In this document: positions 1-64,000 of the stretch, in pieces
Layout of the letters: the number at the start of each line of letters is the position of its first letter
Position numbering within the stretch: the first letter of the stretch is position 1
Source of the DNA: Macrostomum lignano
Lineage: Eukaryota
NCBI GenBank assembly: GCA_002269645.1
Contig: NIVC01000947.1
Location: 366,526-430,525 of the forward strand
Length of the DNA: 64,000 nucleotides
Direction: 5' to 3'
Program-made: the position numbers and the translations under genes
Notes under the pieces: model-generated
Told to the model about the DNA's origin: nothing
The model's input: the letters and a program-made list of their open reading frames with translations, nothing else
The model's database searches: none

Positions 1-103
1 TGGCATTCAGAATCTTAAGGATTTGGGATCTTAGGGGTTCGGGATCTTGGGATCTGAAATCTGCAAAGCGCCGCAATAAAACCCGGCAACTTTCTATGCT
101 CAG

Positions 104-2217
104 GTGACCATCAAGTGGCCCGTCACTCGTCTGTCAGTCACCGGCTCCCTGGACGTCGATGACAACCCAGCGGCAGCTGCCAGTGTAGTTGAAGATTCGC
201 ATCCAGCCTCGGAGGATCTGGAAGGCGGCGGCAGCAACAGCAAGAAGAACTTGTCGATAAAGCGAAGTGCCCTTCTGCGCCGGCGTCGAGAACGACGTCG
301 AGGAGAACAGCAGCAGCAGCAGCTGTGTCGGAATGCCGACGGCGCGTCAGCTGTTGAAGAGGCTGGCGGCCTTCAAGTCGCTGACGACTGCCTGCTGGAT
401 GCTGACTCGACCGCTCTGAGCGGAGGCGGTCCCGGCCTGCAGTACCGGGACTCCTCCCTGCTGCTCGGCTCATCGGCTGAGTCAGTTGACGCCCCTCAGG
501 CCAAGCGAGTTCGACACGAGTCGCTGGAGGACTTGGCGAGCATCCAGCAGAGGCTGACGGACTCGCTGAGTGGCGTGGCCGGACTGGAGACTGCGCAGGG
601 CGGCGGCGGCCTGCAGGTGAGAGGCGACTTCTTGAAATCCTCATTTTATAGGAATCTGAAACTCCCCCCCATTTTTATTCCTCATCTTTAATTTGGGATC
701 TGGAAATCCTCATTGTAATTTGGGATCTGGAAATCCTCATTTTAATTTGGGATCTGGAAATCCTCATTTTAATTTGGGATCTGAAAATCCTCAATTTTAT
801 TTGGGATCAATGAAAATCCCAATTTTTATTTGGGATCTGAAAATCCTCATTTTTATTTGGGATCTGAAAATCCTCATTTTTATTTGGGATCTGAAAATCC
901 TCATTTTTATTTGGGATCAGTGAAAATCCTCATTTTTATTTGGGATCTGAAAATCCTCAATTTTATTTGGGATCAGTGAAAATCCTCATTTTTATTTGGG
1001 ATCTGAAAATCCTCAATTTTATTTGGGATCAGTGAAAATCCTCATTTTTATTTGGGATCTGAAAATCCTCATTTTTATTTGGGATCAGTGAAAATCCTCA
1101 TTTTTATTTGGGATCAGTGAAAATCCTCATTTTTATTTGGGATCTGAAAATCCTCATTTTTATTTGGGATCTGAAAATCCTCATTTTTATTTGGGATCTG
1201 AAAATCCTCAATTTTATTTGGGATCAATGAAAATCCTCATTTTTATTTGGGATCAGTGAAAATCCTCATTTTTATTTGGGATCAGTGAAAATCCTCATTT
1301 TTATTTGGGATCAGTGAAAATCCTCATTTTTATTTGGGATCTGTAAATCCTCATTTTTATTTGGGATCAGTGAAAATCCTCATTTTTATTTGGGATCAGT
1401 GAAAATCCTCTTTTTTCTTTGTATCTGAAAATCCTAATTTTCATTTGGGATCTGAATTAATAAAATACTACTATTTAGTAATATTAAAGAATCCCAACCC
1501 GTCCACCAATTCAAGGCCCTAGCAACAGCCGCTGGTTTCCATGGCAACAGCTATTCGACGGGCTGCTCTTCGAACTCGGTCTCTACAGCGTCAGTCGCGC
1601 CTCTGCTGAGAGGCTTGAAGTCCACGCCATCCGCTGCCTCCAGCGGCTCCAGCAGTCACCAGCACCAGCAGCAGGTGCTGCTCCATCAGCAGCATCAGCA
1701 TCTGCAAGGACTGGACAGTCAGACCCAGAAGGCACTCCTAGCCATGGCGTTGAATGGCTTCAACAGTCAGCAGCAGTCGCAGCAGCCTCCGCCGCCGCCG
1801 CCGCCCTACAATCCGATCTTCAACCCGCCGCCTCAGCAGCAGCAGCAGCATCTGTCTCTCAGTTCTCAACAGTTCCCTCATCAGTCTTCATCAGCTGCTG
1901 CTGCTAATCTGTTCTCCCTTGCCGCAGTCGGCAGTCACAGCAGCTCGCCGCTGAAAGAGGCTCTGAGCCAGATCGACAACAGCCAGTTGAGAAGGCAGCT
2001 GCGCAGATTAGAGAACTACTTCCGGTCGGGTATTGTGGCGGTTTCAGAGGCCATATTACGCCAGTCGGTGGCTAACAGTTCGGCACAGCTGACCGGCTCA
2101 GCGTTTGGCTTCAAGGCTGGTGGCGGTGCCAGCAGTGAGCAGGAGAGGTTAGGAAGGCTGCTCAACTATTTGGAAGGCTTGGAGCGGGTCAACAAACTGG
2201 CCCAGGACTTGGCCTGA
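104..2217 (+). CDS. Last two visible coding exons (104-616 and ~1516-2217) of an unknown low-complexity Q/S/A-rich protein; gene starts upstream of the window
   Basis: Acceptor ctcag at 101-103 and donor cag|gtgaga at 616/617 give a 513-bp phase 0-0 exon. The frame of ORF 1615-2217 stays open upstream to an in-phase aag| acceptor at 1515 (exact acceptor uncertain). Stop TGA at 2215-2217. GC-rich coding-like composition against AT-rich/repeat flanks; no recognisable domain. Confidence 0.65.
660..1450. repeat. Intronic minisatellite, 27-28 bp unit (TTGGGATCTGAAAATCCTCATTTTTAT)
   Basis: Direct inspection of periodicity (e.g. tcctc at 844 and 871). Confidence 0.95.
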
Positions 2218-2242
2218 TAAAGCTGCTAGATTCGGGTTGATA

Positions 2243-2600
2243 TGGATTTTGGATCTTGGGATTTGGGATCTTGGGATTTTGGATCTTGGGATTTGGGATC
2301 TTGGGATTTGGGATCTTGGGATTTTGGATCTAGGGATTTGGGATCTTGGGATTTGGGATCTTGGGATTTGGGATCTTGGGATTTGGGATCTTGGGATTTG
2401 AGATCTTGGGATTTGAGATCTTGGGATTTGAGATCTTGGGATTTGGGATCTTGGAAGTTTGGATCTTGGGATTTGGGATCTTGGAATTTGGGATCTTGGG
2501 AATTGGGATCTTGGGATTTTGGATCTAGGGATTTGGGATCTTGGGATTTAGGATTTGGGATCTAGGGATTAAGGATCTTATGATTTGGGATCATTGGATT
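2243..2600. repeat. Minisatellite, 15-bp unit (GGATCTTGGGATTTG)
   Basis: Direct inspection; explains the spurious ORFs 2242-2565 and 2346-2528. Confidence 0.95.
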
Positions 2601-3579
2601 TGGAAACTTATTTTATATGATTTTAACAATTCTGGGATTTTAGAATCAACAATTTTTAGATTTCAGAATTAGCCTTTTATTATACTTTATGTTCCAATTT
2701 TAGGACAAGGAACCTTTTATTTGGACTTACCAATTAAGGATTAAGGATTTCCATTGACAGATTTTGGGAAGATTTCAATTCCGTAGATCCCAAACTCAAA
2801 GATCCTGATCCCATTTATCCGTACATTAATGAGCGTCTCATTAGCTAATATTGTTCCGGCTGTAAATTTTAAGCTTTTTAATATTTATTTTCATTTTTAT
2901 TGCCTTAAGTCTTGAATTGGAACTGTTGCCTTTTCTGCTGCCACAAGAACTGCTGAACTATTTTATACAATATGTAAATTTGCCACAATCGCCAAAACAA
3001 TTTATCATGTAATCCGCTTGCTCACCGGCTCTCGGCCTGTCGTCTGTTAATCAACATTTTTACAAATTATTTGTTAACTGAAATTCACTATTCCGGTTTG
3101 CGTGCGCAAATTTTGCTACTTACAGTAAAGTAGTTTGAATTTTTCTGTTTATCTTTTTTCTAAACGAATAAATACTCGTGAGCTGCTCCCGGTCAAAGTC
3201 AAGTTTTTAGGATTTTTCAGCTGCCACTATTATTATTATTAGCATTATTATCATATTAACATGAACCAGGTAGTCCTATCTTCTTTTTTGTTACAAATTG
3301 CTGCTCAAACATTGCTGATCTTCATTGGTACACATTGCTGAACAAGAGGCTTCTTGGTGAAATTCCATGGCTTGTGTTTATTGTGTGTTTCTGTACAGTT
3401 TTTGAAAGGCTCAAATTGTATTTCTTACCTGTGTAATCTGTGCTGCGTTATTAGCTGGCAATTATTGATCGCATTATGCAAATAAGTACAATATGCACCC
3501 TGCAATGCCAAAGACTGCGTTTTTGTGCCCCCTTTTTTACGAGTAGTTCAAGCCGGTTTGTTTACAGTGTCAAAATAAT

Positions 3580-4390
3580 TTCAATTTTGTCTGTCACTCT
3601 ATTTGTCACCTTTATCTGTCACTTATAGCAATTATTAAATTATCTGTCACTCATCTGTCACTCTCATCTTTCACTCTCATCTGTCACTCATCTGTCACTC
3701 TTATCTGTCACTCTCATCTGTCACTCATCTGTCACTCTTTATCTGTCACTCATCTGTCACTCATCTGTCACTCATCTGTCACTCTTTATCTGTCACTCTT
3801 TACCTGTCACTCTTTACCTGTCACTCTTTATCTTTCACTTATCTGTCACTCATCTGTCACTCTCATCTTTCACTCTTTATCTGTCACTCTTTATGTGTCA
3901 CTCTTTATCTGTCACTCTCATCTTTCACTCTTTATCTGTCACTCTTTATGTGTCACTCTTTATCTGTCACTCATCTGTCACTCTTTACTTGTCCCTCTTT
4001 ACCTGTCACTCTTTATCCTTCACTTATCTGTCACTCTTTACTTGTCACTCTTTACCTGTCACTCTTTATCCTTCACTTATCTGTCACTCTTTATCTTTCA
4101 GTTATCTGTCACTCTTTATCTTTCAGTTATCTGTCACTCTTTATCTTTCAGTTATCTGTCACTCTTTATCTTTCAGTTATCTGTCACTCTTTATCTTTCA
4201 GTTATCTGTCACTCTTTATCTTTCAGTTATCTGTCACTCTTTATCTTTCAGTTATCTGTCACTCTTTATCTTTCAGTTATCTGTCACTCTTTATCTTTCA
4301 GTTATCTGTCACTCTTTATCTTTCAGTTATCTGTCACTCTTTATCTTTCAGTTATCTGTCACTCTTTATCTTTCAGTTATCTGTCACTTA
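3580..4390. repeat. Minisatellite built on ATCTGTCACTCTT, ending in a homogeneous 25-bp unit
   Basis: ctgtc recurs at 4081, 4106 and 4131. Confidence 0.95.
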
Positions 4391-4772
4391 TCTATCGCTC
4401 ACCTGTCACTGCTTCCCTCAGCCCTAGCTGCTCATCAATATGTACCATAATGCACCATACCGGCTAACCGCAGCAATCCAATACTCGAATCAGTCAGAGT
4501 AACTCACTTCCCCATGCAGTGAATTTTGCTTGCTTTTTTATTGCTTCTAGCTAGTACTATTTTTTACCCCATCCCTTGAAGCAACTTTGCTCGTCTTTTT
4601 GCGTGCTATTTTTCTATGAATACTACTTTGAGTAGCTGAAATCTTTATGACTGGCACTCTTTAATTAGCTATTTTGTTGATGATTTTGTCTCTTTTTGTA
4701 CCAACTTTTATCGATATGAGCGGATTGATGATGGCTTGTTTATCGTTCGTGTTTGCATCGAAATATAATTAC

Positions 4773-4880
4773 CTAATAACTGCTGATTTCTGTTGCCTTG
4801 GCAGCCGTGTACTGCCCATTCAGTTGGATTAGTAACTGACTGCTCTCTGCTTTGTTGCTCCTGAGGTCGGCTTTCAATAT
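4773..4880 (-). CDS. Possible orphan 108-bp internal exon (IESRPQEQQSREQSVTNPTEWAVHGCQGNRNQQLL)
   Basis: Strong polypyrimidine acceptor ctccctcctacag|, donor |gtaatt and one open phase 1-1 frame. No partner exons identified. Confidence 0.3.
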   Translation of the reverse strand: MLKADLRSNKAESSQLLIQLNGQYTAAKATEISSY

Positions 4881-4995
4881 CTGTAGGAGGGAGAGGGAGA
4901 CAAGGGGGGACAGACGGTGCGCAATGGAGTCGGAGAGCCGCAAGAGACCGGCATTTTGGCGGAGAATCGCTACCACAATTATTACTTGAGCACGT

Positions 4996-5450
4996 GTCTC
5001 CCTCTCCCCTATCTACCTCTCCCCTATCTCCCTCTCCCCTATCTCCCTCTCCCCTATCTCCTCCCCCTATCTCCCTCTCTCTTATCGCTCTCTCCCCTAT
5101 CTCCCTCTCTCTTATCGCTCTCTCCCCTATCTCCCTCTCTCTTATCGCTCTCTCCCCTATCTCCCTCTCTCTTATCGCTCTCTCCCCTATCTCCCTCTCT
5201 CTTATCGCTCTCTCCCCTATCTCCCTCTCTCTTATCGCTCTCTCCCCTATATCCCTCCCTATCTCCCTCCCCTATCTCCCTCTCTCTTATCGCTCTCTCC
5301 CCTATATCCCTCCCTATCTCCCTCCCCTATCTCACTCTCTCTTATCGCTCTCTCCCCCTATATCCCTCCCCCTATCTCCCTCTCCCCTATCTACCTCTCC
5401 CCTATCTCCCTCTCCCCTATCTCCCTCTCCCCTATCTACCTCTCTCCTCT
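4996..5450. repeat. CT-rich minisatellite, 30-bp unit
   Basis: Unit CTCCCTCTCTCTTATCGCTCTCTCCCCTAT repeats in register at 5101, 5161 and 5221. Confidence 0.95.
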
Positions 5451-5889
5451 CACAGGCGCGTCGCCTGCGGCGCTAAAATGAGTGCTTGCGGTGCCAAAAT
5501 GAGGGCTAAAATTTAGTCACGTACATGTACATTTTAAGTTATTGGCTTTGTCCCCCCACCATAAAATTCATGAGACCTCTCATTTCCCCTATTCCCTCTC
5601 CTACATTCGACAAAAGAATTCTGACTAATTATTTTTTGTTCAAAGAAACCTGTTAATTAAACAAGTAAGGTGAATAAATATGCTGTCTAATTAGTTGCAA
5701 TTTCTGTTGAAACATTCTTATACAGAGATTCAAGGTGAGTAACGGTTATATGAGCAGCCAAGTGACAAGGTATATGTTAATATTTGTTTTAGATAAATAA
5801 TTTGCTTTTTATTAAATGTTAAAAACATAAATAAAAAGGAACATGCGAGCTACACCCTTGCAATGCGCGCGTACGTTTCTGAGATTTGT

Positions 5890-6085
5890 CTCTAGAGTGG
5901 TGTCAGGGTCTCCAGAGTGGTGTCAGGGTCTCCAGAGTGGTGTCAGGGTCTCCAGAGTGGTGTCAGGGTCTCCAGAGTGGTGTCAGGGTCTCCAGAGTGG
6001 TGTCAGGGTCTCCAGAGTGGTGTCAGGGTCTCCAGAGTGGTGTCAGGGTCTCCAGAGTGGTGTCAGGGTCTTCAGGGTGGTGTCA
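5890..6085. repeat. Minisatellite, 20-bp unit (AGAGTGGTGTCAGGGTCTCC)
   Basis: About 9 near-perfect copies. Confidence 0.95.
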
Positions 6086-6303
6086 GGGTGTCTAAAGAGG
6101 CCTAAGAGAAGTCTTAAATTAAATGTCAGGCTTTAAGGGTACAACAGTCACAGTTTAAAAGGTCTTGAGACTCAACAAAATGGCAAATCAAAAGTCTTCA
6201 TGCCAGTTTGCAGAGTTAGCAATGACGCAGGTTCGCTTGGTGCAAAAGTCCGAGCTTATATGCGGTGCGCACTACTCATCAGTAGGCTGGCCAGCCCGCA
6301 CAA

Positions 6304-8222
6304 TCAGGCCCAGCTGGAAGGCATGAACCTGGGGATGTCGTCGGCGTCAACCTGCTTGACGTAGCGGATGCGAGATTTGCCGCAGCAGCGCCGGCAGCAG
6401 CGCACCAGGCAGAGGCCCAGCAGCACCAGCAGCGTCACCCCGACAATGGTGTACAGCACCAGCAGGGTGATCACCTCGGAGGAGCTCTGGCCGTTCATCA
6501 GGGCCTTCAACGCGCTCCGAGGATCTTTGTCGGCCGTCGCAGATGACGCCGAACCACCGCCTTTGCCGGTGGAATTTTGCGAATCTTCGGGCAACTCAAA
6601 GTCGACCATCAGCGGCGCCTGCGAGCTCGGCGACGCCGCCGCGGCAGTCGCGGCCGCCGGCTTGGTGGCAGCCGTGCTGGGGACGCTGCCCCAGGGCGGC
6701 AGCCAGCCCTTCGGGTGGCCGTCGGGTCCCAGGGCGATCACGGGGAACTTCGCATGGTCCAGAGCCTCGTCGCCGGGCAGAAGCGGCTGCGGGTTGGCGT
6801 ACTCGACTTCGTCGTCTCCTTCAGCTGCTGGAATCATCGAGTCAGAGTCGTCTGTGGATTCGACAGGCTCAGCGGGACTTTCAGCTGCATGTGCAGTCTT
6901 TGCTGCAGTCTTTGTTGCAGTCTTTGTTGCAGTCTTTGTTGCAGTCTTTGTAGTGGTCCTGGTTGCAGCCACCGTAGACGAGAAGCCGCTGCCCGGCACC
7001 GGGGTGGTTCTCCGAGGCCGGAGCTCGAACTCGTCGATCGGGGTGCCGCGCTGGCAGAGGAACCTGCGGCGGTGCCGGCAGGTGGTGTGGTGCAGCCTGA
7101 GTGAACCTCTCCGAAGCAGCAGGCAGGAGCACCGGCTGGGTGGCGCGGATCTGCTGCTGCCGCTGCTCCAGGACTTTGCCGAGTGGTGCACCTGGCCGGT
7201 TTGAGGACAACAGAGGGTGACAGGCTTTGAGAACCGTCTGTAACAGCCTGAAACAGGCCTGATAACAGACTGAAACAGGCTTGATAACAGACTGAAACAG
7301 TCTGGATAACAGCCTGAAACAGGCCTGATAACAGCCTGAAACAGGCTTGATAACAGCCTGAGACAGGCTTGATAACAGACTGAAACAGTCTGGATAACAG
7401 CCTGAAACAGGCTTGATAACAGCCTGAAACAGGCTTGATAACAGACTGAAACAGTCTGGATAACAACCTGAAACCTGCCTAATAACAGACTGAAACAAGC
7501 CTGATAAGAGATTGAAACAGGCCTGATAAAAGCCTGGAACAGGCCTGATAACAGACTGAAACAGTCTGGATAACAGCCTGGAACAGGCCTGATAACAGAC
7601 TGAAACAGGCCTGATAACAGCCTGGAACAGGCCTGATAACAGACTGAAACAGTCTGGATAACAGCCTGGAACAGGCCTGATAACAGACTGAAACAGGCCT
7701 GATAACAGCCTGGAACAGGCCTGATAACAGCCTGGAACAGGCCTGATAACAGCCTGGAACAGGCCTGATAACAGCCTGGAACAGGCCTGATAACAGACTG
7801 AAACAGTCTGGATAACAACCTGGAACAGGCCTGATAACAGACTGAAACTGTCTGGATAACAGCCTGGAACAGGCCTGATAACAGACTGAAAGTCTGGATA
7901 ACAGCCTGGAACAGGCCTGATAATTACAGACTGAAACAGGCCTGATAACAGCCTGGAACAGGCCTGATAACGTACCCCAGCTCACCCAGTAGCACCGGCC
8001 AGGTCTCAGCTGCCTGGCCAACTCCCCGAGCTGTCGGCCTCCCCTAGTCGTCAAGAGGCCGCCAAGGCCGGCAGCCCGGCAGAATCGCTCAGCCTCCAGC
8101 CAGGTGTCCTTGTGCCGGCTGGCGTAGTGCCGCGGCGGCGCCATGGACCTCGAATAGGACCTGCTGGCCTCCAGCTGCACCAGCAGCAGAGCGGCTACTA
8201 AAAAGCAGAGCCTGATTAGCAT
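6304..8222 (-). CDS. C-type lectin domain, mucin-stalk, single-pass type I membrane protein (~374 aa); exons 8222-7986 and 7191-6304
   Basis: Signal peptide MLIRLCFLVAALLLVQLEAS. CTLD pattern TWLEAERFC..GGLL...CYW|V...W...RCSCL...TCRHRRRFLCQ is joined by a phase-0 intron (TGG|gtgagc ... ccag|GTG). T/A/S/P-rich stalk with TKTA repeats, TM helix VITLLVLYTIVGVTLLVLLGLCLV, then CCRRCC and a short tail ending at TGA 6306-6304. Confidence 0.8.
7235..7970. repeat. Intronic minisatellite (AACAGCCTGGAACAGGCCTGAT variants) filling the CTLD gene intron
   Basis: Direct inspection. Confidence 0.95.
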
Positions 8223-8669
8223 TGTTGCTTTGCTCAAAGTTTCTGAGAACAGTCTGTTTACTAGTTTAAGAATATGCAAGGTCTGAAATTTTCTAGCCCT
8301 TTGATGCAGTGAGGCGCCCCTCTGTGTATTTATCACTAATGGCAAGACAGATGTCTGCCGAGCCCCAGAACCGGGGGGGGGGGTCACAGAGGTAGAGAAG
8401 AGGTTTCATAGAACAATGGAACTCTGAGCAGTTGGAGCTGTGGGAGAGACTGTAGGGTTCTAGAAAATTCTGTGTGTGTGCTATCTGCCTGGGGCGCTGT
8501 GCTCGCATGTACAGCTGCTGCACACTGACTGCGTAAACTCTGCAAAATAATTGTGTAGATCTCGTGACTTGGCTGTTAAACTGTAGCTCAAGTGTTTTAC
8601 AAAGCATTAACGTGCACGTGTTTTATTTCTCAACTGCTTGAGCTGGCTTGGCTGTCTGCTGCACTGCAC

Positions 8670-9715
8670 TGGATAGGGGGAGAATGAGAGAGAAGAGAGA
8701 AGTAGAGAGAGAGGGAGGAGAGGTAGACAGAAAGAGGGAGAGGTAGAGGGAGAGAGGAGGTTACCTACAATCTCAGGCTAACACAATGAAAGTCCATTTA
8801 GTTAATATTGCCGATATTTCGAATTTGGTAAATTCTTTGTCAGGGAGAGGGAGAGAGGGGAGACATAAAAAGGGGTAAGGTAGACTGAGAGGTAGAGAGC
8901 GAGAGGGATGGGTAGAGAGAGGGGAGAGGTAGAGAGGGGAAAGAGGGAGAGAGAGGGGAGAGGTAGAGAGAGGAAAGAGGGAGAGAGAGGAGAGGTAGAG
9001 AGGGGAGAGGTAGAGAGGGGAAAGAGGGAGAGAGAGGAGAGGTAGAGAGGGGAGAGGTAGAGAGGGGAAAGAGGGAGAGAGGGGAGAGGTAGAGAGGGGA
9101 AAGAGGGAGAGAGGGGAGAGGTAGAGAGGGGAGAGGTAGAGAGGGGAAAGAGGGAGAGAGGGGAAAGAGGGAGAGAGAGGGAAGAGGTAGAGAGGGGAAA
9201 GAGGGAGAGAGGGGAAAGAGGTAGAGAGGGGAAAGAGGGAGAGAGGGGAAAGAGGGAGAGAGAGGAGAGGTAGAGAGGGGAGAGGTAGAGAGGGGAAAGA
9301 GGGAGAGAGAGGAGAGGTAGAGAGGGGAGAGGTAGAGAGGGGAAAGAGGGAGAGAGGGGAGAGGTAGAGAGGGGAAAGAGGGAGAGAGGGGAGAGGTAGA
9401 GAGGGGAGAGGTAGAGAGGGGAAAGAGGGAGAGAGGGGAAAGAGGGAGAGAGAGGGAAGAGGTAGAGAGGGGAAAGAGGGAGAGAGAGGGGAAAGAGGGA
9501 GAGAGAGGGAAGAGGTAGAGGGGAAAGAGGGAGAGAGAGGGGAAAGAGGGAGAGAGAGGGAAGAGGGAGAGAGAGGGAAGAGGGAGAGAGGGAGGTAGAG
9601 AGAGGATAGAAGTAGAGAGAGGGATAAAGAGAGAGAGAGAGAGAGAGAGAATAGAGAGGAGAGGTAGAGAGAGGAGAGAGAAGAGAGAAGGGGAGAGGCA
9701 GGGGGGAGAAGGCAA
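8670..9715. repeat. GA-rich polypurine low-complexity/minisatellite tract
   Basis: Direct inspection; source of the spurious L/S/P ORFs on the minus strand. Confidence 0.95.
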
Positions 9716-10424
9716 AGAGCAGTGATGAATGATGAGACAGTTTTAGGCAAGCAATTCATTTATTTCAATGTAAAAAATAAAAAAGCAATTAATTAAAACA
9801 GCGATGCTTCATCAGTGATATTTATAGCTGAGGTCGATAATTTCAGTCTGAAAAAAAATTCAATTATTATTGTTTTTTTCAATTGAAATAAAACTCACAC
9901 ACAGCATTCAGCCATTCGAATGATTTGTACCGATTACTAGGCTCGCAATTAATAGAGTTTTGATCAGCGCAAATAGAGAAAAAAACGCTTACTACTAATT
10001 AGTTAAGGCAGGATGTAAAAAAAATCAAAGTGTCTGTTTGACCGTTTTGTTTTCTTGCGAAAGCAAACGCATGACAGCCTACTGAAGCTTTGTTACTAAG
10101 TAGTAAAATTTCAGCAAAAATCCGGTATATAAATAAAGTAAGAAAGAGCTAAAAAAGCGGCACTACTAATAGTAGGGAAATAATTTTTTGGCATCTGAAT
10201 TTCTTTTTTAATCGAATGAATCAAATTTATTGATCGGGTAGATAAAAAAATAAAATAAAAATGTGTGAGCTTCAAGCTCTAGCTGAGCCTGCGGTATCAA
10301 TACAGTTTATTGCAGCAAGAACGGATTGTGAGGTTGCAGTTTCAATGCCGGAATTTGGACACATAGTGGACTGTTTTGAGCAAATGAGGCATTTGGCTGA
10401 GGTGGGGAATGACGAGAGAGTGAA

Positions 10425-12085
10425 GATGGAGTGACTGAGGATGGAGTGACAAGCGAGTGAGGATAGAGTGACAAGAGAGTGAGGATAGAGTGACAAGAGA
10501 GTGAAGATGGAGTGACTGAGGATGGAGTGACAAGAGAGTGAGGATAGAGTGACAAGAGAGTGAGGATAGAGTGACAAGAGAGTGAAGATGGAGTGACAAG
10601 AGAGTGAGGATAGAGTGACAAGAGAGTGAGGATAGAGTGACAAGAGAGTGAAGATGGAGTGACAAGAGAGTGAGGATAGAGTGACAAGAGAGTGAGGATG
10701 GAGTGACAAGAGAGTGAGGATGGAGTGACAAGAGAGTGAGGATAGAGTGACAAGAGAGTGAGGATAGAGTGACAAGAGAGTGAAGATGGAGTGACAAGAG
10801 AGTGAGGATAGAGTGACAAGAGAGTGAGGATGGAGTGACAAGAGAGTGAGGATGGAGTGACAAGAGAGTGAGGATAGAGTGACAAGAGAGTGAGGATGGA
10901 GTGACAAGAGAGTGAAGATGGAGTGACAAGAGTGTGAGGATAGAGTGACAAGAGTGTGAGGATGGAGTGACAAGAGAGTGAGGATAGAGTGACAAGAGAG
11001 TGAGGATAGAGTGACAAGAGAGTGAGGATAGAGTGACAAGAGAGTGAGGATGGAGTGACAAGAGAGTGAGGATGGAGTGACAAGAGAGTGAGGATGGAGT
11101 GACAAGAGAGTGAAGATGGAGTGACAAGAGAGTGAGGATAGAGTGACAAGAGAGTGAGGATAGAGTGACAAGAGAGTGAGGATAGAGTGACAAGAGAGTG
11201 AGGATGGAGTGACAAGAGAGTGAGGATGGAGTGACAAGAGAGTGAGGATGGAGTGACAAGAGAGTGAGGATGGAGTGACAAGAGAGTGAGGATGGAGTGA
11301 CTGCGGATGGAGTGACAAGAGTGTGAGGATGGAGTGACTAAAGATGGAGTGACAAGAGTGTGAGGATGGAGTGACTAAAGATGGAGTGACAAGAGTGTGA
11401 GGATGGAGTGAGTAAAGATGGAGTGACAAGAGTGTGAGGATGGAGTGAGTAAAGATGGAGTGACAAGAGTGTGAGGATAGAGTGACTGCGGATGGAGTGA
11501 CAAGAGTGTGAGGATGGAGTGACTGCGGATGGAGTGACAAGAGTGTGAGGATGGAGTGACTAAAGATGGAGTGACAAGAGTGTGAGGATAGAGTGACAAG
11601 AGAGTGAGGATAGAGTGTGACAAGAGAATGAGGATAGAGTGACAAGAGAGTGAGGATGGAGTGTGACAAGAGAATGAGGATAGAGTGACAAGAGAGTGAG
11701 GATGGAGTGACAAGAGAGTGAGGATGGAGTGTGACAAGAGAATGAGGATAGAGTGACAAGAGAGTGAGGATGGAGTGTGACAAGAGAATGAGGATAGAGT
11801 GACAAGAGAGTGAGGATGGAGTGACAAGAGTGTGAGGATGGAGTGACTAAAGATGGAGTGACAAGAGTGTGAGGATGGAGTGACTAAAGATGGAGTGACA
11901 AGAGTGTGAGGATAGAGTGACAAGAGAGTGAGGATGGAGTGACAAGAGAGTGAGGATGGAGTGACAAGAGTGTGAGGATGGAGTGAGTAAAGATGGAGTG
12001 ACAAGAGTGTGAGGATGGAGTGAGTAAAGATGGAGTGACAAGAGTGTGAGGATAGAGTGACAAGAGAGTGAGGATGGAGTGACAA
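10425..12085. repeat. Minisatellite, 22-bp unit (GAGTGACAAGAGAGTGAGGATG/A), ~1.65 kb
   Basis: gtgac recurs at 10681 and 10703; variant blocks toward the right end. Confidence 0.95.
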
Positions 12086-12371
12086 GATGAGAGTCTAAAT
12101 AGTTAAGAGTGAAGAGACGCGGAGACAGAGACAGACCAGCAAGTAATTGGCGCGCACATGCAGGCAGATACGGTACAAAAGAAGCGCTTCATCTAGTCTC
12201 AGCCTCACCCACCGATTAGAGTGGCGCCAGCACTAACCAAATAAAGGCGATGCAACAAAAACACAGAGATAGTGACTACTAAAAAAGTAAAAAAACCTCA
12301 TCTACACAGACGGCTAGGGCATGAAAGAAAATATCGCCAAGTCAAAAGTCGATCATATCATTGGATAGCTG

Positions 12372-15300
12372 TCAATAAAATCGCTTCTTATTCCTCTGCT
12401 GGCGGGTGTGGTACACCAGGCCCAGCACCAGCAGGGTGACCAGGCCGATGGCGCAGAACAGAACCAGCAGGAAGATGCGCAGGAAGGACCAGCCACTGTC
12501 GGCTTGGGAGTCCACGTGAGCTGCCGAGTTGGGAGACGGGAGGAGCGATGGAGGAGAGGCACTGTGGAATCGTGGGGGGCATTGGGGAATTTGGGGGAGG
12601 CCACTGGGGAATCAGAGGGGGGATTGGGGAATCGGAGGGGGGATTGGGGAATTAGAGGGGATTGGGAATCAGAGAAGGAATTGGGGAATCAGAGGAGGAA
12701 TTGGGGAATCAGAGAGGGCACTGGGGAATCAGAGGGGGATTGGGGAATCAGAGAGGGCACTGGGGAATCAGAGAGGGGATTGGGAATCAGAGAAGGAATT
12801 GGGGAATCAGAGGAGGAATTGGGGAATCAGAGAGGGCACTGGGGAATCAGAGGGGGGATTGGGGAATCAGAGAGGGCACTGGGGAATCAAAGGATGAATT
12901 GGGGAATCAGAGAGGGCACTGGGGAATCAGAGAGGGCACTGGGGAATCAGAGAGGGCCCTGGGGAATCAGAGGGGGCACTGGGGAATCAGAGGGGGGATT
13001 GGGGAATCAGGGGGGCACTGGGGAATCAGAGGAGCCACTGGGGAGGCAGAGTTATCAATTAGCAAGCAGTCACGTGACTCACGCCTTGGAGGCTCGGCGC
13101 TGTCGGCAGAGGGCTCGATGGTCCGGTAGTCCACCCCTATGTTGTCCTCCAAAGGCTCTTTCTGTACAATCGGGGAAGCAGGGGTGAGGGTGTGAAATCT
13201 TGGACTAGCTTAGCACTGCGACTTCGGTGTTCTTCGAAAGCTGAGTTCTATCGATTCTGTGCGATCTCTATTCTGAGAATTCTGAGTTCAAGACACTTTT
13301 TTTCGTGTATTCCTTAATCCCTATTCCCCAAATCCCATATCCCTATTCCCAAACCCCAAATCCCATATCCCTATTACCCAAACCACAAATCCCATATCCC
13401 TATTACCCAAACCACAAATCCCATATCCTTATTACCCAAATCCCATATCCCTATTACCCAAACCACAAATCTTATATCCCTATTCCTTAAATCCCATATA
13501 CCTATTCCCAAAATTCCATACCCCTATTCTCTAAATCTCATATCTCTAAATCTCATATCCCTATTTCCCAAATCCCAAATCTCATATCCCTTTCCCCAAA
13601 CTCCTATTCTTTAATCCCCAAATCCCATATGCCCACATAGCAAATCCCGCCCCAAAATCCCGAACAGGGACATCCCTATTCCCAAAAAATCGCACCCTGT
13701 TCCTGGAACCCTAATCCCTGTTACTAAAGTCGCACATCCTGTTCCCAATTGGCAGACTGGCATGTACCGGTTCAATCTCGTAGACCTTCACAGACAGCAG
13801 GTCGTGATTATCCGACAGGTCGCCAGTCATAGCGCTGACTCCGAACACAAAATGAGTTGGCAATTTCACATTTGGCACTCGAAAGCACGGCTGCCAAATT
13901 TGCTTATTTTCAATATCCGTGGCCACCAATAAAGCGTTGTTGACGTAACGAATGGATAGCAGGGTGTCGTGATCCCGGTTTCTGAAGCGGGCGGTGCAGC
14001 CGTCTAGCTGAGAGTGGGTGCCGTCCCTGTCATGGTCATAGGCCAAGCTGCCATTGTTAACCATAGCCGATATGTATGGATGGTCGTGACTGTGCGGTCC
14101 ATTGTGGTTGCTGTAGGTGTCTAAAAGTACACCGAGGCCGCGGAATTTGTCTTGCATGCCGAACACGGGCCCGTTGAACTTGCTGACGGCCGGGTCAATG
14201 TACCAGAATGCAATGCCGTCGCCAAACAAATTTCCAGAGGAGCCGTGCACTCGGAAGTGCATCTGCACCTCCCAGTGACGCATTCGGACTGGGATTTTGC
14301 ACCATACAGCGCCTCGGTGCGACTGACTGTCCGGAGTTAGGCGAATGAAATCAGATGCAATCACTGTGCTGCCACCGAAGTCCCAGTGGCCTAAAGAGCG
14401 AGTAGAGTGTTGGAGATTCTTTATAGCTGACTGCCTGAGTGCAGAGTGATACCCAATGTCTCAGAGCACTAAAGACCAGCTTGGCAGTGAGTGAGTGCTA
14501 CCCCTTGACTAGATGTCAGTGAGTGAGTGCTACCCCTTGATTAGATGTCAGTGAGTGAGTGCTACCCCTTGATCAGATGTCAGTGAGTGAGTGCTACCCC
14601 TTGATCAGATGTCAGTGAGTGAGTGCTACCCCTTGATCAGATGTCAGTGAGTGAGTGCTACCCCTTGATCAGATGTCAGTGAGTGAGTGCTACCCCTTGA
14701 TCAGATGTCAGTGAGTGAGTGCTACCCCTTGATCAGATGTCAGTGAGTGAGTGCTACCCCTTGATCAGATGTCAGCTACTACTTGATCAGCCTGATAATG
14801 ACAGTGAAAATCATAAACAAAGATAAGCTTTTGCTTAGTTGGTTGGTATCTCATAGTCACTAATTGCTAGTATTTTGATACTGTTTGAGAATAAGAATAA
14901 GTAGTCTCAATAGATTAGGTCAATTTAGAAGTTAAGAAACTTTGTTAATACTTTTTTACTCTATACTACTATCAACATTCAATACATAAACATAACAATA
15001 TACACATGTATATTATATTTATAATTTATAATATCATAGATTTAAAAACAAAATTTATTGCTTGATTTACTTCTTGAGAGAAGTACTTTAGGCCCCCTTA
15101 TCCTATTTAAATACCCTATAAGATATGCTGTTTATCATCTACAAACAGATTATTAACTTTATAACAATCAAACCTTGTTTTGTGCTAGAATTTTACACGA
15201 AAAAGGCCATCTTCCTGACTATGGCCTTCATATGATCCATAGTCTGGATCATGCTAGGTGTACGCCGGAACAAAAATTGAATAATTACAAATACATGCCA

Positions 15301-16736
15301 GAAAAAATGTAGTGCACACCCAGTCTAAAAAATATGCCGGTGTTGCAACAATAAATGACCTTTTTTTATTTTGTGACAATAAAATAATTTTTTTAAAATT
15401 GTGTAATAGACCATTATTACCAGATAATTTGGTTAATTTGGTTGCTTTTTATGCCTTTTCGGCAATACTATTTTATGGCGAAAAATTTATACATGCAAAA
15501 ATTTGTTTAAATGCTTTTCTACAAGCTTAAAAAAACTGGAAAGCTTGAAATTAGCGCTTAAAAATGAACTTTATCATTTTTTCTACTTCACAATAACTTT
15601 TACATGTGATTCTATAAAGTGCATGCCAGGTGTGCACATATACTTTCTTCTCAGGAGTGATACATGCCAACTGTGCACGCCTAATTTTGGCATGCAAGGC
15701 TAATACAAGCCTAAATTTTTAGGCATATACTATATGATCCGGAGTGTAGCATATGATATAGGCCTATTATATTGCCTATTATTACCTTTGCTAAGTCTTG
15801 GCATAAACTTTGACACTTATTAACTCATTGTTTTATTGTTTCAATATTACTTGAAAAGTTTTTCATTATTTTAAATAAAAACTTAAGTCAAGAAAAGTTT
15901 ATTGAATGATTTAAAAAAATAGTAGTAGGCCCTAAATCAATAAAAATATGTAACCTTTGTTACTAGTTTAATATTGTTATTAGAATAAGTATTTAGATTT
16001 AGCAAATAAATTATAGGATTAATTAAGAAGGCAATCCCAAGATATAAATATAATAGCATAATAAAGTGACTTAACTTAATAATTGATAATTATAGAACAT
16101 AGAAGCTAATATTTTTTAATAAAATTAAAATCTACAACATTTTGAAATCTACAACAAATATCAGAATATAGTCAAAGTTTGTAGGCCTATTTTGCACACA
16201 GTCAGTTTCTTTAGACAAATAGACACGGTTTAAGCTAGAGGCGCAGTTGCCTTCTAATAACTACACCAAGCAGTCTCGCGCATGCATAGGCGTATATGAT
16301 ATAATTGATCATGGCCTATTTGGCTATTGACATTGTTAGTGCTAAATATTAGACAATAAAGAAAAGTAAAATAAAGACTCTGCAATTTATCTTGAAAGAT
16401 AATGTTATCAAAATGTTGTAATTGTGTTCCGAATAGCCTTTTACTTAAATACTAAAACAAAGTTGTTTTCTTTTATTTTAGGTCTACAAATTATGAAGCA
16501 AGGTTTCCATGGGCCATAGATTAGTAGTCATGCTGACATTTAATAATTTAAAGGATACATAAATAAAACATACCCTGAAATGGTTTTGAAAGTGAATACT
16601 CTTTTTTGAGAAAAGACGTGGGGTTTTCATCGCCAGCAAATTCACTTTGTTCGACAACTATATCATTTGCTGATTGGTGCGCAAAAATGCATAAAACAAA
16701 AGCTTGAATAATAAAAACAAGAATATTAGCATTCAT
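12372..16736 (-). CDS. LMAN2: VIP36/LMAN2-like L-type lectin (337 aa); exons 16736-16574, 14390-13768, 13161-13083, 12520-12372
   Basis: Signal peptide; FLKKEYSLSKPFQG|HWDFGGSTVIASDFIRLTPD; GNLFGDGIAFWY; GPVFG..DKFRGLGVLLDTYSN; HDRDGTH; FGVSAMTGDLSDNHD; TM helix; C-terminal KKRFY. All four GT-AG junctions are phase-compatible (163+623+79+149 = 1014 nt). LMAN2 versus LMAN2L is not resolved. Confidence 0.92.
12575..13045. repeat. G-rich intronic minisatellite (GGGGAATCAGAGAGGGCACT variants)
   Basis: Direct inspection; lies in the last LMAN2-like intron. Confidence 0.95.
13310..13690. repeat. C-rich intronic minisatellite (CCCAAATCCCATATCCCTATTA variants)
   Basis: Direct inspection; LMAN2-like intron 2. 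Confidence 0.9.
14485..14775. repeat. Minisatellite, 32-bp unit (CAGTGAGTGAGTGCTACCCCTTGATCAGATGT), ~9 copies
   Basis: Units start at 14485, 14517 and onward; no spacers. Confidence 0.95.
15222..15765. mobile_element. Possible degenerate MITE
   Basis: Imperfect inverted repeats GGCC..TCATATG....GGATCAT..TAG at both ends; no TSD found. Confidence 0.3.
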
Positions 16737-18840
16737 TTAGCAAGAACCTTGTCCAAATAATACAAAAATGCCTTAAGTACTCCTAAAACTGTTGATTGCT
16801 GGCCTGATACTTTGGCTACCTTTCCTGAAAGTGAATTTGTAGTAAGTGTGGCAGGTGGCTGCCCCTTTTATTAATTTGGTCTACTTAATTTTACATTAAT
16901 CATTATTTTTAATAAAACTTTAAATCGGTTTACCTTTACGTGATGGTGTTGTCCCAACCCGGAATTGTTCTCCCACGCCGAGACGTTTTCCGTCACGCTC
17001 CCCGTCCCGTAATGGGACTGCTAATCTCCCTTTTGCGTATAATTGTTTCCAGTTGCTTATTATACTTCGTAACCCCCTTAATTCAATACTTTTGCTTTTC
17101 CTACCTGTGCGTGTTTAATTTTTCCTTTTGTGGTCCAGCCGAGGTAGAGTTTGAGGCAATTATATATTGATGTTCGTTTCGGTGTAAACTGCATCCTTCT
17201 CCGCCTCCTCGTTCTTTTCTTAGTTTTCTGTGATGGGTTTCGCCCTTTCGGCCCCCTTGTGGGGAAGCTTTCGGGCCTCAGGTCTCAGAAATAAATCAAT
17301 TAGAGTCCTGGCCCCCCACTCCTGTCAGATGGTCAGCCCCATGGTTGCTTGATCGTGTGGCGAGCAGTCTAGGTCCTATTGCTAAGAGAGGGACAGCGAG
17401 AGACAAGCAGGGAGAATTTTGAAGGTAGAAATTAGCCAATCCGCAGTTCAACTAACTTCCCAGTGAAAAAAATGATATGGATTCCATGTGGATTTTTCAT
17501 ATGAAATCCATATGTGCATTTGTCTCCGTCCATCCATGTGGAATCAAGATATGGATTCCACATGGAAGATCCATATGGAAGTAATTATGTATTTCACATA
17601 GAATCCACATTGTCATTGAGTAAGCAGCCATTATACTGGTTGCCATAATAAATTGTTGCATCCTCAATCTCAAAATAATACCAGATCTCAAAATTTCATA
17701 CGAACCCCAGATCTCAATACCATATAAAAGAAACTGAAACACAGATGAAACACTAGCTATAGCAAAAAATATTTCTGCACAAAAATTCAATATTCAATAT
17801 TCAAAAACGATGTAAGGTGTATTTATGTACAGTAGTGAGTCACTGGCACACAAAGAATAAACACACTGATGTAAATATTGATATCTTTAGAGTTGCACTG
17901 CGCATATGATATAATATATAATTTGAAATTGACATTGTCAATAGCATTAATTAATTAACAATAATATAATGCATCAGAATTAGAACAGTCAGAAACATGC
18001 TGCTGCCAATTGCCAGAATGCTGCTTCTTCAGGTCAGGTGAGCAACCTTAGAAAAGAAAGGGGTTAAATTACAGAATTTTATAACAGATTGACAGATTTT
18101 GTAATAGATTTTGATAGATTTTGATGACAGAAAAAAATCAGTTTATAACTAAAACTTACCATTGCTTCACAAAAGGTAGCATTCGAGATATTAAATTCAA
18201 ATTCCAAGTAGCTTTGCAAGCTTCTTCAAATGCAAGACCAAGGTGACATCCAAGTTTGAGGATGGGCCATGTAATGTTAGGCTGAAATGAAATAGAAAAA
18301 TAATTGTTGCCAATTAAGATTGATAAATAGTATTGATATAATTCATAAAACTAATTTAATGATGAATACTTATAAAATAAAATAAAGTTTATTTTAAAAT
18401 TAACTAGGCCTAAGTCCTAGGTTTATTTTTTTAAGCGCAAAGTGTGTATATGCACCCTAAATTTTAAAATTGCACCTTGAAAATTGAAATTAAAAAGTTG
18501 ATACAGTTTAGGTGTGATCTCATTACCTATTTTTCTGTTGAAGCCTTTTTTGCACTGCCTTTATATAAGAAAAAAGAGAAACTACATTCTAAGCCTTAAA
18601 ATCATAAAACCCTAAAAGTGAGCATAGGGTATGATTTTGCACCTTGTCTCTAGCAAAAAAGAAAACCCTACCTAAGTCAATCAATAAAATTAAATTAATA
18701 AAATTAAAATAATAAGTACAAAAAATTAATATATGTTTCTATAAATTTAATTTTTTATTTTAAAACTGATTTTAGACTATAAAGTATTTAGGCAAAGCAA
18801 TGCATGTTTTTTTATATTTGCTGGCCTATTATAATTAAAA

Positions 18841-19200
18841 GGGGGGCTGTAGCCAAGCGGTAGCACAGCTGCTCTAGTGTGCTAGCGACCTAGGCTTGAT
18901 TCTAAGAGTAGTCACATTAATTTGGGGCTGAATTGGAATCTTGGCTTGGCTCTCTGCTTGTGCAATTAACAGCCTTGAGAGCCAACCCCAAAGGCACAGT
19001 GAAGTATACATGCCTAACAATAAATAAAGTTAGGGCCATTGTATACTCCTGTGTAAGTGTGCCTGCATACATATCCGCACGCTTGTGTGCCTGCTCAGGG
19101 GAGTTAGTGGAATAGGCAGCAATGCCTCTCGCTAGTTGTATGCCTATGTCGCTTAAAGTGTGCCAGGGTGTATACAACCCCCTGCCTCTAATAAAAAAAT
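18841..19200 (+). mobile_element. Degenerate tRNA-derived SINE
   Basis: GGGGCTGTAGCCAAGCGGTAG (A-box-like), GGCTTGATTC (decayed B box), A-rich 3' end. Confidence 0.45.
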
Positions 19201-19219
19201 AGTATGATTAGGCCTAAAC

Positions 19220-19621
19220 GGTATAGGACCAAGACCGCCACATTTGGGGAGCTAGGAGGGAGGAATTTGGCTCGCCATGTTATTGGATGGGGCTGAGGAG
19301 GGGTAAGATGGGGAGAGCCAGCAAGACAAGGCCACGAGAGAAGAACTAGTGAGCAGGCTAGCCTGGCTAGGTAGGTGAGTGAGCCAGGCTCCTTGTTTTT
19401 TCATTTAATTTGAATCGTTAAAATTGCCCTGGTTGACTTGCAATCATTTTGGGCCACTTATTCATCTTATTAGTGACCAATCTTAGGACACTTCCTCCTT
19501 ATCTAACTCCACAACCCATCATAACCAATAGCAATGCTGAAAGATTGGTAGCTTCCCCTCAATTCCAATAGTCAGTAAGAGCTGTGGCGGTCTTGGTATG
19601 TGGCGGTCTTGGTCATGCACC
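19220..19621. mobile_element. MULE-type MITE (402 bp)
   Basis: TIR GGT....GACCAAGACCGCCACA at both ends; perfect 9-bp TSD GGCCTAAAC (19211-19219, 19622-19630). Confidence 0.85.
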
Positions 19622-22386
19622 GGCCTAAACATTAGGCCTAATCTTAAAAGCTATGCCCTATGGCTATTAAATTCTGGACTTGGCCTAAATCAGATCAAAT
19701 TTATAATAATCATTATTTATTTATAATAGCAACCTTAGGGATCTGCTAGGCTAGCTATGCCAAAAACAGGTTGCAAGTGTAATTGCAAAGAATTATTTAT
19801 AATGATTAATAATATTGTTTTTAAAAATGCAACAAGTCCAAAAGATGCTAATAGGCTTTTTTGAAGAAAATCATAAATGAATAGATTTTTAACAGATTAA
19901 CTAGATTGACTAGTCACAATTCACAAAGTCAAGCTAGGCCTAGTCTTAACCTTAATTAAAATAGAAGGACCTAAATTGATAGTTATAGGCCTAGCTTAAA
20001 ATAGGCCTAATATTAATAAGTATACATAAATAGATAGGACTAATAGGTAGGACTAAGAGGAAATTATGAACTTCGAAAGGCCTATTTAAAATGAGTAGCC
20101 AATCTATGGACATGGCCATGGGATTCCTAGAAATTGGATAAGCCTAAATAAATTTATCATGGATGGATTTTACCAAAACTGGCAAAAGTATTAGGCCTAT
20201 CTATGATGAAATACTGATTTATCTAATTTCTAATCCCATGGAGGCCATGGCCTTATAAGTTATTGCCTATAGGCTACGTCTACTAAAATTTTTAAGGTGC
20301 TTAAATAGCCATAAACAAGGCAATTTATCTTTCAAGGCCTTGAACCATGCAAGACATTGACGAATATAAAATAAAATAAATTTAATCTTAAAAAGCACGA
20401 AACGTTTTTTATTGTTCACTTCTATTTCGTCTATTTTAACAAACAGTATCTTATTTTCTGATTATAATTTAGCTTTAAGATATTAATTTTTACTTAAAAG
20501 CATATAAATGTAATAATTAATTATAGTAATTTCATAAAAACGTCTGAATGTGGTGTATCACAGTTTTTTATCGAAGTGGATTCCATGTTGAATCAATATA
20601 CGCTTATTTCTCATGAATTCCTTGTAAAATCCACATCAACATTAGGACAGTAAAAATTAAAAAATAATGCATAAAAAATACTTTGCATACCATTATGTCA
20701 TCTTTAAGTCATTAATTTGCAAAAATTAAGGAAACATTTAAATTCCACATGGCCACGTGGAACCCACGTGGAATCCATGAATCATTTTTCACTGGGTTGC
20801 TGCCACCAGCACGTGCGCCCTGGCTCACCACACCGGGACTCTCGAAATCGGGCTTCCGACTAGAAGGGGCTTTGCACTTACCTGCCAACTAGTGTCTTTT
20901 TGCTGTCAATCTCGAAGTCATAGCCGATGTTAAGGGATACTGCTGGGACTAGATCGCATTGACCATACAGGTACAGAGGGGACTTGTGCAGGGGATTCTT
21001 GCAGTGGCGAGACTATGCAGGGGTAGCTACATGTACTATTACATTGCTAAATACGAAGAATTGTACTTTTGGCCTTCAACGCGCCAACTAGCCTCTCCTA
21101 GCGCTGATGATAGGCTAACTCGAACATCAGAGACCGCATGGTTCATTACCCGAGCCGCTTGGCGAACCTAGAGTCCACAGAGTACATCTCTGGCGCCGAT
21201 TCTGCACTACTGGCTGTTTTGCTCACTGATTTGATTGATTGATCGACTGAGAACTGCCTTGCCATTGGTCCACTGTGACCAGCGCCTACTAGCTTAGCTA
21301 CTCATCTGAGCCATCGGCGAACAAAGAAATAAAACCGATAAAAATAACTGTCAGATTTAACCTTCTCCTCAGATCACTTCACACTTCAGATTGAATTGGA
21401 GTTTTAGACTACTAGCAGTATTATTGAATGACTTCTACTGAACAGCACTACTGAACAAAAAGAGCAAAAGTGTGCGCCTAATCCAGCTACTGAAACAGGG
21501 GACAGATAAGGGATCACCCAATCAAGCAAGTCTAGGCAGCCTCTCACCCAACCAAATCAGAAACTCAACAGCCGGAGACCAGGTAATCCACAGTGACCGA
21601 ATCGGCTTGGTGCTTCGCAGCTGTAGACCCGGGATGATGCTGATGTCACAACCTTCGCAGATAGCTTGCAGGTGATGCTCTTAACTTTGATGTTCGCTGC
21701 TGATGACCGGGGGACTCGTCCTTGATGATGATGGGGGAGGTCGCAATCCGGGGATCAAGAAACGACAGTCGCGCTCCGGGACGTCTCAATCTAGGCTAAG
21801 ATCCCAAGAGGAGTTGGTCCAAGCGGGCCAAAAACACCGGTTTAAATAGCCGCCAACTGGACCGCAGTTTGTTATAATGGAACACGTCGATTCTGATTGG
21901 CTGAGCCGATTTGTTAAAATGAGCGTCGAATTTTCTGATTGGCTAAGCTGGTTGCTACCCAGAATCCCGTGACCGGGAGATCCTATCAGTGCCCTCGGGG
22001 TCGTAAAAACATGACAGGTGCGGCCATAAATCAATCAAAATCGCAACAAAATGATTTATGACTTTTTTCGCGTAGAATTGACAAAAATTAATGAAAAAAT
22101 ATACATTAGAAAGCTCTTATTAAATAGAAAGTGAAGATAATGAAGAGAAATCACTAATCGCTAATCCCAAAGTACTTTTAGCGGTAAAACGCATAGCTGT
22201 CAAAGACCTCCGATCTCCAACTGGTAAGTCTCATCTCGGTTCTGTGGTACTCTACCATCCATCCTACTCAATCAGATAATCCCAGACCCGTCCCACAGTC
22301 TCAGCAGCCTTCATGGTGCACTCTCTCCTACTCATTTGCCCATTCAGTGCTGTGTAGGATATATCTTTAACATGTATTATTAATAG

Positions 22387-22930
22387 CTGAAGAGCATTCT
22401 CACCTGTCTCCTTGAGCGCAACCATAATGACTGGGACACCTTCCTCCCGGCCTGCCTGATGGCTCTCCGCTCCAGTGTACACACTGTGACAAGATTCACG
22501 CCCAACTATCTGGTGTTTGGCCGTGACTTCCGACTCCCGATCTACAACGCGTTGAAAAAGCTGCCCGAATATGCTGATTTGCCCGGCTATGTCAAGGACT
22601 TCCAGCGCCGTCTGGACGAGGCCACTTAGCTGGCCAAGGATCGTCTGCACCTTCATCAGCAGCTGCGAGACGCGCACTATTCCAACCTGCCGAAGGCCAA
22701 GAAGCTCAAGCCCGGTGATCTGGTCTTTCTCAACAACCCTGTGCTCTAACCAGACGAGGCATCGAAGTTTCATCGACCCCGCAAAGCACTCTACGAAGTC
22801 ATCGAGCCCAGAGGCGAGGTGGTCTACAAAATTCGCCAAAGACTGCCGAATCCACGAGCTAGACGGGATGAACTAGTTGTTCATCGCCGCAACCTGCTCC
22901 ACGTCCCTGATGGTGACTCGCGACCCTGCC
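22387..22930 (+). pseudogene. Gypsy LTR-retrotransposon integrase C-terminal relic
   Basis: Manual translation gives NDWDTFLPACLMALRSSVHTVTRFTPNYLVFGRDFRLP ... KLKPGDLVFL ... LYEVIEPRGEVVYKI ... VVHRRNL, with two in-frame stops. Confidence 0.85.
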
Positions 22931-25780
22931 ACCGGTCCCCGACGACGGTCTAGAAGATCCCGACGATGACGAGGATGACGACGTGAGGCCGGCCCTCTGG
23001 TGGTGTTTCCGGCCTCTGGCGATCCTGGAGGTGCAGCCAGGAGGTGGACCGATCACGACACCAGCGAACCAGGCAAGTGCACTTCGGCGTGAGCCAGTGC
23101 TGTATGGTGAATGCCACTTGCGTGAGCCTGTTTCAAATGCATCTGTGCCTGCTGTTTCTTTTTTGGCCGTCTATGCGCCCGCTCCCCCTGAACCTTCTTC
23201 TGCGGTGCAGTCTTGTGCACCATCGCCATGCACCACTTAGGCGGAAGCGCCTTTAGGACCGGTAGGGTTAGGTAGGCCAGTTAGGGATCGTAGGCCTCCA
23301 GAGAGGCTCTTATTAGCAATACTAGGCCTCAAATGTATGTTAGTCGCACCGCCCGCATGCGCGCACAAATTTTAACTCATTTCAGCGCAGCAATGCATCC
23401 AACGCGCCCCACTAAGCGTACGGATCGGTCTAACTCTGACGAGTGGGAGAGAGGTTGGCTGTGACCGACTTTTTGTTGCATGCTGGTCCGGCCATCGGGG
23501 CCGCCGCCGGCCAACTGGAAGGCGCACCACGACAGGCTCCCGTCCTGCTTGTGCACCCGTGGCTGCGGCTGGGTCAGCCGACACGAGAGAAGGTCTTCGT
23601 CACCGCCGCCAGGCGGGTGTCGCCCCAACCTGAGCGAAGGGAGCGCGCGTCGTCGAGGAACCGCCGGTCTCGTCGCCGCCGCAGCAGGCGAGCCGTGGCC
23701 GCCCCGGTGGAGGTCGTCGACCTCACCCTTGATTCCCCTCCGCATGTGAGGCGGCTGCGTGATTAAGAACCGCGTACCAGCTGGCCGGAAGATCACCAGC
23801 AGCCCGCCGCCGGTTTCGCCACTCTGCGCGAGCAGTTTCTAGCCCGCAGAGCCCAGGAGTATGCTCAGCCAACGGCCTGCCACGCCACAGTCACGGGTCA
23901 TCGGCCGTCATCTTCCAGCCCCACGGCCCTGATAGGCCATCAGCCCGGCCCGGCCGGCTGGAGCACAGGCGAGAGTGCCGGATATGCCACTGCTGTTCCC
24001 GGCTCGGGTAGGTGAGACTGGTGAGAGTCGGCACAAAGAATTCAGCCAAGAATTATTTTTGGTAAAGATTGCACTTTTGAATGAGTTACATCCCCACTTT
24101 TATTTGCCTGCAGGAGTCATTAGAGAGCGCGCGTTGCTTAGATCCTGCCCGACTAATAATGTACACGAGCATCAAGCAAAGCAGCGGGACGGTTCTTCAT
24201 ATTAATTCAACCGGTTCAATATTTAAAAAGTCCAGCGACTTTGGTTTCTATACCCTATATTGACCACAGCATCCAAAACAGAGCAATTTTACTCCATCGC
24301 TGACTGCATCACAAATGAACACAATGTACGAGCTAGCTTCAGTATCAACTTTTCTTCGCTTGCTGAGACATCATATCTTAAATTTGATTTCCATTGTCGG
24401 GCAGTCATACCTGCTCATTATTTCCGTCACTGATTTTTAATGGGCGCTGATTCACAGCTGTTTGGAATTTCAGCAGTGCGACTTGGAAACTTATCTAGGG
24501 TTATATTTTCATTATTTTGAAAAGGCGTAAACATATGATCATACAAACGGAATATTTTTATGCAAGAACCACTTAATGCATTCGGCAAGACGGTATTTGA
24601 GGCCAAAAAGTCACTAACAACGCTCGTGTCGCAGAGGCCGAAGGCGACACACGCAGCCGCCTGTGGCTGATACCCCGGAGGTAGAGCCGCGGCGAAATCC
24701 TTCTAAGTTCTCACCCACGCTTCGGCACCGAGCCAAGATCAAGCTCTAGCTCTCGCGGACGTGGTGGGACGGGGCCATTGCGGCCTACCGTCAAGACTTC
24801 GTCAAGACCACGCCAGGGAGACGGCGCGTGGAGTCGGTCAGGCCGGTGCCATGACCCCCCTCCCTCGTTTCAGGCACCTGACAGAAAGCGGCCACCGGCT
24901 TTTGCCCAGTGACTCGCCCGTGAGCACCCCGATAGACGCGGTCGACTCAGCGGATGAACGACCAATGCACCGAAACGCCGGCCTACATTCAAGGCAGCGA
25001 GGAAGCGGGCTAGCCGATGCCCTCCGTGACGTGCTCCCGGTGGCCCCGCCGCCATCCCTGGCTGGCCCAGTCGAGGTCTGTGACGTCGGAGTCCAGGTCG
25101 TCGAGCTGGAGCTGGGCTAGACGAGAGATCCTGACCACGAAGACGGCCCTTCCTCATGGTTGGAGCCGCCATGTACCTAGGCGGACTCTTTCTCACGGCA
25201 GCCCGAAGCGAGACTTGGCCCGGATACTTCAGCTGGCCCCGCTGGGTGCGGCTCCGCGAGTTGTCCGATCGCAACCGCCAGGAAGTGCTCGACTCCGCAG
25301 CTCGCCTGGCCAGCCCCGAGATCGAACAAAGCCGCTACCCGACGATCATACAGGCGGTAGCCCTGCTGGCGGCCACTAACCTTATGGGCCAGCCGCCAGA
25401 CATCCCGGACGCCATCCTCAAGGCTGTCACGCCCTGGATGTGTAACCTGTGAGGCCACGTGCTTGGCTGTCAGCCTTAATGGGCATAGAACTGTCGAGAT
25501 TTGTGATGCGCTGCATCAACACTTAGAAACGCTAGCGAATCTCGCATCTGTCCTCGCACCAGGGCTTCTGTCTGCCGCTGGGCATTTGCTCGGGTCCGCT
25601 CTTGTCCTCGCTCGCTTGCTCTCGTTTGCAGTGCCCAGACAGCTTGGGCTGGCCTGCCTGTTTCGTTCTCGGTTTGGCACTTCCATTTTTGGAGTGTCGC
25701 TCTGTTTTCCGATCCCAAGGTCACTGGTGGCTTCAACAGTGGGCCTTTTTCCCCTTTTTATGTGAGTCAGTCACATGACA
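22387..25780 (+). mobile_element. 3' part of a decayed Gypsy element with GC-rich accessory ORF remnants
   Basis: GC-rich coding-like segments (23390-24050, 24740-25452) follow the integrase; boundaries and LTR not defined. Confidence 0.4.
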
Positions 25781-26244
25781 AGGCCTTTTTTGTCTTGTTA
25801 GTCCAAAGTGCAATGATTTCATCATTGTGCGTTGGGCCCATGTTTGTGGGGAAATCACATGCACCCAGATCCCTGCCTCCTCTGAACAAAACCCGTACAC
25901 CAGCCAGTTTACAGCTCCAAGTTTTCTAGGCTTGGTGTTGGTCTCTCTTTGCCAATGTGTGAAGGCCTAGTAATTTAATTTAGTTTCGTCCCCTAATGTA
26001 CAATTATCGACCTGACTGAACCAATTCCTCTATTGCCTTGTTTAGTTTTTTATTTGCTTTATTTAAATATATACGGAATTGTGGACCATGTGTGCAAGCC
26101 CTGAAGATGACCGCTTGTGTCAAAACGCGTTGACTATAAATTTACTTGTATGTTGGTGTTAACCTTCATTTTCTATTACTTATTAAACGAGCATCGCTAC
26201 CAGATTATTAGTTTTATAGTTATAGTTTTATTTTTCATAGTATA

Positions 26245-28115
26245 ATGTCCAATCAAGATTCGAACAACAAATCATCGCAACCGACGAGCAAAAGAAGTCG
26301 TAAGGAAGATGGCTTCACCGAGGCGATCGCTGCAATGGACGACATGGTCCTGCAGAATGCATCCGGACCGACTACTCACCTTCAGTTCCCGGACTCCCCG
26401 GATGTCACGGAGGCTGAAAAATACGGTACAGACACGACGCTCGGATCAAGTGCTTCACTAACATGCTGCAGTCAGTGGCTGACGACTGCTACCAACAACT
26501 CATCCAGGATGTCCTGCCTCTAGCTTTTAAGCACCGCCAACATGAGCGCCGCCTGGTCTACTGGTATGGGCCGCAGTACTCTTATTTGGGTGTTCCGCTC
26601 TAGCCTAACAATAACTGGCCCCCTGTAGTAGAAAAAATTAAGCGATTCCTCATCAACAAAGCCAACCTCCCAGCACCAGAATTTAACTCATGCCTAGTTA
26701 ACTTCTACACTACGGCATCAGAAAGGATCCCTTCACGCCGACAATGAACCCGAGATTGGCCAGCGTCCCTACATCACCACAGTCTCCTTTCTCCTTGGGC
26801 GCGATCAGGTCTTTCTGGATCAAAATTTAGGACCACACCAGGCTCTGTAATCCTCATGTCTGGATCTACGCAGCAGCACTGCCAGTACTCTGTGCCAGAA
26901 TGCAGGAAGCAAGAAGGTGTACGAGTCTCACTCACCCTCCGTGTCACTAGCGAAGCGAACAATGGTCCTACGTCCATGGCTGTTGACGACAACGACGAGG
27001 CGGCTGCGGCGGCGAAGGCGACGGCACGGCGACGACAGCGTTCCGGAACAGCGTTGGCGTGGCAACAGCAGCGGCAGCGACTCCAGGCGGTGACTTCCGG
27101 TCATACGCGAGCGTGACCATAGCACCTCGTCCTCCTCCAACTAGGCAAACCTCCGAAGCCACACCAGTCTTTGAAGTAGACGCTGACGCGGCTGGTGACC
27201 AGCTGAAGTTTCTGGAGTGGCTGGCAGCAAACTTCCAAGGTTCCATCCAAACTAATCCAAACTAACCATCCAAACTAAGCCCTTGGCTAACGGCACCGGC
27301 TTTGTGTTGACACCGGTCACGACTCGAAATCACGAGATTTTGCTACACGGTGAACTAAGAGTGCCGTTGCTAGGCGACGAACTAGTCACCAGGCCGCTCC
27401 CAGGGCCAGGCCACTTCTTAACAACAGCGTCAGTGCTGACCAACAGACTAAGGTCAACCAAGTACAGCAAGGAAAAAGATCCCATGTGACCTTTGTCATC
27501 CGCGACGTCCCGACCAACATTCAGGAGGCCGGATTCCTGCAGATGCTCAAAGGCGACCTCGGGCTCAACATCGAGAGCGTCTGAAGAATCAGATAAAAAA
27601 ACACTGGGTATTCGACCCAAATGCTTAGTGCCTTCACCAATGACGAGTCCCTTCCCTGGCGGCACGGTGCGTTGCTGACGGCATCTCAACGGACTTCTGC
27701 CACTACCCTTGCGAGGTGAGCCGCACGATGACACCAGTGAGAGAGTAGCAATGCCAGCGATGCCAGGCCTTTGGACACTCGGCACGAGTATGCGAGGGGG
27801 GCATTGCCTGCCGGATCTGTTCTGAACTCACCACTGGAAAGACTGCCCCAGACCGGAGGAGCCGCATTGCGTCAACTTTGGAGAGGCCTACAGAACCACC
27901 AGCCACGCCAACAAAATGCGCGACTCCGCCACCAGACAAGCCGCTGCCGTGAGGCTGCGGAGACGGAGCTCGAACGCCAACGCCAACAAACTGCCGACTC
28001 AGCGCTACCGCCGCCGCCGCTGCCACCGCCAGTCTCAGCTCCTACCCAGAGCGCACTTCCGGCCGACAACCAGACCCGGTCCAACATCCTGCAATTGACA
28101 TTCAAGTACTGGTAA
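26245..28115 (+). pseudogene. LINE ORF1 (gag-like: RRM-like region plus three CCHC knuckles) with an N-terminal AlkB/2OG-Fe(II) dioxygenase domain; frameshifted
   Basis: AlkB motifs RRLVYWYGPQYSYLG, FNSCLVNFY, H-A-D (26734-42), GSVILMSGSTQQHCQYSVP and RVSLTLR (26922-42). Then SYASVT linker, FVIRDVPTNI, and QCQRCQAFGHSARVC / CRICSE.HHWKDC / HCVNFG knuckles (~27750-27910). Confidence 0.8.
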
Positions 28116-29399
28116 GTGGGCTGGTGCCTGCAACAGTTCAATTGGTGATTGAGATGGTCACCAGGACTCTGGCTGGGTCAGCGTCGGGTCCATTTGCCTC
28201 AGCCGATGCCTGTCAAACGGTGTCGGATGTGGTAAACCCGCATCTGGCAGAGGTTATACGCGTTTATCCCCGGGGCCTTTGAGTTTGTGTTCTCACTTTT
28301 TTAAGATAGATGTCTAGCGGTCTAAGGTTTGTACAGCTCTAATTTCTCCAATCAGGCCGTCAGAGAAAACCGTATAAACCGACGGGATCTCCTAGTATCT
28401 AAGCTGAGTTTGAGTCTCTCTAGGATTTGCTCTGCGCGGCAATTAAGACAAATGATTATATTGAAGACTTAGATTTGTGCCGACTGGATAATCCAGAGAC
28501 CAATTCAAAGGGAGCAATTTGAGATCGAAAACTGCGCAAGAAAACGAAGCGCCGTTCCAGTTTGAGATGACGTCTATTTATACCAATTCGCATTTTTGAC
28601 CTCCCCATCGCCGCCGGTGGGGTGTCTTCGCGTGGTTAGCAACGGCGGGGTTTTTTAAGCAATAAAAATCTAGGACTCAGTTCCCTAGCTGTACATGAAT
28701 TTGGTTAGTTCTAGTAGGTTGCTAAGCGTGAGGGTTAGAGATTATTCGGGGTTTGCAAATCTATGTGTTAAGTTGGATAAAATTTGGGATAGAAAGATTA
28801 TAGAAAAATAGCTTAATTTTCCGTCTCTTAACTCTGTCCATTGAAGATTAAACAGTCCTCTGTTTCTCTCGGTTGTCAGGCAGCTTGGGGGTTGATCTCG
28901 CCTTCTTGGGCCACTTCAGGTTGGATAGGAGTCTCTAGGTGGGCCTCACGTTTTCTCCCTCAGGGTGCGCCAGAAGACGCCGCGTGCCGCGTTGTTCTCT
29001 AAGCTGGGCCGCTTCTCCCAGCCAGTTTAATCGCCATTATTCCTGCGGCGGGGTGTCGCTACTGACTGGAATGGAAAGGGACTTAATTAGATTCGGCTAT
29101 TCAAATTGATTGACAGCTGATTAATTATCTTAGAGCTGCTTCTGTTGGCTGTTCTCATAAGTGTTCTCACAGGCTCTATTGTGCTTTCCTGCCTCGCCCT
29201 TCACTGCGCCTGGACTTTTCATAAATTTCTATCTATCTTCTAACTTAAGGTAAAGTTCAGATTTCTAACTCTTATAGAGGTGATCGGCCGGGGTCTGGGT
29301 GGCCATCCTGCCCCGCTACCCAGGGAAAGTTGGCCGGCAGAGCGTCTGTCCGGCCAACCAGGTACCTAGAAATAAATGCGGAAACTACAATTCAATTGT

Positions 29400-31945
29400 G
29401 AAAAATAAAGTATCAAAATAGCGCACCTTAACTGCAGAGGGATCAAACCCAAAGTGAAAGAACTTAGATTTTGGCTCCGAACTAATAAAATAGGCACAGC
29501 CCTGTTCTCTGAAACAGTCCTCAGCTCCCCCGACCATGCTCATTTCCTGGTTACGGAACTGTTCATTTCGATACCCAGGACACAAAGAAAGGCCTCCTTG
29601 TCCACTCACCAAAGGTCCAAATCACAAACTATGCTCTGACCTACGACAAACACTCACTGGTCTACAGAAATTCTTCACTGGACCAGCTTGACACCAACCT
29701 CCTCTCCAGACTCCTTTCAGACAAACATAGCCTCCTGCTGGGGGACCTAAATGCTAGGCATGGGTTCCTTTGAAGTGAGAGTAGCTGTAACAGAGCAGGG
29801 AAGCAACTCCACGAGCAGGCAGCAAACAATAAAATCAACCCAGTCATCTATAGGAACGTTCTAGACTTGGGCATTTCGACAACTGACTTCAGCCCCTGGA
29901 TAAGCAAGTTCTACATCGGAGATGATGTGGGCAGTGACCATCTTCCCATCTTCGTCACCCTTAACTCCACACCCCCACCAGTCTGGTCAGGACCGGAAAA
30001 ACCAAAAAAACTTCAACAAAGTAGATTGGGACACCTTTCAAGCCCACTTAAGAGAAAACATGCTTCACAAAAAAGAAGACACAAGATCCCCTCTGGACTC
30101 TAAAATTGACCAGGAAGCCAAAACCATCACAGAAGTCATCCAAAAGACTATTGAAGAGGTTTTTCCAACCAGAAACCTTCAAAGACCTCTCCCTCCAGAT
30201 CTCCAACCAGACAAGAGATGACTCCTTCAGAAGGAAAGCCATCCAGATTGCCAAAGTAATTAGAAGAAAAATAGATGCTTTTAGGCTAGAAAACTTACCA
30301 AAATGTGAGAGAATAGTCGAAAACAGTAACAACAAAAAATCAAGGACTGCTGGAGAGACACTAAAGTTCTCATGGGCAAAAACAAAACAGGAACCATTCC
30401 TTCGCTTTCCACGGAAAGGAAACTGCTCACACTGACATTGACAAAGCAAACCTCATTGCAACCACTCTACAATAGGATTCATCCCATTTCATCCACCAGC
30501 ATTTTCTTTAAAGAAGAGGTTGAAAATGTGTGCAAACGAACCGAGTTCAAGCCCATCCCACAAGGCAGCTGTCAAGATAACGCATCCACTGGAGATCCCC
30601 TTTACTGCCTCTGACACAATCTGGGAGCTCGAACATCTTATTGTAAACAGCGCCCCTGGACTTGTCAAAATCTCCAACAAAGTCCTCGAATTTGGCCTTG
30701 AAGGCGTTGCGATCAACCGAATCACCAACCTATTCAACTCCTGCTTCAAAACAGGCATCTTTCCCACGACATGGAAGCAGGCGGTGGTCACAATGATCCC
30801 CAAACCTAACAAACGCTTGCAATCACCTAGCTCTTATAGACCAATTAGCCTACATCCTGCTTAGAAAAAGTCTTTGAAAAACTCCTGTTGAGAAGACTTA
30901 TGAAACACTTAGAAGCAAACAACACATTGGGTAGTGATCAGTGTGCTTACCGCAAGGTCCATTCTACACTTGATAATCTAGTTTGGCTCGTCCAGGATGC
31001 CCTGGTCGCTGAGGCAGAACACTTGAGATGCCTAGACATCTTCTTCGACGTGGAAGGCGCCTTTGACACAATCGTCCACGACTATCTCAGATACAAAATA
31101 TTCCAAGTCGATCTGCCAACAGCCATCACCCGGATTTGCTCCAACTACCTTGAAAACAGGAGTATGCAAGTTAAGGTCAACAGCGTCCTCAGTGACTTGT
31201 ATCAATTCATGGCAGGTGTCAGCACAATGCCCAAACGGGTCACCCAAATACATAAAGAAGTCAATTCGATGATGACATGGCCATCTGGGGCTTCGCCAAA
31301 TCTTTTGGGGAACTCCGAAATCAAATACAACCGTACCTGAACAGCATTTGGGCCTAGTTCGGAGAACAGGGTGTTAAAATCGATGCAAACAAAAGTCAAG
31401 CCACAGTCTTTAACTATGCCCCAGCAAACCCGGATAGAAGGGATATCAGACCCGAATTAAAACTAGGTGATGCAACTCTGACCTATCAAAAATAAGTAAA
31501 TTTCCTTGGCATCAATCTCGACTACAGACTCACTCTTAAAGCACCATGACCTATCCCTAATCTAGGTGCCCCAATCTAAGTACTCAAAAATGACAACATT
31601 ACAAAACTCCAACAAACGCAAAACCTTGCCGTCAAAATATGCTATGGCGCCCTAAGCTACACACAAATCAAATTCTTTATGAGCTAGCCGAAATGCCGAC
31701 AGGATCGTGGACCTGGGCGTAGGCTGGCTCAAAAGGCACAAAATGCCAATGCACAGGAATGTGAGAACGAACCAAACTTACCCAGAGCAGCTCAAAGAAA
31801 TCACCCGATCCTTAACAAGCTCTAGTGCAAACAAAGAGAGCTGGCCGCTTCTATGCTTCTGATCCCATCGAGATTAACAAATAAGGCAAAAAGAACCCTA
31901 AACAGCGATGCAGAAAAAAACCATCAAACAAAAAAACTTGCCGAA
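29400..31945 (+). pseudogene. Decayed I/Jockey-group LINE ORF2 (APE endonuclease plus RT) with A-rich tail
   Basis: IKIAHLNCRGI..ET; LLLGDLNARH; DDVGSDHLPI; WKQAVVTMIPKPNK..SSYRPISL; QCAYRKVHST; FFDVEGAFDTIVH. Many frameshifts. Confidence 0.85.
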
Positions 31946-32164
31946 GATAGTCGGACTGGCTCCCAAGCTAAATTCACATATCGTGAATTGACTGCGCAGG
32001 CGCCACACTGTGGATAACCTATCTTGCAGTGTCACTCAGGGTACGCGGACAATATCTTTTACCCATCAGCGACTGTATTAGGACTGTATTACTGTGCTAA
32101 ATCAGTAACATAATACTATCATTCCAGGTATTGGAAGCAGTCTGTAACACAATTTTGTACTTCA

Positions 32165-32603
32165 TGGAAGTTCCTGTGGCCATCCTGTCGACAGTGAGTA
32201 AGCGAGGGAAAAGGAAGCTGGCCTGTGAGGGCTATTATTACACCCTTGATAAGGTCAGTGTCGCTGATAAATCTGTAAGCTTTTGGGATTGCGAAGAAGG
32301 GCGGCACCATTCCTGCCCAGAGCGAATCCACATTCAGAATGGCATGCGGATTAAACAGCTGCATCATCATACTCATGGACCAGATGGTTCCAGGTATTTG
32401 GCCCTTAGCTGTGGGAAATATGAGAAGGGAGGCTGCGGATACACAAAATTCGACAGCAAATATCCTTGCAAATCATGGAGGCAACTTTCCTGATGCCGCT
32501 GTAGTTGCTTTACCGAAGCAAACGGTGCAAAACGTTGCCTCCAAAAGTTGTCCAAAACGTGCCCATTCAGCCACAAAGCCGCGTAGAACTGGTTCGAATC
32601 CAT
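32165..32603 (+). pseudogene. FLYWCH zinc-finger / MULE transposase N-terminal fragment
   Basis: SKRGKRKLACEGYYY..SFWDC....SCPERIH......HHHTHGPD, then a frameshift into a MULE-like helical segment. Confidence 0.7.
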
Positions 32604-32958
32604 AAAATTTTTGGCTTTAATTTGAAGTACTTTACTTACTACTGACGGGGGGCGCAGGCGCCGCGAATAGGCCGCGAGGCCCCTATCGCAACCTCAAGGT
32701 ATTTGAAGTAATTTTTAAAAGTTTTACTGTCTACTTGCACGAATCTGTGTCTTGATTTTTTTTCATGGCTCTGAAGTGCCTTCTGTTAGTTTAAGAAGAT
32801 TAAGAAGTAGAAGTTTGTGGATAGGAGACCATTAACCCTGCTTGATAAGAGAATAATCCTGTGGATTTCATTTCCAAAACAGACTGCTGATGGCACGACG
32901 CCAGGCGATGAGACTGCAGGCGAAGGAGGCGAGCAGCAGCAGCAGCAATCCGACACCC

Positions 32959-33048
32959 GGGGGACAAGAAGGCACCCTCCGAGCGAACACCATGGGGTCC
33001 CCGGACGCCCCGCGTCGCGCAACAGGACCGAGGCGACTAATGGCCTTC
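32959..33048 (+). ncRNA. HDV-like self-cleaving ribozyme at the 5' end of element A (enlarged L3)
   Basis: P1 GGGGAC/GTCCCC; P2 GAAGGC-A/T-g-GCCTTC; P3 CCC/GGG; L3 begins TCC and is 16 nt; P1.1 GG; P4 CGCC/GGCG; J4/2 CTAA (C33037). Confidence 0.65.
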
Positions 33049-36000
33049 ACAATCAGCGATGCTCCATATGGAGCGAGAGAGCCAATACTGCGTGCATGGA
33101 GACCGAACCTCAGCAACAACAACAACAAGGGCAACAGATCTCGACCGACGCCCCCCATGCTGAGAGCCTACCTACTGAACAAGTCCTGCGACTGCGAGGC
33201 GGTTGCGACCATCCTGACCGCCGACCCAAGCACGGCCGCCGGAGGAATACCGCGGAGTCGGGCCCAGAGCTCATCCTACAGTTCAACTGTAACGGCGTCA
33301 AGAGCCGTCATACTGAGCTGGCTAAATGGCTCCACGTCAATCGTCCGGCTGCGGTCCTACTGCAGGAAACGAAGCTTGCCAGAGACACAGATTACATCCC
33401 TCCTACCGGATACTACGTCGCCGCGCGCTGCGACGGTCTTCCTAAAGAGGCCGCCGGCACCCGGGCCACCGAGAACAAGGAAGGGGGGCACCTCTCCAGC
33501 CCACCCAACCCAGTGGCCCCGAAGCTAACCCTAACGAAGGGGCCAGCGCGGACAACTGCCCCACGCCATGGGCAAACTGCGGCCGCAAGATTAAGCGCCC
33601 ACGTTGCCGCATCCGCTGGCCGGCTGACAAGAATGATAAGGCGGAGTGGTGCCGCGGCTGCCGCTCAGGCAGAACCGCCTGCACCCGCAGAGACGAGCCG
33701 TGGCCACAACCACCGCAACCGCAGCCACAGGCCCAGACCCAGAGTGCGCAACACAATCGCGCCGACCGACAACCAACAGGAGCAGGCACGGAGGACCGCC
33801 GCCTCGAAGCCGCCAATAACTCGGCCCAAGAACAGGACGAACAAAGCGACCCACACCAGAGGAGGCACCCTGATCCTAGTGCGCGCCGACATTGCGTCCG
33901 ACACTACGCCATCGCCGCCGGACAACGAACGCCAACTGCTAGACTGCGCCACCGCCACCATCCACCTCAAAGGCCAGGAGCCGATCACGCTGGTTTCCCT
34001 CTACGCACCACCGACCAGCAACCAACGGGGGGAAACCTGGCAACCCCCGCTTCATCTGGTCCCGAACGCCACTGGCCCCACCGTCGTCGCCGGCGACTTC
34101 AACGCCCACGGCAGTTGGGACCGGCACCAAGACGAAGATGAGCGCGGCAAAATAGTGGAAGCCTGGGCGACCTCCCGCAACCTGAGACTTGCAAACGGCG
34201 ACTACCATACGCGAACTAACCCAGCAACAGGAGGCAAATCTACTCCGGACCTTACCTGGACCAGCAACAACCTCCTGCAAGGCATCGCGGAGGGCTGGAC
34301 GACCCTCGACGATCTGGGGTCCGACCATCTGCCCATCTCCTTCCCGGTCCAGAGACACCCCAGAGCGCCACGGAAGGGCAAGAACCTGCCACGGGCCACG
34401 TGGTGCTTCCGCAAAGCGGACTGGGGGAGCTTTAAGGACGAACTCACTAAGATCGACGGCCAAAGGGCTGACTACCCAACTCACGGCGTCCAACTCGCAC
34501 ATCTTCACGCCATCATCTGTAACGACATTCTAACGGCCGCTGCCCATAACATACCCAAAGGGGCCAGAACTGCTGCGAAACCATTCTGGACTGACGCCTG
34601 CGCCCAAGCCACCCGGGAGTGCAAAGAAGCCCGGCACGTCGCCGAGCTGTCCCCGAGCGACGACAACCTGGCTAGGTTCAAAGCGGCCCGTAACAACTCC
34701 AGAAAGGTGATCCGCCAGGAGAAACGCCGCGCCTGGAGCGAGAAGGCAGCTGAGCTCACCATCAACAGCGACCTTTTCCGCACTCTGCGCCAGATGCGTG
34801 GCGATGGCCCCAAACCAAATAGCGGCGCCTCCCTCCAGAGAAAGAAGACGGGGCAGCAAGAACCATCTCGGCCGGCCCGCACCAACCTGGAGAAGGCCAA
34901 CCTGTTCTGTCAGCAATACGCCGCTGTCTCTAGAGTTAAAGGAGGCCCCCAAGACGCCCACACCAATCAAGCCGCGAGAGCAGCCCTCAACTCCAGCTGC
35001 ACGTGCAATGGCTCACGCACCGACATGTGCTCCGCCTTCAGCCTGACCGAATACCGCAGCGCTGTGCGCTCGCTCAAATCCGGGAAGGCACCAGGCCCGG
35101 ACGGAGTTACCAACGACATGCTTAAAAGACTCCCACCGACCACGGACCTGAGGCTCCTGGACCTCATCAACCGGTCTTGGAAGGAAGGAGACTGCCCGAT
35201 GCAATGGAAGAAATCGGTCATCATACCTATCCCCAAGAAAGGGAAAGACCCTAGTAACCCGGAGTCCTACCGCCCAGTGGCACTCACCAGCAGCATCGCC
35301 AAACTGGCCGAACGGATGGTGCTCCAACGCCTGCGCTTTGCCCTCGAGAATTCTGGCCGCCTCAGCAGTACCCAGGCCGGCTTCCGCCGCGGCCGCTCTA
35401 CTGAGGAACTCATCGCGAGCACCTGCCAGGACATCTTTGACGGTCTGGAGGCGGTCCCACACCTGCGGTCAGTGCTGTGCCTTCTCGACTTTAGTCGTGC
35501 TTACGACCGGGTCTGGAGGGCTGGGCTGATCGCCAAGCTGAAAAAGCTCGGCATCCCTAACGACGTGCTCCGCTGGATCCGGAGCTTCCTTGCCGACCGA
35601 CGTGCCCGCGTACGAGTCGGCAACTGCCTGAGCAATGAAAGAATCTTCAAGGAAGGCCTCCCCCAGGGCAGCGTGCTGGCTCCCCTGCTCTGGGTCGTCT
35701 ACATCAACGACCTGGACACGGAGATTAAAGAGGCCCATACGGACTGCAAACTGAAGCTCTACGCAGACGACAGCGCCCTCCTGGCCACCGACCGGAGTCT
35801 CGACGCCTGCGCTGCGAAGCTCCAACCTGCCCTGGACGCTGTGCACAAATGGTGTCAGACGTGGAAAGTGGAGCTGAGCGCTGCGAAATGCGTCTACGGA
35901 ACTTTCACCCTGGACCCCAAGGAAACCAACGGAAAGAAGAAGGTCAGCCTCACCATCGGTGGCCAACCGCTGGCCCATGACCCAGCGCCACGCTACCTGG

Positions 36001-37583
36001 GAGTGCGCCTCGACGACCAGCTCGCATTCAACAAACAGGGGGCCGACGTCCGCGCTCGTATGTGCGCTCGGCGCCGTCCGCTTGCGGCGCTAGCCAACCG
36101 CAGCACCGGAGCCGACCACCATACGCTGAGAGCCGCCTACGTCAGCACTGTCAGGGCTGTCGCCGACTACGCCGCGGGCACCTGGCTCTGCGGGGCAGCC
36201 CCCTCAACAAGGCACTCCATCGAGCGTCAACAGGCTGCCTGTGCCAGGATCATCACAGGCTGCATCCTTCCTTCGGACACGCGAAGCGTTCTCCGTCTTG
36301 CCGAGCTCCCACCGGTCAGCCACGTCGCCTCCGAAAGAGCCGCCCGCCTCCGGGAAAGGATCCTGAGATTGGGCCCAGGCGCAGCAGCACACGAACCTGC
36401 TACCAGGAGCACGCGCCCGAGGCTGAAGAACCGCACCTACGAGGCTGGGCAGAGGAGACCAACGACAACGGACGCCCAAATTGACACGCCCCACATCGAC
36501 CTCAGAGACACTAGGCGCCCTTTCCGCAACTGCTGGCGCCGAGCGGCACTAGAGATGCCAGCCAGCGTCGATCTCGACCAGTACATCAGAGACGACATAT
36601 GTAGTCCCGGTATCGCTCCCTGGGAGGCACACACGGACAGAATCCGGTTCTGTCTGGAGGCAGCCTCGAGGTGCAGCAAATCGGACCCGTCCGCCGACCG
36701 GAACGCAGCCGCCCGCGACACCCTGGAGGACCTACCTGAAGCAGACATCAACATTTGGACGGACGGCTCCGTTGCCGACGGCACAGGGCCAGGAGGCAGC
36801 GCCGCCATCATCGGTACTAACCTGGTGACCTTCGTCCGGAAGAGCCCAGCTGGCCGCTTCTGCAGCTCATTCGACGCTGAGATGCGCGCTATCAAAGACG
36901 CCCTCACCTTTGTCGCGGAGAAGATCGCCCCTCGCGCAGCCCGCATCCGGCTGTGCAGCGACTCGCTATCGTCGCTCACGGCCCTGCAAGCGGGCCCCCT
37001 AGATCAGCGCACCGAGAGTGGCCTCTCCTGCTGGCGTTTCCTCATCAGCCTGGGCACCTGCGACCTCAATGATATTGACCTCGCCTGGGTCCCTGCCCAC
37101 TGCGGCATACCCGCTAACGAAGCGCGGACAGAGCTGCGAACGCCGCAGCCCGCTTGCCGCAAACCACGGCTGCCATTTCGCTGGGCGCTGCCAAGGCTGC
37201 CATCCGCCGTGACCGCCGTGCGCTGGACGACAGCGCTATGCCCCGGCCTGGCCAACCTTCCACGCTAGAAGCCGGACCGAGCACACGGCGGTCTGCCAAC
37301 TCCGAGCCGGTGCCTCAATGCTCGCCGCCGAGGTCCGACACCGTTTCGGCCTGACGGACTCCCCGCTCTGCCAGGACTGCGGGGCACCGGACTCGAGCCT
37401 GCACGCGATCTACAGCTGCCCGAGGGGGGACGCGCACCGCACTCGCCTGGTCGGCACTGAAGTGGAGCGCCTCCTTACCGAACCGGGCTTGGCCCTCTCG
37501 CTCCTCCGGAACATGGGGCGTTGGCCCCCGTCTATTTCGGCGCCGCCGCGCCGCTGACGAGCGCATGAGAAGAAAGAAAAAGA
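32959..37583 (+). mobile_element. Ingi-like (I-group) non-LTR retrotransposon A: single ORF APE-RT-RNase H-CCHC, near-intact (two frameshifts near the C-terminus)
   Basis: LQFNCNG, LQETKL, VAGDFNAH, LGSDHLPI; LPQGSVL, YADD (35760); RNase H WTDGS..AEMRAI..SDSLS..WVPAHCGIPANE; CQDC..H...C. GAA-rich tail; flanked by 12-bp TSD AATCCGACACCC. Confidence 0.92.
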
Positions 37584-37595
37584 AATCCGACACCC

Positions 37596-37673
37596 GGGGG
37601 CTTGGAGACGACGTCCACGACGTGCCCCTGGACCGACCGAGAAATCGCGTCGGAGTACCGACTAACGGTCTCC
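37596..37673 (+). ncRNA. HDV-like self-cleaving ribozyme at the 5' end of element B
   Basis: P1 GGGGGC/GCCCCT with G1-U wobble; P2 GGAGAC-G/C-g-GTCTCC; P3 ACG/CGT; L3 TCCACGA; P1.1 GG; P4 CCGAC/GTCGG with a GAAA loop; J4/2 CTAA (C37662). Confidence 0.8.
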
Positions 37674-40600
37674 CCTACCACCGAACCTGCGAAGAGATGC
37701 ACACGGTGCTCAGGCTGCGAGGCGGCGACTCCACCATCGCCCCAGCCAACCACCGCAAGACACGCCGTACACGCCGTAGCGCCCGGAAACGTCGAGACGG
37801 ACGGCCCAGCGCAGAGCCGGATCAAGAGCTCCGAGCGCTTCAGTTCAACGCCAACGGACTGAAAGCACGCCTCACAGAGCTGACCCATTGGCTCGCCAAG
37901 AACCGCCCGGCCCTCGTCCTCATCCAGGAGACAAAGCTCGTGCCCGACGAGGAGTTCACCCCACCAACCGACTACTGCATCGCAGCGCGAGTCGACGGAC
38001 TCCCCTACAACGAGGAAACGGAGAGCGCTCGAGACGACAACACGGACACCAACAATGCCGGCACCCAACAACAGCAACAGCAACGACCTGTGGCCCGCAC
38101 CGCGACCAGGCGAGTGACGAGACCACGGTGCCGCCTCCGTTTCCCAGACGATCGGGCCAGATGGTGCCGCGGATGCCGCAGTGGACGTACCGCCTGTACC
38201 GAACGCGACGCCCCGTGGCCAGGCACAGATGCAGGCCCCGAGCAAACCGAGGCCGGAGAACGAGAGGAGACGGGCGCGCCACTAGCCGGGAGAAAACCAA
38301 AAAGGCAAAAAAAATCAACCGGCAGGGGCGGCGTCCTGATCATGACTCGCTCGGACGTGAGGTACAGCACACTACCCACGATCCCACAGGACCAAGGCAA
38401 ACTCGATGCGGCCGCCATCATCCTTCACATCACTGGCAAGTCCCCCATCACCGTCGTTAATATCTACGCCCCGCCAACCAGCGCCCAGCGCCAGGACACT
38501 TGGGCTCCGAACTTCGACACCCTGCCCGTGGGCCCCAACTCCATCATCTGTGGCGATTTCAACGGCCACGGCTGCTGGGACAGGTGGACGATGAAGACGC
38601 TAGGGGACACCTCATCGAACACTGGAGCGCGACTAACGGCCTCCACGTCTGTAACGGAACCAGCCACACCAGGAGCAGCCCGAGCAGCGGATCCCGGAGC
38701 TCACCCGATCTGACGCTGGCAAAGGGATTCCTGACCGCGATCATCCCGGCGGGTTGGAGGACCGAAAAGGATATGGGCAGCGACCATCTCCCCATCACCT
38801 TCCCGCTGGCAATGGCAAGGCGCGAACTCAAGCACGGTATCACTCGCTGGAGCTTCGCCAAGGCCGACTGGCCCGCCTTCAGACAACATCTAGCCGACAT
38901 CCAAGGACCCCAGGACTGGGGTGACGTGGACCCTGAACACGCGGCCCTCTGCGCCGACATCATCGAGGCCGCCACTCAGGCGATCCCCAGAGGCAGCCCC
39001 AAAAACAACCGCTGCCCTTTCTGGACCCCAGACTGCGAAATCAGCCGGCAAGCCTGCATCAGAGCAAGGGCGACGGCCGAGTCCGACCCGACCCCAGAAA
39101 ACCTCGCGGCCTACAACGCAGCTCGACATACCGCCAGCAATACCATCCGCAAAGAGCGCAGAGGCTTCCTGGAAGACCGCGCCAGCGAAATGACGGTTGA
39201 TAGCAACCTCTTCCGGCTCCTGCGCGCAGCCAGAGGAGATACGCCAGTCCCGCGCGGCAAAGTCGACATCACCCGGAAGTCGGCCGACGGCGTCGAGCTC
39301 CGACCGGCGCGCACCGACAAAGAAAAGGCAGACACTTTCTGCCAAATCTACGCCGCTGCCGCCAGGGTCCCCCGCCGACAGGAGGACTACAAGATCCGCT
39401 ACGAGGCAAGACGCGCCAGGAGACGACCAGCCCAGCCGCCGGTACCCTTCACTCTCCTGGAGCTCAGATCAGCTATCCGACAACTCAAATCCGGCAAAAG
39501 CGCCGGAGATGACGGCGTTACGAACGAGATGCTCAAACGCCTCCCACCGGCCACCGACCAACGCCTCCTGGACCTCATCAACCGCACGTGGATACAACAG
39601 CGCTGCCCCAGAAGCTGGAGGTCGGCAATCATCATCCCAATTGCCAAAAAAGGAAAAGACGCTACCCTCCCAACATCCTACCGACCGGTGGCCCTTACGA
39701 GCTGCATCGCCAAATGTGCGGAGAGGATGGTGCTCCAAAGACTCAACCGCCAGCTCGAAACCAACGGCTCCCTGTCCCCGGCACAAGCCGGATTTCGCAG
39801 AGGCCGCAGCACCGAGGAGCAGCTCGCCAGGGTCTGTCAGGACATCTTCGACGGCCTGGAACGCTCTCCACCGCACAGGAGCATCCTCGCGTGCATGGAC
39901 TTCAAAGGAGCCTACGAAACGGTCTGGAAGGAAGGCCTCGTTGTGAAGATGACTCGAGTAAAGATTGACCAGAACATCATCGGCTGGACGGAAGCCTTCC
40001 TTTCCGACCGACGCGCAAGAGTCCGCTTCGGGCGCACCCTGAGCTGCCAGCGCGTCTTCCGAGAGGGACTCCCACAAGGCTCGGTCCTGGCGCCAACTCT
40101 CTGGAACATCTACGTGAATGACCTAGAGAAGGCAGTCACGACAGCAGCGCCGGACTGCGGCATCAGCCTCTACGCCGATGATTCGGCTGTCCTCAGCACC
40201 CAGCCCTCACTGGCGGGCTGCGGAGCCAGGATACAACCGGCACTCGACGCTATAGCCAACTGGACCAAAGAGTGGAAAATCACCCTGAGTACCAGCAAGT
40301 GCAACTACTCAACATTCACGCTCGCCCCCAACGAGGTGAATGGCAAGCTCCGGGTCCCGCTCGAGCTAGCCGGCGAGCCACTCCAGTTTGAAGAACACCC
40401 GACCTTCCTGGGCCTCATCCTGGACTGCCAGCTGAACTTCGCCAAGCACGCAGCCAACGTCTGCCGCCGCATGAGCCGACGCCGACGCGCTCTCGCCGAC
40501 CTCGCGAACCGCGCGGTAGGAGCCACCCAGGAGGTGCTCCGGACGGCCTACCAGGCAACCATCCGCGCCGTGGCCGAATACGGATGCGGAGTCTGGGGAG

Positions 40601-41977
40601 CCAGCGCGGCACCGAGTACCAAACTGCTTATCGAACAGCAACAGAACAGCTGCGCAAGAATCATCACCGGATGCATGCTCCCAACTCGAACCACGGAGCT
40701 GCTTCGGACGGCCAACCTCCCCCCCTTTGGCCACACCATCCTGGAACGCGCCGCCTGCCTCCGAGAACGGGTGCTGCGCCTCCCGGAGGACGTCCCAGCA
40801 CACCGGACTGCGGCCAGAGACACCACCAGCAGACTACGAAACCGCGCCTACGAGAGCGCCCGCCGACAAGAAGAGGCAATTTTTAACGCGCTACTAGACA
40901 ACGACTACAAGCGCCCTTTCCGCGGCTGCTGGCGGCGAATCGCGAGAGAAATCACCGGCCCCTGCGGCCTCGAAGACCGGCCCAGAGAGCCGTTCCCGCC
41001 ACCGCCGCCCGATCTGGCACACCTCGCGCTCAACCGGTACAGCCAGACTTTCGACCTCACCCTCGCCGACGGCTGCGGCAGAGCAGTCCCGACGAGCGTC
41101 CGCCGCGACAGGGCGATGTCAGCTCTCGAGCAGCTGACACCCTGTGACATCGACGCGTGGACGGACGGCAGCGTCAAGGAGGGCATCCACGACGCATGGG
41201 GCGCCGCGGTGGTCTGCACCCGCCTCTGGTGTCAAAAGATCACCGCCCCGGCTGGCCGGATCGCATGCAGCTTCCAGGCGGAGATGGTCGCGATCAGCGC
41301 CGCCCTCGACTACATTACTCAACTCCCGCCAGAGCACGGCCTTACAGTGCGGATCCTCAGCGACTCCAAATCAGCACTCACGGCCCTCCAGAGCGGCCCC
41401 AGTAGGCAGGTCACCGCCGCCGGAAGCCGCTGCTGGGAGGTACTGGCCCACATGTCGCGCCCGTGCGAATTCGTCTGGGTTCCGGCCCACTGCGACGTCC
41501 CGGGCAACGAGCAAGCAGACCGCTGCGCCAACGAAGCTAGACGCGGCCAACAGCAGGACGAACCCATTACGCTGCAGGCCGCCAAGGCCGCCATCCGACG
41601 CGCGCGGTCCGCCCAAGACCAGGAACTGCTTGGACGCCCCTGGCAACGACCACCACGACACCTGACCAGGAAAGAAACGGTGGCGATTAACCAACTCAGA
41701 GCCGGGTGCTCCACCCTGGCCGGGGCCACACGTCACCGGGTCGGCCTGACTGAGAACGCCAGCTGTCCCGACTGCGGGGCGCCCGACACGGAGGAGCATA
41801 TCATCCTTGAATGCCCACGCGGCGACGCCCTTCGGGCGAGCACTGAGGACGAGAGGGACATCCGCGACGACCCGGAGCGCCTTCTCGCCCTCCTTCGCAG
41901 GTTGGGGCGCCTCTGAGCGCCCTCCCCCCAGCTGCCAGCGGCAGCGTTGTGGGGCGGTGGAAGAAAAGAAGAAGAAG
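37596..41977 (+). mobile_element. Ingi-like non-LTR retrotransposon B: APE-RT-RNase H-CCHC, one frameshift (~38580), stop at 41916
   Basis: LQFNANG, IQETKL, ICGDFNGH, MGSDHLPI; LPQGSVL, YADD (40171); WTDGS..AEMVAI..SDSKS..WVPAHCDVPGNE; CPDC..H...C. (GAA)n tail; same 12-bp TSD. Confidence 0.92.
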
Positions 41978-42309
41978 AATCCGACACCCCGCTATTTGGC
42001 ATTGGCCCATCTAATGTAAGTGGCAAATTTTTTTAGTGAATCAAAACGTATACGAAAACAGTTTTAAGAGCGAATAGCATAATTTTGGTATTGAATACCT
42101 CCATCTTAGTCTTCTAGCACTTAATTGAAAAATTAAAGCTTAGTTTCTATAGTGCAACGTTTCGACCCTTCATGTATCGAAGAATCATAAAAATGTTTAA
42201 AAAGTTGAATATCTAAGATGGATTCTAAAATATTTTTGAAGAGATTCATTGTTACACAGCGAGGACTACTTTTTTGTATTATAAAATGCGTAATTTAAAA
42301 TGTATCTTA

Positions 42310-44755
42310 ATTTTTCGGGACTAAATGGCGAGATTTACAACTTTCTGGATGCTGCGTCATATTTAGACGTATTTGAGCTGCACAAGCGAGAACCTCTTTT
42401 TTCCATCCGAAGAAGACGCATGTAATCAGCGCCGTACTGGCAAGACCTATTTCTTTTGGTCCATCCGATTCGTCTAGAAAAAGTCAAAGACTCTGGAAGA
42501 CGACGCCGGCTGTTTGCCTTGCTATGAGCTGATACTGGAGTGTATCGAAGCGACTTAGGTATCGCTCGCGACATAAGGGCCGAACCAGTTCGGAAAGAAG
42601 AGGCGGAGACGTCAGAAAATGTCGCTGTGTTTGAAGCAACAGAGTCTCGATTCAAAACTCTTGATTTGATCTGGCGTCGCGTCTCTGCAGGTCTTGGTCG
42701 GGACATCTTTCTGACTGACCTTTTAAATCTTGATGTGTTGGAAGCGACATGTCTCTATCAAGTCGGCGGGAGAAGCTCCCAAATTCAGATTTTGGCCCTT
42801 AGGTGGCTCATCAGGCGCCTGCTAGAACGGCTTTCGCGGCCAACGCAAGCATCCAATCAGCTGCTGGATGAATTAAAATGCACCGGCGAACTACTCATCA
42901 ACGCTGACCAGCTGCTGCTGAACCCAACGTCTCGAGCAGCGAAAAAAGCGAAGATTGCGTCGAGGCGCTATCGAACTTCAGAAGTTCGGCGAAGTCAAGA
43001 TGACGCTTGGTGCCTTCAGATCATGAAGAAACTGCAAACTTCTTGGAAATTTCACGCGCAAATTCCTGTCTTCTCTCTGTTCCCATTGATTAGCGAGGGC
43101 ACTCGCAGATCTCGATGGACGAGATCCGATTTTACGGAACGTTATTCAAAGTTCAGCACATGATTTTTCAACAGATGCACTACGACGCCTACAGGTAAAA
43201 TTTTTTAAACCGATTGTCCATGTGTCAGTCTGTCTGTCTGTCAATTCGTCTATCTATTTCGTCCCTTTCTACTTCCTCTCTTCATATGTCTACTCTGCGT
43301 ATCTACTATCTCACTATTTATCTTTCTGTAAAATATCTTCAAAAAATTTTAAATGTACACCCATGCATTCTGCATAGATATGTTACTTGCTTTATATTCG
43401 TCTAAAATTAATATTAATATTAATAATATTATTATTATTATATTACCTAAGTTATATTTAAACCACTTTATTTTTCTGCAGGTTTTTGCGCCTCTATCAT
43501 GTGATCGACGCAGCATACTTCCAGCAGCAGTCGGACGGATCAGCTTCATCCACTGCAAACAGAAACAGAACAGAGAACTACTTTTTTCCAGGTGCTGTTA
43601 CGGTTTCTGGAGGCCAACTGCCGCGATGAGCTGCTGACAAGCGAGTTCATAGACAACCAGCCGCTGCTTCCTGCAGTATTTGAGCCCAACGTTGGTTTCG
43701 GCCCGTATGCAACGCGTTGCGGTGGCAATGAGCGCGTCAACTTGTTGCTCAGGAAATTGTCAGGAAAAAAAGAGGTAACCCTTACGCTTCACTTTCTCAT
43801 TTTAACCATAAATCGCTCAAATCAAGTTTGACCAAAAATAATTTCCAAGAATTATCTTGGCCAGAGCCATTCAACGATATTTTAATCAAACCCACGATAC
43901 TAAAAGTAAATCTACCTTAAAACACAGATTAACGCAACACACATCCGCCGAGCCCATGCGACCTTGTCCAACCGATTTCTGACGGACTCCGAGGAAAAGG
44001 CAGTCGTCCAGGCTCGACGGCACTTACCTGATGTCGCCGAACAATTCTATCAGGCCAAAAATCTCGTGGCGACGTTGGCTGCTCTGCGCACGATGAAGAT
44101 AGACTTGCTGCTCTTCCCGTACCTGAAGACCGAGTCGTCAGCCTTCCGAACCTAGTCGATGAAGAGGACGATGACGGACGACGCGACGGAAGGTAAGCAC
44201 AGAATATTTTGATTCAGTTATTCAGTGCTTCATCAAAATAGCAATACTCATCTCTCATCTCATCTCACTTTTATATTTCCCCCATTTCCACTTTCCACTT
44301 TCTCTCTCTTTTCCACTTACATCTACGACTCTCATTCTCTCATTCTTTACTCGCTTTTTTAATACTTTCCTCTTCTGCCGCTCTTCTCAATTTTACCAAA
44401 AAATATTTCTTCATTATTCTATTAATTTAGTCGCCTATTCTTATAAATGAATCTCCTACAAAAAATCAGGAAACGACTTTCTGCAATTCTGGAAAGCAGC
44501 CCTGGACCCGAGGAGCTGCAACTGCAGCCGGAGCCAAAACGGTTGCGCGCAACTAGCGACTACGTGGCGTCGTCGCCTAGCGCTCCGACTACGTCGACCC
44601 AAGCTACACTGAGCGCTAGCCTTTTTAATGCCGCGGCTACCATCAGCTCAATTTCTGAAGACAGTCAGCAGCCGCAACCACCACCCACCAGACAATTTTA
44701 TTTCACTGCGTGTTTATTTCACATTGACATTATGACCCATGCAAGTTACAATTGA
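42310..44755 (+). pseudogene. Decayed spliced gene of unknown function
   Basis: Coding-like blocks ~42310-43194, 43482-43774, ~43930-44192 and ~44433-44755 are bounded by GT-AG sites (gtaaaa 43195, ttctgcag 43481, gtaacc 43775, gtaagc 44193). Stops and frameshifts present; no family recognised. Confidence 0.4.
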
Positions 44756-45406
44756 ATATAATAAGTAAACTAATAAATATGTAGTAAAAAGCTTAAATTT
44801 AAATTTGATGTTTTATTAATGTTTGGTACAAAATGTTTTAACCAGTTGTACGATTTGTATTTTCATTTTTACTATCGTTAAAATCTCCCCAACTATACTA
44901 AATCTCTAAAGTCTGTCTATCTGTCTGTCTGTGGAATTTCACTCTACAGATTGAATGCCTCAACCATTTTTAATCGCGTTTTCTGCAAAGCATTGCAAAT
45001 TTTCCGGCCATTGTACCGATAAAATTTCCTTTGTCTGCTTCAATGATAAAGGTATTAAATATTCGAAAAACGAGTTTCTTCAATGCATTTAATGGGAGGC
45101 CAAACCAGGTAAAATTTTCGACTGACTGAATTGCAATTCCAATAGAGATTGCGCCACAACTTTTTCTCTATTCACTGTGTAGGCCTCAATACTTGCTGCA
45201 GTAAGGGAGAGTAAAATAATGCTCAGTGGCTGCGTGTGTACATTCTGACCCTGGCTGAATGGCGGACTGCATAGACAGTTTCTATTTATAGATTTCACTC
45301 AACTGTGCATTGGCTCTGCCTGCGCACTGAGCAAGCCTATCACTGCTATGTATTTGACTGCAGTGCCGAAGCATATATGGCTGATTTTCTCAACTTTCCA
45401 TGAATA

Positions 45407-45485
45407 GGCGGAGTAGCCGCACTGTAGGCACTAGGTTGAGGCTGGCCGCAAGGTCCCAGGTTCGAGTCCACCTGGCTGCGAACAC
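45407..45485 (+). mobile_element. tRNA-like SINE head / Pol III A and B box
   Basis: TAGCCGCACTGTAG (A-box-like) and GGTTCGAGTCC (B box, 45459-69); no clean cloverleaf. Confidence 0.45.
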
Positions 45486-46668
45486 TTAAAATTGAATTAA
45501 TTTATTTTGATTTGTAACTTATGCATCGACTAATTAGAACATCTTTAGATTAATTGCGATTGAAGCATTTTTTATTAAGTAATTATTTTTGCTTTGTAAA
45601 ACTGCCTCGAGTATTGCTGATCTCATCAATGGGGGTATTGCCAGACTCCATTAAAGTATGAAAAATGCTAAACTGCAGACAATGCTGCTAAAGTGTTGAA
45701 GGCAATGCTAAATCCTGAGTTGTGCAAAAGTCTTCCGATATGTATCGAATATTGATTAGTGAGTCGTACTAAATGCTGAGAAAATTTAGTTTTTGAAGGA
45801 GACTGAGGAGTCGGCCGAGAGGAGAACTGCAGACTGCTAAGGGGATAAATTATGTAGACTGCAAAAATGACATGGCTGCAGACTGCTGAGGGGATTACTG
45901 CGGACTGCTGAGTGAAATATTGTAGTTTGCTGAGAGGACAACTCTAGATGCTGGAGAAAACTGAAGACATCACCATATACTAATCCCCCTATAATAAATT
46001 TGCTAACCTGCATAGGGGAAGTTTCAGTCTTTTCAGTCTACTGAGTGAACATCGGCAGATACGTTACGCCAGCTGCGGCCTGCTTTTGGGGTAAATTCTA
46101 AATTTATAATACTTTTATAATTCTACATTGATAATTATAAAGCTAAGCAGCTGAATACTTGATATTCCACCTCTCACTTTCTTTTCGACAAGTTTTTAAA
46201 GTGCAGAACCTCTCTCTGTAATGATATACTTATATATAATTATCTCTTGTGATTCATTGTGCACTCCCAAGCTCACACACGGGGTAGTAGCCCCCGCAAC
46301 TGCAACCCCTTGAATGTACATACATGTATGGAAGTTAACTTCTGTGTGAACTCGATAAACATTGGCCAACAATCATGCAGTTCGCAATTGCTGAAAATCA
46401 ATAACTCAGTGTGCGCACCCCAAGCTCGGCGCTGATTGACTGAAATCAATAAATCTCTCAGACTTGCTCTGCTGCGGATATAGTCTGATTGGCTGCATGC
46501 ATATTTGTCAATGTTTCAAATATTTTGTGTACATTTACTACGTTGTTTTGCGACTTGGGTAGTTCTGACGTTGTGCCAGCAAATATTTTATTACATTTAA
46601 GTAACCATTTAAGGGTCAGCTGGAACTGTTTTAACATTAACTCAATTATCGTTGCAGTCATCTACACA

Positions 46669-48072
46669 ATGAAGCTTTGTGACATTTCGGCGTATAGCTG
46701 TGAGAGTGTGCTGCCTAGGATCGAAGGCAAAGTGCATCTTCGAAATGAGGTTAGTAGCTTTAAATTCTTTGTAGAATCAAAATCTTGCTTATATATGTTA
46801 TTAGATCAGCATGTACCTAGGGACTACTCAAACTCGGGACGGGAAACAACAAAACTTGAAGGCCTATCTATTAATAACTTATTCCTCCAAAAGCATTACT
46901 TCGATATGTTCTACCTTGTAGTCAGTAAATTTGTCTGTGGTCAATCAAAACGTATCTTTCAAGTTCGTCGTTACCCGTCCCGAGTTCAAGTAGTCCCTGG
47001 ATGTACCTTTTAATTAAGATAATTATTAAATGCACTACGCATTCTACTGTTGCAGACTCGCACGTATCTAGACGGAGAAAAAATGCTGTTTTCAATACTC
47101 ATCGTGGATAACACCGACGACGTGAGAACTACTTTCTTCGGCACCAAACAACAAATTGAAAATATATGGAGCACATGCGAACCGGGTAAAAGTGTTGCGA
47201 TTCGAGGCGGAAAGGTTTCGGCAGGTGACACTGCCTTTAACATTAGAAGCAGCGCGTTGGAAGTAAAGGTCCAATTGAGTGACAATGAGGCTGGTGTGGA
47301 AAACTGTGAGGCGGATATTTACGGCAATCCACGATTTGAGCGGTACCAAGCGATTGGGAACCTCACTGATGTTGGAAGCAAGGGGTAAGTTTCGGATTAA
47401 TTACCAGCTCTCAAAATCAAAAATATGTCTCTACTTTATGTATTAAACGCCCCAACTTTCAATATCAGTCTTCAAATCTTTAGAATCGCCTAGCAATTTT
47501 AAGAATCACCGTTCAATGTTTAGAATCGCAATCGCCATTCACTCTAAAATTGCCAGAGAATTTTTAGACTCGCTCTCAACTCTTTAGCTAGAGTCAGTGT
47601 TAACATGTCCAGTACATCCTTGTCTTCGCGGTATTCGTACTTCAATTTTACACTGTTTTCTCCTTACCTCAGAGCCGTAGTCGACGTGATCGCCGTCATT
47701 CAAGCCATTGAGAAGCCCAAGAGCACAAAGACTAAGAGAGGAGAGGTGATTAAGTCAGCAGTTACGCTGACTGACAAGACAAACGTCAGCGTTAAAGCCA
47801 CATTTTGGGGCCAAAGTGCTGCGCAAGTGACTGACTGGGCAATTGGCCAAGTGTTGGCGATAAAAGGAGCTAGAACATGTGGCTTTGGAGGACTTTCCCT
47901 CACTTGCAGCAGTTCGCTGTGTGTCCTAAATCCGGACTTTCTGGACCTGGCAAAAGGCCTTGAGGATTGGTTTAAGACGCAGGATGTAATCCCAACGCCT
48001 ATTTCTTCTCTGATGGCTTCATCACCCCGTCGTGTTGCATCGCAGGGCAGCAGGGGGAGAGAGAGAGGATGA
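46669..48072 (+). CDS. RPA1/RPA70-like ssDNA-binding protein, two OB folds only (269 aa); exons 46669-46749, 47056-47384, 47673-48072
   Basis: GEKMLFSILIVDNTDDVRTTFF (DBD-A-like) and VVDVIAVI..VTLTDKTNVSVKATFWG..VLAIKGARTCGFGGLSL..LNPD...LEDWF (DBD-B-like). GT-AG junctions are phase-matched (0 and 2); 810 nt with no internal stop. Confidence 0.8.
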
Positions 48073-48535
48073 ACTCGTAATTGAGTTGCCCTTGTGCGTA
48101 AAGCGTATTCGTCTTCGCCAAGGCAGTTGGGAGGTAATGTTAAAAACAACCTGCATTTCACTTGATATTTTCTGTTTCTGCCATAGTGTTTCCATCGAAA
48201 TTTACATGAATCACAAATAGCTGGTGGCCCATCCAAGCCATTCTTTCAATGATGACTTCCATCCACTAAAAATCATTTTCAGACAACAGTCACAATTGCT
48301 ACTGCAAGTAGCTCACAGTAAGACATTTTCAATTGAGTAGATTTCTTGGTTTAAACCAGACAATTCAAATTTTATTTAATAGTCATATGCAATTTCAGGC
48401 AAAGCATTTCTACTGTGGACTCGGAGACACTTGCTGCATCTTCTGACTTCCACTGATTCATAAAAACTAAGCACTGGACTGCTGTGCCTATTCATTTATC
48501 AAAATTGCAATAAAATTAAATATATTCAATGCAAT

Positions 48536-51261
48536 TGTCACGTTATTGGCGTAGCGGCTATGGCTGTGATGACCCTTAAAAGGGCCGTTTTAGTCCCAAA
48601 ATAAGTTGGTTGAAGTCAACTGAGGCGAAGTGGTTGGTGTAGCGGAGCACTTGGCAACAAGGGCAGGAAACTGCCGTAGTCGTTTTTATTGTTGAAATCA
48701 ATATAAATAGTAAGCACAGAAGCACAGAACAAAGGTGACAAGACGGATGAGGCAAAAGGACACAGAGCAGAGGCACGAAAGAGAGACACAGTCCGGACAA
48801 CTGCGGGCAAACGACGACAAGCGCCAAGGGCGGCGGGACACGGCGCGGCGCGCCAAACAGGCGGGAGGGAGAAAACGGCGAGGGAGCGCCCAAGGCGGAG
48901 ACAGGACGGCGCGGAGCGCCAAGGCAGAAAACGGCGCAGCGCGCCAGGCGGAGAAAGGCGCAGCGCGCCAAGGCAGGAGACGGCGCAGCGCGCCAGGCGG
49001 AGACGGCGCAGCGCGCCAGGCGGAGAACGGCGCAAGAGCGCCAAGGCAGGAGACGGCGCAGCGCGCCAAGCAAAGGAACGGCGCCACGCGCCAAGGCAGG
49101 AAACGGCGACAGGGCGCCACGGCAGGGAACGGCGCCACGCGCCAAGGCAGAGAACGGCGCCACGCGCCAAGGCAGGAAACGGCGCCACGCGCCAGGCGGG
49201 AACGGCGCAGCGCGCCAGGCGGAGACGCGCAGGGGCGCCAAGGCAGGAAACGGCGCAGCGCGCCAGGCGGAGAACGGCGCAGCGCGCCAAACAGGCAGAA
49301 GGGAGGGAACCGGCGCGGAAGCGCCCAACAGACAGGGGGGAGAGGACCAGCGCGGAAGCGCCCAACAGGCAGGAAGGAGAGAACCGGCGCGGAAGGCGGA
49401 GAACAGCGGGGCCACAGGGACCCGTGGCCAACAGGGGCCACAGGAGGTAGTTTAACGCCTTGCCCAGGGCGTGAGCAAACTAATGCTTGCCACCCTACAG
49501 CTGGAGCAGGCCGGACACCTGGCACGCCCGGTACCTAACGGGTGGGCAGATGGGGCGCCCATAGCTGGGTCTGGGTTCAGTGGCTGGGGCTGGTGGATTA
49601 ACTGCCTGTGCGGCGACTGGGTCCGCCACAGGCTCGGGAGGCGCCATGCCGAAGTCTTCCCCGTTGCCGGACATTGTGCGAGATGAAGCTCAGGCAGGAG
49701 CCCGAGTGAGGCGAACGGAGCAACCACGAGTGAGAGTAAGGTTCCAGAGAGAACGAATTGAGGTTGATGACGCGAGAGACGAGAGAGATTGCGTCCTACT
49801 AACAAAAATACGTGCCTGACAGGGGCAAACCACAAAAAGCCTATAATAGGGGAGAGTCCTATCACGCAAACCACCCAGACTAACTGTCAGGCAATAGTCC
49901 CTACAAACAATCAGCGCACAGCGTAACCTGGCGTGGCTTGGCACACACAGCGGAGCTATCTTGGCAGAGCGTAAGCTCGAGCTCAACGCAGTTGACAGCG
50001 CGTGTTGCTCAGGGCGACGACCAGCGACGACCCGCGGCGACGAGCGAAGACCAGCCGGGCAGTCAGGACCCCTGGGCCTGACGTGGCACAGGCTCTTGCA
50101 GCCTTGCGGACCGAACCTCAGGCGTAGCACAGGCAGGCAGGTGCTCAGTCACGAGCCGGCAGAGCTGAGCAGAAGTCTCGCTGGTGGCTGGTGCTTGGTT
50201 GCAAACTGGCAGGACTGAGACGAAGTCTTGATGGCGCTGATTACGAGCTGGCAGGGCTGAGCAGAAGTCTTGATGGCACTGACTTAGTTGTGAGCCGGCA
50301 GTGCTGGGTAGGAATCTCGGTGGTGCTTAGTTTCGAACGTGTTGATGTTGAGCAGAATCTCAGTGGCGCTTAGTTGCGAACCGGCAGTGCTGAGCAGGAG
50401 TCTCGGTGGGACCTCCAAAATTATGTCACGTTATTGGCGTAGCGGCTATGGCTGTGATGACCCTTAAAAGGGCCGTTTTAGTCCCAAAATAAGTTGGTTG
50501 AAGTCAACTGAGGCGAAGTGGTTGGTGTAGCGGAGCACTTGGCAACAAGGGCAGGAAACTGCCGTAGTCGTTTTTATTGTTGAAATCAATATAAATAGTA
50601 AGTTTGGTTGTTACTGGCAAATAACAAACTATGGCTTTCTGGGCACTGGCGGCTGCAACAATAGTTTCTTTTAAGATAAATTGGATGTGAGTTCAAGCGA
50701 CAGACGAGTGATGCAATGGCGACGTACGTGATGATCAATGGCAATGAGTACAGTGAAGGCAGTGAGACGTAGTAGGCAGGCGGATGAGCAGTGGCGAAGT
50801 TGGCGTCAGTCGTGGCGTGAGGCAGTCAAGTAAGTGTGTGAGTAGGCCGGCCCAGACAGAGGGGCCGTGGCGAGAAATAAGGAGGCTCGAGGCAGCCAGA
50901 CAAGAACGCAAAAAGGGACGGAAGAACAGATAAGAAAGAGACGTGAGGAGTGCCTGCCGCCAGGCGGGGGTTTAATAAAGGAGCGCAGAGGGGGGTAGCG
51001 CGAAGCACGAGTGGTTTTCATTGGCTGGCGAGAGAACTTAAAATTATCGATCGTGCCAATTTTATACGGTCGCGAGAGAGGATAGCAAAATATACAGTGA
51101 ATTAGAAATTGCCACAAAATCGTTGGGCACTACTACAAGTAAACGTCGCAATAAACAAATGGAAAAGTTTAGTTGAAACGGTGAAACTGAAGGGTTGAAA
51201 CTATGGAGAAACAGTAGTCCAACGGCCCTTTTCGGGACCACCTTAAACTGGCAACGTCACA
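48536..51261 (-). mobile_element. Internally deleted LTR retrotransposon (Gypsy-like): 838-bp 5' LTR 51261-50424, tRNA-Gln PBS, 179-bp remnant of the 3' LTR 48714-48536
   Basis: Matching 179-bp direct repeat (48536-48714 and 50424-50602); TG..CA termini; 4-bp TSD CAAT; GAGTCTCGGTGGGACCTCCA (50398-50417) matches the tRNA-Gln 3' end; no pol sequence. Confidence 0.85.
48800..49420. repeat. GC-rich degenerate tandem repeat inside the LTR element
   Basis: GGCGCAGCGCGCCA(A)GGC(A/G)G variants. Confidence 0.85.
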
Positions 51262-51379
51262 CAATGATGAGACGTGCTAGAATGATGAGACATGATCTAG
51301 AATTTTGGAATTTTGGAAATAATTGTTTTTAGATTCCAACTTTGTTTTTAAATTTAAATTTGTGTGAAACACAGCCAGC

Positions 51380-51545
51380 CAACCAGACAGACAGACAGAC
51401 AGACACACACTAAGAAACTAAGACACTAAGACACTAAGACAGACAGATAGACAGACAGACAGACAGACAGACACAGACAGACAGACAGACAGAGAGACAG
51501 ACAGACAGAGAGACAGACAGACAGACAGCCAGACAGACAGACGAT
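51380..51545. repeat. (AGAC)n microsatellite
   Basis: Direct inspection. Confidence 0.9.
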
Positions 51546-51799
51546 ATGTGTAGGAGGAAGTTTTGGGAGCTGTCTTCTGATAGGTTAATTGCACTTTACT
51601 GAGTCAACTGCAATTAATAAAAACTGGAAAACAGGTCAACTGTTATTTCAGGTCAAGTGCGACCTCGAGTTCATTTTGACCAACTTCGATACTAATTTTT
51701 AAAGCCAGTGTTTAAAAATCTGAAATGGTCTGCCGATTACATTTTCCAAATTATTCGAAACGGTATGAACAAGTATGTTCTTGTGTATGAAACGACACG

Positions 51800-52140
51800 A
51801 GATGTTGCTATGGTGCACTAGATTGTTGCTATGGTGCACGATATTGTTGCTATGGTGCATTGGATTGTTGCTATGGAGCATGAGATTGTTGCTATTTTGT
51901 ACAAGATTGTTGTTACAATATTACTGCTATGGTGCGTGAGATTGTTGCTATGGTGCACGAGATTGTTGCTATGGAGCATGAGATTGTTGCTATGGTGCAT
52001 GAGATTGTTGTTATGGAGCATGAGATTGTTGCTATTTTGTACAAGATTGTTGCTACTATTACTGCTATGGTGCATGAGATTGTTGCTATGGTGCACGAGA
52101 TTGTTGCTATGGAGCATGAGATTGTTGTTATGGAGCATGG
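51800..52140. repeat. Minisatellite, 21-bp unit (GAGATTGTTGCTATGGTGCAT)
   Basis: Direct inspection. Confidence 0.9.
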
Positions 52141-52974
52141 TGTACTACTATTTGAGACATATCGATATTGCATCTTACTGTAGTGATTAGTTTGGAACTG
52201 GCCACGCGTAAATGGGGTGGTGTCCAAGATCTATAGCTATTTAAAGTATATAGCTTTGATTCGCTTGTTAACCTCTCTTATGCGTGCAATCTTATCTGAA
52301 ATGCCTATCAGATTGGAGGGCGATGGAGGAGGGTGTAGTGTACGTTGCTCTGCACTGCCTCAGTACTTTCTCTCTTGCCTTAGTCTAAAGAATGATGTGC
52401 TATGTTCAAAGGTAAGAAAAATAATATATTGTGTACATTCAGATTCAGCCTTCCTGCTGCTACTCTGATTGGCATCATTGAAAATGGCTAACAAACAAAG
52501 TAGATGTGCGCATCAGATTAATGCCCTTTAAAAAGGGTCTCAACTGTTCAGTTTCAATTTTTACTAACAGCAACCACCTAATTATTATCTTTCTGCAGTA
52601 ACATTCTCTGCTAGATTTTTCTAAGATAAGTGAACTTTCTTACTCATAGCGATTTTCCAGTACTCTGTGTATTACATTGTTTTGTATTCTTTAGCAATTT
52701 AAATACCTGGTATAAACATTAATTGCATATCTACTACCCCAGTACTGCTACTTATATTTAATTTCTCACTTTCTCTACTCATCGTTATAATCATTTGGCT
52801 TAATTCTTTTGCATCGAGAATGGCAAAGCGTGGTGCGAAAAGCGCATTGTCGAAAAGCCGCGAGGCGAAGAGACGCCGTCGAGAAGAATCCGCTGATGCT
52901 AGAGAGCAGCGACTGAAAGCGCAAAGGCTAAACAAGCGCCAAGGCGAACACAAACGGCGTTCCGGTGAGTCGGC

Positions 52975-53437
52975 ATCAGATCGCGAAGCTCGGCTGATGG
53001 CAGACAAAGAGCGCACGGATCGCCGCAGATCAATGGAGACCGAGTCAGATCGCGAAGCTCGGCTGATGGCAGACAAAGAGCGCACGGATCGCCGCAGATC
53101 AATGGAGACCGAGTCAGATCGCGAAGCTCGGCTGATGGCAGACAAAGAGCGCACGGATCGCCGCAGATCAATGGAGACCGAGTCAGATCGCGAAGCTCGG
53201 CTGATGGCAGACAAAGAGCGCACGGATCGCCGCAGATCAATGGAGACCGAGTCAGATCGCGAAGCTCGGCTGATGGCAGACAAAGAGCGCACGGATCGCC
53301 GCAGATCAATGGAGACCGAGTCAGATCGCGAAGCTCGGCTGATGGCAGACAAAGAGCGCACGGATCGCCGCAGATCAATGGAGACCGAGTCAGATCGCGA
53401 AGCTCGGCTGATGGCAGACAAAGAGCGCACGGATCGG
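52975..53437 (+). repeat. Coding tandem repeat, 69-bp unit (ESDREARLMADKERTDRRRSMET), ~7 copies
   Basis: Units start at 53042, 53111, 53180, 53249, 53318 and 53387. Confidence 0.95.
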
Positions 53438-55570
53438 TGGAGAGCTGAGGGTCAGGTTCGCAGCGGGAAGATCGGCTGCGTTTTCATCGACAGCATTATC
53501 GGAGGTCTCTCGAACCGCAGCAAAGTGTCAGGTAAGGCTGTCCTCTCTTCCCCTCTCCTGTCTTCTGCGCTCTCCTCTAATACTCTTGATTACATGTACT
53601 AATCACGAGCTGTCTGGATAATTATAAGCTTTAAGTATTGTGGCAGCTAATCTGATGGTTCCTTCTGCTAATATTATTTATTATCTTGGCCCTATTGTCT
53701 CCCAAACTTACAGCCACTTGGATCTACCTAGCAATGTGCCAGTTAGTGCAACACAAGTCACCAGAGTGAGCGGAGATGGCAATTGCTACTTCCATTCTGT
53801 GTCTGACCAGCTCATTGGCACACCACTATATGGACCATCAGCAACTTCGGCGTTTCATTGCTACTGATGCCAGACCACTGCTTGAAGCTCAGCATGCTAC
53901 ATTTGCAGCTCTTGGTCTAACAGTGGATAGAGTGATTGCTGAGACCCAACAGGATGGAGTTGATGTGCATGAGCATATTGCACCCATGCTGAATCAAATT
54001 CTTGATGTTGATTACGCCATCTACGAGTATCAGTATGCCGACCATGGCAGAAGGCAGCTCCAGCTGGTGCAGCAGGCTCCAGCTGCAAGAAGGCCTACAG
54101 TTGCCTCCGTGCAGCTTCTCTATGACCGCCATGGTGAGCATTACGACTCTCTGCGTTTTGCGACTCCAGTCTCCGAGGACAGTTCTGCCTCTGCTCTGCC
54201 TGAGTTTCTCAAGTCTAGGTGAGTTAAGTTTTTTAACAGAAATATAGCTACTTTTTGCTTCCCAGGCTTTCTAAAAATTTTTATCCGAATAAATTGTAGT
54301 AGAAAATACCAAATTTTTTGAAGCCAATATAATATTTTCCTTATTTACACCAATAAAGATGCCGTCGTAATGATATTGCTAATTTTTAGTACAAAAATTG
54401 AAAATTATTCCCATCCATTGAAATTTGCAGTACGAACCACTGTCAGCCCGCTGTCAGTGTTGCGTCTGATGTGCACGAATTATCAGATGAGGATGCTGGG
54501 TGAGTTGTATTGAAGCACTATATAATTTTTGTTTCCATTATCGCGCATATGCCATGCTATGTGTACTACTTTTAAAGTATTTCTTTGCGCTTGGAATTTT
54601 CATACATTTAAAAGCATTGACATTCGTCTTTTGTCTTTTGAATTTAAAATTAAGAAAATTGAACTTGAATTTAAGTCTCTCTTTGCAATCTGAATTATGT
54701 GCATCTCTTTTTCCCCTCTACAGAGCCGATCCCGCACCCAGGCCTGAGCCACAAGTCCATCAGCTGGGCTGCATGAGCAAACGCTGCCAGAACTGCAATG
54801 CCTTGTACTGGACAGGAGAGCCAGCAGGAATCTGCTGTGCAGCGGGCAGGGTGAAGCTGCCTGCCAAGACTGTGCCGCCAATCCTGCAGGACCTGTTCGT
54901 TGGGCGCCACCCGCTGAGCGCTAATTTCTTGACTAACATCCGAAGCTACAATGCGGTGCTGCACCTTACCTCACTGAAGGTTACCCTGCGACCCATGCGA
55001 GGTTACTGCCCCAGCTACATCATCAATGGTGATCTGGTGCACAGCATCCCGCCTCTGTATGCCGGGGCTTCAACTATACCTCAACTATACCTCATGGCTA
55101 TCAGGCATACTTCACGGACCGTGAACTGGAGAGCCGACTGACTCTCAGCAGAAATGTCGATCTGGAGCTGCTCAAGCTGCTGCAGGCTGTGTTGCACGAC
55201 TGCAACGAATATGTCCGGAGCCTGAAGGCTGCAGCCCAACGAATCGATGAAGCGCCGGAGCTGAGACACGCTCGAATCGTCATTTACCCGAACCGTCGGC
55301 CTACTGGAGAGCATATCCGGTGAGTCGCTATTGGGCTTGAGTTATTGTAAGAAATTTTAGTACTCTGTACTATTTTTAAGTCATGCTACGTTTCTTGATT
55401 CCTCCTTGTTGTGTACTTTAACCTGATTGGTTAAAGTAATTCAACTGCTACTAAATTTTTGTTTAAATACTGTAGAATACGGACTTTATGAGGCTGGATT
55501 TTCTCAAAAGCAAATAGTTGGTCAAGTTGACTTATGCATTTGTCGTGTATGTTCAAAGCCAATTTGAAAG

Positions 55571-57790
55571 TGATGTAACCGCCCTTGTCGCCTGTCCGCT
55601 CCTTTGAGAGACGAACGCATGACTAGAGGGGGCAATGACCGTAGGCTTCCTATGACCGGGCAATGACCTGACGGACCTCCAGCACCAGACTGTCCCGCCC
55701 ACATGATTGATAGCTTTGGTAGCGCTTCGTGACCAGAGGGCCAAGGACCCACATGGACCCCACCTGTAGCCAAGGTGCAATAGTTGGTCACTCGGTCATA
55801 GTATGACCGAGTGGCTACCACCACTCTATGTGACCTGGCGCACCTGGATCTTTCTACCAGACCTCTCGAGGCTAGAGCCCCGCCTGGGATGGTTACCAGG
55901 AGATTTAGGTTAACAGGGGAGAAACATGCAGCCGAGTACAGGGACTCTGCTTGGGGCATGATCGGGAACTCTGGGCTCAATCTGGAGGATTTCTCAGCAG
56001 GGGATCCTTTGTGGCTGTGAGCGAGGCTGACTTGCGACTTTGATTACTAAGAGTAGTATGAGGCGAACATGTACTGTCTATAGTTTAGATTGCTCAGGGC
56101 GAAGGGACGCGTCAGCATGGGGTTGCAACCTTCCTACTGCCATTCTGCGCCAAGACTCGCTAATCCCTCTACTGCACGCACCCACGGCCCCGCAGCACGC
56201 ACTCACAGGCGAGCTTTGCACGGGGAGAGGCCATTAGCTTACCCAAACTTCCTTATGCTTCGCCACCCCGGGGGAAAGGCTTAGCAAGCCATGAGTGAAA
56301 TGATGGTGAAAGAGTGAATAATGATGAGGTTAGTTAATAGTTAATAATTAGGCCCTTAGGCAAATAGTCAGGCACTTAGGCGGCTTCACTATTGAGTAAA
56401 ATACAGCAAAAGTTACGGTATCACAATTGGCTCAGCTCTCTAATTAAGCAATGGCAAATAGGCAAACCCCGGATAAGCAAGGCGAATAGAGCACAAATTA
56501 GTAATAGGAACTTACCGGCAGCTGCACAGAGAGAGAGAGAGAGGCGGAGTGACCGAGGGCGGCTGTAGGCTGCAGTCAGGCAGACGGTGAAGCGGCGATG
56601 CGCTGAAGCGACTAGGCGCTGGTGTAGATCAGGCGATGCTGATGATGCTGGGCGGTAACAGACCGCTGGCCGATAGGCGAGCTCACTTGGGGAGCTAAGG
56701 ATAACTTGGCGGTAACAGACCGCGGACCGGCAGGGGTTCGTCTTATAGACGGGAAAGTCAGATCAGTGTCTGACCGCAAGTCCAAAGAAGGACGAGGAGA
56801 CGAACAGTCCCAAACAATCTGAGGATTCTCATGCCGAAATCGCTTCCTTTTATAGCCTTCACAGCCGCCTCTCCCAGGTCGTTACCATGACTCCCTCTCT
56901 CTGATTGGCTGCCGGCAGAATGACGTCAGAATGAGTCATAATGAGAAACATGAGACCGGCATAGCAACATGAGAAATGGGAGAATTGCGCAATCCGGAGG
57001 TGGGGTGGGGGAATAATTGGCGCAGCGGGTGGTCGCGAAAGTGTTGCGCAAGCAAACATTTAGAACAATGGGCTGGGGTCGAGAACAAAGGAATCGGAAA
57101 TCGGGAATAATTGGGGAGAATCGAGAACAATAGAAAAGAAAAATAGTGGGGAAAAGGTGATAATTAGGTGCGAAAACGAGAACAATAGAAAGAGAAAATC
57201 GGAGAAAATGGGATAATTGGTGGGGGTAAAGAAAACAAAAGAATCAAAAACGAGAACAATAGAAGCGGAGGTGAGGTGGGTGTCGCATGAGAAATTTGGG
57301 GAGGAGAACAATAGCATGAGAAAAGGTTGCGCAAGAGAGGGGGATGAGTCATCGATAAGTCATCGAGGGGAAGAAGGGGTCACACGACTTGCGTCACCGT
57401 TTGGGAGTTTGGGAAGGGATGGGAGGTCGGTGAGCACACAACATACTGTAAGTAGACGTAGAGAAAGAGGGGACAGCGCAAGAAAAGAGTGCAGAGAGAG
57501 ACAAAAAGAGGGGGGATAGGGAAAGTACAAGAAGAGTAGGGTGGAGCGCAGGGGAGATAAGGTAGAGGGGAGGGTACAGAGAGGGACAGGGAGCTCCGGA
57601 AAGGCAAGTGTGGCGGTAGGGGAGACGGAGCCGAGGCAGCAGGGGGTGCAGCAGAGCGGGAGTCTCCAGGCCTGGTCGGAGACCTGGCCGAGTCTCGACA
57701 GCTCTATGCAGGGGGGGGGATGCACGGGATAGGAGGCACTTTCGAAAAAGTTCCCATGCCCTATCCCGCGACCAGAGCGTGGTTACATCA
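55571..57790 (-). mobile_element. 2.2-kb solo LTR (or LTR-like element) in RepHel intron 3
   Basis: Termini TGATGTAACC ... GGTTACATCA (perfect 10-bp inverted repeat); 4-bp TSD AAAG; minus-strand GGCTATAAAAGG TATA (~56850) with upstream CCAAT. Confidence 0.75.
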
Positions 57791-60700
57791 AAAGCGTGGG
57801 TATTTTAGCAGCTTTTGCATCGGTGGTGAAGAATCAATGTTATTTGCGATAAAACTTCTTTTCTTAACGCACAGGCGCTACAATCTGCCTGAAGCTAATG
57901 AGGTCGGCATCATTCGCGCGACCTCGCGCGATGTTTTGATTGAGCTTCGCCATCCAGAAGACGGAAACCACAGGCGTTACCATTCAGTCTCAGTGACCCA
58001 TCGGGCCTACGACGCACTGCAGTACTTGCTGCTTTTGCCGTACGGACAAGACGGCTAGCATCCGGAACTGCGAATGACCAATGGCGGAAGGCTGACGCCC
58101 AGAAAGTATTACGCTGGCGAAGTTATGGTGCGGCCGGACCGGTTCAATCCGCTTCTGTATGGTCGGCGCCTGTTTCAGCAGTATCTCGTGGATATGTGCG
58201 CCAAAATTGAGGCAGAGAGATTAACGTACCTGCGCACGCACTAAGACGACCTTCGCAGCGAAACGTACAGCGGCCTGCGAGACGCGCTGTTTGCTGAGGA
58301 CGGATTGCGAAAGGATTCCAACCCCAATGAGGTCGGAAAGCCAGTCATTTTGTCGTCAAGCTTTGTTGGCGGGCCTCGCTATATGATGGAGCGACTGCAG
58401 GATGCAATGGCCTACGTGCATAAGTTTGGCAAGCCAGACTTGTTCGTAACAGCCACCTGCAACCCGAAGTGGCAGGAGATTACCGACGAGCTGCTGCCCG
58501 GACAGAAGCCAGAGGACAGGCCTGACATTGTCACTAGGGTGCTTGAGCTGAAAAAGAAGGCTCTGATGGCCCAGCTCAAGACATGCTTTGGAAAGGTGGC
58601 TGCACACGTCTGCGCTCTGGAGTGCCAGAAGCGCGGTGAGTCAGTTTACAGTACGCGTATATTGCAATAGAAGGATATGAAATTTTCGTTACATTTTTGC
58701 AAGTTTTGAGAAATTTGTTCATGCTGTGCTTTCTTAGCTTTAGGATGAAGTGCTTTTTTCTGAAAGGAATGCTCATGAGTATTTCAAATTATTCCCCAGA
58801 GAGATGTATTGTACATAAAACAGACTCACACTAGCAACTTGTACCTGACACAGCATTGTATGATTCATTTGTGCAACTCAGGTCTGCCGCATGTGCATGT
58901 ACTGCTCTGGATGGTCAGCCGGGATAGAGTGACTCCTGACCGATACGACGAGATTGTTTCGGCGGAGATTCCGGATCCCCATACTCAACCGGAACTGCAT
59001 GAACTTGTCAAAACCCATTTGATTCACGAGCCATGTGTTAAGGTGAATCCCAATTGTCCCTGCATGGAAAATGGCAAGTGTAGCAAGGAATTTCCAAAGG
59101 ATTTCCTGCCGGCTACAATGTTCACTGACGCTGGCTACCCGCGGTACAGAAGGCGTTCCCCAGAAATGGGCGGATTCGAGGTAGACAAGCCGTTCAGAGG
59201 CGCAAGCGTCCGCATGGACAATCGGTATGTGCTCTGTGCAACACATGAAACTCCTTCCTTAGATTGCACCTGGCATTGATGCTCACTCTTTGACAATTTA
59301 TATCCCACCAGTTCAACGCTCACTCTGTGGAATTCGGTTGATTTTATCTTCTATTTTCTGAATTGTCATTGTGCTTTGCATTCTATTATTTACTATTAAC
59401 TGTATAATCGTATTTATTGCATTTCGTGTTAAAAATACTTATTGTTCGTATTAATAATTTATTATTATGAAATTCATTCACAACTGAAATTCATTAATTG
59501 AGTTTTCAAAGACATTCACATTTACAATGAACAATGCCGTGATCATTGACTCAACACAATTTTTCTTTTTTTGATTCAATTTAGGTCTGTCGTGCCTTAT
59601 AACCCGAGTTTGCTGCTGGAGTTTGCATGTCACAATAATGTGGAGATCAGTGCCACAGTCAAGTCCGTCAAGTACATAATTAAGTATTTGCTGAAGAATG
59701 GCGACATGGCGACTTTCCGAGTGACACGGGCCAACAATTCGCCACAGCCAGAGCAGGCGGGAAACGCGGAGACGCCGCAGCCGGCTGATCAGCAGCAGAA
59801 TCAGCCTGTACCAGTTCGAGACGAAATCTCAGAGTACCTGTCCGCTCGATACATAGGACCAATGGAAGCTGTTAATATCATTCTGGGATTTGAAGTAAGT
59901 CTACAAAGTTTACTTGTATACTCGTAGATTTTTATTTTCACTTTCTCCCGCTGACTGCTCTTGCATAAGGCTGTTGAGTCTCGATTTTCAATCTGCTGCA
60001 TATTTTAGAACACCCGGAATGCTGACCAAGTCAGGAAAAAAAGTAATGCACGTACGATCGTAGCCTGAGAACTTATCAACTGTAGCACCTAATCCTTCAT
60101 GAATATAATTTTCTATCATAGTTACCTGACAACAGTACAGTAATTTCTGTTAATAGCATGTTTGGTGCAGTGCCTGATTTGTGTATTGTTTGCCTTAACT
60201 GCATCCAAGCAGCGAAGTTTTCTAACTGCAGTGAGCTACAGTTTTTGGAATTCCAACATTCCACCAGGTGCACAACAGGTTCCCAGCGGTTATTCGTCTC
60301 TGCGTTCACGAGCGAAATAAGCAGCTGGTGTATTTCAACGAAGCCACCGCGAGCGTCAGGGCAAGGGCGCCGAGAGATTCGACGCTAACGGCTTTTTTTA
60401 ACCTGTGCCGAACTGACGAGTTTGCTCGGACTCTAATACACGGAAATACCGTCCTACTTCATCTGCACCAGAGCGCCAGAGAGTGGCGTCGGGCCAAGCG
60501 GGGCCAGCAAGTCGAAGGACATCCAGGTGTGTAGCGCAACACCAACATTTCACGGATGTATACGGTGTCTCCAAGGGCAGGAGAGCTGTTCTTCGTCCGC
60601 CTCCTTCTGCTGCATGTGCGGGGACCGACCAGCTATGAGGCACTGCGGACTGTCGATGGCGTGCTGCACAACCATGCGAGAGATGCTTGCATGGCTCTCG

Positions 60701-63700
60701 GCTTGCTGCAGCGAGACGACCACTGGCACAGATGCTTGGTAGAAGCTGTGCAGTCGCGGATGCCCAGAGCTGTACGACACCTGCTTGCAGTCATTCTCGA
60801 GTGGGGCGAGCCGCAAGATGGAAAGGAGCTGTGGAACAGCTTCGCAGAGGACCTGTGCGAGGACTTCCGCTATCGCCACCCGGACCTGAGCGTCGAGGAA
60901 GTGACAGACATGGCACTGCGCGAAGTGCAGAACATGCTGACATCAATGGGCGGACGAAGCTTGGCAGAGTACGGGTTGCCTGCCGCGTCTGCTGCACCCT
61001 ATGTTGGACCTCTGCAGTTCGACACCGCCGAGCAGGCTGAAATCGCGGAGATGCGAGTGCCGCAGCTGACCGACGAGCAGCGGGCTGCGTATGAGGCCAT
61101 CACTGCTGACCTGAGTGCCGGCTCCGGCGGCCTGCACTTCGTGGATGCCCCTGCAGGAACTGGAAAGACGTTCTTGCTGGAGGTGCTGCTGGCCTTCGTG
61201 CGTGGCCAAGGCAACGTTGCCATTGCATTCGCTTCGTCTGGTATTGCGGCCACACTGCTGCCTGGTGGACAGACTGCCCATTCAGCGTGAGTTTCTTAAG
61301 TGAATAGTGCTTTATCTCAGATTTGTGCATTGTTTTGTCTCAAGTTTCTGGTTAGGTTAGTCCTGCAAATCCAAAGAATGGATGAGCCATTTGGCGATAT
61401 TGTCTGTTCCTTCGGCAGATTCGGAATTCCGGTTCGCCTGGTTCGGCAGGATGGAGATGTTTGTTCCATCGGCGCTCAGTCGCGAAAGGCTGCCCTGTTC
61501 AGGAACGCGAGTCTCATTGACTGGGATGAGATCTCCATGAGCAACCGGAAAGACTTGGAGGCTGTCGACCGGACACTGCGAGACGTGCGCAAGCAGAATG
61601 TTCCGTTCGGAGGGATTGTTTTCGTGTGTTGCGTAGACTTTCGGCAGCTGCTTCCGGTCGTTAAAAATGGAACCAGGGCGAACAACGTTGAAGCCTGTGC
61701 GAGCAGGTCCAAGCTGTGGAATTCATTCCGACGTCACAGGCTGACAGGAAACATTCGGCTGCATTATAGCTCTGATACTGCACTGTCGGAGCGGTACTCG
61801 CAGCTGCTGATGCAGGTAAATATTTGAAGTGTTTTAACTAGCGTTTATATTGGATTTCTTTTACTGTATATTTCGCATTGTATGTTTGTGTTCAACTATG
61901 TGATCATCTATTTCTTCAGATCGGTTCAGGTTCTATCCAGGAGGACTCGGAGGGCAATATTCCTCTTCCGCTTGAGATCCTGCTGCCGGAAGATGCCTCA
62001 CTAAGAGATCTAATCGAGTTCGTGTATCCCTCTTTCGAAGCTTCTGACGCCAGAGACGGTTACTTTGCCAACAGAGCTATCCTGGCGCCTTACAACGAGG
62101 GCCGTTGATGCCATCAACAATGAGTGCCTGGCCATGTTTCCGGGAAGCGTGCGGGAGTTTAAGTCCATTGACAGTGTGGCTGATGATGACTCAGCCACGC
62201 ACTTCCCTCCAGAGCTACTCAATAGGTTGGAGGCACCGAACCTGCCGAAACACCTGCTCAAGTTCAAGGTGGGCATTCCGGTGGTGCTGCTGCGAAATAT
62301 TAACCCGCCTCGGCTGTGCAACGGCACGCGGCTGATCGTCATGTCGCTGGGGGACAACGTGCTGCGCTGCAAGGTGGCGGCTGGCCAGTTCTCTGGCGAC
62401 GAGATCCTGCTGCCCCGGATTCCGCTGCAGCCGAACAATGCCGATCTGCCTGTGTGCTTCAAGCGGCTGCAGTTTCCCGTGAGGCCAAGCTTCTGCCTGA
62501 CTGTTCAAAAAGCTCAGGTAAAATAGCTGATTATTTTTAACAGTTTTTACAAGTAAGTTATTTTGGAGGTGACATTTAAGCGAAATTTCAAATCGGATAC
62601 ATTTTACAGTGACAATCGCTGGAGACCGTTGGCATTGAACTCGTGGAAGGCTGCTTCGCCCACGGACAGCTGTACACAGCACTTTCTCGGGCTAAAGATG
62701 CTTCCAATGTTCGCGTTCGGATTTCCGGTTACAAGACGAGGAACATTGTGTATCCAGAGGTACTGTCTGGAGATTAGACTTATCAGCTAAACGTGAGAGT
62801 GAGACTTATCATATATGGTTTTTTGATTTTACCAGCAGGAAATTTTGAACTCCAGAAATTGCGTTCATTTTTAAAAAGGTAAAATACAATACTTATATGC
62901 TCAAAGCAATTGAGTAACAATTGGTTGTTAAGCTTGATTATATAGTTTCTCTGCAATATCATTTGCAACCGGGTTTCATGTTTGTTGCTGGTGCGAGTCA
63001 CTGGTGGTGGTTTACCTTTTTGTTTTGCTATTTGCAGTTGTGAGCGAAGTTCAAAAGTGCCGTTTCAATCTTAAGCAAATCATTATATTTTCTATCAATA
63101 GTACCATGTGTAAGCATTGTAGTATACATGACGTTCTGAGAAATTTCAAAGAATAGGAAACAGAGAGAGAGAGAGTCAATTACTATGCAATTATTAGCAA
63201 ATGGTGAACAGTAGCGTAGGAAACTAGGGTAGTATAAACAGCAATTGCTGTAAATTTGACTTTAAGTTGTTAATATATACGATGCACTTACTAGCGTCAG
63301 CAAATTGGGTCACTCCGTGTTTCGGATGGATTACTGTTACAACGGCTAAACGGCACTTAAGAAGTTAAGCCTGAATGTAGCTTTTCTGACAAGTATGCTG
63401 TAGGGGTTCCACCATTTGCTCCACCTCATGTATTTTATTTTTGGTGGTAGACTTGTCGGATTTATCACTCACAATTACTGTGATAAGATTACAGCTCAGC
63501 CGTTGATGACTTAGAATTCATCAACAAGGTGGACTTGATCTGCTGTGCTGGAAGAGTCACTGCTGTTGAGTTATTCTTCTGTTGCTTGAATGCACTTTTC
63601 TAAGCGCAACGCTACAGTCTACCTGGCTTTAAATATGGGCACACACCCAAGAAAATTGATCATCCGTCTTTACTACGAGTTTAGGCTAGGGGCCTGGGAT

Positions 63701-64000
63701 GCATAGGAAGGATGCAATAGTCATTAGTAATGCTAGGTGTCAACGTGTTTACTTCGGATTATTCGCACTTTGAATTACAACACAAAATACAATAAACTAC
63801 AATTTCATTTTCTGCGATGGACTCATAGCTAGGTACAAAGAAGTTTTGCGCTTAAGACTGAAGCTCAACGACTTCAATTTAACGCCTAAGCCCATTTTTG
63901 TTAATTTTTGTTGTGGAGCCCGATTTTTTCTATAGAGATGTTCCCGATTTTCCGGAATAGCTGTCTGATATGCTTTGCTTTATATTGCTGTGCATATTAT

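What the first reader, a model, noticed from the sequence alone, without database searches (positions are those of the whole stretch)
26245..28115. LINE ORF1 fused to an AlkB-family (ALKBH2/3-like) dioxygenase
Seen, after manual frameshift repair: PRL-like RRLVYWYG..YSY, W..V...I, FNSCLVNFY, HxD (HADNEPEIG), GSVILMSGSTQQ, and RxxLTxR. The distal Fe ligand His appears as Tyr (TAC at 26886, one transition from CAC). This runs collinearly into a gag-type ORF1 with an RRM-like segment and three CCHC knuckles, upstream of an APE-RT ORF2. Established: AlkB domains repair m1A/m3C in ssRNA/ssDNA and occur in replicases of some plant RNA viruses. Known LINE ORF1 accessory domains are mostly PHD, esterase, RRM and CCHC. 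Inference: a retroelement that repairs or demethylates its own RNA (m1A and m3C block RT) or erases host silencing marks. This copy is dead.
Basis: partly seen in the sequence, partly recalled or inferred. Interest (0 to 1): 0.85.

Follow-up and report, generated by a model that had tools for sequence, protein, structure and literature searches.

The report
Dead LINE whose ORF1 carries AlkB
This is a decayed copy of an animal LINE retrotransposon whose RNA-binding first protein carries a built-in ALKBH3-like demethylase; intact relatives exist in the flatworm Macrostomum lignano and other assemblies, and I found no published report of it.

Summary
After frameshift repair, window 26245-26950 encodes an AlkB domain (Pfam PF13532, 52 bits, cutoff 31.2). 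It runs collinearly into a gag-like ORF1 with two RRM-like segments and three CCHC knuckles that ends at 28282, not 28115. The fusion is not a chance juxtaposition. The repaired ORF1 aligns in single 500-residue matches with intact fused proteins of 757-962 aa. In four other loci such an ORF1 lies directly upstream of an APE or APE+RT ORF2; the RT is seen in two. The closest relatives are from Macrostomum lignano. In nine fused relatives the Fe(II) ligands (HxD...H) and 2-oxoglutarate arginines are invariant. Their AlkB domain is at least as conserved as the RRM and CCHC domains. By sequence and predicted fold it is closest to human ALKBH3, then ALKBH2. The window copy is dead: at least 12 frameshifts or stops, plus the distal His changed to Tyr. 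Its decayed ORF2 (29376-31900) belongs to the same LINE clade, but an unexplained 1.1 kb spacer separates it from ORF1. The likely function, untested, is oxidative removal of m1A/m3C from the element's own RNA or cDNA. Related AlkB ORFs also precede Penelope-like RT/GIY-YIG genes. No prior report was found.

The parts
26245..26433 (+). ORF1 start (ATG 26245) and N-terminal region. It has a basic KRSRK stretch and an FPDSPDV motif shared with M. lignano P0160 (FPDEPDL).
26418..26948 (+). AlkB (ALKBH2/3-type Fe(II)/2OG dioxygenase) domain, broken. Lesions: frameshift ~26443, TAG stop at 26601, frameshifts ~26733 and ~26806, a short deletion after TVSF, and the distal His changed to Tyr (TAC 26886-26888). 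HxD is at 26734-26742 and RVSLTLR at 26922-26942.
26949..27150 (+). Low-complexity Ala/Arg/Gln linker between AlkB and the gag-like part, with a frameshift ~27055. It corresponds to the disordered linker in intact relatives.
27160..27400 (+). First RRM-like segment (PVFEVDADAAGDQLKFLEWLAANFQ...GFVLTPV...). Frameshifts at ~27251-27260 (inside a 3-copy 13-nt tandem repeat, TRF array 27243-27278) and ~27395.
27480..27700 (+). Second RRM-like segment (HVTFVIRDVP...RIR.KNTGYSTQMLSAFTNDES). Stops at 27582 and 27594, frameshift ~27651-27663.
27746..27918 (+). Three CCHC zinc knuckles. Knuckle 1 (27752-27793) is intact and preceded by a TAG stop at 27746. Knuckle 2 (27809-27846) is split by a frameshift at ~27827. 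Knuckle 3 (27868-27918) is degenerate.
27919..28282 (+). ORF1 C-terminal tail with several further frameshifts, a predicted helical end (LVPATVQLVIEMVTRTL...) and a TGA stop at 28280-28282.
28283..29375 (+). Unexplained 1.1 kb spacer between ORF1 and ORF2. Intact relatives have 0-62 nt here, or about 35 nt in M. lignano. It may be an insertion. A 10-nt direct repeat (28287 and 29161) is no better than chance.
29376..31900 (+). Decayed ORF2. APE runs from ~29376 to ~30000 and RT from ~30650 to ~31540, followed by a C-terminal region to ~31820. It is 44-50% identical to the ORF2 of the M. lignano AlkB-LINE and 46% to that of L008, against ~25% for the neighbouring GC-rich LINEs.
31880..31945 (+). 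A-rich stretch, the probable 3' end of the element. The boundary was not proven and no target-site duplication was identified.

Best explanation
Window ~26245-31945 is an old, inactivated copy of an APE-type non-LTR retrotransposon (LINE). Its ORF1 protein has this order: N-terminal AlkB dioxygenase domain (ALKBH3/ALKBH2-like), disordered linker, two RRM-fold domains, three CCHC knuckles, helical tail. In other words it is a type-I (RRM+CCHC) ORF1 with an added enzymatic head. ORF2 encodes APE and RT and has no RNase H. The architecture, its recurrence in intact elements and the conservation of the catalytic residues are shown. The mechanism is inferred. ORF1p coats the element's own RNA in cis, which would tether a Fe(II)/2-oxoglutarate demethylase to the RNP. 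Like ALKBH3 and the AlkB domains of plant RNA viruses, it would then oxidatively remove N1-methyladenine and N3-methylcytosine, which block reverse transcriptases. The substrate would be the template RNA and/or the single-stranded DNA and cDNA exposed during target-primed reverse transcription, and the effect would be more full-length copying. I put ~0.95 on the architecture and family assignment and ~0.5 on this specific mechanism. The stated confidence is for the whole.
For: The AlkB domain scores 52 bits on Pfam PF13532. An exhaustive HMMER search places long proteins, not stand-alone AlkBs, at the top, and these are AlkB fused to RRM and 3x CCHC. The window ORF1 aligns in single HSPs of ~500 aa with P0014, P0126 and P0013 across both parts (E ~1e-50). 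A frameshift-aware alignment to P0160 and P0014 is collinear from 26349 to ~28100. An APE ORF2 follows the fused ORF1 in L003, L007, L008 and L012, and an RT is also seen in L008 and L012. H140, D142, H198, R210, R216, N128 and Y130 are invariant in nine fused proteins. AlkB identity of 40-45% is at least that of RRM/CCHC (28-40%) and well above the linkers (12-16%). The best PDB sequence hits are ALKBH3 (87 bits) and ALKBH2 (65 bits). By fold, ALKBH3 has TM 0.78-0.85, well ahead of E. coli AlkB, FTO, ALKBH5 and ALKBH1. The window ORF2 is closest to ORF2s of AlkB-LINEs. The same GC gradient (gag > AlkB > ORF2) appears in the window and in three intact elements. From established knowledge, ALKBH3 repairs m1A/m3C in ssDNA and RNA, m1A and m3C stall RT, and LINE ORF1p binds its own RNA in cis.
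Against: No enzymatic or retrotransposition data exist for any member. The window copy cannot be active (His to Tyr plus 12 or more disruptions). A 1.1 kb spacer separates ORF1 from ORF2 here, unlike in intact relatives. There is no other copy in the window and no other DNA from the source genome, so element ends and target-site duplications are undefined. Monophyly of all LINE-borne AlkBs is unresolved (NJ bootstrap 10%). Only the window + P0001 + M. lignano group is supported (92%). Substrate preference (RNA or DNA; m1A/m3C or m6A) cannot be read from sequence.
Confidence: 0.8

Rival explanations
1. Chance juxtaposition: a processed pseudogene of a host ALKBH2/3 gene happens to lie just upstream of a 5'-truncated LINE ORF1.
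For: No second copy exists in the window. The AlkB part has a lower GC content than the gag part.
Against: Intact proteins from other assemblies have the same AlkB-linker-RRM-CCHC order and align collinearly with the window. The homology starts upstream of the AlkB core, in the N-terminal FPDSPD motif. The same GC step is seen in intact elements.
Confidence: 0.02
2. ORF1 (26245-28282) and ORF2 (29376-31900) in the window are pieces of two different, related elements, or of one element interrupted by an insertion, rather than one contiguous copy.
For: The 1.1 kb spacer compares with 0-62 nt in L003, L007 and L008 and about 35 nt in L012.
Against: ORF2 belongs to the same clade as ORF2s of AlkB-LINEs and not to the neighbouring GC-rich LINEs. 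The two parts share strand and order, have similar decay, and show the family-typical GC gradient. No convincing target-site duplication or inverted repeat bounds the spacer.
Confidence: 0.2
3. The AlkB domain is an epitranscriptomic counter-defence. It would erase a host-imposed regulatory mark (m6A or regulatory m1A) from LINE RNA rather than repair damage, as proposed for the orchid Ty3/Gypsy AlkB.
For: The orchid Gypsy-encoded AlkB demethylates m6A in vitro (PMC9289625). m6A writers and erasers modulate human L1 (PMC7873242).
Against: The domain is closest to ALKBH3/ALKBH2 and is far from the m6A erasers FTO and ALKBH5 in both sequence and fold.
Confidence: 0.2
4. The domain acts on DNA: on the nicked target, on first-strand cDNA, or on 6mA/alkylated genomic DNA at insertion sites, rather than on RNA.
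For: ALKBH3 and ALKBH2 are DNA repair enzymes. The best structural matches are ssDNA- and dsDNA-bound complexes. CCHC/RRM ORF1 proteins also chaperone cDNA (PMC4120745 discussion).
Against: Nothing here argues directly against it. ORF1p is primarily RNA-bound (established knowledge), and the viral analogues act on RNA.
Confidence: 0.2
5. The AlkB module is a non-catalytic nucleic-acid-binding passenger, or the fused proteins are domesticated host genes.
For: UniProt lists them as ordinary 'Fe2OG dioxygenase domain-containing' proteins.
Against: All metal and 2OG ligands are invariant across members only 30-45% identical. An APE ORF2, with RT where the contig extends that far, follows in every locus examined. 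M. lignano holds multiple copies, including two on one 18 kb stretch.
Confidence: 0.04

Closest known systems
Human ALKBH3, then ALKBH2 (Fe(II)/2-oxoglutarate nucleic-acid demethylases)
   Same: The double-stranded beta-helix fold is the same. So are the HxD...H iron triad, RxNLTFR, the NxxxNxY 2OG-binding motif and the PRxxxWYG lid motif. Identity is 30-32%, TM 0.78-0.85, and phmmer gives 87 bits for ALKBH3 and 65 bits for ALKBH2.
   Different: The domain is not a stand-alone repair enzyme. It is the N-terminal domain of a retrotransposon ORF1 protein. It has a shorter loop after the WxG motif, and Leu/Cys/Phe replaces the Trp two residues before the distal His. Activity is untested.
Type I LINE ORF1 proteins (RRM + CCHC; Jockey, I, R1 and some L2/CR1 lineages; Khazina & Weichenrieder; Metcalfe & Casane, PMC4120745)
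   Same: There are two RRM-fold domains followed by three gag-like CCHC knuckles (type IB layout), and ORF2 with APE+RT follows.
   Different: An extra ~220-aa AlkB domain and a disordered linker sit at the N-terminus, where subtype IC has a PHD finger. AlkB is not among the ORF1 domains catalogued in that survey of 448 elements, which lists RRM, CCHC, PHD, esterase, coiled coil and Tnp22.
AlkB ORF of Phalaenopsis Ty3/Gypsy LTR retrotransposons (PMC9289625)
   Same: It is a retrotransposon-encoded AlkB-family dioxygenase, proposed to act on the element's own RNA.
   Different: That is an LTR element in plants with a separate ORF carrying a C-terminal domain. The authors describe it as close to m6A demethylases and show it to be active on m6A. 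Here the element is an animal non-LTR, the domain is fused N-terminally to ORF1p, and it is ALKBH3-like. I made no direct sequence comparison.
AlkB domains in replicases of plant RNA viruses (flexiviruses, closteroviruses, ampeloviruses)
   Same: An AlkB domain is embedded in the replication protein of a selfish RNA-templated replicator. These viral domains were shown by others to repair m1A/m3C in RNA (own knowledge: van den Born et al. 2008). The fold is shared.
   Different: They are much more distant (13-25% identity in the fold alignments). They belong to RdRp-based viruses, not reverse-transcribing elements, and lie inside a replicase polyprotein rather than a gag-like RNA chaperone.
Esterase (SGNH/GDSL) ORF1 of CR1/L2 LINEs (PMC3905857)
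   Same: It is another case of an enzymatic domain in a LINE ORF1. One AlkB ORF (P0128) also has a weak GDSL-like C-terminus.
   Different: The chemistry is different. In P0128 the GDSL match is below the Pfam cutoff, and that element is Penelope-like rather than a LINE.

Membership tests
AlkB family (Pfam 2OG-FeII_Oxy_2), ALKBH2/3 clade | Profile match above the curated threshold | tested here: met
   The window's repaired translation scores 52 bits against a cutoff of 31.2. Intact relatives score 70-110 bits.
AlkB family (Pfam 2OG-FeII_Oxy_2), ALKBH2/3 clade | Fe(II) triad HxD...H | tested here: not met
   In the window copy HAD is present (26734-26742) but the distal His is Tyr (26886-26888), so this copy is catalytically dead. 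In all nine intact fused relatives the triad is invariant.
AlkB family (Pfam 2OG-FeII_Oxy_2), ALKBH2/3 clade | 2-oxoglutarate-binding RxxxxxR and NxY | tested here: met
   The window has RVSLTLR and NSCLVNFY. Both motifs are invariant in relatives.
AlkB family (Pfam 2OG-FeII_Oxy_2), ALKBH2/3 clade | Double-stranded beta-helix fold closest to ALKBH3/2 | tested here: met
   This was tested on a relative (P0014), not on the window copy. In the AF2 model the AlkB domain has 10-residue block means of mostly 65-91, with a dip to ~50 at residues 131-150 that include the HxD ligands. Foldseek gives TM 0.78-0.85 to ALKBH3, and ALKBH2 is next.
AlkB family (Pfam 2OG-FeII_Oxy_2), ALKBH2/3 clade | Oxidative demethylase activity and substrate range | not testable with these tools
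   This needs biochemistry.
APE-type non-LTR retrotransposon (LINE) | ORF2 with APE endonuclease and reverse transcriptase downstream of ORF1 | tested here: met
   Window: RVT_1 scores 34 bits on one piece, and APE/RT show homology to L008, L007 and L012 ORF2. Relatives: Exo_endo_phos_2 plus RVT_1.
APE-type non-LTR retrotransposon (LINE) | Type I ORF1: RRM(s) immediately upstream of CCHC knuckles | tested here: met
   Relatives have three CCHC by pattern and two beta-alpha-beta-beta-alpha-beta domains in the AF2 model. The window copy is collinear but degenerate. Pfam gives no RRM or zf-CCHC call on the window copy.
APE-type non-LTR retrotransposon (LINE) | Multiple dispersed copies, 3' A-rich tail, target-site duplications | tested here: inconclusive
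   M. lignano has several copies. The window has one copy only, with an A-rich stretch at 31880-31945 and no target-site duplication found.
Jockey clade / Jockey superfamily | RT phylogeny placing the element in the clade | not tested
   No reference RT set was available. Only indirect evidence exists: ORF2 lacks RNase H in L008 and L012, and ORF1 is of type IB layout.
Penelope-like elements (for the related AlkB ORFs P0012 and P0128, not the window) | RT followed by a C-terminal GIY-YIG endonuclease | tested here: met
   In L010, RVT_1 scores 32 bits and GIY-YIG 23.3 bits, both above cutoff, and the contig ends overlap. The L011 ORF is 42% identical to the L010 RT and carries GIY-YIG at a sub-threshold score.

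The most novel reading that the evidence does not exclude
A lineage of animal retroelements has recruited an ALKBH3-like demethylase into the protein that packages its RNA. The lineage includes APE-type LINEs in flatworms and, independently or by module exchange, Penelope-like elements. The enzyme would be active and would clear RT-blocking base methylation (damage, or a host-imposed mark) from the template or cDNA. That would make it a third, convergent case beside plant RNA viruses and orchid Gypsy elements. It would imply that nucleobase methylation is a general barrier to selfish RNA-templated replication.
Probability: 0.45. Interest if true: 0.85.

Novelty: new variant of a known kind. 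Interest (0 to 1): 0.72.

Why it matters
The catalogued LINE ORF1 domains are nucleic-acid-binding or chaperone modules (RRM, CCHC, coiled coil, PHD) plus one esterase. A nucleic-acid repair or demethylation enzyme fused to ORF1p would be a new functional class for non-LTR elements. It gives a directly testable handle on an open question: do m1A, m3C or m6A on retrotransposon RNA limit reverse transcription in vivo, and do elements fight back? Intact, apparently young copies exist in Macrostomum lignano, a transgenic-tractable flatworm, so the domain can be expressed and mutated. The finding also shows that proteins annotated as 'Fe2OG dioxygenase domain-containing' in flatworm proteomes are transposon ORF1s, which matters for gene counts of AlkB homologues. 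The parallel occurrence in Penelope-like elements suggests either module exchange between retroelement classes or repeated capture.

Tried and rejected
- The word-index protein search with the repaired AlkB found only P0001.
- With P0001 as query it found only bacterial stand-alone AlkBs.
- With the whole repaired ORF1 it returned nothing. The query has long Ala-, Gln- and Pro-rich runs, and I suspect these filled the 8000-candidate list; that search was wasted.
- P0001 and the 1483-aa neighbouring LINE ORF are not in the contig index, so the source genome could not be identified directly.
- Self-comparison of the window found no second copy.
- A search for a target-site duplication or inverted repeat around the 1.1 kb spacer gave only chance-level repeats.
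- dN/dS between P0013 and P0163 was impossible because their DNA differs by 1 nt. I used per-domain identity instead.
- An NJ bootstrap tree did not resolve whether all retroelement AlkBs are monophyletic.
- Rfam found nothing in the window.
- A literature look-up of the SRA and IMG accessions gave no organism.
- I considered and rejected the idea that the AlkB-ORF1 belongs to the adjacent GC-rich RNase H-containing LINE at 32817. That ORF2 is only ~25% identical to ORF2s of AlkB-LINEs and is intact, whereas ORF1 is heavily decayed.
Full report
**1. Observation**

With frames joined at the obvious breaks, the 283-aa product matches Pfam 2OG-FeII_Oxy_2 at 52 bits (E 1.4e-13, gathering cutoff 31.2). 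A single uninterrupted frame piece (26460-26732) already gives 23 bits. The Tyr at the distal iron-ligand position is TAC at 26886-26888.

The same strand continues downstream. After an Ala/Arg/Gln-rich linker come GDFRSYASV, PVFEVDADAAGDQLKFLEWLAANFQ, HVTFVIRDVP, then CQRCQAFGHSARVC and two further, damaged knuckles. Pfam itself does not call RRM or zf-CCHC on this decayed part.

**2. Is the fusion real?**

There is no second copy in the window, so the test had to come from elsewhere. An exhaustive HMMER search of 1.84 billion representatives was run with a profile of P0001 plus exact window pieces. It gave 6108 hits, and the best after P0001 were long proteins rather than 200-aa stand-alone AlkBs.

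- P0013 (962 aa), P0014 (757 aa) and P0126 (843 aa) have an AlkB domain with intact HxD...H and RxNLTFR. This is followed by a linker, a conserved ...FxV/I...VP... core and three canonical CCHC knuckles.
- P0088/P0165 keep only one matching knuckle and lack part of the second RRM-like segment in the alignment. P0160 shows one knuckle because its gene model is frameshifted.
- The repaired window ORF1 aligns in single BLASTP HSPs of ~500 residues with P0014 (query 75-559 to subject 43-550, E 3e-50), P0126 and P0013. Each HSP spans both the AlkB and gag parts.
- A frameshift-aware DNA-protein alignment is collinear with M. lignano P0160 and with P0014 from 26349 to about 28100.

Chance juxtaposition with a host pseudogene is therefore excluded.

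**3. Are these LINEs?**

In every locus retrieved, an ORF2 follows the fused ORF1.

| Locus | Source | ORF1 | ORF2 |
|---|---|---|---|
| L003 | Logan SRR31628434 | AlkB-ORF1 (P0014) | APE starts 1-2 nt after the ORF1 stop |
| L007 | Logan SRR31628403 | AlkB-ORF1 (P0013) | APE starts 1-2 nt after the ORF1 stop |
| L008 | 9 kb contig | 1752-4283 | 4346-7556, Exo_endo_phos_2 + RVT_1, no RNase H |
| L012 | M. lignano NIVC01003829.1 | 6233-8649 | 8685-11543, plus a second partial copy upstream |

Cluster look-up names P0010, P0011, P0053, P0059 and P0088 and their cluster mates as Macrostomum lignano proteins. P0001, the closest relative of the window AlkB (55-70% identity), has a UniParc number lying among the numbers of the M. 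lignano entries.

A neighbour-joining bootstrap groups window + P0001 + the M. lignano P0010 group at 92%. The window also shares a ~1 kb repeat at 73% nucleotide identity with the M. lignano contig. From this I infer that the window comes from Macrostomum or a close relative. This is an inference, not a demonstration.

**4. The window's ORF2**

The decayed APE-RT at 29376-31900 is 44-50% identical to the M. lignano AlkB-LINE ORF2 and 46% to that of L008 in the RT core. The two GC-rich, RNase H-bearing LINEs further downstream are only ~25% identical. The GC step gag > AlkB > ORF2 seen in the window (0.58/0.51/0.45) recurs in L012, L008 and L007.

ORF1 and ORF2 therefore most likely belong to one element. 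However, 1093 nt separate them here, against 0-62 nt in L003, L007 and L008 and about 35 nt in L012. I could not explain that spacer.

**5. State of this copy**

The guided alignments give these lesions:

- AlkB part: frameshift ~26443, TAG at 26601, frameshifts ~26733 and ~26806, a short deletion in the beta-strand after TVSF, and His to Tyr at 26886.
- Linker and first RRM-like segment: frameshifts ~27055, ~27251-27260 (within a 13-nt tandem repeat) and ~27395.
- Second RRM-like segment: stops at 27582 and 27594, frameshift ~27651-27663.
- Knuckle region: stop at 27746, frameshift ~27827, and several more after 27880. In the third knuckle Cys is replaced by Phe and His by Tyr.

ORF2 is similarly fragmented. 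The copy is dead.

**6. What kind of AlkB?**

The AlkB domain of P0014 hits human ALKBH3 best among all PDB sequences (E 1e-23, 87 bits), then ALKBH2 (65 bits). E. coli AlkB is not found at E < 1e-3.

An AlphaFold2 model of P0014, built from a 9-sequence alignment, has these regions:

| Residues | Region | Confidence |
|---|---|---|
| 1-218 | AlkB domain | 10-residue block means mostly 65-91, dipping to ~50 at 131-150 |
| 219-309 | disordered linker | below 50 |
| 314-383 | beta-alpha-beta-beta-alpha-beta (RRM topology) domain | 10-residue block means 65-83 |
| 414-489 | second domain of the same topology | 10-residue block means 57-84 |
| 491-556 | knuckle region | lower |
| 693-737 | C-terminal helices | lower |

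Foldseek ranks ALKBH3 first (TM 0.78-0.85, 31% identity) and ALKBH2 next. E. coli AlkB, FTO, ALKBH5 and ALKBH1 lie seven orders of magnitude behind in E-value. Viral AlkBs, from giant viruses and plant RNA virus replicases, are more distant. The RRM assignment rests on topology only, because the top 50 rows shown by the fold search were all AlkB-family structures.

**7. Is the domain under constraint?**

Nine fused proteins that are only 28-58% identical overall keep a long list of residues invariant. In P0014 numbering these are W95, N123, S124, L126, N128, Y130, H140, D142, D143, E144, G159, R162, G183, S184, Q193, H198, R210, L213, T214, F215 and R216. The list includes the full metal- and 2OG-binding set.

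Between divergent members, the AlkB domain is 40-45% identical, the RRM and CCHC domains 28-40%, and the linkers 12-16%. A passenger domain would not behave like this. dN/dS could not be computed because the only close pair differs by 1 nt.

**8. Mechanism (inferred)**

Three pieces of established knowledge apply. LINE ORF1 proteins bind the encoding RNA in cis and chaperone RNA and cDNA; PMC4120745 summarises this for RRM/CCHC types. ALKBH3 removes 1-methyladenine and 3-methylcytosine from ssDNA and RNA. Those lesions disrupt the Watson-Crick face and stall reverse transcriptases.

An AlkB head on ORF1p would therefore be tethered to the template. It could clear RT-blocking methylation before or during target-primed reverse transcription. 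There are three alternatives:

- erasing a regulatory mark such as m6A, as in the orchid Gypsy precedent (PMC9289625);
- acting on the exposed target or cDNA strand;
- acting on host RNAs.

The ALKBH3-like affinity argues mildly for m1A/m3C and for single-stranded substrates. Only biochemistry can decide.

**9. Comparison with known systems and novelty**

The gag part has the type IB layout (two RRMs plus three CCHC). The AlkB sits where subtype IC elements carry a PHD finger. Enzymatic ORF1 domains were previously limited to the CR1/L2 esterase (PMC3905857). Retroelement or virus AlkBs are known in an orchid Ty3/Gypsy lineage (PMC9289625) and in plant RNA viruses.

Eight full-text searches combining AlkB or 2OG terms with non-LTR, ORF1, LINE, Penelope-like, Repbase, transposable element or Macrostomum found no report of an AlkB domain in a non-LTR or Penelope-like element. 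The library is incomplete, and Repbase notes and subscription journals are not covered.

I therefore rate this as a new variant of a known kind: a LINE with a new ORF1 accessory enzyme, and a third class of replicator carrying AlkB.

**10. Extension noticed: Penelope-like elements**

Two further top hits are AlkB ORFs that lie directly upstream of an RT + GIY-YIG gene, the hallmark of Penelope-like elements.

- P0012 lies in L011.
- P0128 lies in L010 and has a weak GDSL-like C-terminus.
- The L010 RT is 42% identical to the L011 RT-GIY-YIG ORF.
- The L010 contig ends overlap, so the GIY-YIG fragment at its start is the end of the same gene.

AlkB-bearing first ORFs thus occur in two retroelement classes.

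**11. Verdict**

The locus itself is a fossil, but it points to a real and apparently undescribed family with intact members.

Noticed in passing
L010 2851-5502 and 5478-7148 (JGI 3300055003); L011 3134-4843 and 4951-7083 (SRR19193851): AlkB-containing ORFs (P0128, P0012) lie directly upstream of RT + GIY-YIG genes, the hallmark of Penelope-like elements. P0128 also has a weak GDSL-esterase-like C-terminus. The L010 contig ends overlap (7022-7148 = 125-251).
   Followed up: partly
window 28283-29375: A 1.1 kb non-coding spacer lies between the ORF1 stop and the ORF2 start. Intact relatives have 0-62 nt here (about 35 nt in L012). No repeat, target-site duplication or homologue was found, so its origin is unknown.
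   Followed up: partly
window 32817-37268 and 37565-41916: Two GC-rich (61-67%) LINEs lie head to tail, each with APE, RT and RNase H. The first has an intact 1483-aa ORF. They are only ~25% identical to the AlkB-LINE ORF2 and so belong to a different clade, and no ORF1 was seen upstream of either.
   Followed up: partly
window 32131-32490 (+): A FLYWCH zinc-finger ORF (Pfam PF04500, 43 bits) lies between the two LINE types. It may be a host exon or part of another mobile element.
   Followed up: no
window 13714-14364 (-): A single 217-aa ORF matches the legume-like lectin family (ERGIC-53/VIP36 type) at 258 bits. It is probably a host gene exon.
   Followed up: no
window 679-13630: This region is dense with minisatellite arrays (periods 15-56 nt, up to ~79 copies). 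Examples are 679-1456, 3590-4393, 7241-7971, 8887-9698 and 10436-12087. They account for the extreme GC skew at 9-12 kb and for the long Pfam-negative ORFs on the minus strand.
   Followed up: partly
window 44943-45943 vs L012 13783-14839: About 1.1 kb of 73% nucleotide identity with a M. lignano contig, plus repeated 130-nt pieces at 77%. This is a shared repeat family and suggests the window comes from Macrostomum or a close relative.
   Followed up: no
window 60556-61287 (+): N-terminal part of a PIF1-like helicase (70 bits), possibly Helitron-derived.
   Followed up: no
window 22459-22629 (+): A short ORF contains ...RFTPNYLVFGRDFRLPI..., which resembles the C-terminal part of an LTR-retrotransposon integrase. 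The resemblance is from memory only; this ORF was not submitted to any search.
   Followed up: no
window 52976-53436: A perfect 69-nt tandem repeat (6.7 copies, 100% identity) lies inside an ORF with a weak STPR-repeat match.
   Followed up: no
L012, L008, L007 and window 26245-31900: All AlkB-LINEs examined show the same internal GC gradient. The gag part is 6-8 points richer than the AlkB part, and the AlkB part is 4-15 points richer than ORF2. The cause is unknown.
   Followed up: partly

What the first reader, a model, noticed from the sequence alone, without database searches (positions are those of the whole stretch)
33183..37726. Ubiquitin C-terminal motif VLRLRGG at the N-terminus of both Ingi-like retroposon proteins: candidate deubiquitinase-cleaved processing signal
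Seen in sequence: element A encodes ...PTEQ-VLRLRGG|CDHP (33183-33203) and element B encodes M-HT-VLRLRGG|DSTI (37706-37726). Each lies about 25-35 aa before the first APE motif (LQFNxNG). The flanking residues are unalignable and the codons differ (CTG CGA CTG CGA GGC GGT vs CTC AGG CTG CGA GGC GGC), so conservation is at the protein level. Established: VLRLRGG is the exact C-terminus of ubiquitin and DUBs cut after the GG. L1Tc and several APE-type LINEs carry a 2A-like peptide at this position, and cytopathic pestiviruses use captured ubiquitin as a cleavage signal. Inference: these elements use a minimal ubiquitin-tail mimic, without the ubiquitin fold, so a host DUB releases the EN-RT-RNase H protein from any upstream leader. 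I cannot confirm that this is undescribed.
Basis: partly seen in the sequence, partly recalled or inferred. Interest (0 to 1): 0.92.

Follow-up and report, generated by a model that had tools for sequence, protein, structure and literature searches.

The report
Ubiquitin-tail motif heading flatworm LINE proteins
Two jumping genes in this window, and a third in the flatworm Macrostomum lignano, carry the last seven amino acids of ubiquitin just ahead of their enzyme domains, where their relatives carry a self-separating 2A peptide. This points to a new, still untested way for such elements to free their protein from whatever is translated upstream.

Summary
VLRLRGG lies at 33183-33203 (element A) and 37706-37726 (element B), in frame and 24 and 37 residues before the endonuclease motif LQFN. 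About 0.002 occurrences are expected by chance in the window.

A third family, element C in Macrostomum lignano, has the motif at the same place. The three are only 44-50% identical in protein. Every motif codon differs synonymously between them and none differs non-synonymously.

A, B and C form one clade (89% bootstrap). Its nearest relatives carry a 2A peptide plus a PHD finger at this position, so the ubiquitin tail replaced 2A here.

No ubiquitin fold precedes the motif by Pfam, phmmer or AlphaFold2. No protease domain was detected in the elements. No paper found describes this.

Cleavage is inferred, not shown. Most deubiquitinases need folded ubiquitin; the ZUFSP/ZUP1 class cleaves the bare RLRGG peptide efficiently.

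Best reading (about 0.45): a ubiquitin-derived separation site cut by a host protease. The "Ingi-like" label is unverified. Novelty: a new variant of a known kind. Interest about 0.68.

The parts
32882..32948 (+). Short GC-rich 3' fragment (X) of a further element, ending in (CAG)nCAA. It is the first unit of a head-to-tail array. The start coordinate is approximate.
   Evidence: Composition jump and alignment with the 3' ends of A and B.
32949..37585 (+). Element A: a single-ORF non-LTR retrotransposon with leader, VLRLRGG, basic linker, APE, RT and RNase H. Its 3' end carries frameshifts, so the CCHC motif is out of frame. It ends in a purine-rich tail.
   Evidence: ORF 32817..37268. Pfam: Exo_endo_phos, Exo_endo_phos_2, RVT_1, and RNase_H at 25.3 bits against a 25.8 cut-off. 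At least two frameshifts at 37120-37270.
32949..32963 (+). Junction sequence TCCGACACCCGGGGG at the start of A. In the ORF frame it reads SDTRG.
   Evidence: Exact 10-mer at 32949, 37586 and 41980. The 15-mer is shared by A and B (family D10).
33096..33098 (+). First in-frame ATG inside element A, 28 codons after this Met and before the motif. The frame is open all the way from the 5' junction.
   Evidence: frame 0 of the 234-nt leader has no stop, and its only Met is at codon 50.
33183..33203 (+). VLRLRGG motif of element A, followed by Cys.
33204..33275 (+). Basic linker CDHPDRRPKHGRRRNTAESGPELI between the motif and the APE domain.
33276..34337 (+). APE endonuclease of A, from LQFNCNG to SDHLPI, with a long low-complexity loop containing a WCxGC Cys motif.
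   Evidence: (core pLDDT above 80).
35229..36008 (+). Reverse transcriptase domain of A.
   Evidence: Pfam RVT_1, E = 9.6e-35.
36744..37124 (+). RNase H domain of A.
   Evidence: Pfam RNase_H, E = 2e-5, just below the gathering score. Aligns with the RNase H of B.
37369..37422 (+). C-terminal CCHC motif of A (CQDCGAPDSSLHAIYSCP), now out of frame.
37586..41979 (+). Element B: the same architecture as A, 47% identical to it in protein. It has one frameshift near 38585, an intact RT-RNase H-CCHC part and a purine-rich tail.
   Evidence: ORFs 37565..38713 and 38500..41916. Pfam. BLASTP. Frameshift.
37697..37699 (+). First ATG inside element B, three codons before the motif (M-H-T-VLRLRGG).
37706..37726 (+). 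VLRLRGG motif of element B, followed by Asp.
37727..37837 (+). Basic linker of B (DSTIAPANHRKTRRTRRSARKRRDGRPSAEPDQELRA).
37838..38796 (+). APE endonuclease of B, with the frameshift near 38585.
39643..40344 (+). Reverse transcriptase domain of B.
   Evidence: Pfam RVT_1, E = 1.1e-35.
41155..41538 (+). RNase H domain of B.
   Evidence: Pfam RNase_H, 36.2 bits against a 25.8 cut-off.
41764..41817 (+). C-terminal CCHC motif of B (CPDCGAPDTEEHIILECP).
41980..41989 (+). Third copy of TCCGACACCC, directly after the tail of B and followed by AT-rich host DNA.

Best explanation
VLRLRGG is a piece of ubiquitin, its C-terminal tail. It was taken up once by a flatworm (Macrostomum-type) lineage of single-ORF APE-RT-RNase H LINEs, where it replaced the ancestral N-terminal module of a 2A 'StopGo' peptide followed by a PHD finger.

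It most likely does the job that 2A does in the relatives. It separates the EN-RT-RNase H protein from whatever has been translated upstream: the element's own short, non-conserved leader, or a host exon or upstream array member read in frame.

The proposed mechanism is proteolytic. A host cysteine protease that recognises the R-x-R-G-G tail without needing the ubiquitin body would cut after Gly-Gly. A ZUFSP/ZUP1-type DUB is the best candidate class. The cut would leave Asp (B, C) or Cys (A) as the new N-terminus.

Shown:
- The motif is present, in frame and at the same position in three families.
- It is under protein-level constraint.
- The three families are monophyletic and nested among 2A-bearing families.
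- No ubiquitin fold precedes the motif, and Pfam detects no protease domain in the elements.

Inferred:
- Origin from ubiquitin.
- Functional equivalence to 2A.
- Cleavage, and the identity of the protease.
For: 1. The motif occurs in three families that share only 44-50% protein identity. All 7 residues are invariant and all 7 codons vary synonymously. The surrounding leader is almost unalignable.
2. Chance predicts about 0.002 occurrences per window.
3. Element C keeps LH-VLRLRGG, matching 9 of the last 10 residues of ubiquitin, LHLVLRLRGG (ubiquitin sequence from established knowledge). This argues for derivation from ubiquitin.
4. A, B and C are monophyletic in 89 of 100 NJ bootstraps on 522 columns.
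5. The nearest outgroups all carry 2A plus PHD before the APE domain: P0016/L005 RDIHPNPGP, P0014-15/L003 DGIETN(R)PGP, P0247 GIEPKPGP, and the barnacle element L001/P0018 GDVETNPGP.
6. Of the 65 relatives whose APE start motif was recognised, 27 have NPGP upstream of it. Only the M. lignano proteins have the ubiquitin tail.
7. The layout is parallel. In several 2A relatives a basic stretch follows the 2A (for example NRNRHNRNRR and TNRNRGKRSK), as it follows GG here.
8. Published work places 2A 40-80 residues from the N-terminus of single-ORF APE LINEs and shows those 2As to be active (PMC3708506, PMC3894237).
9. The leader frame is open from the 5' junction in A, B and C. Element C is fused in frame to a host C2H2/polyQ exon in the annotated M. 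lignano gene models, and an uninterrupted paralogue exists.
10. The motif lies in a segment predicted to be disordered: residues 1-88 have pLDDT below 50. That would make it accessible.
11. ZUFSP-family DUBs cleave bare RLRGG-AMC with kcat 6.6-95.6 per second and Km about 90 uM (PMC8776766).
Against: 1. No cleavage data exist.
2. Most DUB classes require a folded ubiquitin, so a bare tail would be a very poor substrate for them.
3. ZUFSP activity was measured on an AMC amide, not on a peptide bond to a protein. ZUFSP genes are missing from many taxa, and I could not check the host.
4. If translation starts at the element's own ATG, the leader removed is only 3 residues before the motif in B. 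The benefit of removing it is not obvious unless upstream fusions matter.
5. Only three families, from one or two genomes, were available.
6. All copies examined are defective: frameshifts in A and B, truncation and a stop in C.
7. An Asp or Cys N-terminus would be destabilising under the Arg/N-degron rule (established knowledge). That is odd for an element, unless low protein levels are favoured.
Confidence: 0.45

Rival explanations
1. The motif comes from ubiquitin and is under selection, but it is not a cleavage site. It would work as an uncut docking or pseudo-substrate peptide that recruits or occupies a ubiquitin-tail-binding enzyme (a DUB or similar). Alternatively it is simply part of an N-terminal basic/RGG region used for nuclear or nucleolar targeting or for RNA binding.
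For: Protein-level constraint is shown but cleavage is not. Most DUBs bind the bare tail poorly and rarely turn it over. The motif is followed by a strongly basic stretch in all three families.
Against: An NLS or RGG role would not require exact identity to seven ubiquitin residues across families that are 44-50% identical. The only known generic activity directed at an internal, N-terminally placed ubiquitin tail is hydrolysis after GG. The slot is occupied by a proven separation element (2A) in the sister families.
Confidence: 0.22
2. Active master copies carry a complete ubiquitin (or ubiquitin-like fold) before the motif, as in natural ubiquitin fusions or cytopathic pestiviruses. The copies seen here would have lost it through 5' truncation or decay.
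For: Ordinary DUBs need the fold. All three copies are defective somewhere. A has 78 and C about 80 open codons before the motif, which is roughly the length of ubiquitin.
Against: Three diverged families all lack any ubiquitin signal upstream (Pfam at E<=10; phmmer with --max). AlphaFold2 predicts no structure for residues 1-88 of A. B has only 40 codons between its 5' junction and the motif, and it shares that junction sequence with A. B and C share a leader block (VHDxPLD) that is not ubiquitin-like. No ubiquitin ORF is found in any frame of the window or of L001-L005.
Confidence: 0.06
3. The match to ubiquitin is a coincidence. The seven residues are either inherited without function or conserved as a nucleic-acid signal, such as an internal promoter or an RNA structure.
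For: Only three sequences share one ancestor. LINE 5' regions often hold internal promoters (established knowledge).
Against: Synonymous positions are nearly saturated: A and C differ at 7 of 7 third positions, and one Arg codon is CGA, AGG or CGT. No amino-acid change occurs. This excludes a DNA or RNA signal and neutral inheritance. Chance predicts about 0.002 occurrences per window. C extends the ubiquitin match to LH-VLRLRGG.
Confidence: 0.04

Closest known systems
N-terminal 2A ('StopGo') peptides of single-ORF APE-type non-LTR retrotransposons (L1Tc, Ingi, Ingi-1_AC, CR1, Rex1, L2; Heras 2006; Odon 2013, PMC3708506)
   Same: The position in the protein is the same: tens of residues from the N-terminus and upstream of the APE domain. 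The elements are of the same kind (single ORF, no ORF1), and a basic linker often follows. The nearest relatives of A, B and C carry 2A plus PHD here.
   Different: There is no D(V/I)ExNPGP motif anywhere in A or B. 2A acts on the ribosome during translation and leaves Pro as the new N-terminus. A ubiquitin tail would need a trans-acting protease and leaves Asp or Cys. A, B and C also lack the PHD finger that follows 2A in their sister families.
Natural ubiquitin-fusion precursors (polyubiquitin, UBA52, RPS27A) and ubiquitin insertions in cytopathic pestivirus polyproteins
   Same: The same LRLRGG sequence sits immediately before the protein to be released, and cleavage after GG by host DUBs is the expected chemistry. 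RPS27A also has a basic extension after GG (established knowledge).
   Different: Those systems carry the whole 76-residue beta-grasp domain, which ordinary DUBs require. Here only 7-10 residues of ubiquitin are present and no fold is detectable.
LXGG cleavage sites of viral papain-like proteases (coronavirus PLpro and relatives) and RLRGG-peptide cleavage by ZUFSP/ZUP1 deubiquitinases (PMC8776766)
   Same: These are short ubiquitin-tail-like peptides recognised and cut without a ubiquitin body. ZUFSP enzymes recognise the R-x-R motif through acidic residues.
   Different: Viruses encode their own protease, whereas Pfam detects no protease domain in these elements. ZUFSP activity on a genuine peptide bond in a protein context, and its presence in the host flatworm, are untested.

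Membership tests
APE-type single-ORF non-LTR retrotransposon with RNase H (I/Ingi/Nimb group) | APE endonuclease followed by a reverse transcriptase in one ORF | tested here: met
   Pfam Exo_endo_phos, Exo_endo_phos_2 and RVT_1 in A and B.
APE-type single-ORF non-LTR retrotransposon with RNase H (I/Ingi/Nimb group) | RNase H domain after the RT, and a C-terminal CCHC motif | tested here: met
   B scores 36.2 bits for RNase_H against a 25.8 cut-off. A scores 25.3, just below the cut-off, but aligns with B. The CCHC motif is at 41764-41817 in B and at 37369-37422, out of frame, in A.
APE-type single-ORF non-LTR retrotransposon with RNase H (I/Ingi/Nimb group) | No separate ORF1 (gag-like) upstream | tested here: met
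   Only 234 nt (A) and 120 nt (B) lie between the 5' junction and the motif, all in the ORF frame.
Ingi clade specifically | RT-domain phylogeny groups the element with Ingi/L1Tc reference sequences (RTclass1-type test) | not tested
The best database relatives are unnamed proteins from a barnacle, fish, a tapeworm, insects and metagenomes.
2A / StopGo recoding element | C-terminal consensus D(V/I)ExNPG|P | tested here: not met
   No NPGP or D/GxExNP in the ORF frame of A or B. It is present in sister families.
Ubiquitin or ubiquitin-like fusion domain | Beta-grasp fold of about 70 residues preceding the tail | tested here: not met
   Pfam finds nothing at E<=10. phmmer with ubiquitin finds nothing beyond the tail. 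AlphaFold2 gives pLDDT below 50 and no secondary structure for residues 1-88 (the alignment was shallow).
Ubiquitin or ubiquitin-like fusion domain | C-terminal LRLRGG directly preceding the released protein | tested here: met
   VLRLRGG is exact in A, B and C.
Ubiquitin or ubiquitin-like fusion domain | Hydrolysis after Gly76 by a deubiquitinase | not testable with these tools
   This needs reporter assays or N-terminal mapping.
Viral-type LXGG polyprotein site | A papain-like, OTU or other protease encoded by the same element | tested here: not met
   Only the APE, RT and RNase H domains are detected by Pfam.

The most novel reading that the evidence does not exclude
A natural ubiquitin tail without the fold, 7-10 residues long, works in vivo as a self-contained protein-separation tag. 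In a flatworm LINE lineage it replaced the ribosomal 2A skip. A host tail-specific DUB (ZUFSP-like) cuts it, freeing the EN-RT protein from host-exon or upstream-element fusions. The same cut sets a destabilising Asp/Cys N-terminus on the enzyme and a Gly-Gly C-terminus on the discarded leader.
Probability: 0.35. Interest if true: 0.85.

Novelty: new variant of a known kind. Interest (0 to 1): 0.68.

Why it matters
If the motif is cleaved, it would be the first case I know of in which a transposable element uses host deubiquitinase specificity, rather than 2A skipping or its own protease, to release its replication protein.

It would also be a natural example of a ubiquitin tail working without the ubiquitin body. 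That would give ZUFSP-type, or other tail-recognising, DUBs a physiological linear substrate.

It would show that 2A and a ubiquitin tail are interchangeable solutions to one problem. That in turn would constrain what the problem is: release from upstream-translated sequence, or dosing of ORF2 protein.

Practically, it could offer a very short host-cleaved tag for co-expression.

Macrostomum lignano is transgenic-tractable, so the question can be tested directly.

Tried and rejected
- **Ubiquitin fold upstream of the motif.** Pfam at E<=10, phmmer --max with ubiquitin against all 246 relatives and six-frame ORFs of the window and L001-L005, and AlphaFold2 found nothing.
- **Protein search with the A N-terminus.** The query was swamped by low-complexity words and returned only 12 hits.
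- **Motif-centred profile search (A1).** It gave 120 candidates and one irrelevant hit.
- **Exhaustive representative search.** This found the one extra instance, P0120.
- **Metagenome scan with the leader+APE profile.** It gave 10 distant loci, three with 2A+PHD and none with the ubiquitin tail.
- **Exact look-up of window proteins.** None is in the collection, so the source species stays unconfirmed. blastn of the window against the two M. lignano loci found only about 66% RT similarity.
- **P0017, a fourth M. lignano family.** Its N-terminus is missing and no DNA is on record.
- **Rfam on the whole window.** No match.
- **Nucleic-acid signal.** Rejected because of the synonymous variation.
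- **Element-encoded protease.** Rejected because Pfam finds only APE, RT and RNase H.
- **TCCGACACCC as a target inside a ubiquitin or RNA gene.** There is no support, and the nature of this junction remains open.
- **Literature.** No paper combines LRLRGG with retrotransposon. The two LINE 2A papers never mention ubiquitin.

Full report
**What is in the window**

The stretch 32.9-42.0 kb is a GC-rich island (55-66% GC) in AT-rich DNA. It holds two head-to-tail non-LTR retrotransposons on the + strand.

- Element A (32949-37585) has one long ORF (32817..37268) with APE, RT and RNase H domains.
- Element B (37586-41979) has the same domains in two frames (37565..38713 and 38500..41916), plus a C-terminal CCHC motif.
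- A and B are 47% identical over about 1000 residues and 38% identical over the N-terminal part.
- Both copies are dead. B has a frameshift near 38585. A has at least two near 37120-37270, which put its CCHC motif (37369-37422) out of frame.
- No ORF1 is present.

Surrounding genes indicate an animal genome: a FLYWCH zinc finger at 32131-32493 and a legume-like lectin exon at 13711-14364.

**Checking the observation**

VLRLRGG is encoded at 33183-33203 and 37706-37726, in the ORF frame. These are the only two occurrences in six frames. Composition predicts 0.0017 occurrences per window. The motif ends 24 (A) and 37 (B) residues before LQFNxNG, the first APE motif. The flanks do not align.

**A third, independent instance**

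An exhaustive HMMER search of 1.84 billion representative proteins with the A N-terminus plus APE returned one further protein that matches from the motif onwards. This is P0120 = PAA56246.1 of Macrostomum lignano (the assembly GCA_002269645.1 is identified as M. lignano).

- Its locus L002 holds element C, which is 48% identical to A and 44% to B. It also sits as a GC-rich island in AT-rich DNA.
- It reads NLHR-VLRLRGG-DSNV, 29 residues before LQFNCNG.
- With LH-VLRLRGG it matches 9 of the last 10 residues of ubiquitin. This points to real derivation from ubiquitin rather than convergence.
- A second locus (L004, P0246) is the same insertion duplicated.

Across A, B and C every one of the seven codons varies at synonymous positions. 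The codons are Val GTC/GTG/GTT, Leu CTG/CTC/CTC, Arg CGA/AGG/CGT, Leu CTG/CTG/CTA, Arg CGA/CGA/CGC, Gly GGC/GGC/GGA and Gly GGT/GGC/GGC. No amino-acid change occurs. The leader around the motif is almost unalignable. This is strong evidence for selection on the peptide, and it excludes a DNA or RNA signal.

**Phylogenetic context**

On 522 columns (APE C-terminus to RT), A, B and C form a clade in 89 of 100 NJ bootstraps. The closest outgroups all have a 2A-like peptide followed by a PHD finger ahead of the APE domain:

| Family / locus | 2A-like sequence |
|---|---|
| P0016/P0162, locus L005 | RDIHPNPGP |
| P0014/15/P0196, locus L003 | DGIETN(R)PGP, decayed |
| P0247 | GIEPKPGP |
| Barnacle family, L001/P0018 | GDVETNPGP plus two PHD fingers |

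Of the 65 relatives whose APE start motif was recognised, 27 carry NPGP upstream of it. Only the M. lignano proteins carry the ubiquitin tail. An APE-domain NJ tree gives the same picture. The ubiquitin tail is therefore a derived state that replaced 2A(+PHD) once, in a lineage so far seen only in Macrostomum-like genomes.

Published work shows that 2A peptides in this position, 40-80 residues from the N-terminus of single-ORF APE LINEs and sometimes followed by PHD, are active recoding elements. That work never mentions ubiquitin (PMC3708506, PMC3894237).

**No ubiquitin fold and no own protease**

- Pfam finds no ubiquitin family upstream even at E<=10.
- phmmer with ubiquitin finds nothing beyond the tail in any relative or in any frame of the window and L001-L005.
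- AlphaFold2 models the APE core confidently but gives pLDDT below 50 and no secondary structure for residues 1-88 of A, which include the motif. The alignment was shallow, so this is supportive only.
- B has only 40 codons between its 5' junction and the motif, and its own first ATG is three codons before it.
- Pfam detects no protease domain in the elements.

**How it most likely works**

The parallel layout is leader, separation motif, basic linker, APE. Together with the replacement of 2A within a 2A-bearing clade, this makes a separation function the most economical reading.

The leader frame is open from the 5' junction in all three elements. This is weak evidence on its own, because other frames are also partly open in this GC-rich DNA. 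Element C is fused in frame to the coding exon of a host C2H2/polyQ gene in the annotated gene models, and an uninterrupted paralogue, P0245, exists. Upstream fusions are therefore a realistic situation for these elements.

The chemistry would be hydrolysis after GG by a host enzyme. According to Hermanns et al. 2022 (PMC8776766):

- UCHL3 and PLpro cut RLRGG-AMC orders of magnitude worse than Ub-AMC.
- All ZUFSP/ZUP1-type DUBs tested (human, insect, plant, fission yeast) are highly active on bare RLRGG-AMC. They have kcat 6.6-95.6 per second and Km about 90 uM, and recognise the R-x-R motif.

A tail-only site is therefore biochemically possible, but it points to a particular enzyme class. I could not check whether the host has it. 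Activity on a true peptide bond is also untested.

Two corollaries are inference only. The released protein would start with Asp or Cys, both destabilising N-terminal residues. The discarded leader would end in Gly-Gly.

**Rivals**

- An uncut docking or targeting peptide. This is possible, but it does not explain exact identity to ubiquitin or the 2A slot.
- A lost full ubiquitin in the master copies. This is unlikely, given three families and B's short leader.
- Coincidence or a nucleic-acid signal. This is excluded by the codon pattern.

**Comparison with known systems, and novelty**

In position and presumed role the motif resembles the LINE 2A. In sequence it resembles ubiquitin-fusion precursors and pestivirus ubiquitin insertions. 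In being fold-less it resembles viral LXGG sites and ZUFSP peptide substrates. It is a member of none of these: there is no NPGP, no beta-grasp domain and no own protease.

Full-text searches found no paper combining LRLRGG with retrotransposons, and none describing ubiquitin sequences in non-LTR elements. I rate it a new variant of a known kind.

The 'Ingi-like' label fits the architecture but was not tested against reference RT sequences.

**Limits**

- Only three families, from one or two genomes.
- All copies are defective.
- No expression or cleavage data.
- The source species of the window is not confirmed.
- The trees are simple NJ trees.

**Verdict**

- Observation: confirmed and extended.
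- Interpretation: partly supported.
- Best explanation: confidence about 0.45.
- Interest: 0.68.

Noticed in passing
window 32949-32958, 37586-37595, 41980-41989: The exact 10-mer TCCGACACCC marks every junction of a head-to-tail array: X fragment, then A, then B, then host DNA. Each copy directly follows a purine-rich or (CAG)n tail. A and B share 15 nt (TCCGACACCCGGGGG) even though they are only about 66% identical in DNA. It could be the conserved 3' terminus of these elements, their 5' terminus, or a duplicated target site. Element C has a similar ACCGATACCCCGATCGGG about 20 nt inside its 5' junction.
   Followed up: partly
L002:1066-2160 and L004:10001-11080 (M. lignano): Element C is inserted in frame into the coding exon of a host polyQ/C2H2 zinc-finger gene (junction ...QQSLM|WDRTVKR). 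It is annotated as a host-LINE fusion protein (PAA56246.1, PAA91395.1). The paralogue PAA93933.1 is uninterrupted.
   Followed up: partly
window 33640-33710 and 38160-38225; P0246 residues ~520-580: The APE domains carry a long low-complexity loop with a conserved Cys motif (R..CR.R......WC.GC.....C). It is shared by A, B, C and the barnacle relatives. In the L004 copy of C (P0246) this loop also holds a PHD-like finger, which is an unusual place for one.
   Followed up: no
window 32131-32493 (+): An ORF with a FLYWCH zinc-finger domain (Pfam E = 4.5e-11) lies just upstream of the LINE array.
   Followed up: no
window 30520-31340 (+) and about 29385: Fragments of a different, AT-rich LINE: an RT fragment 28-44% identical to A, and a separate LQFNC APE start with stop codons nearby.
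   Followed up: no
window 13711-14364 (-): An exon encoding a legume-like lectin domain (ERGIC-53/VIP36-type; Pfam E = 1.2e-76). It is probably a genuine host gene and a good marker for identifying the source species.
   Followed up: no
window 8000-12000: Extreme strand asymmetry (GC skew +0.55 to +0.71, AT skew +0.33) with several long minus-strand ORFs (up to 503 aa) that have no Pfam match. It looks like a compositionally odd repeat or low-complexity coding region.
   Followed up: no
window 60556-61290 (+): An ORF ending in the N-terminal part of a PIF1-like helicase (Pfam E = 2.6e-19), possibly part of a Helitron-type element.
   Followed up: no
window 32890-33528 (+): A 212-codon ORF in another frame overlaps the leader and the APE start of element A. 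It is probably just a by-product of the high GC content.
   Followed up: no
P0017 (UniRef100_A0A1I8I140, M. lignano): A fourth related family in M. lignano groups near A, B and C in the NJ tree. Its predicted protein starts inside the APE domain and no DNA was retrievable, so whether it has the motif is unknown.
   Followed up: partly
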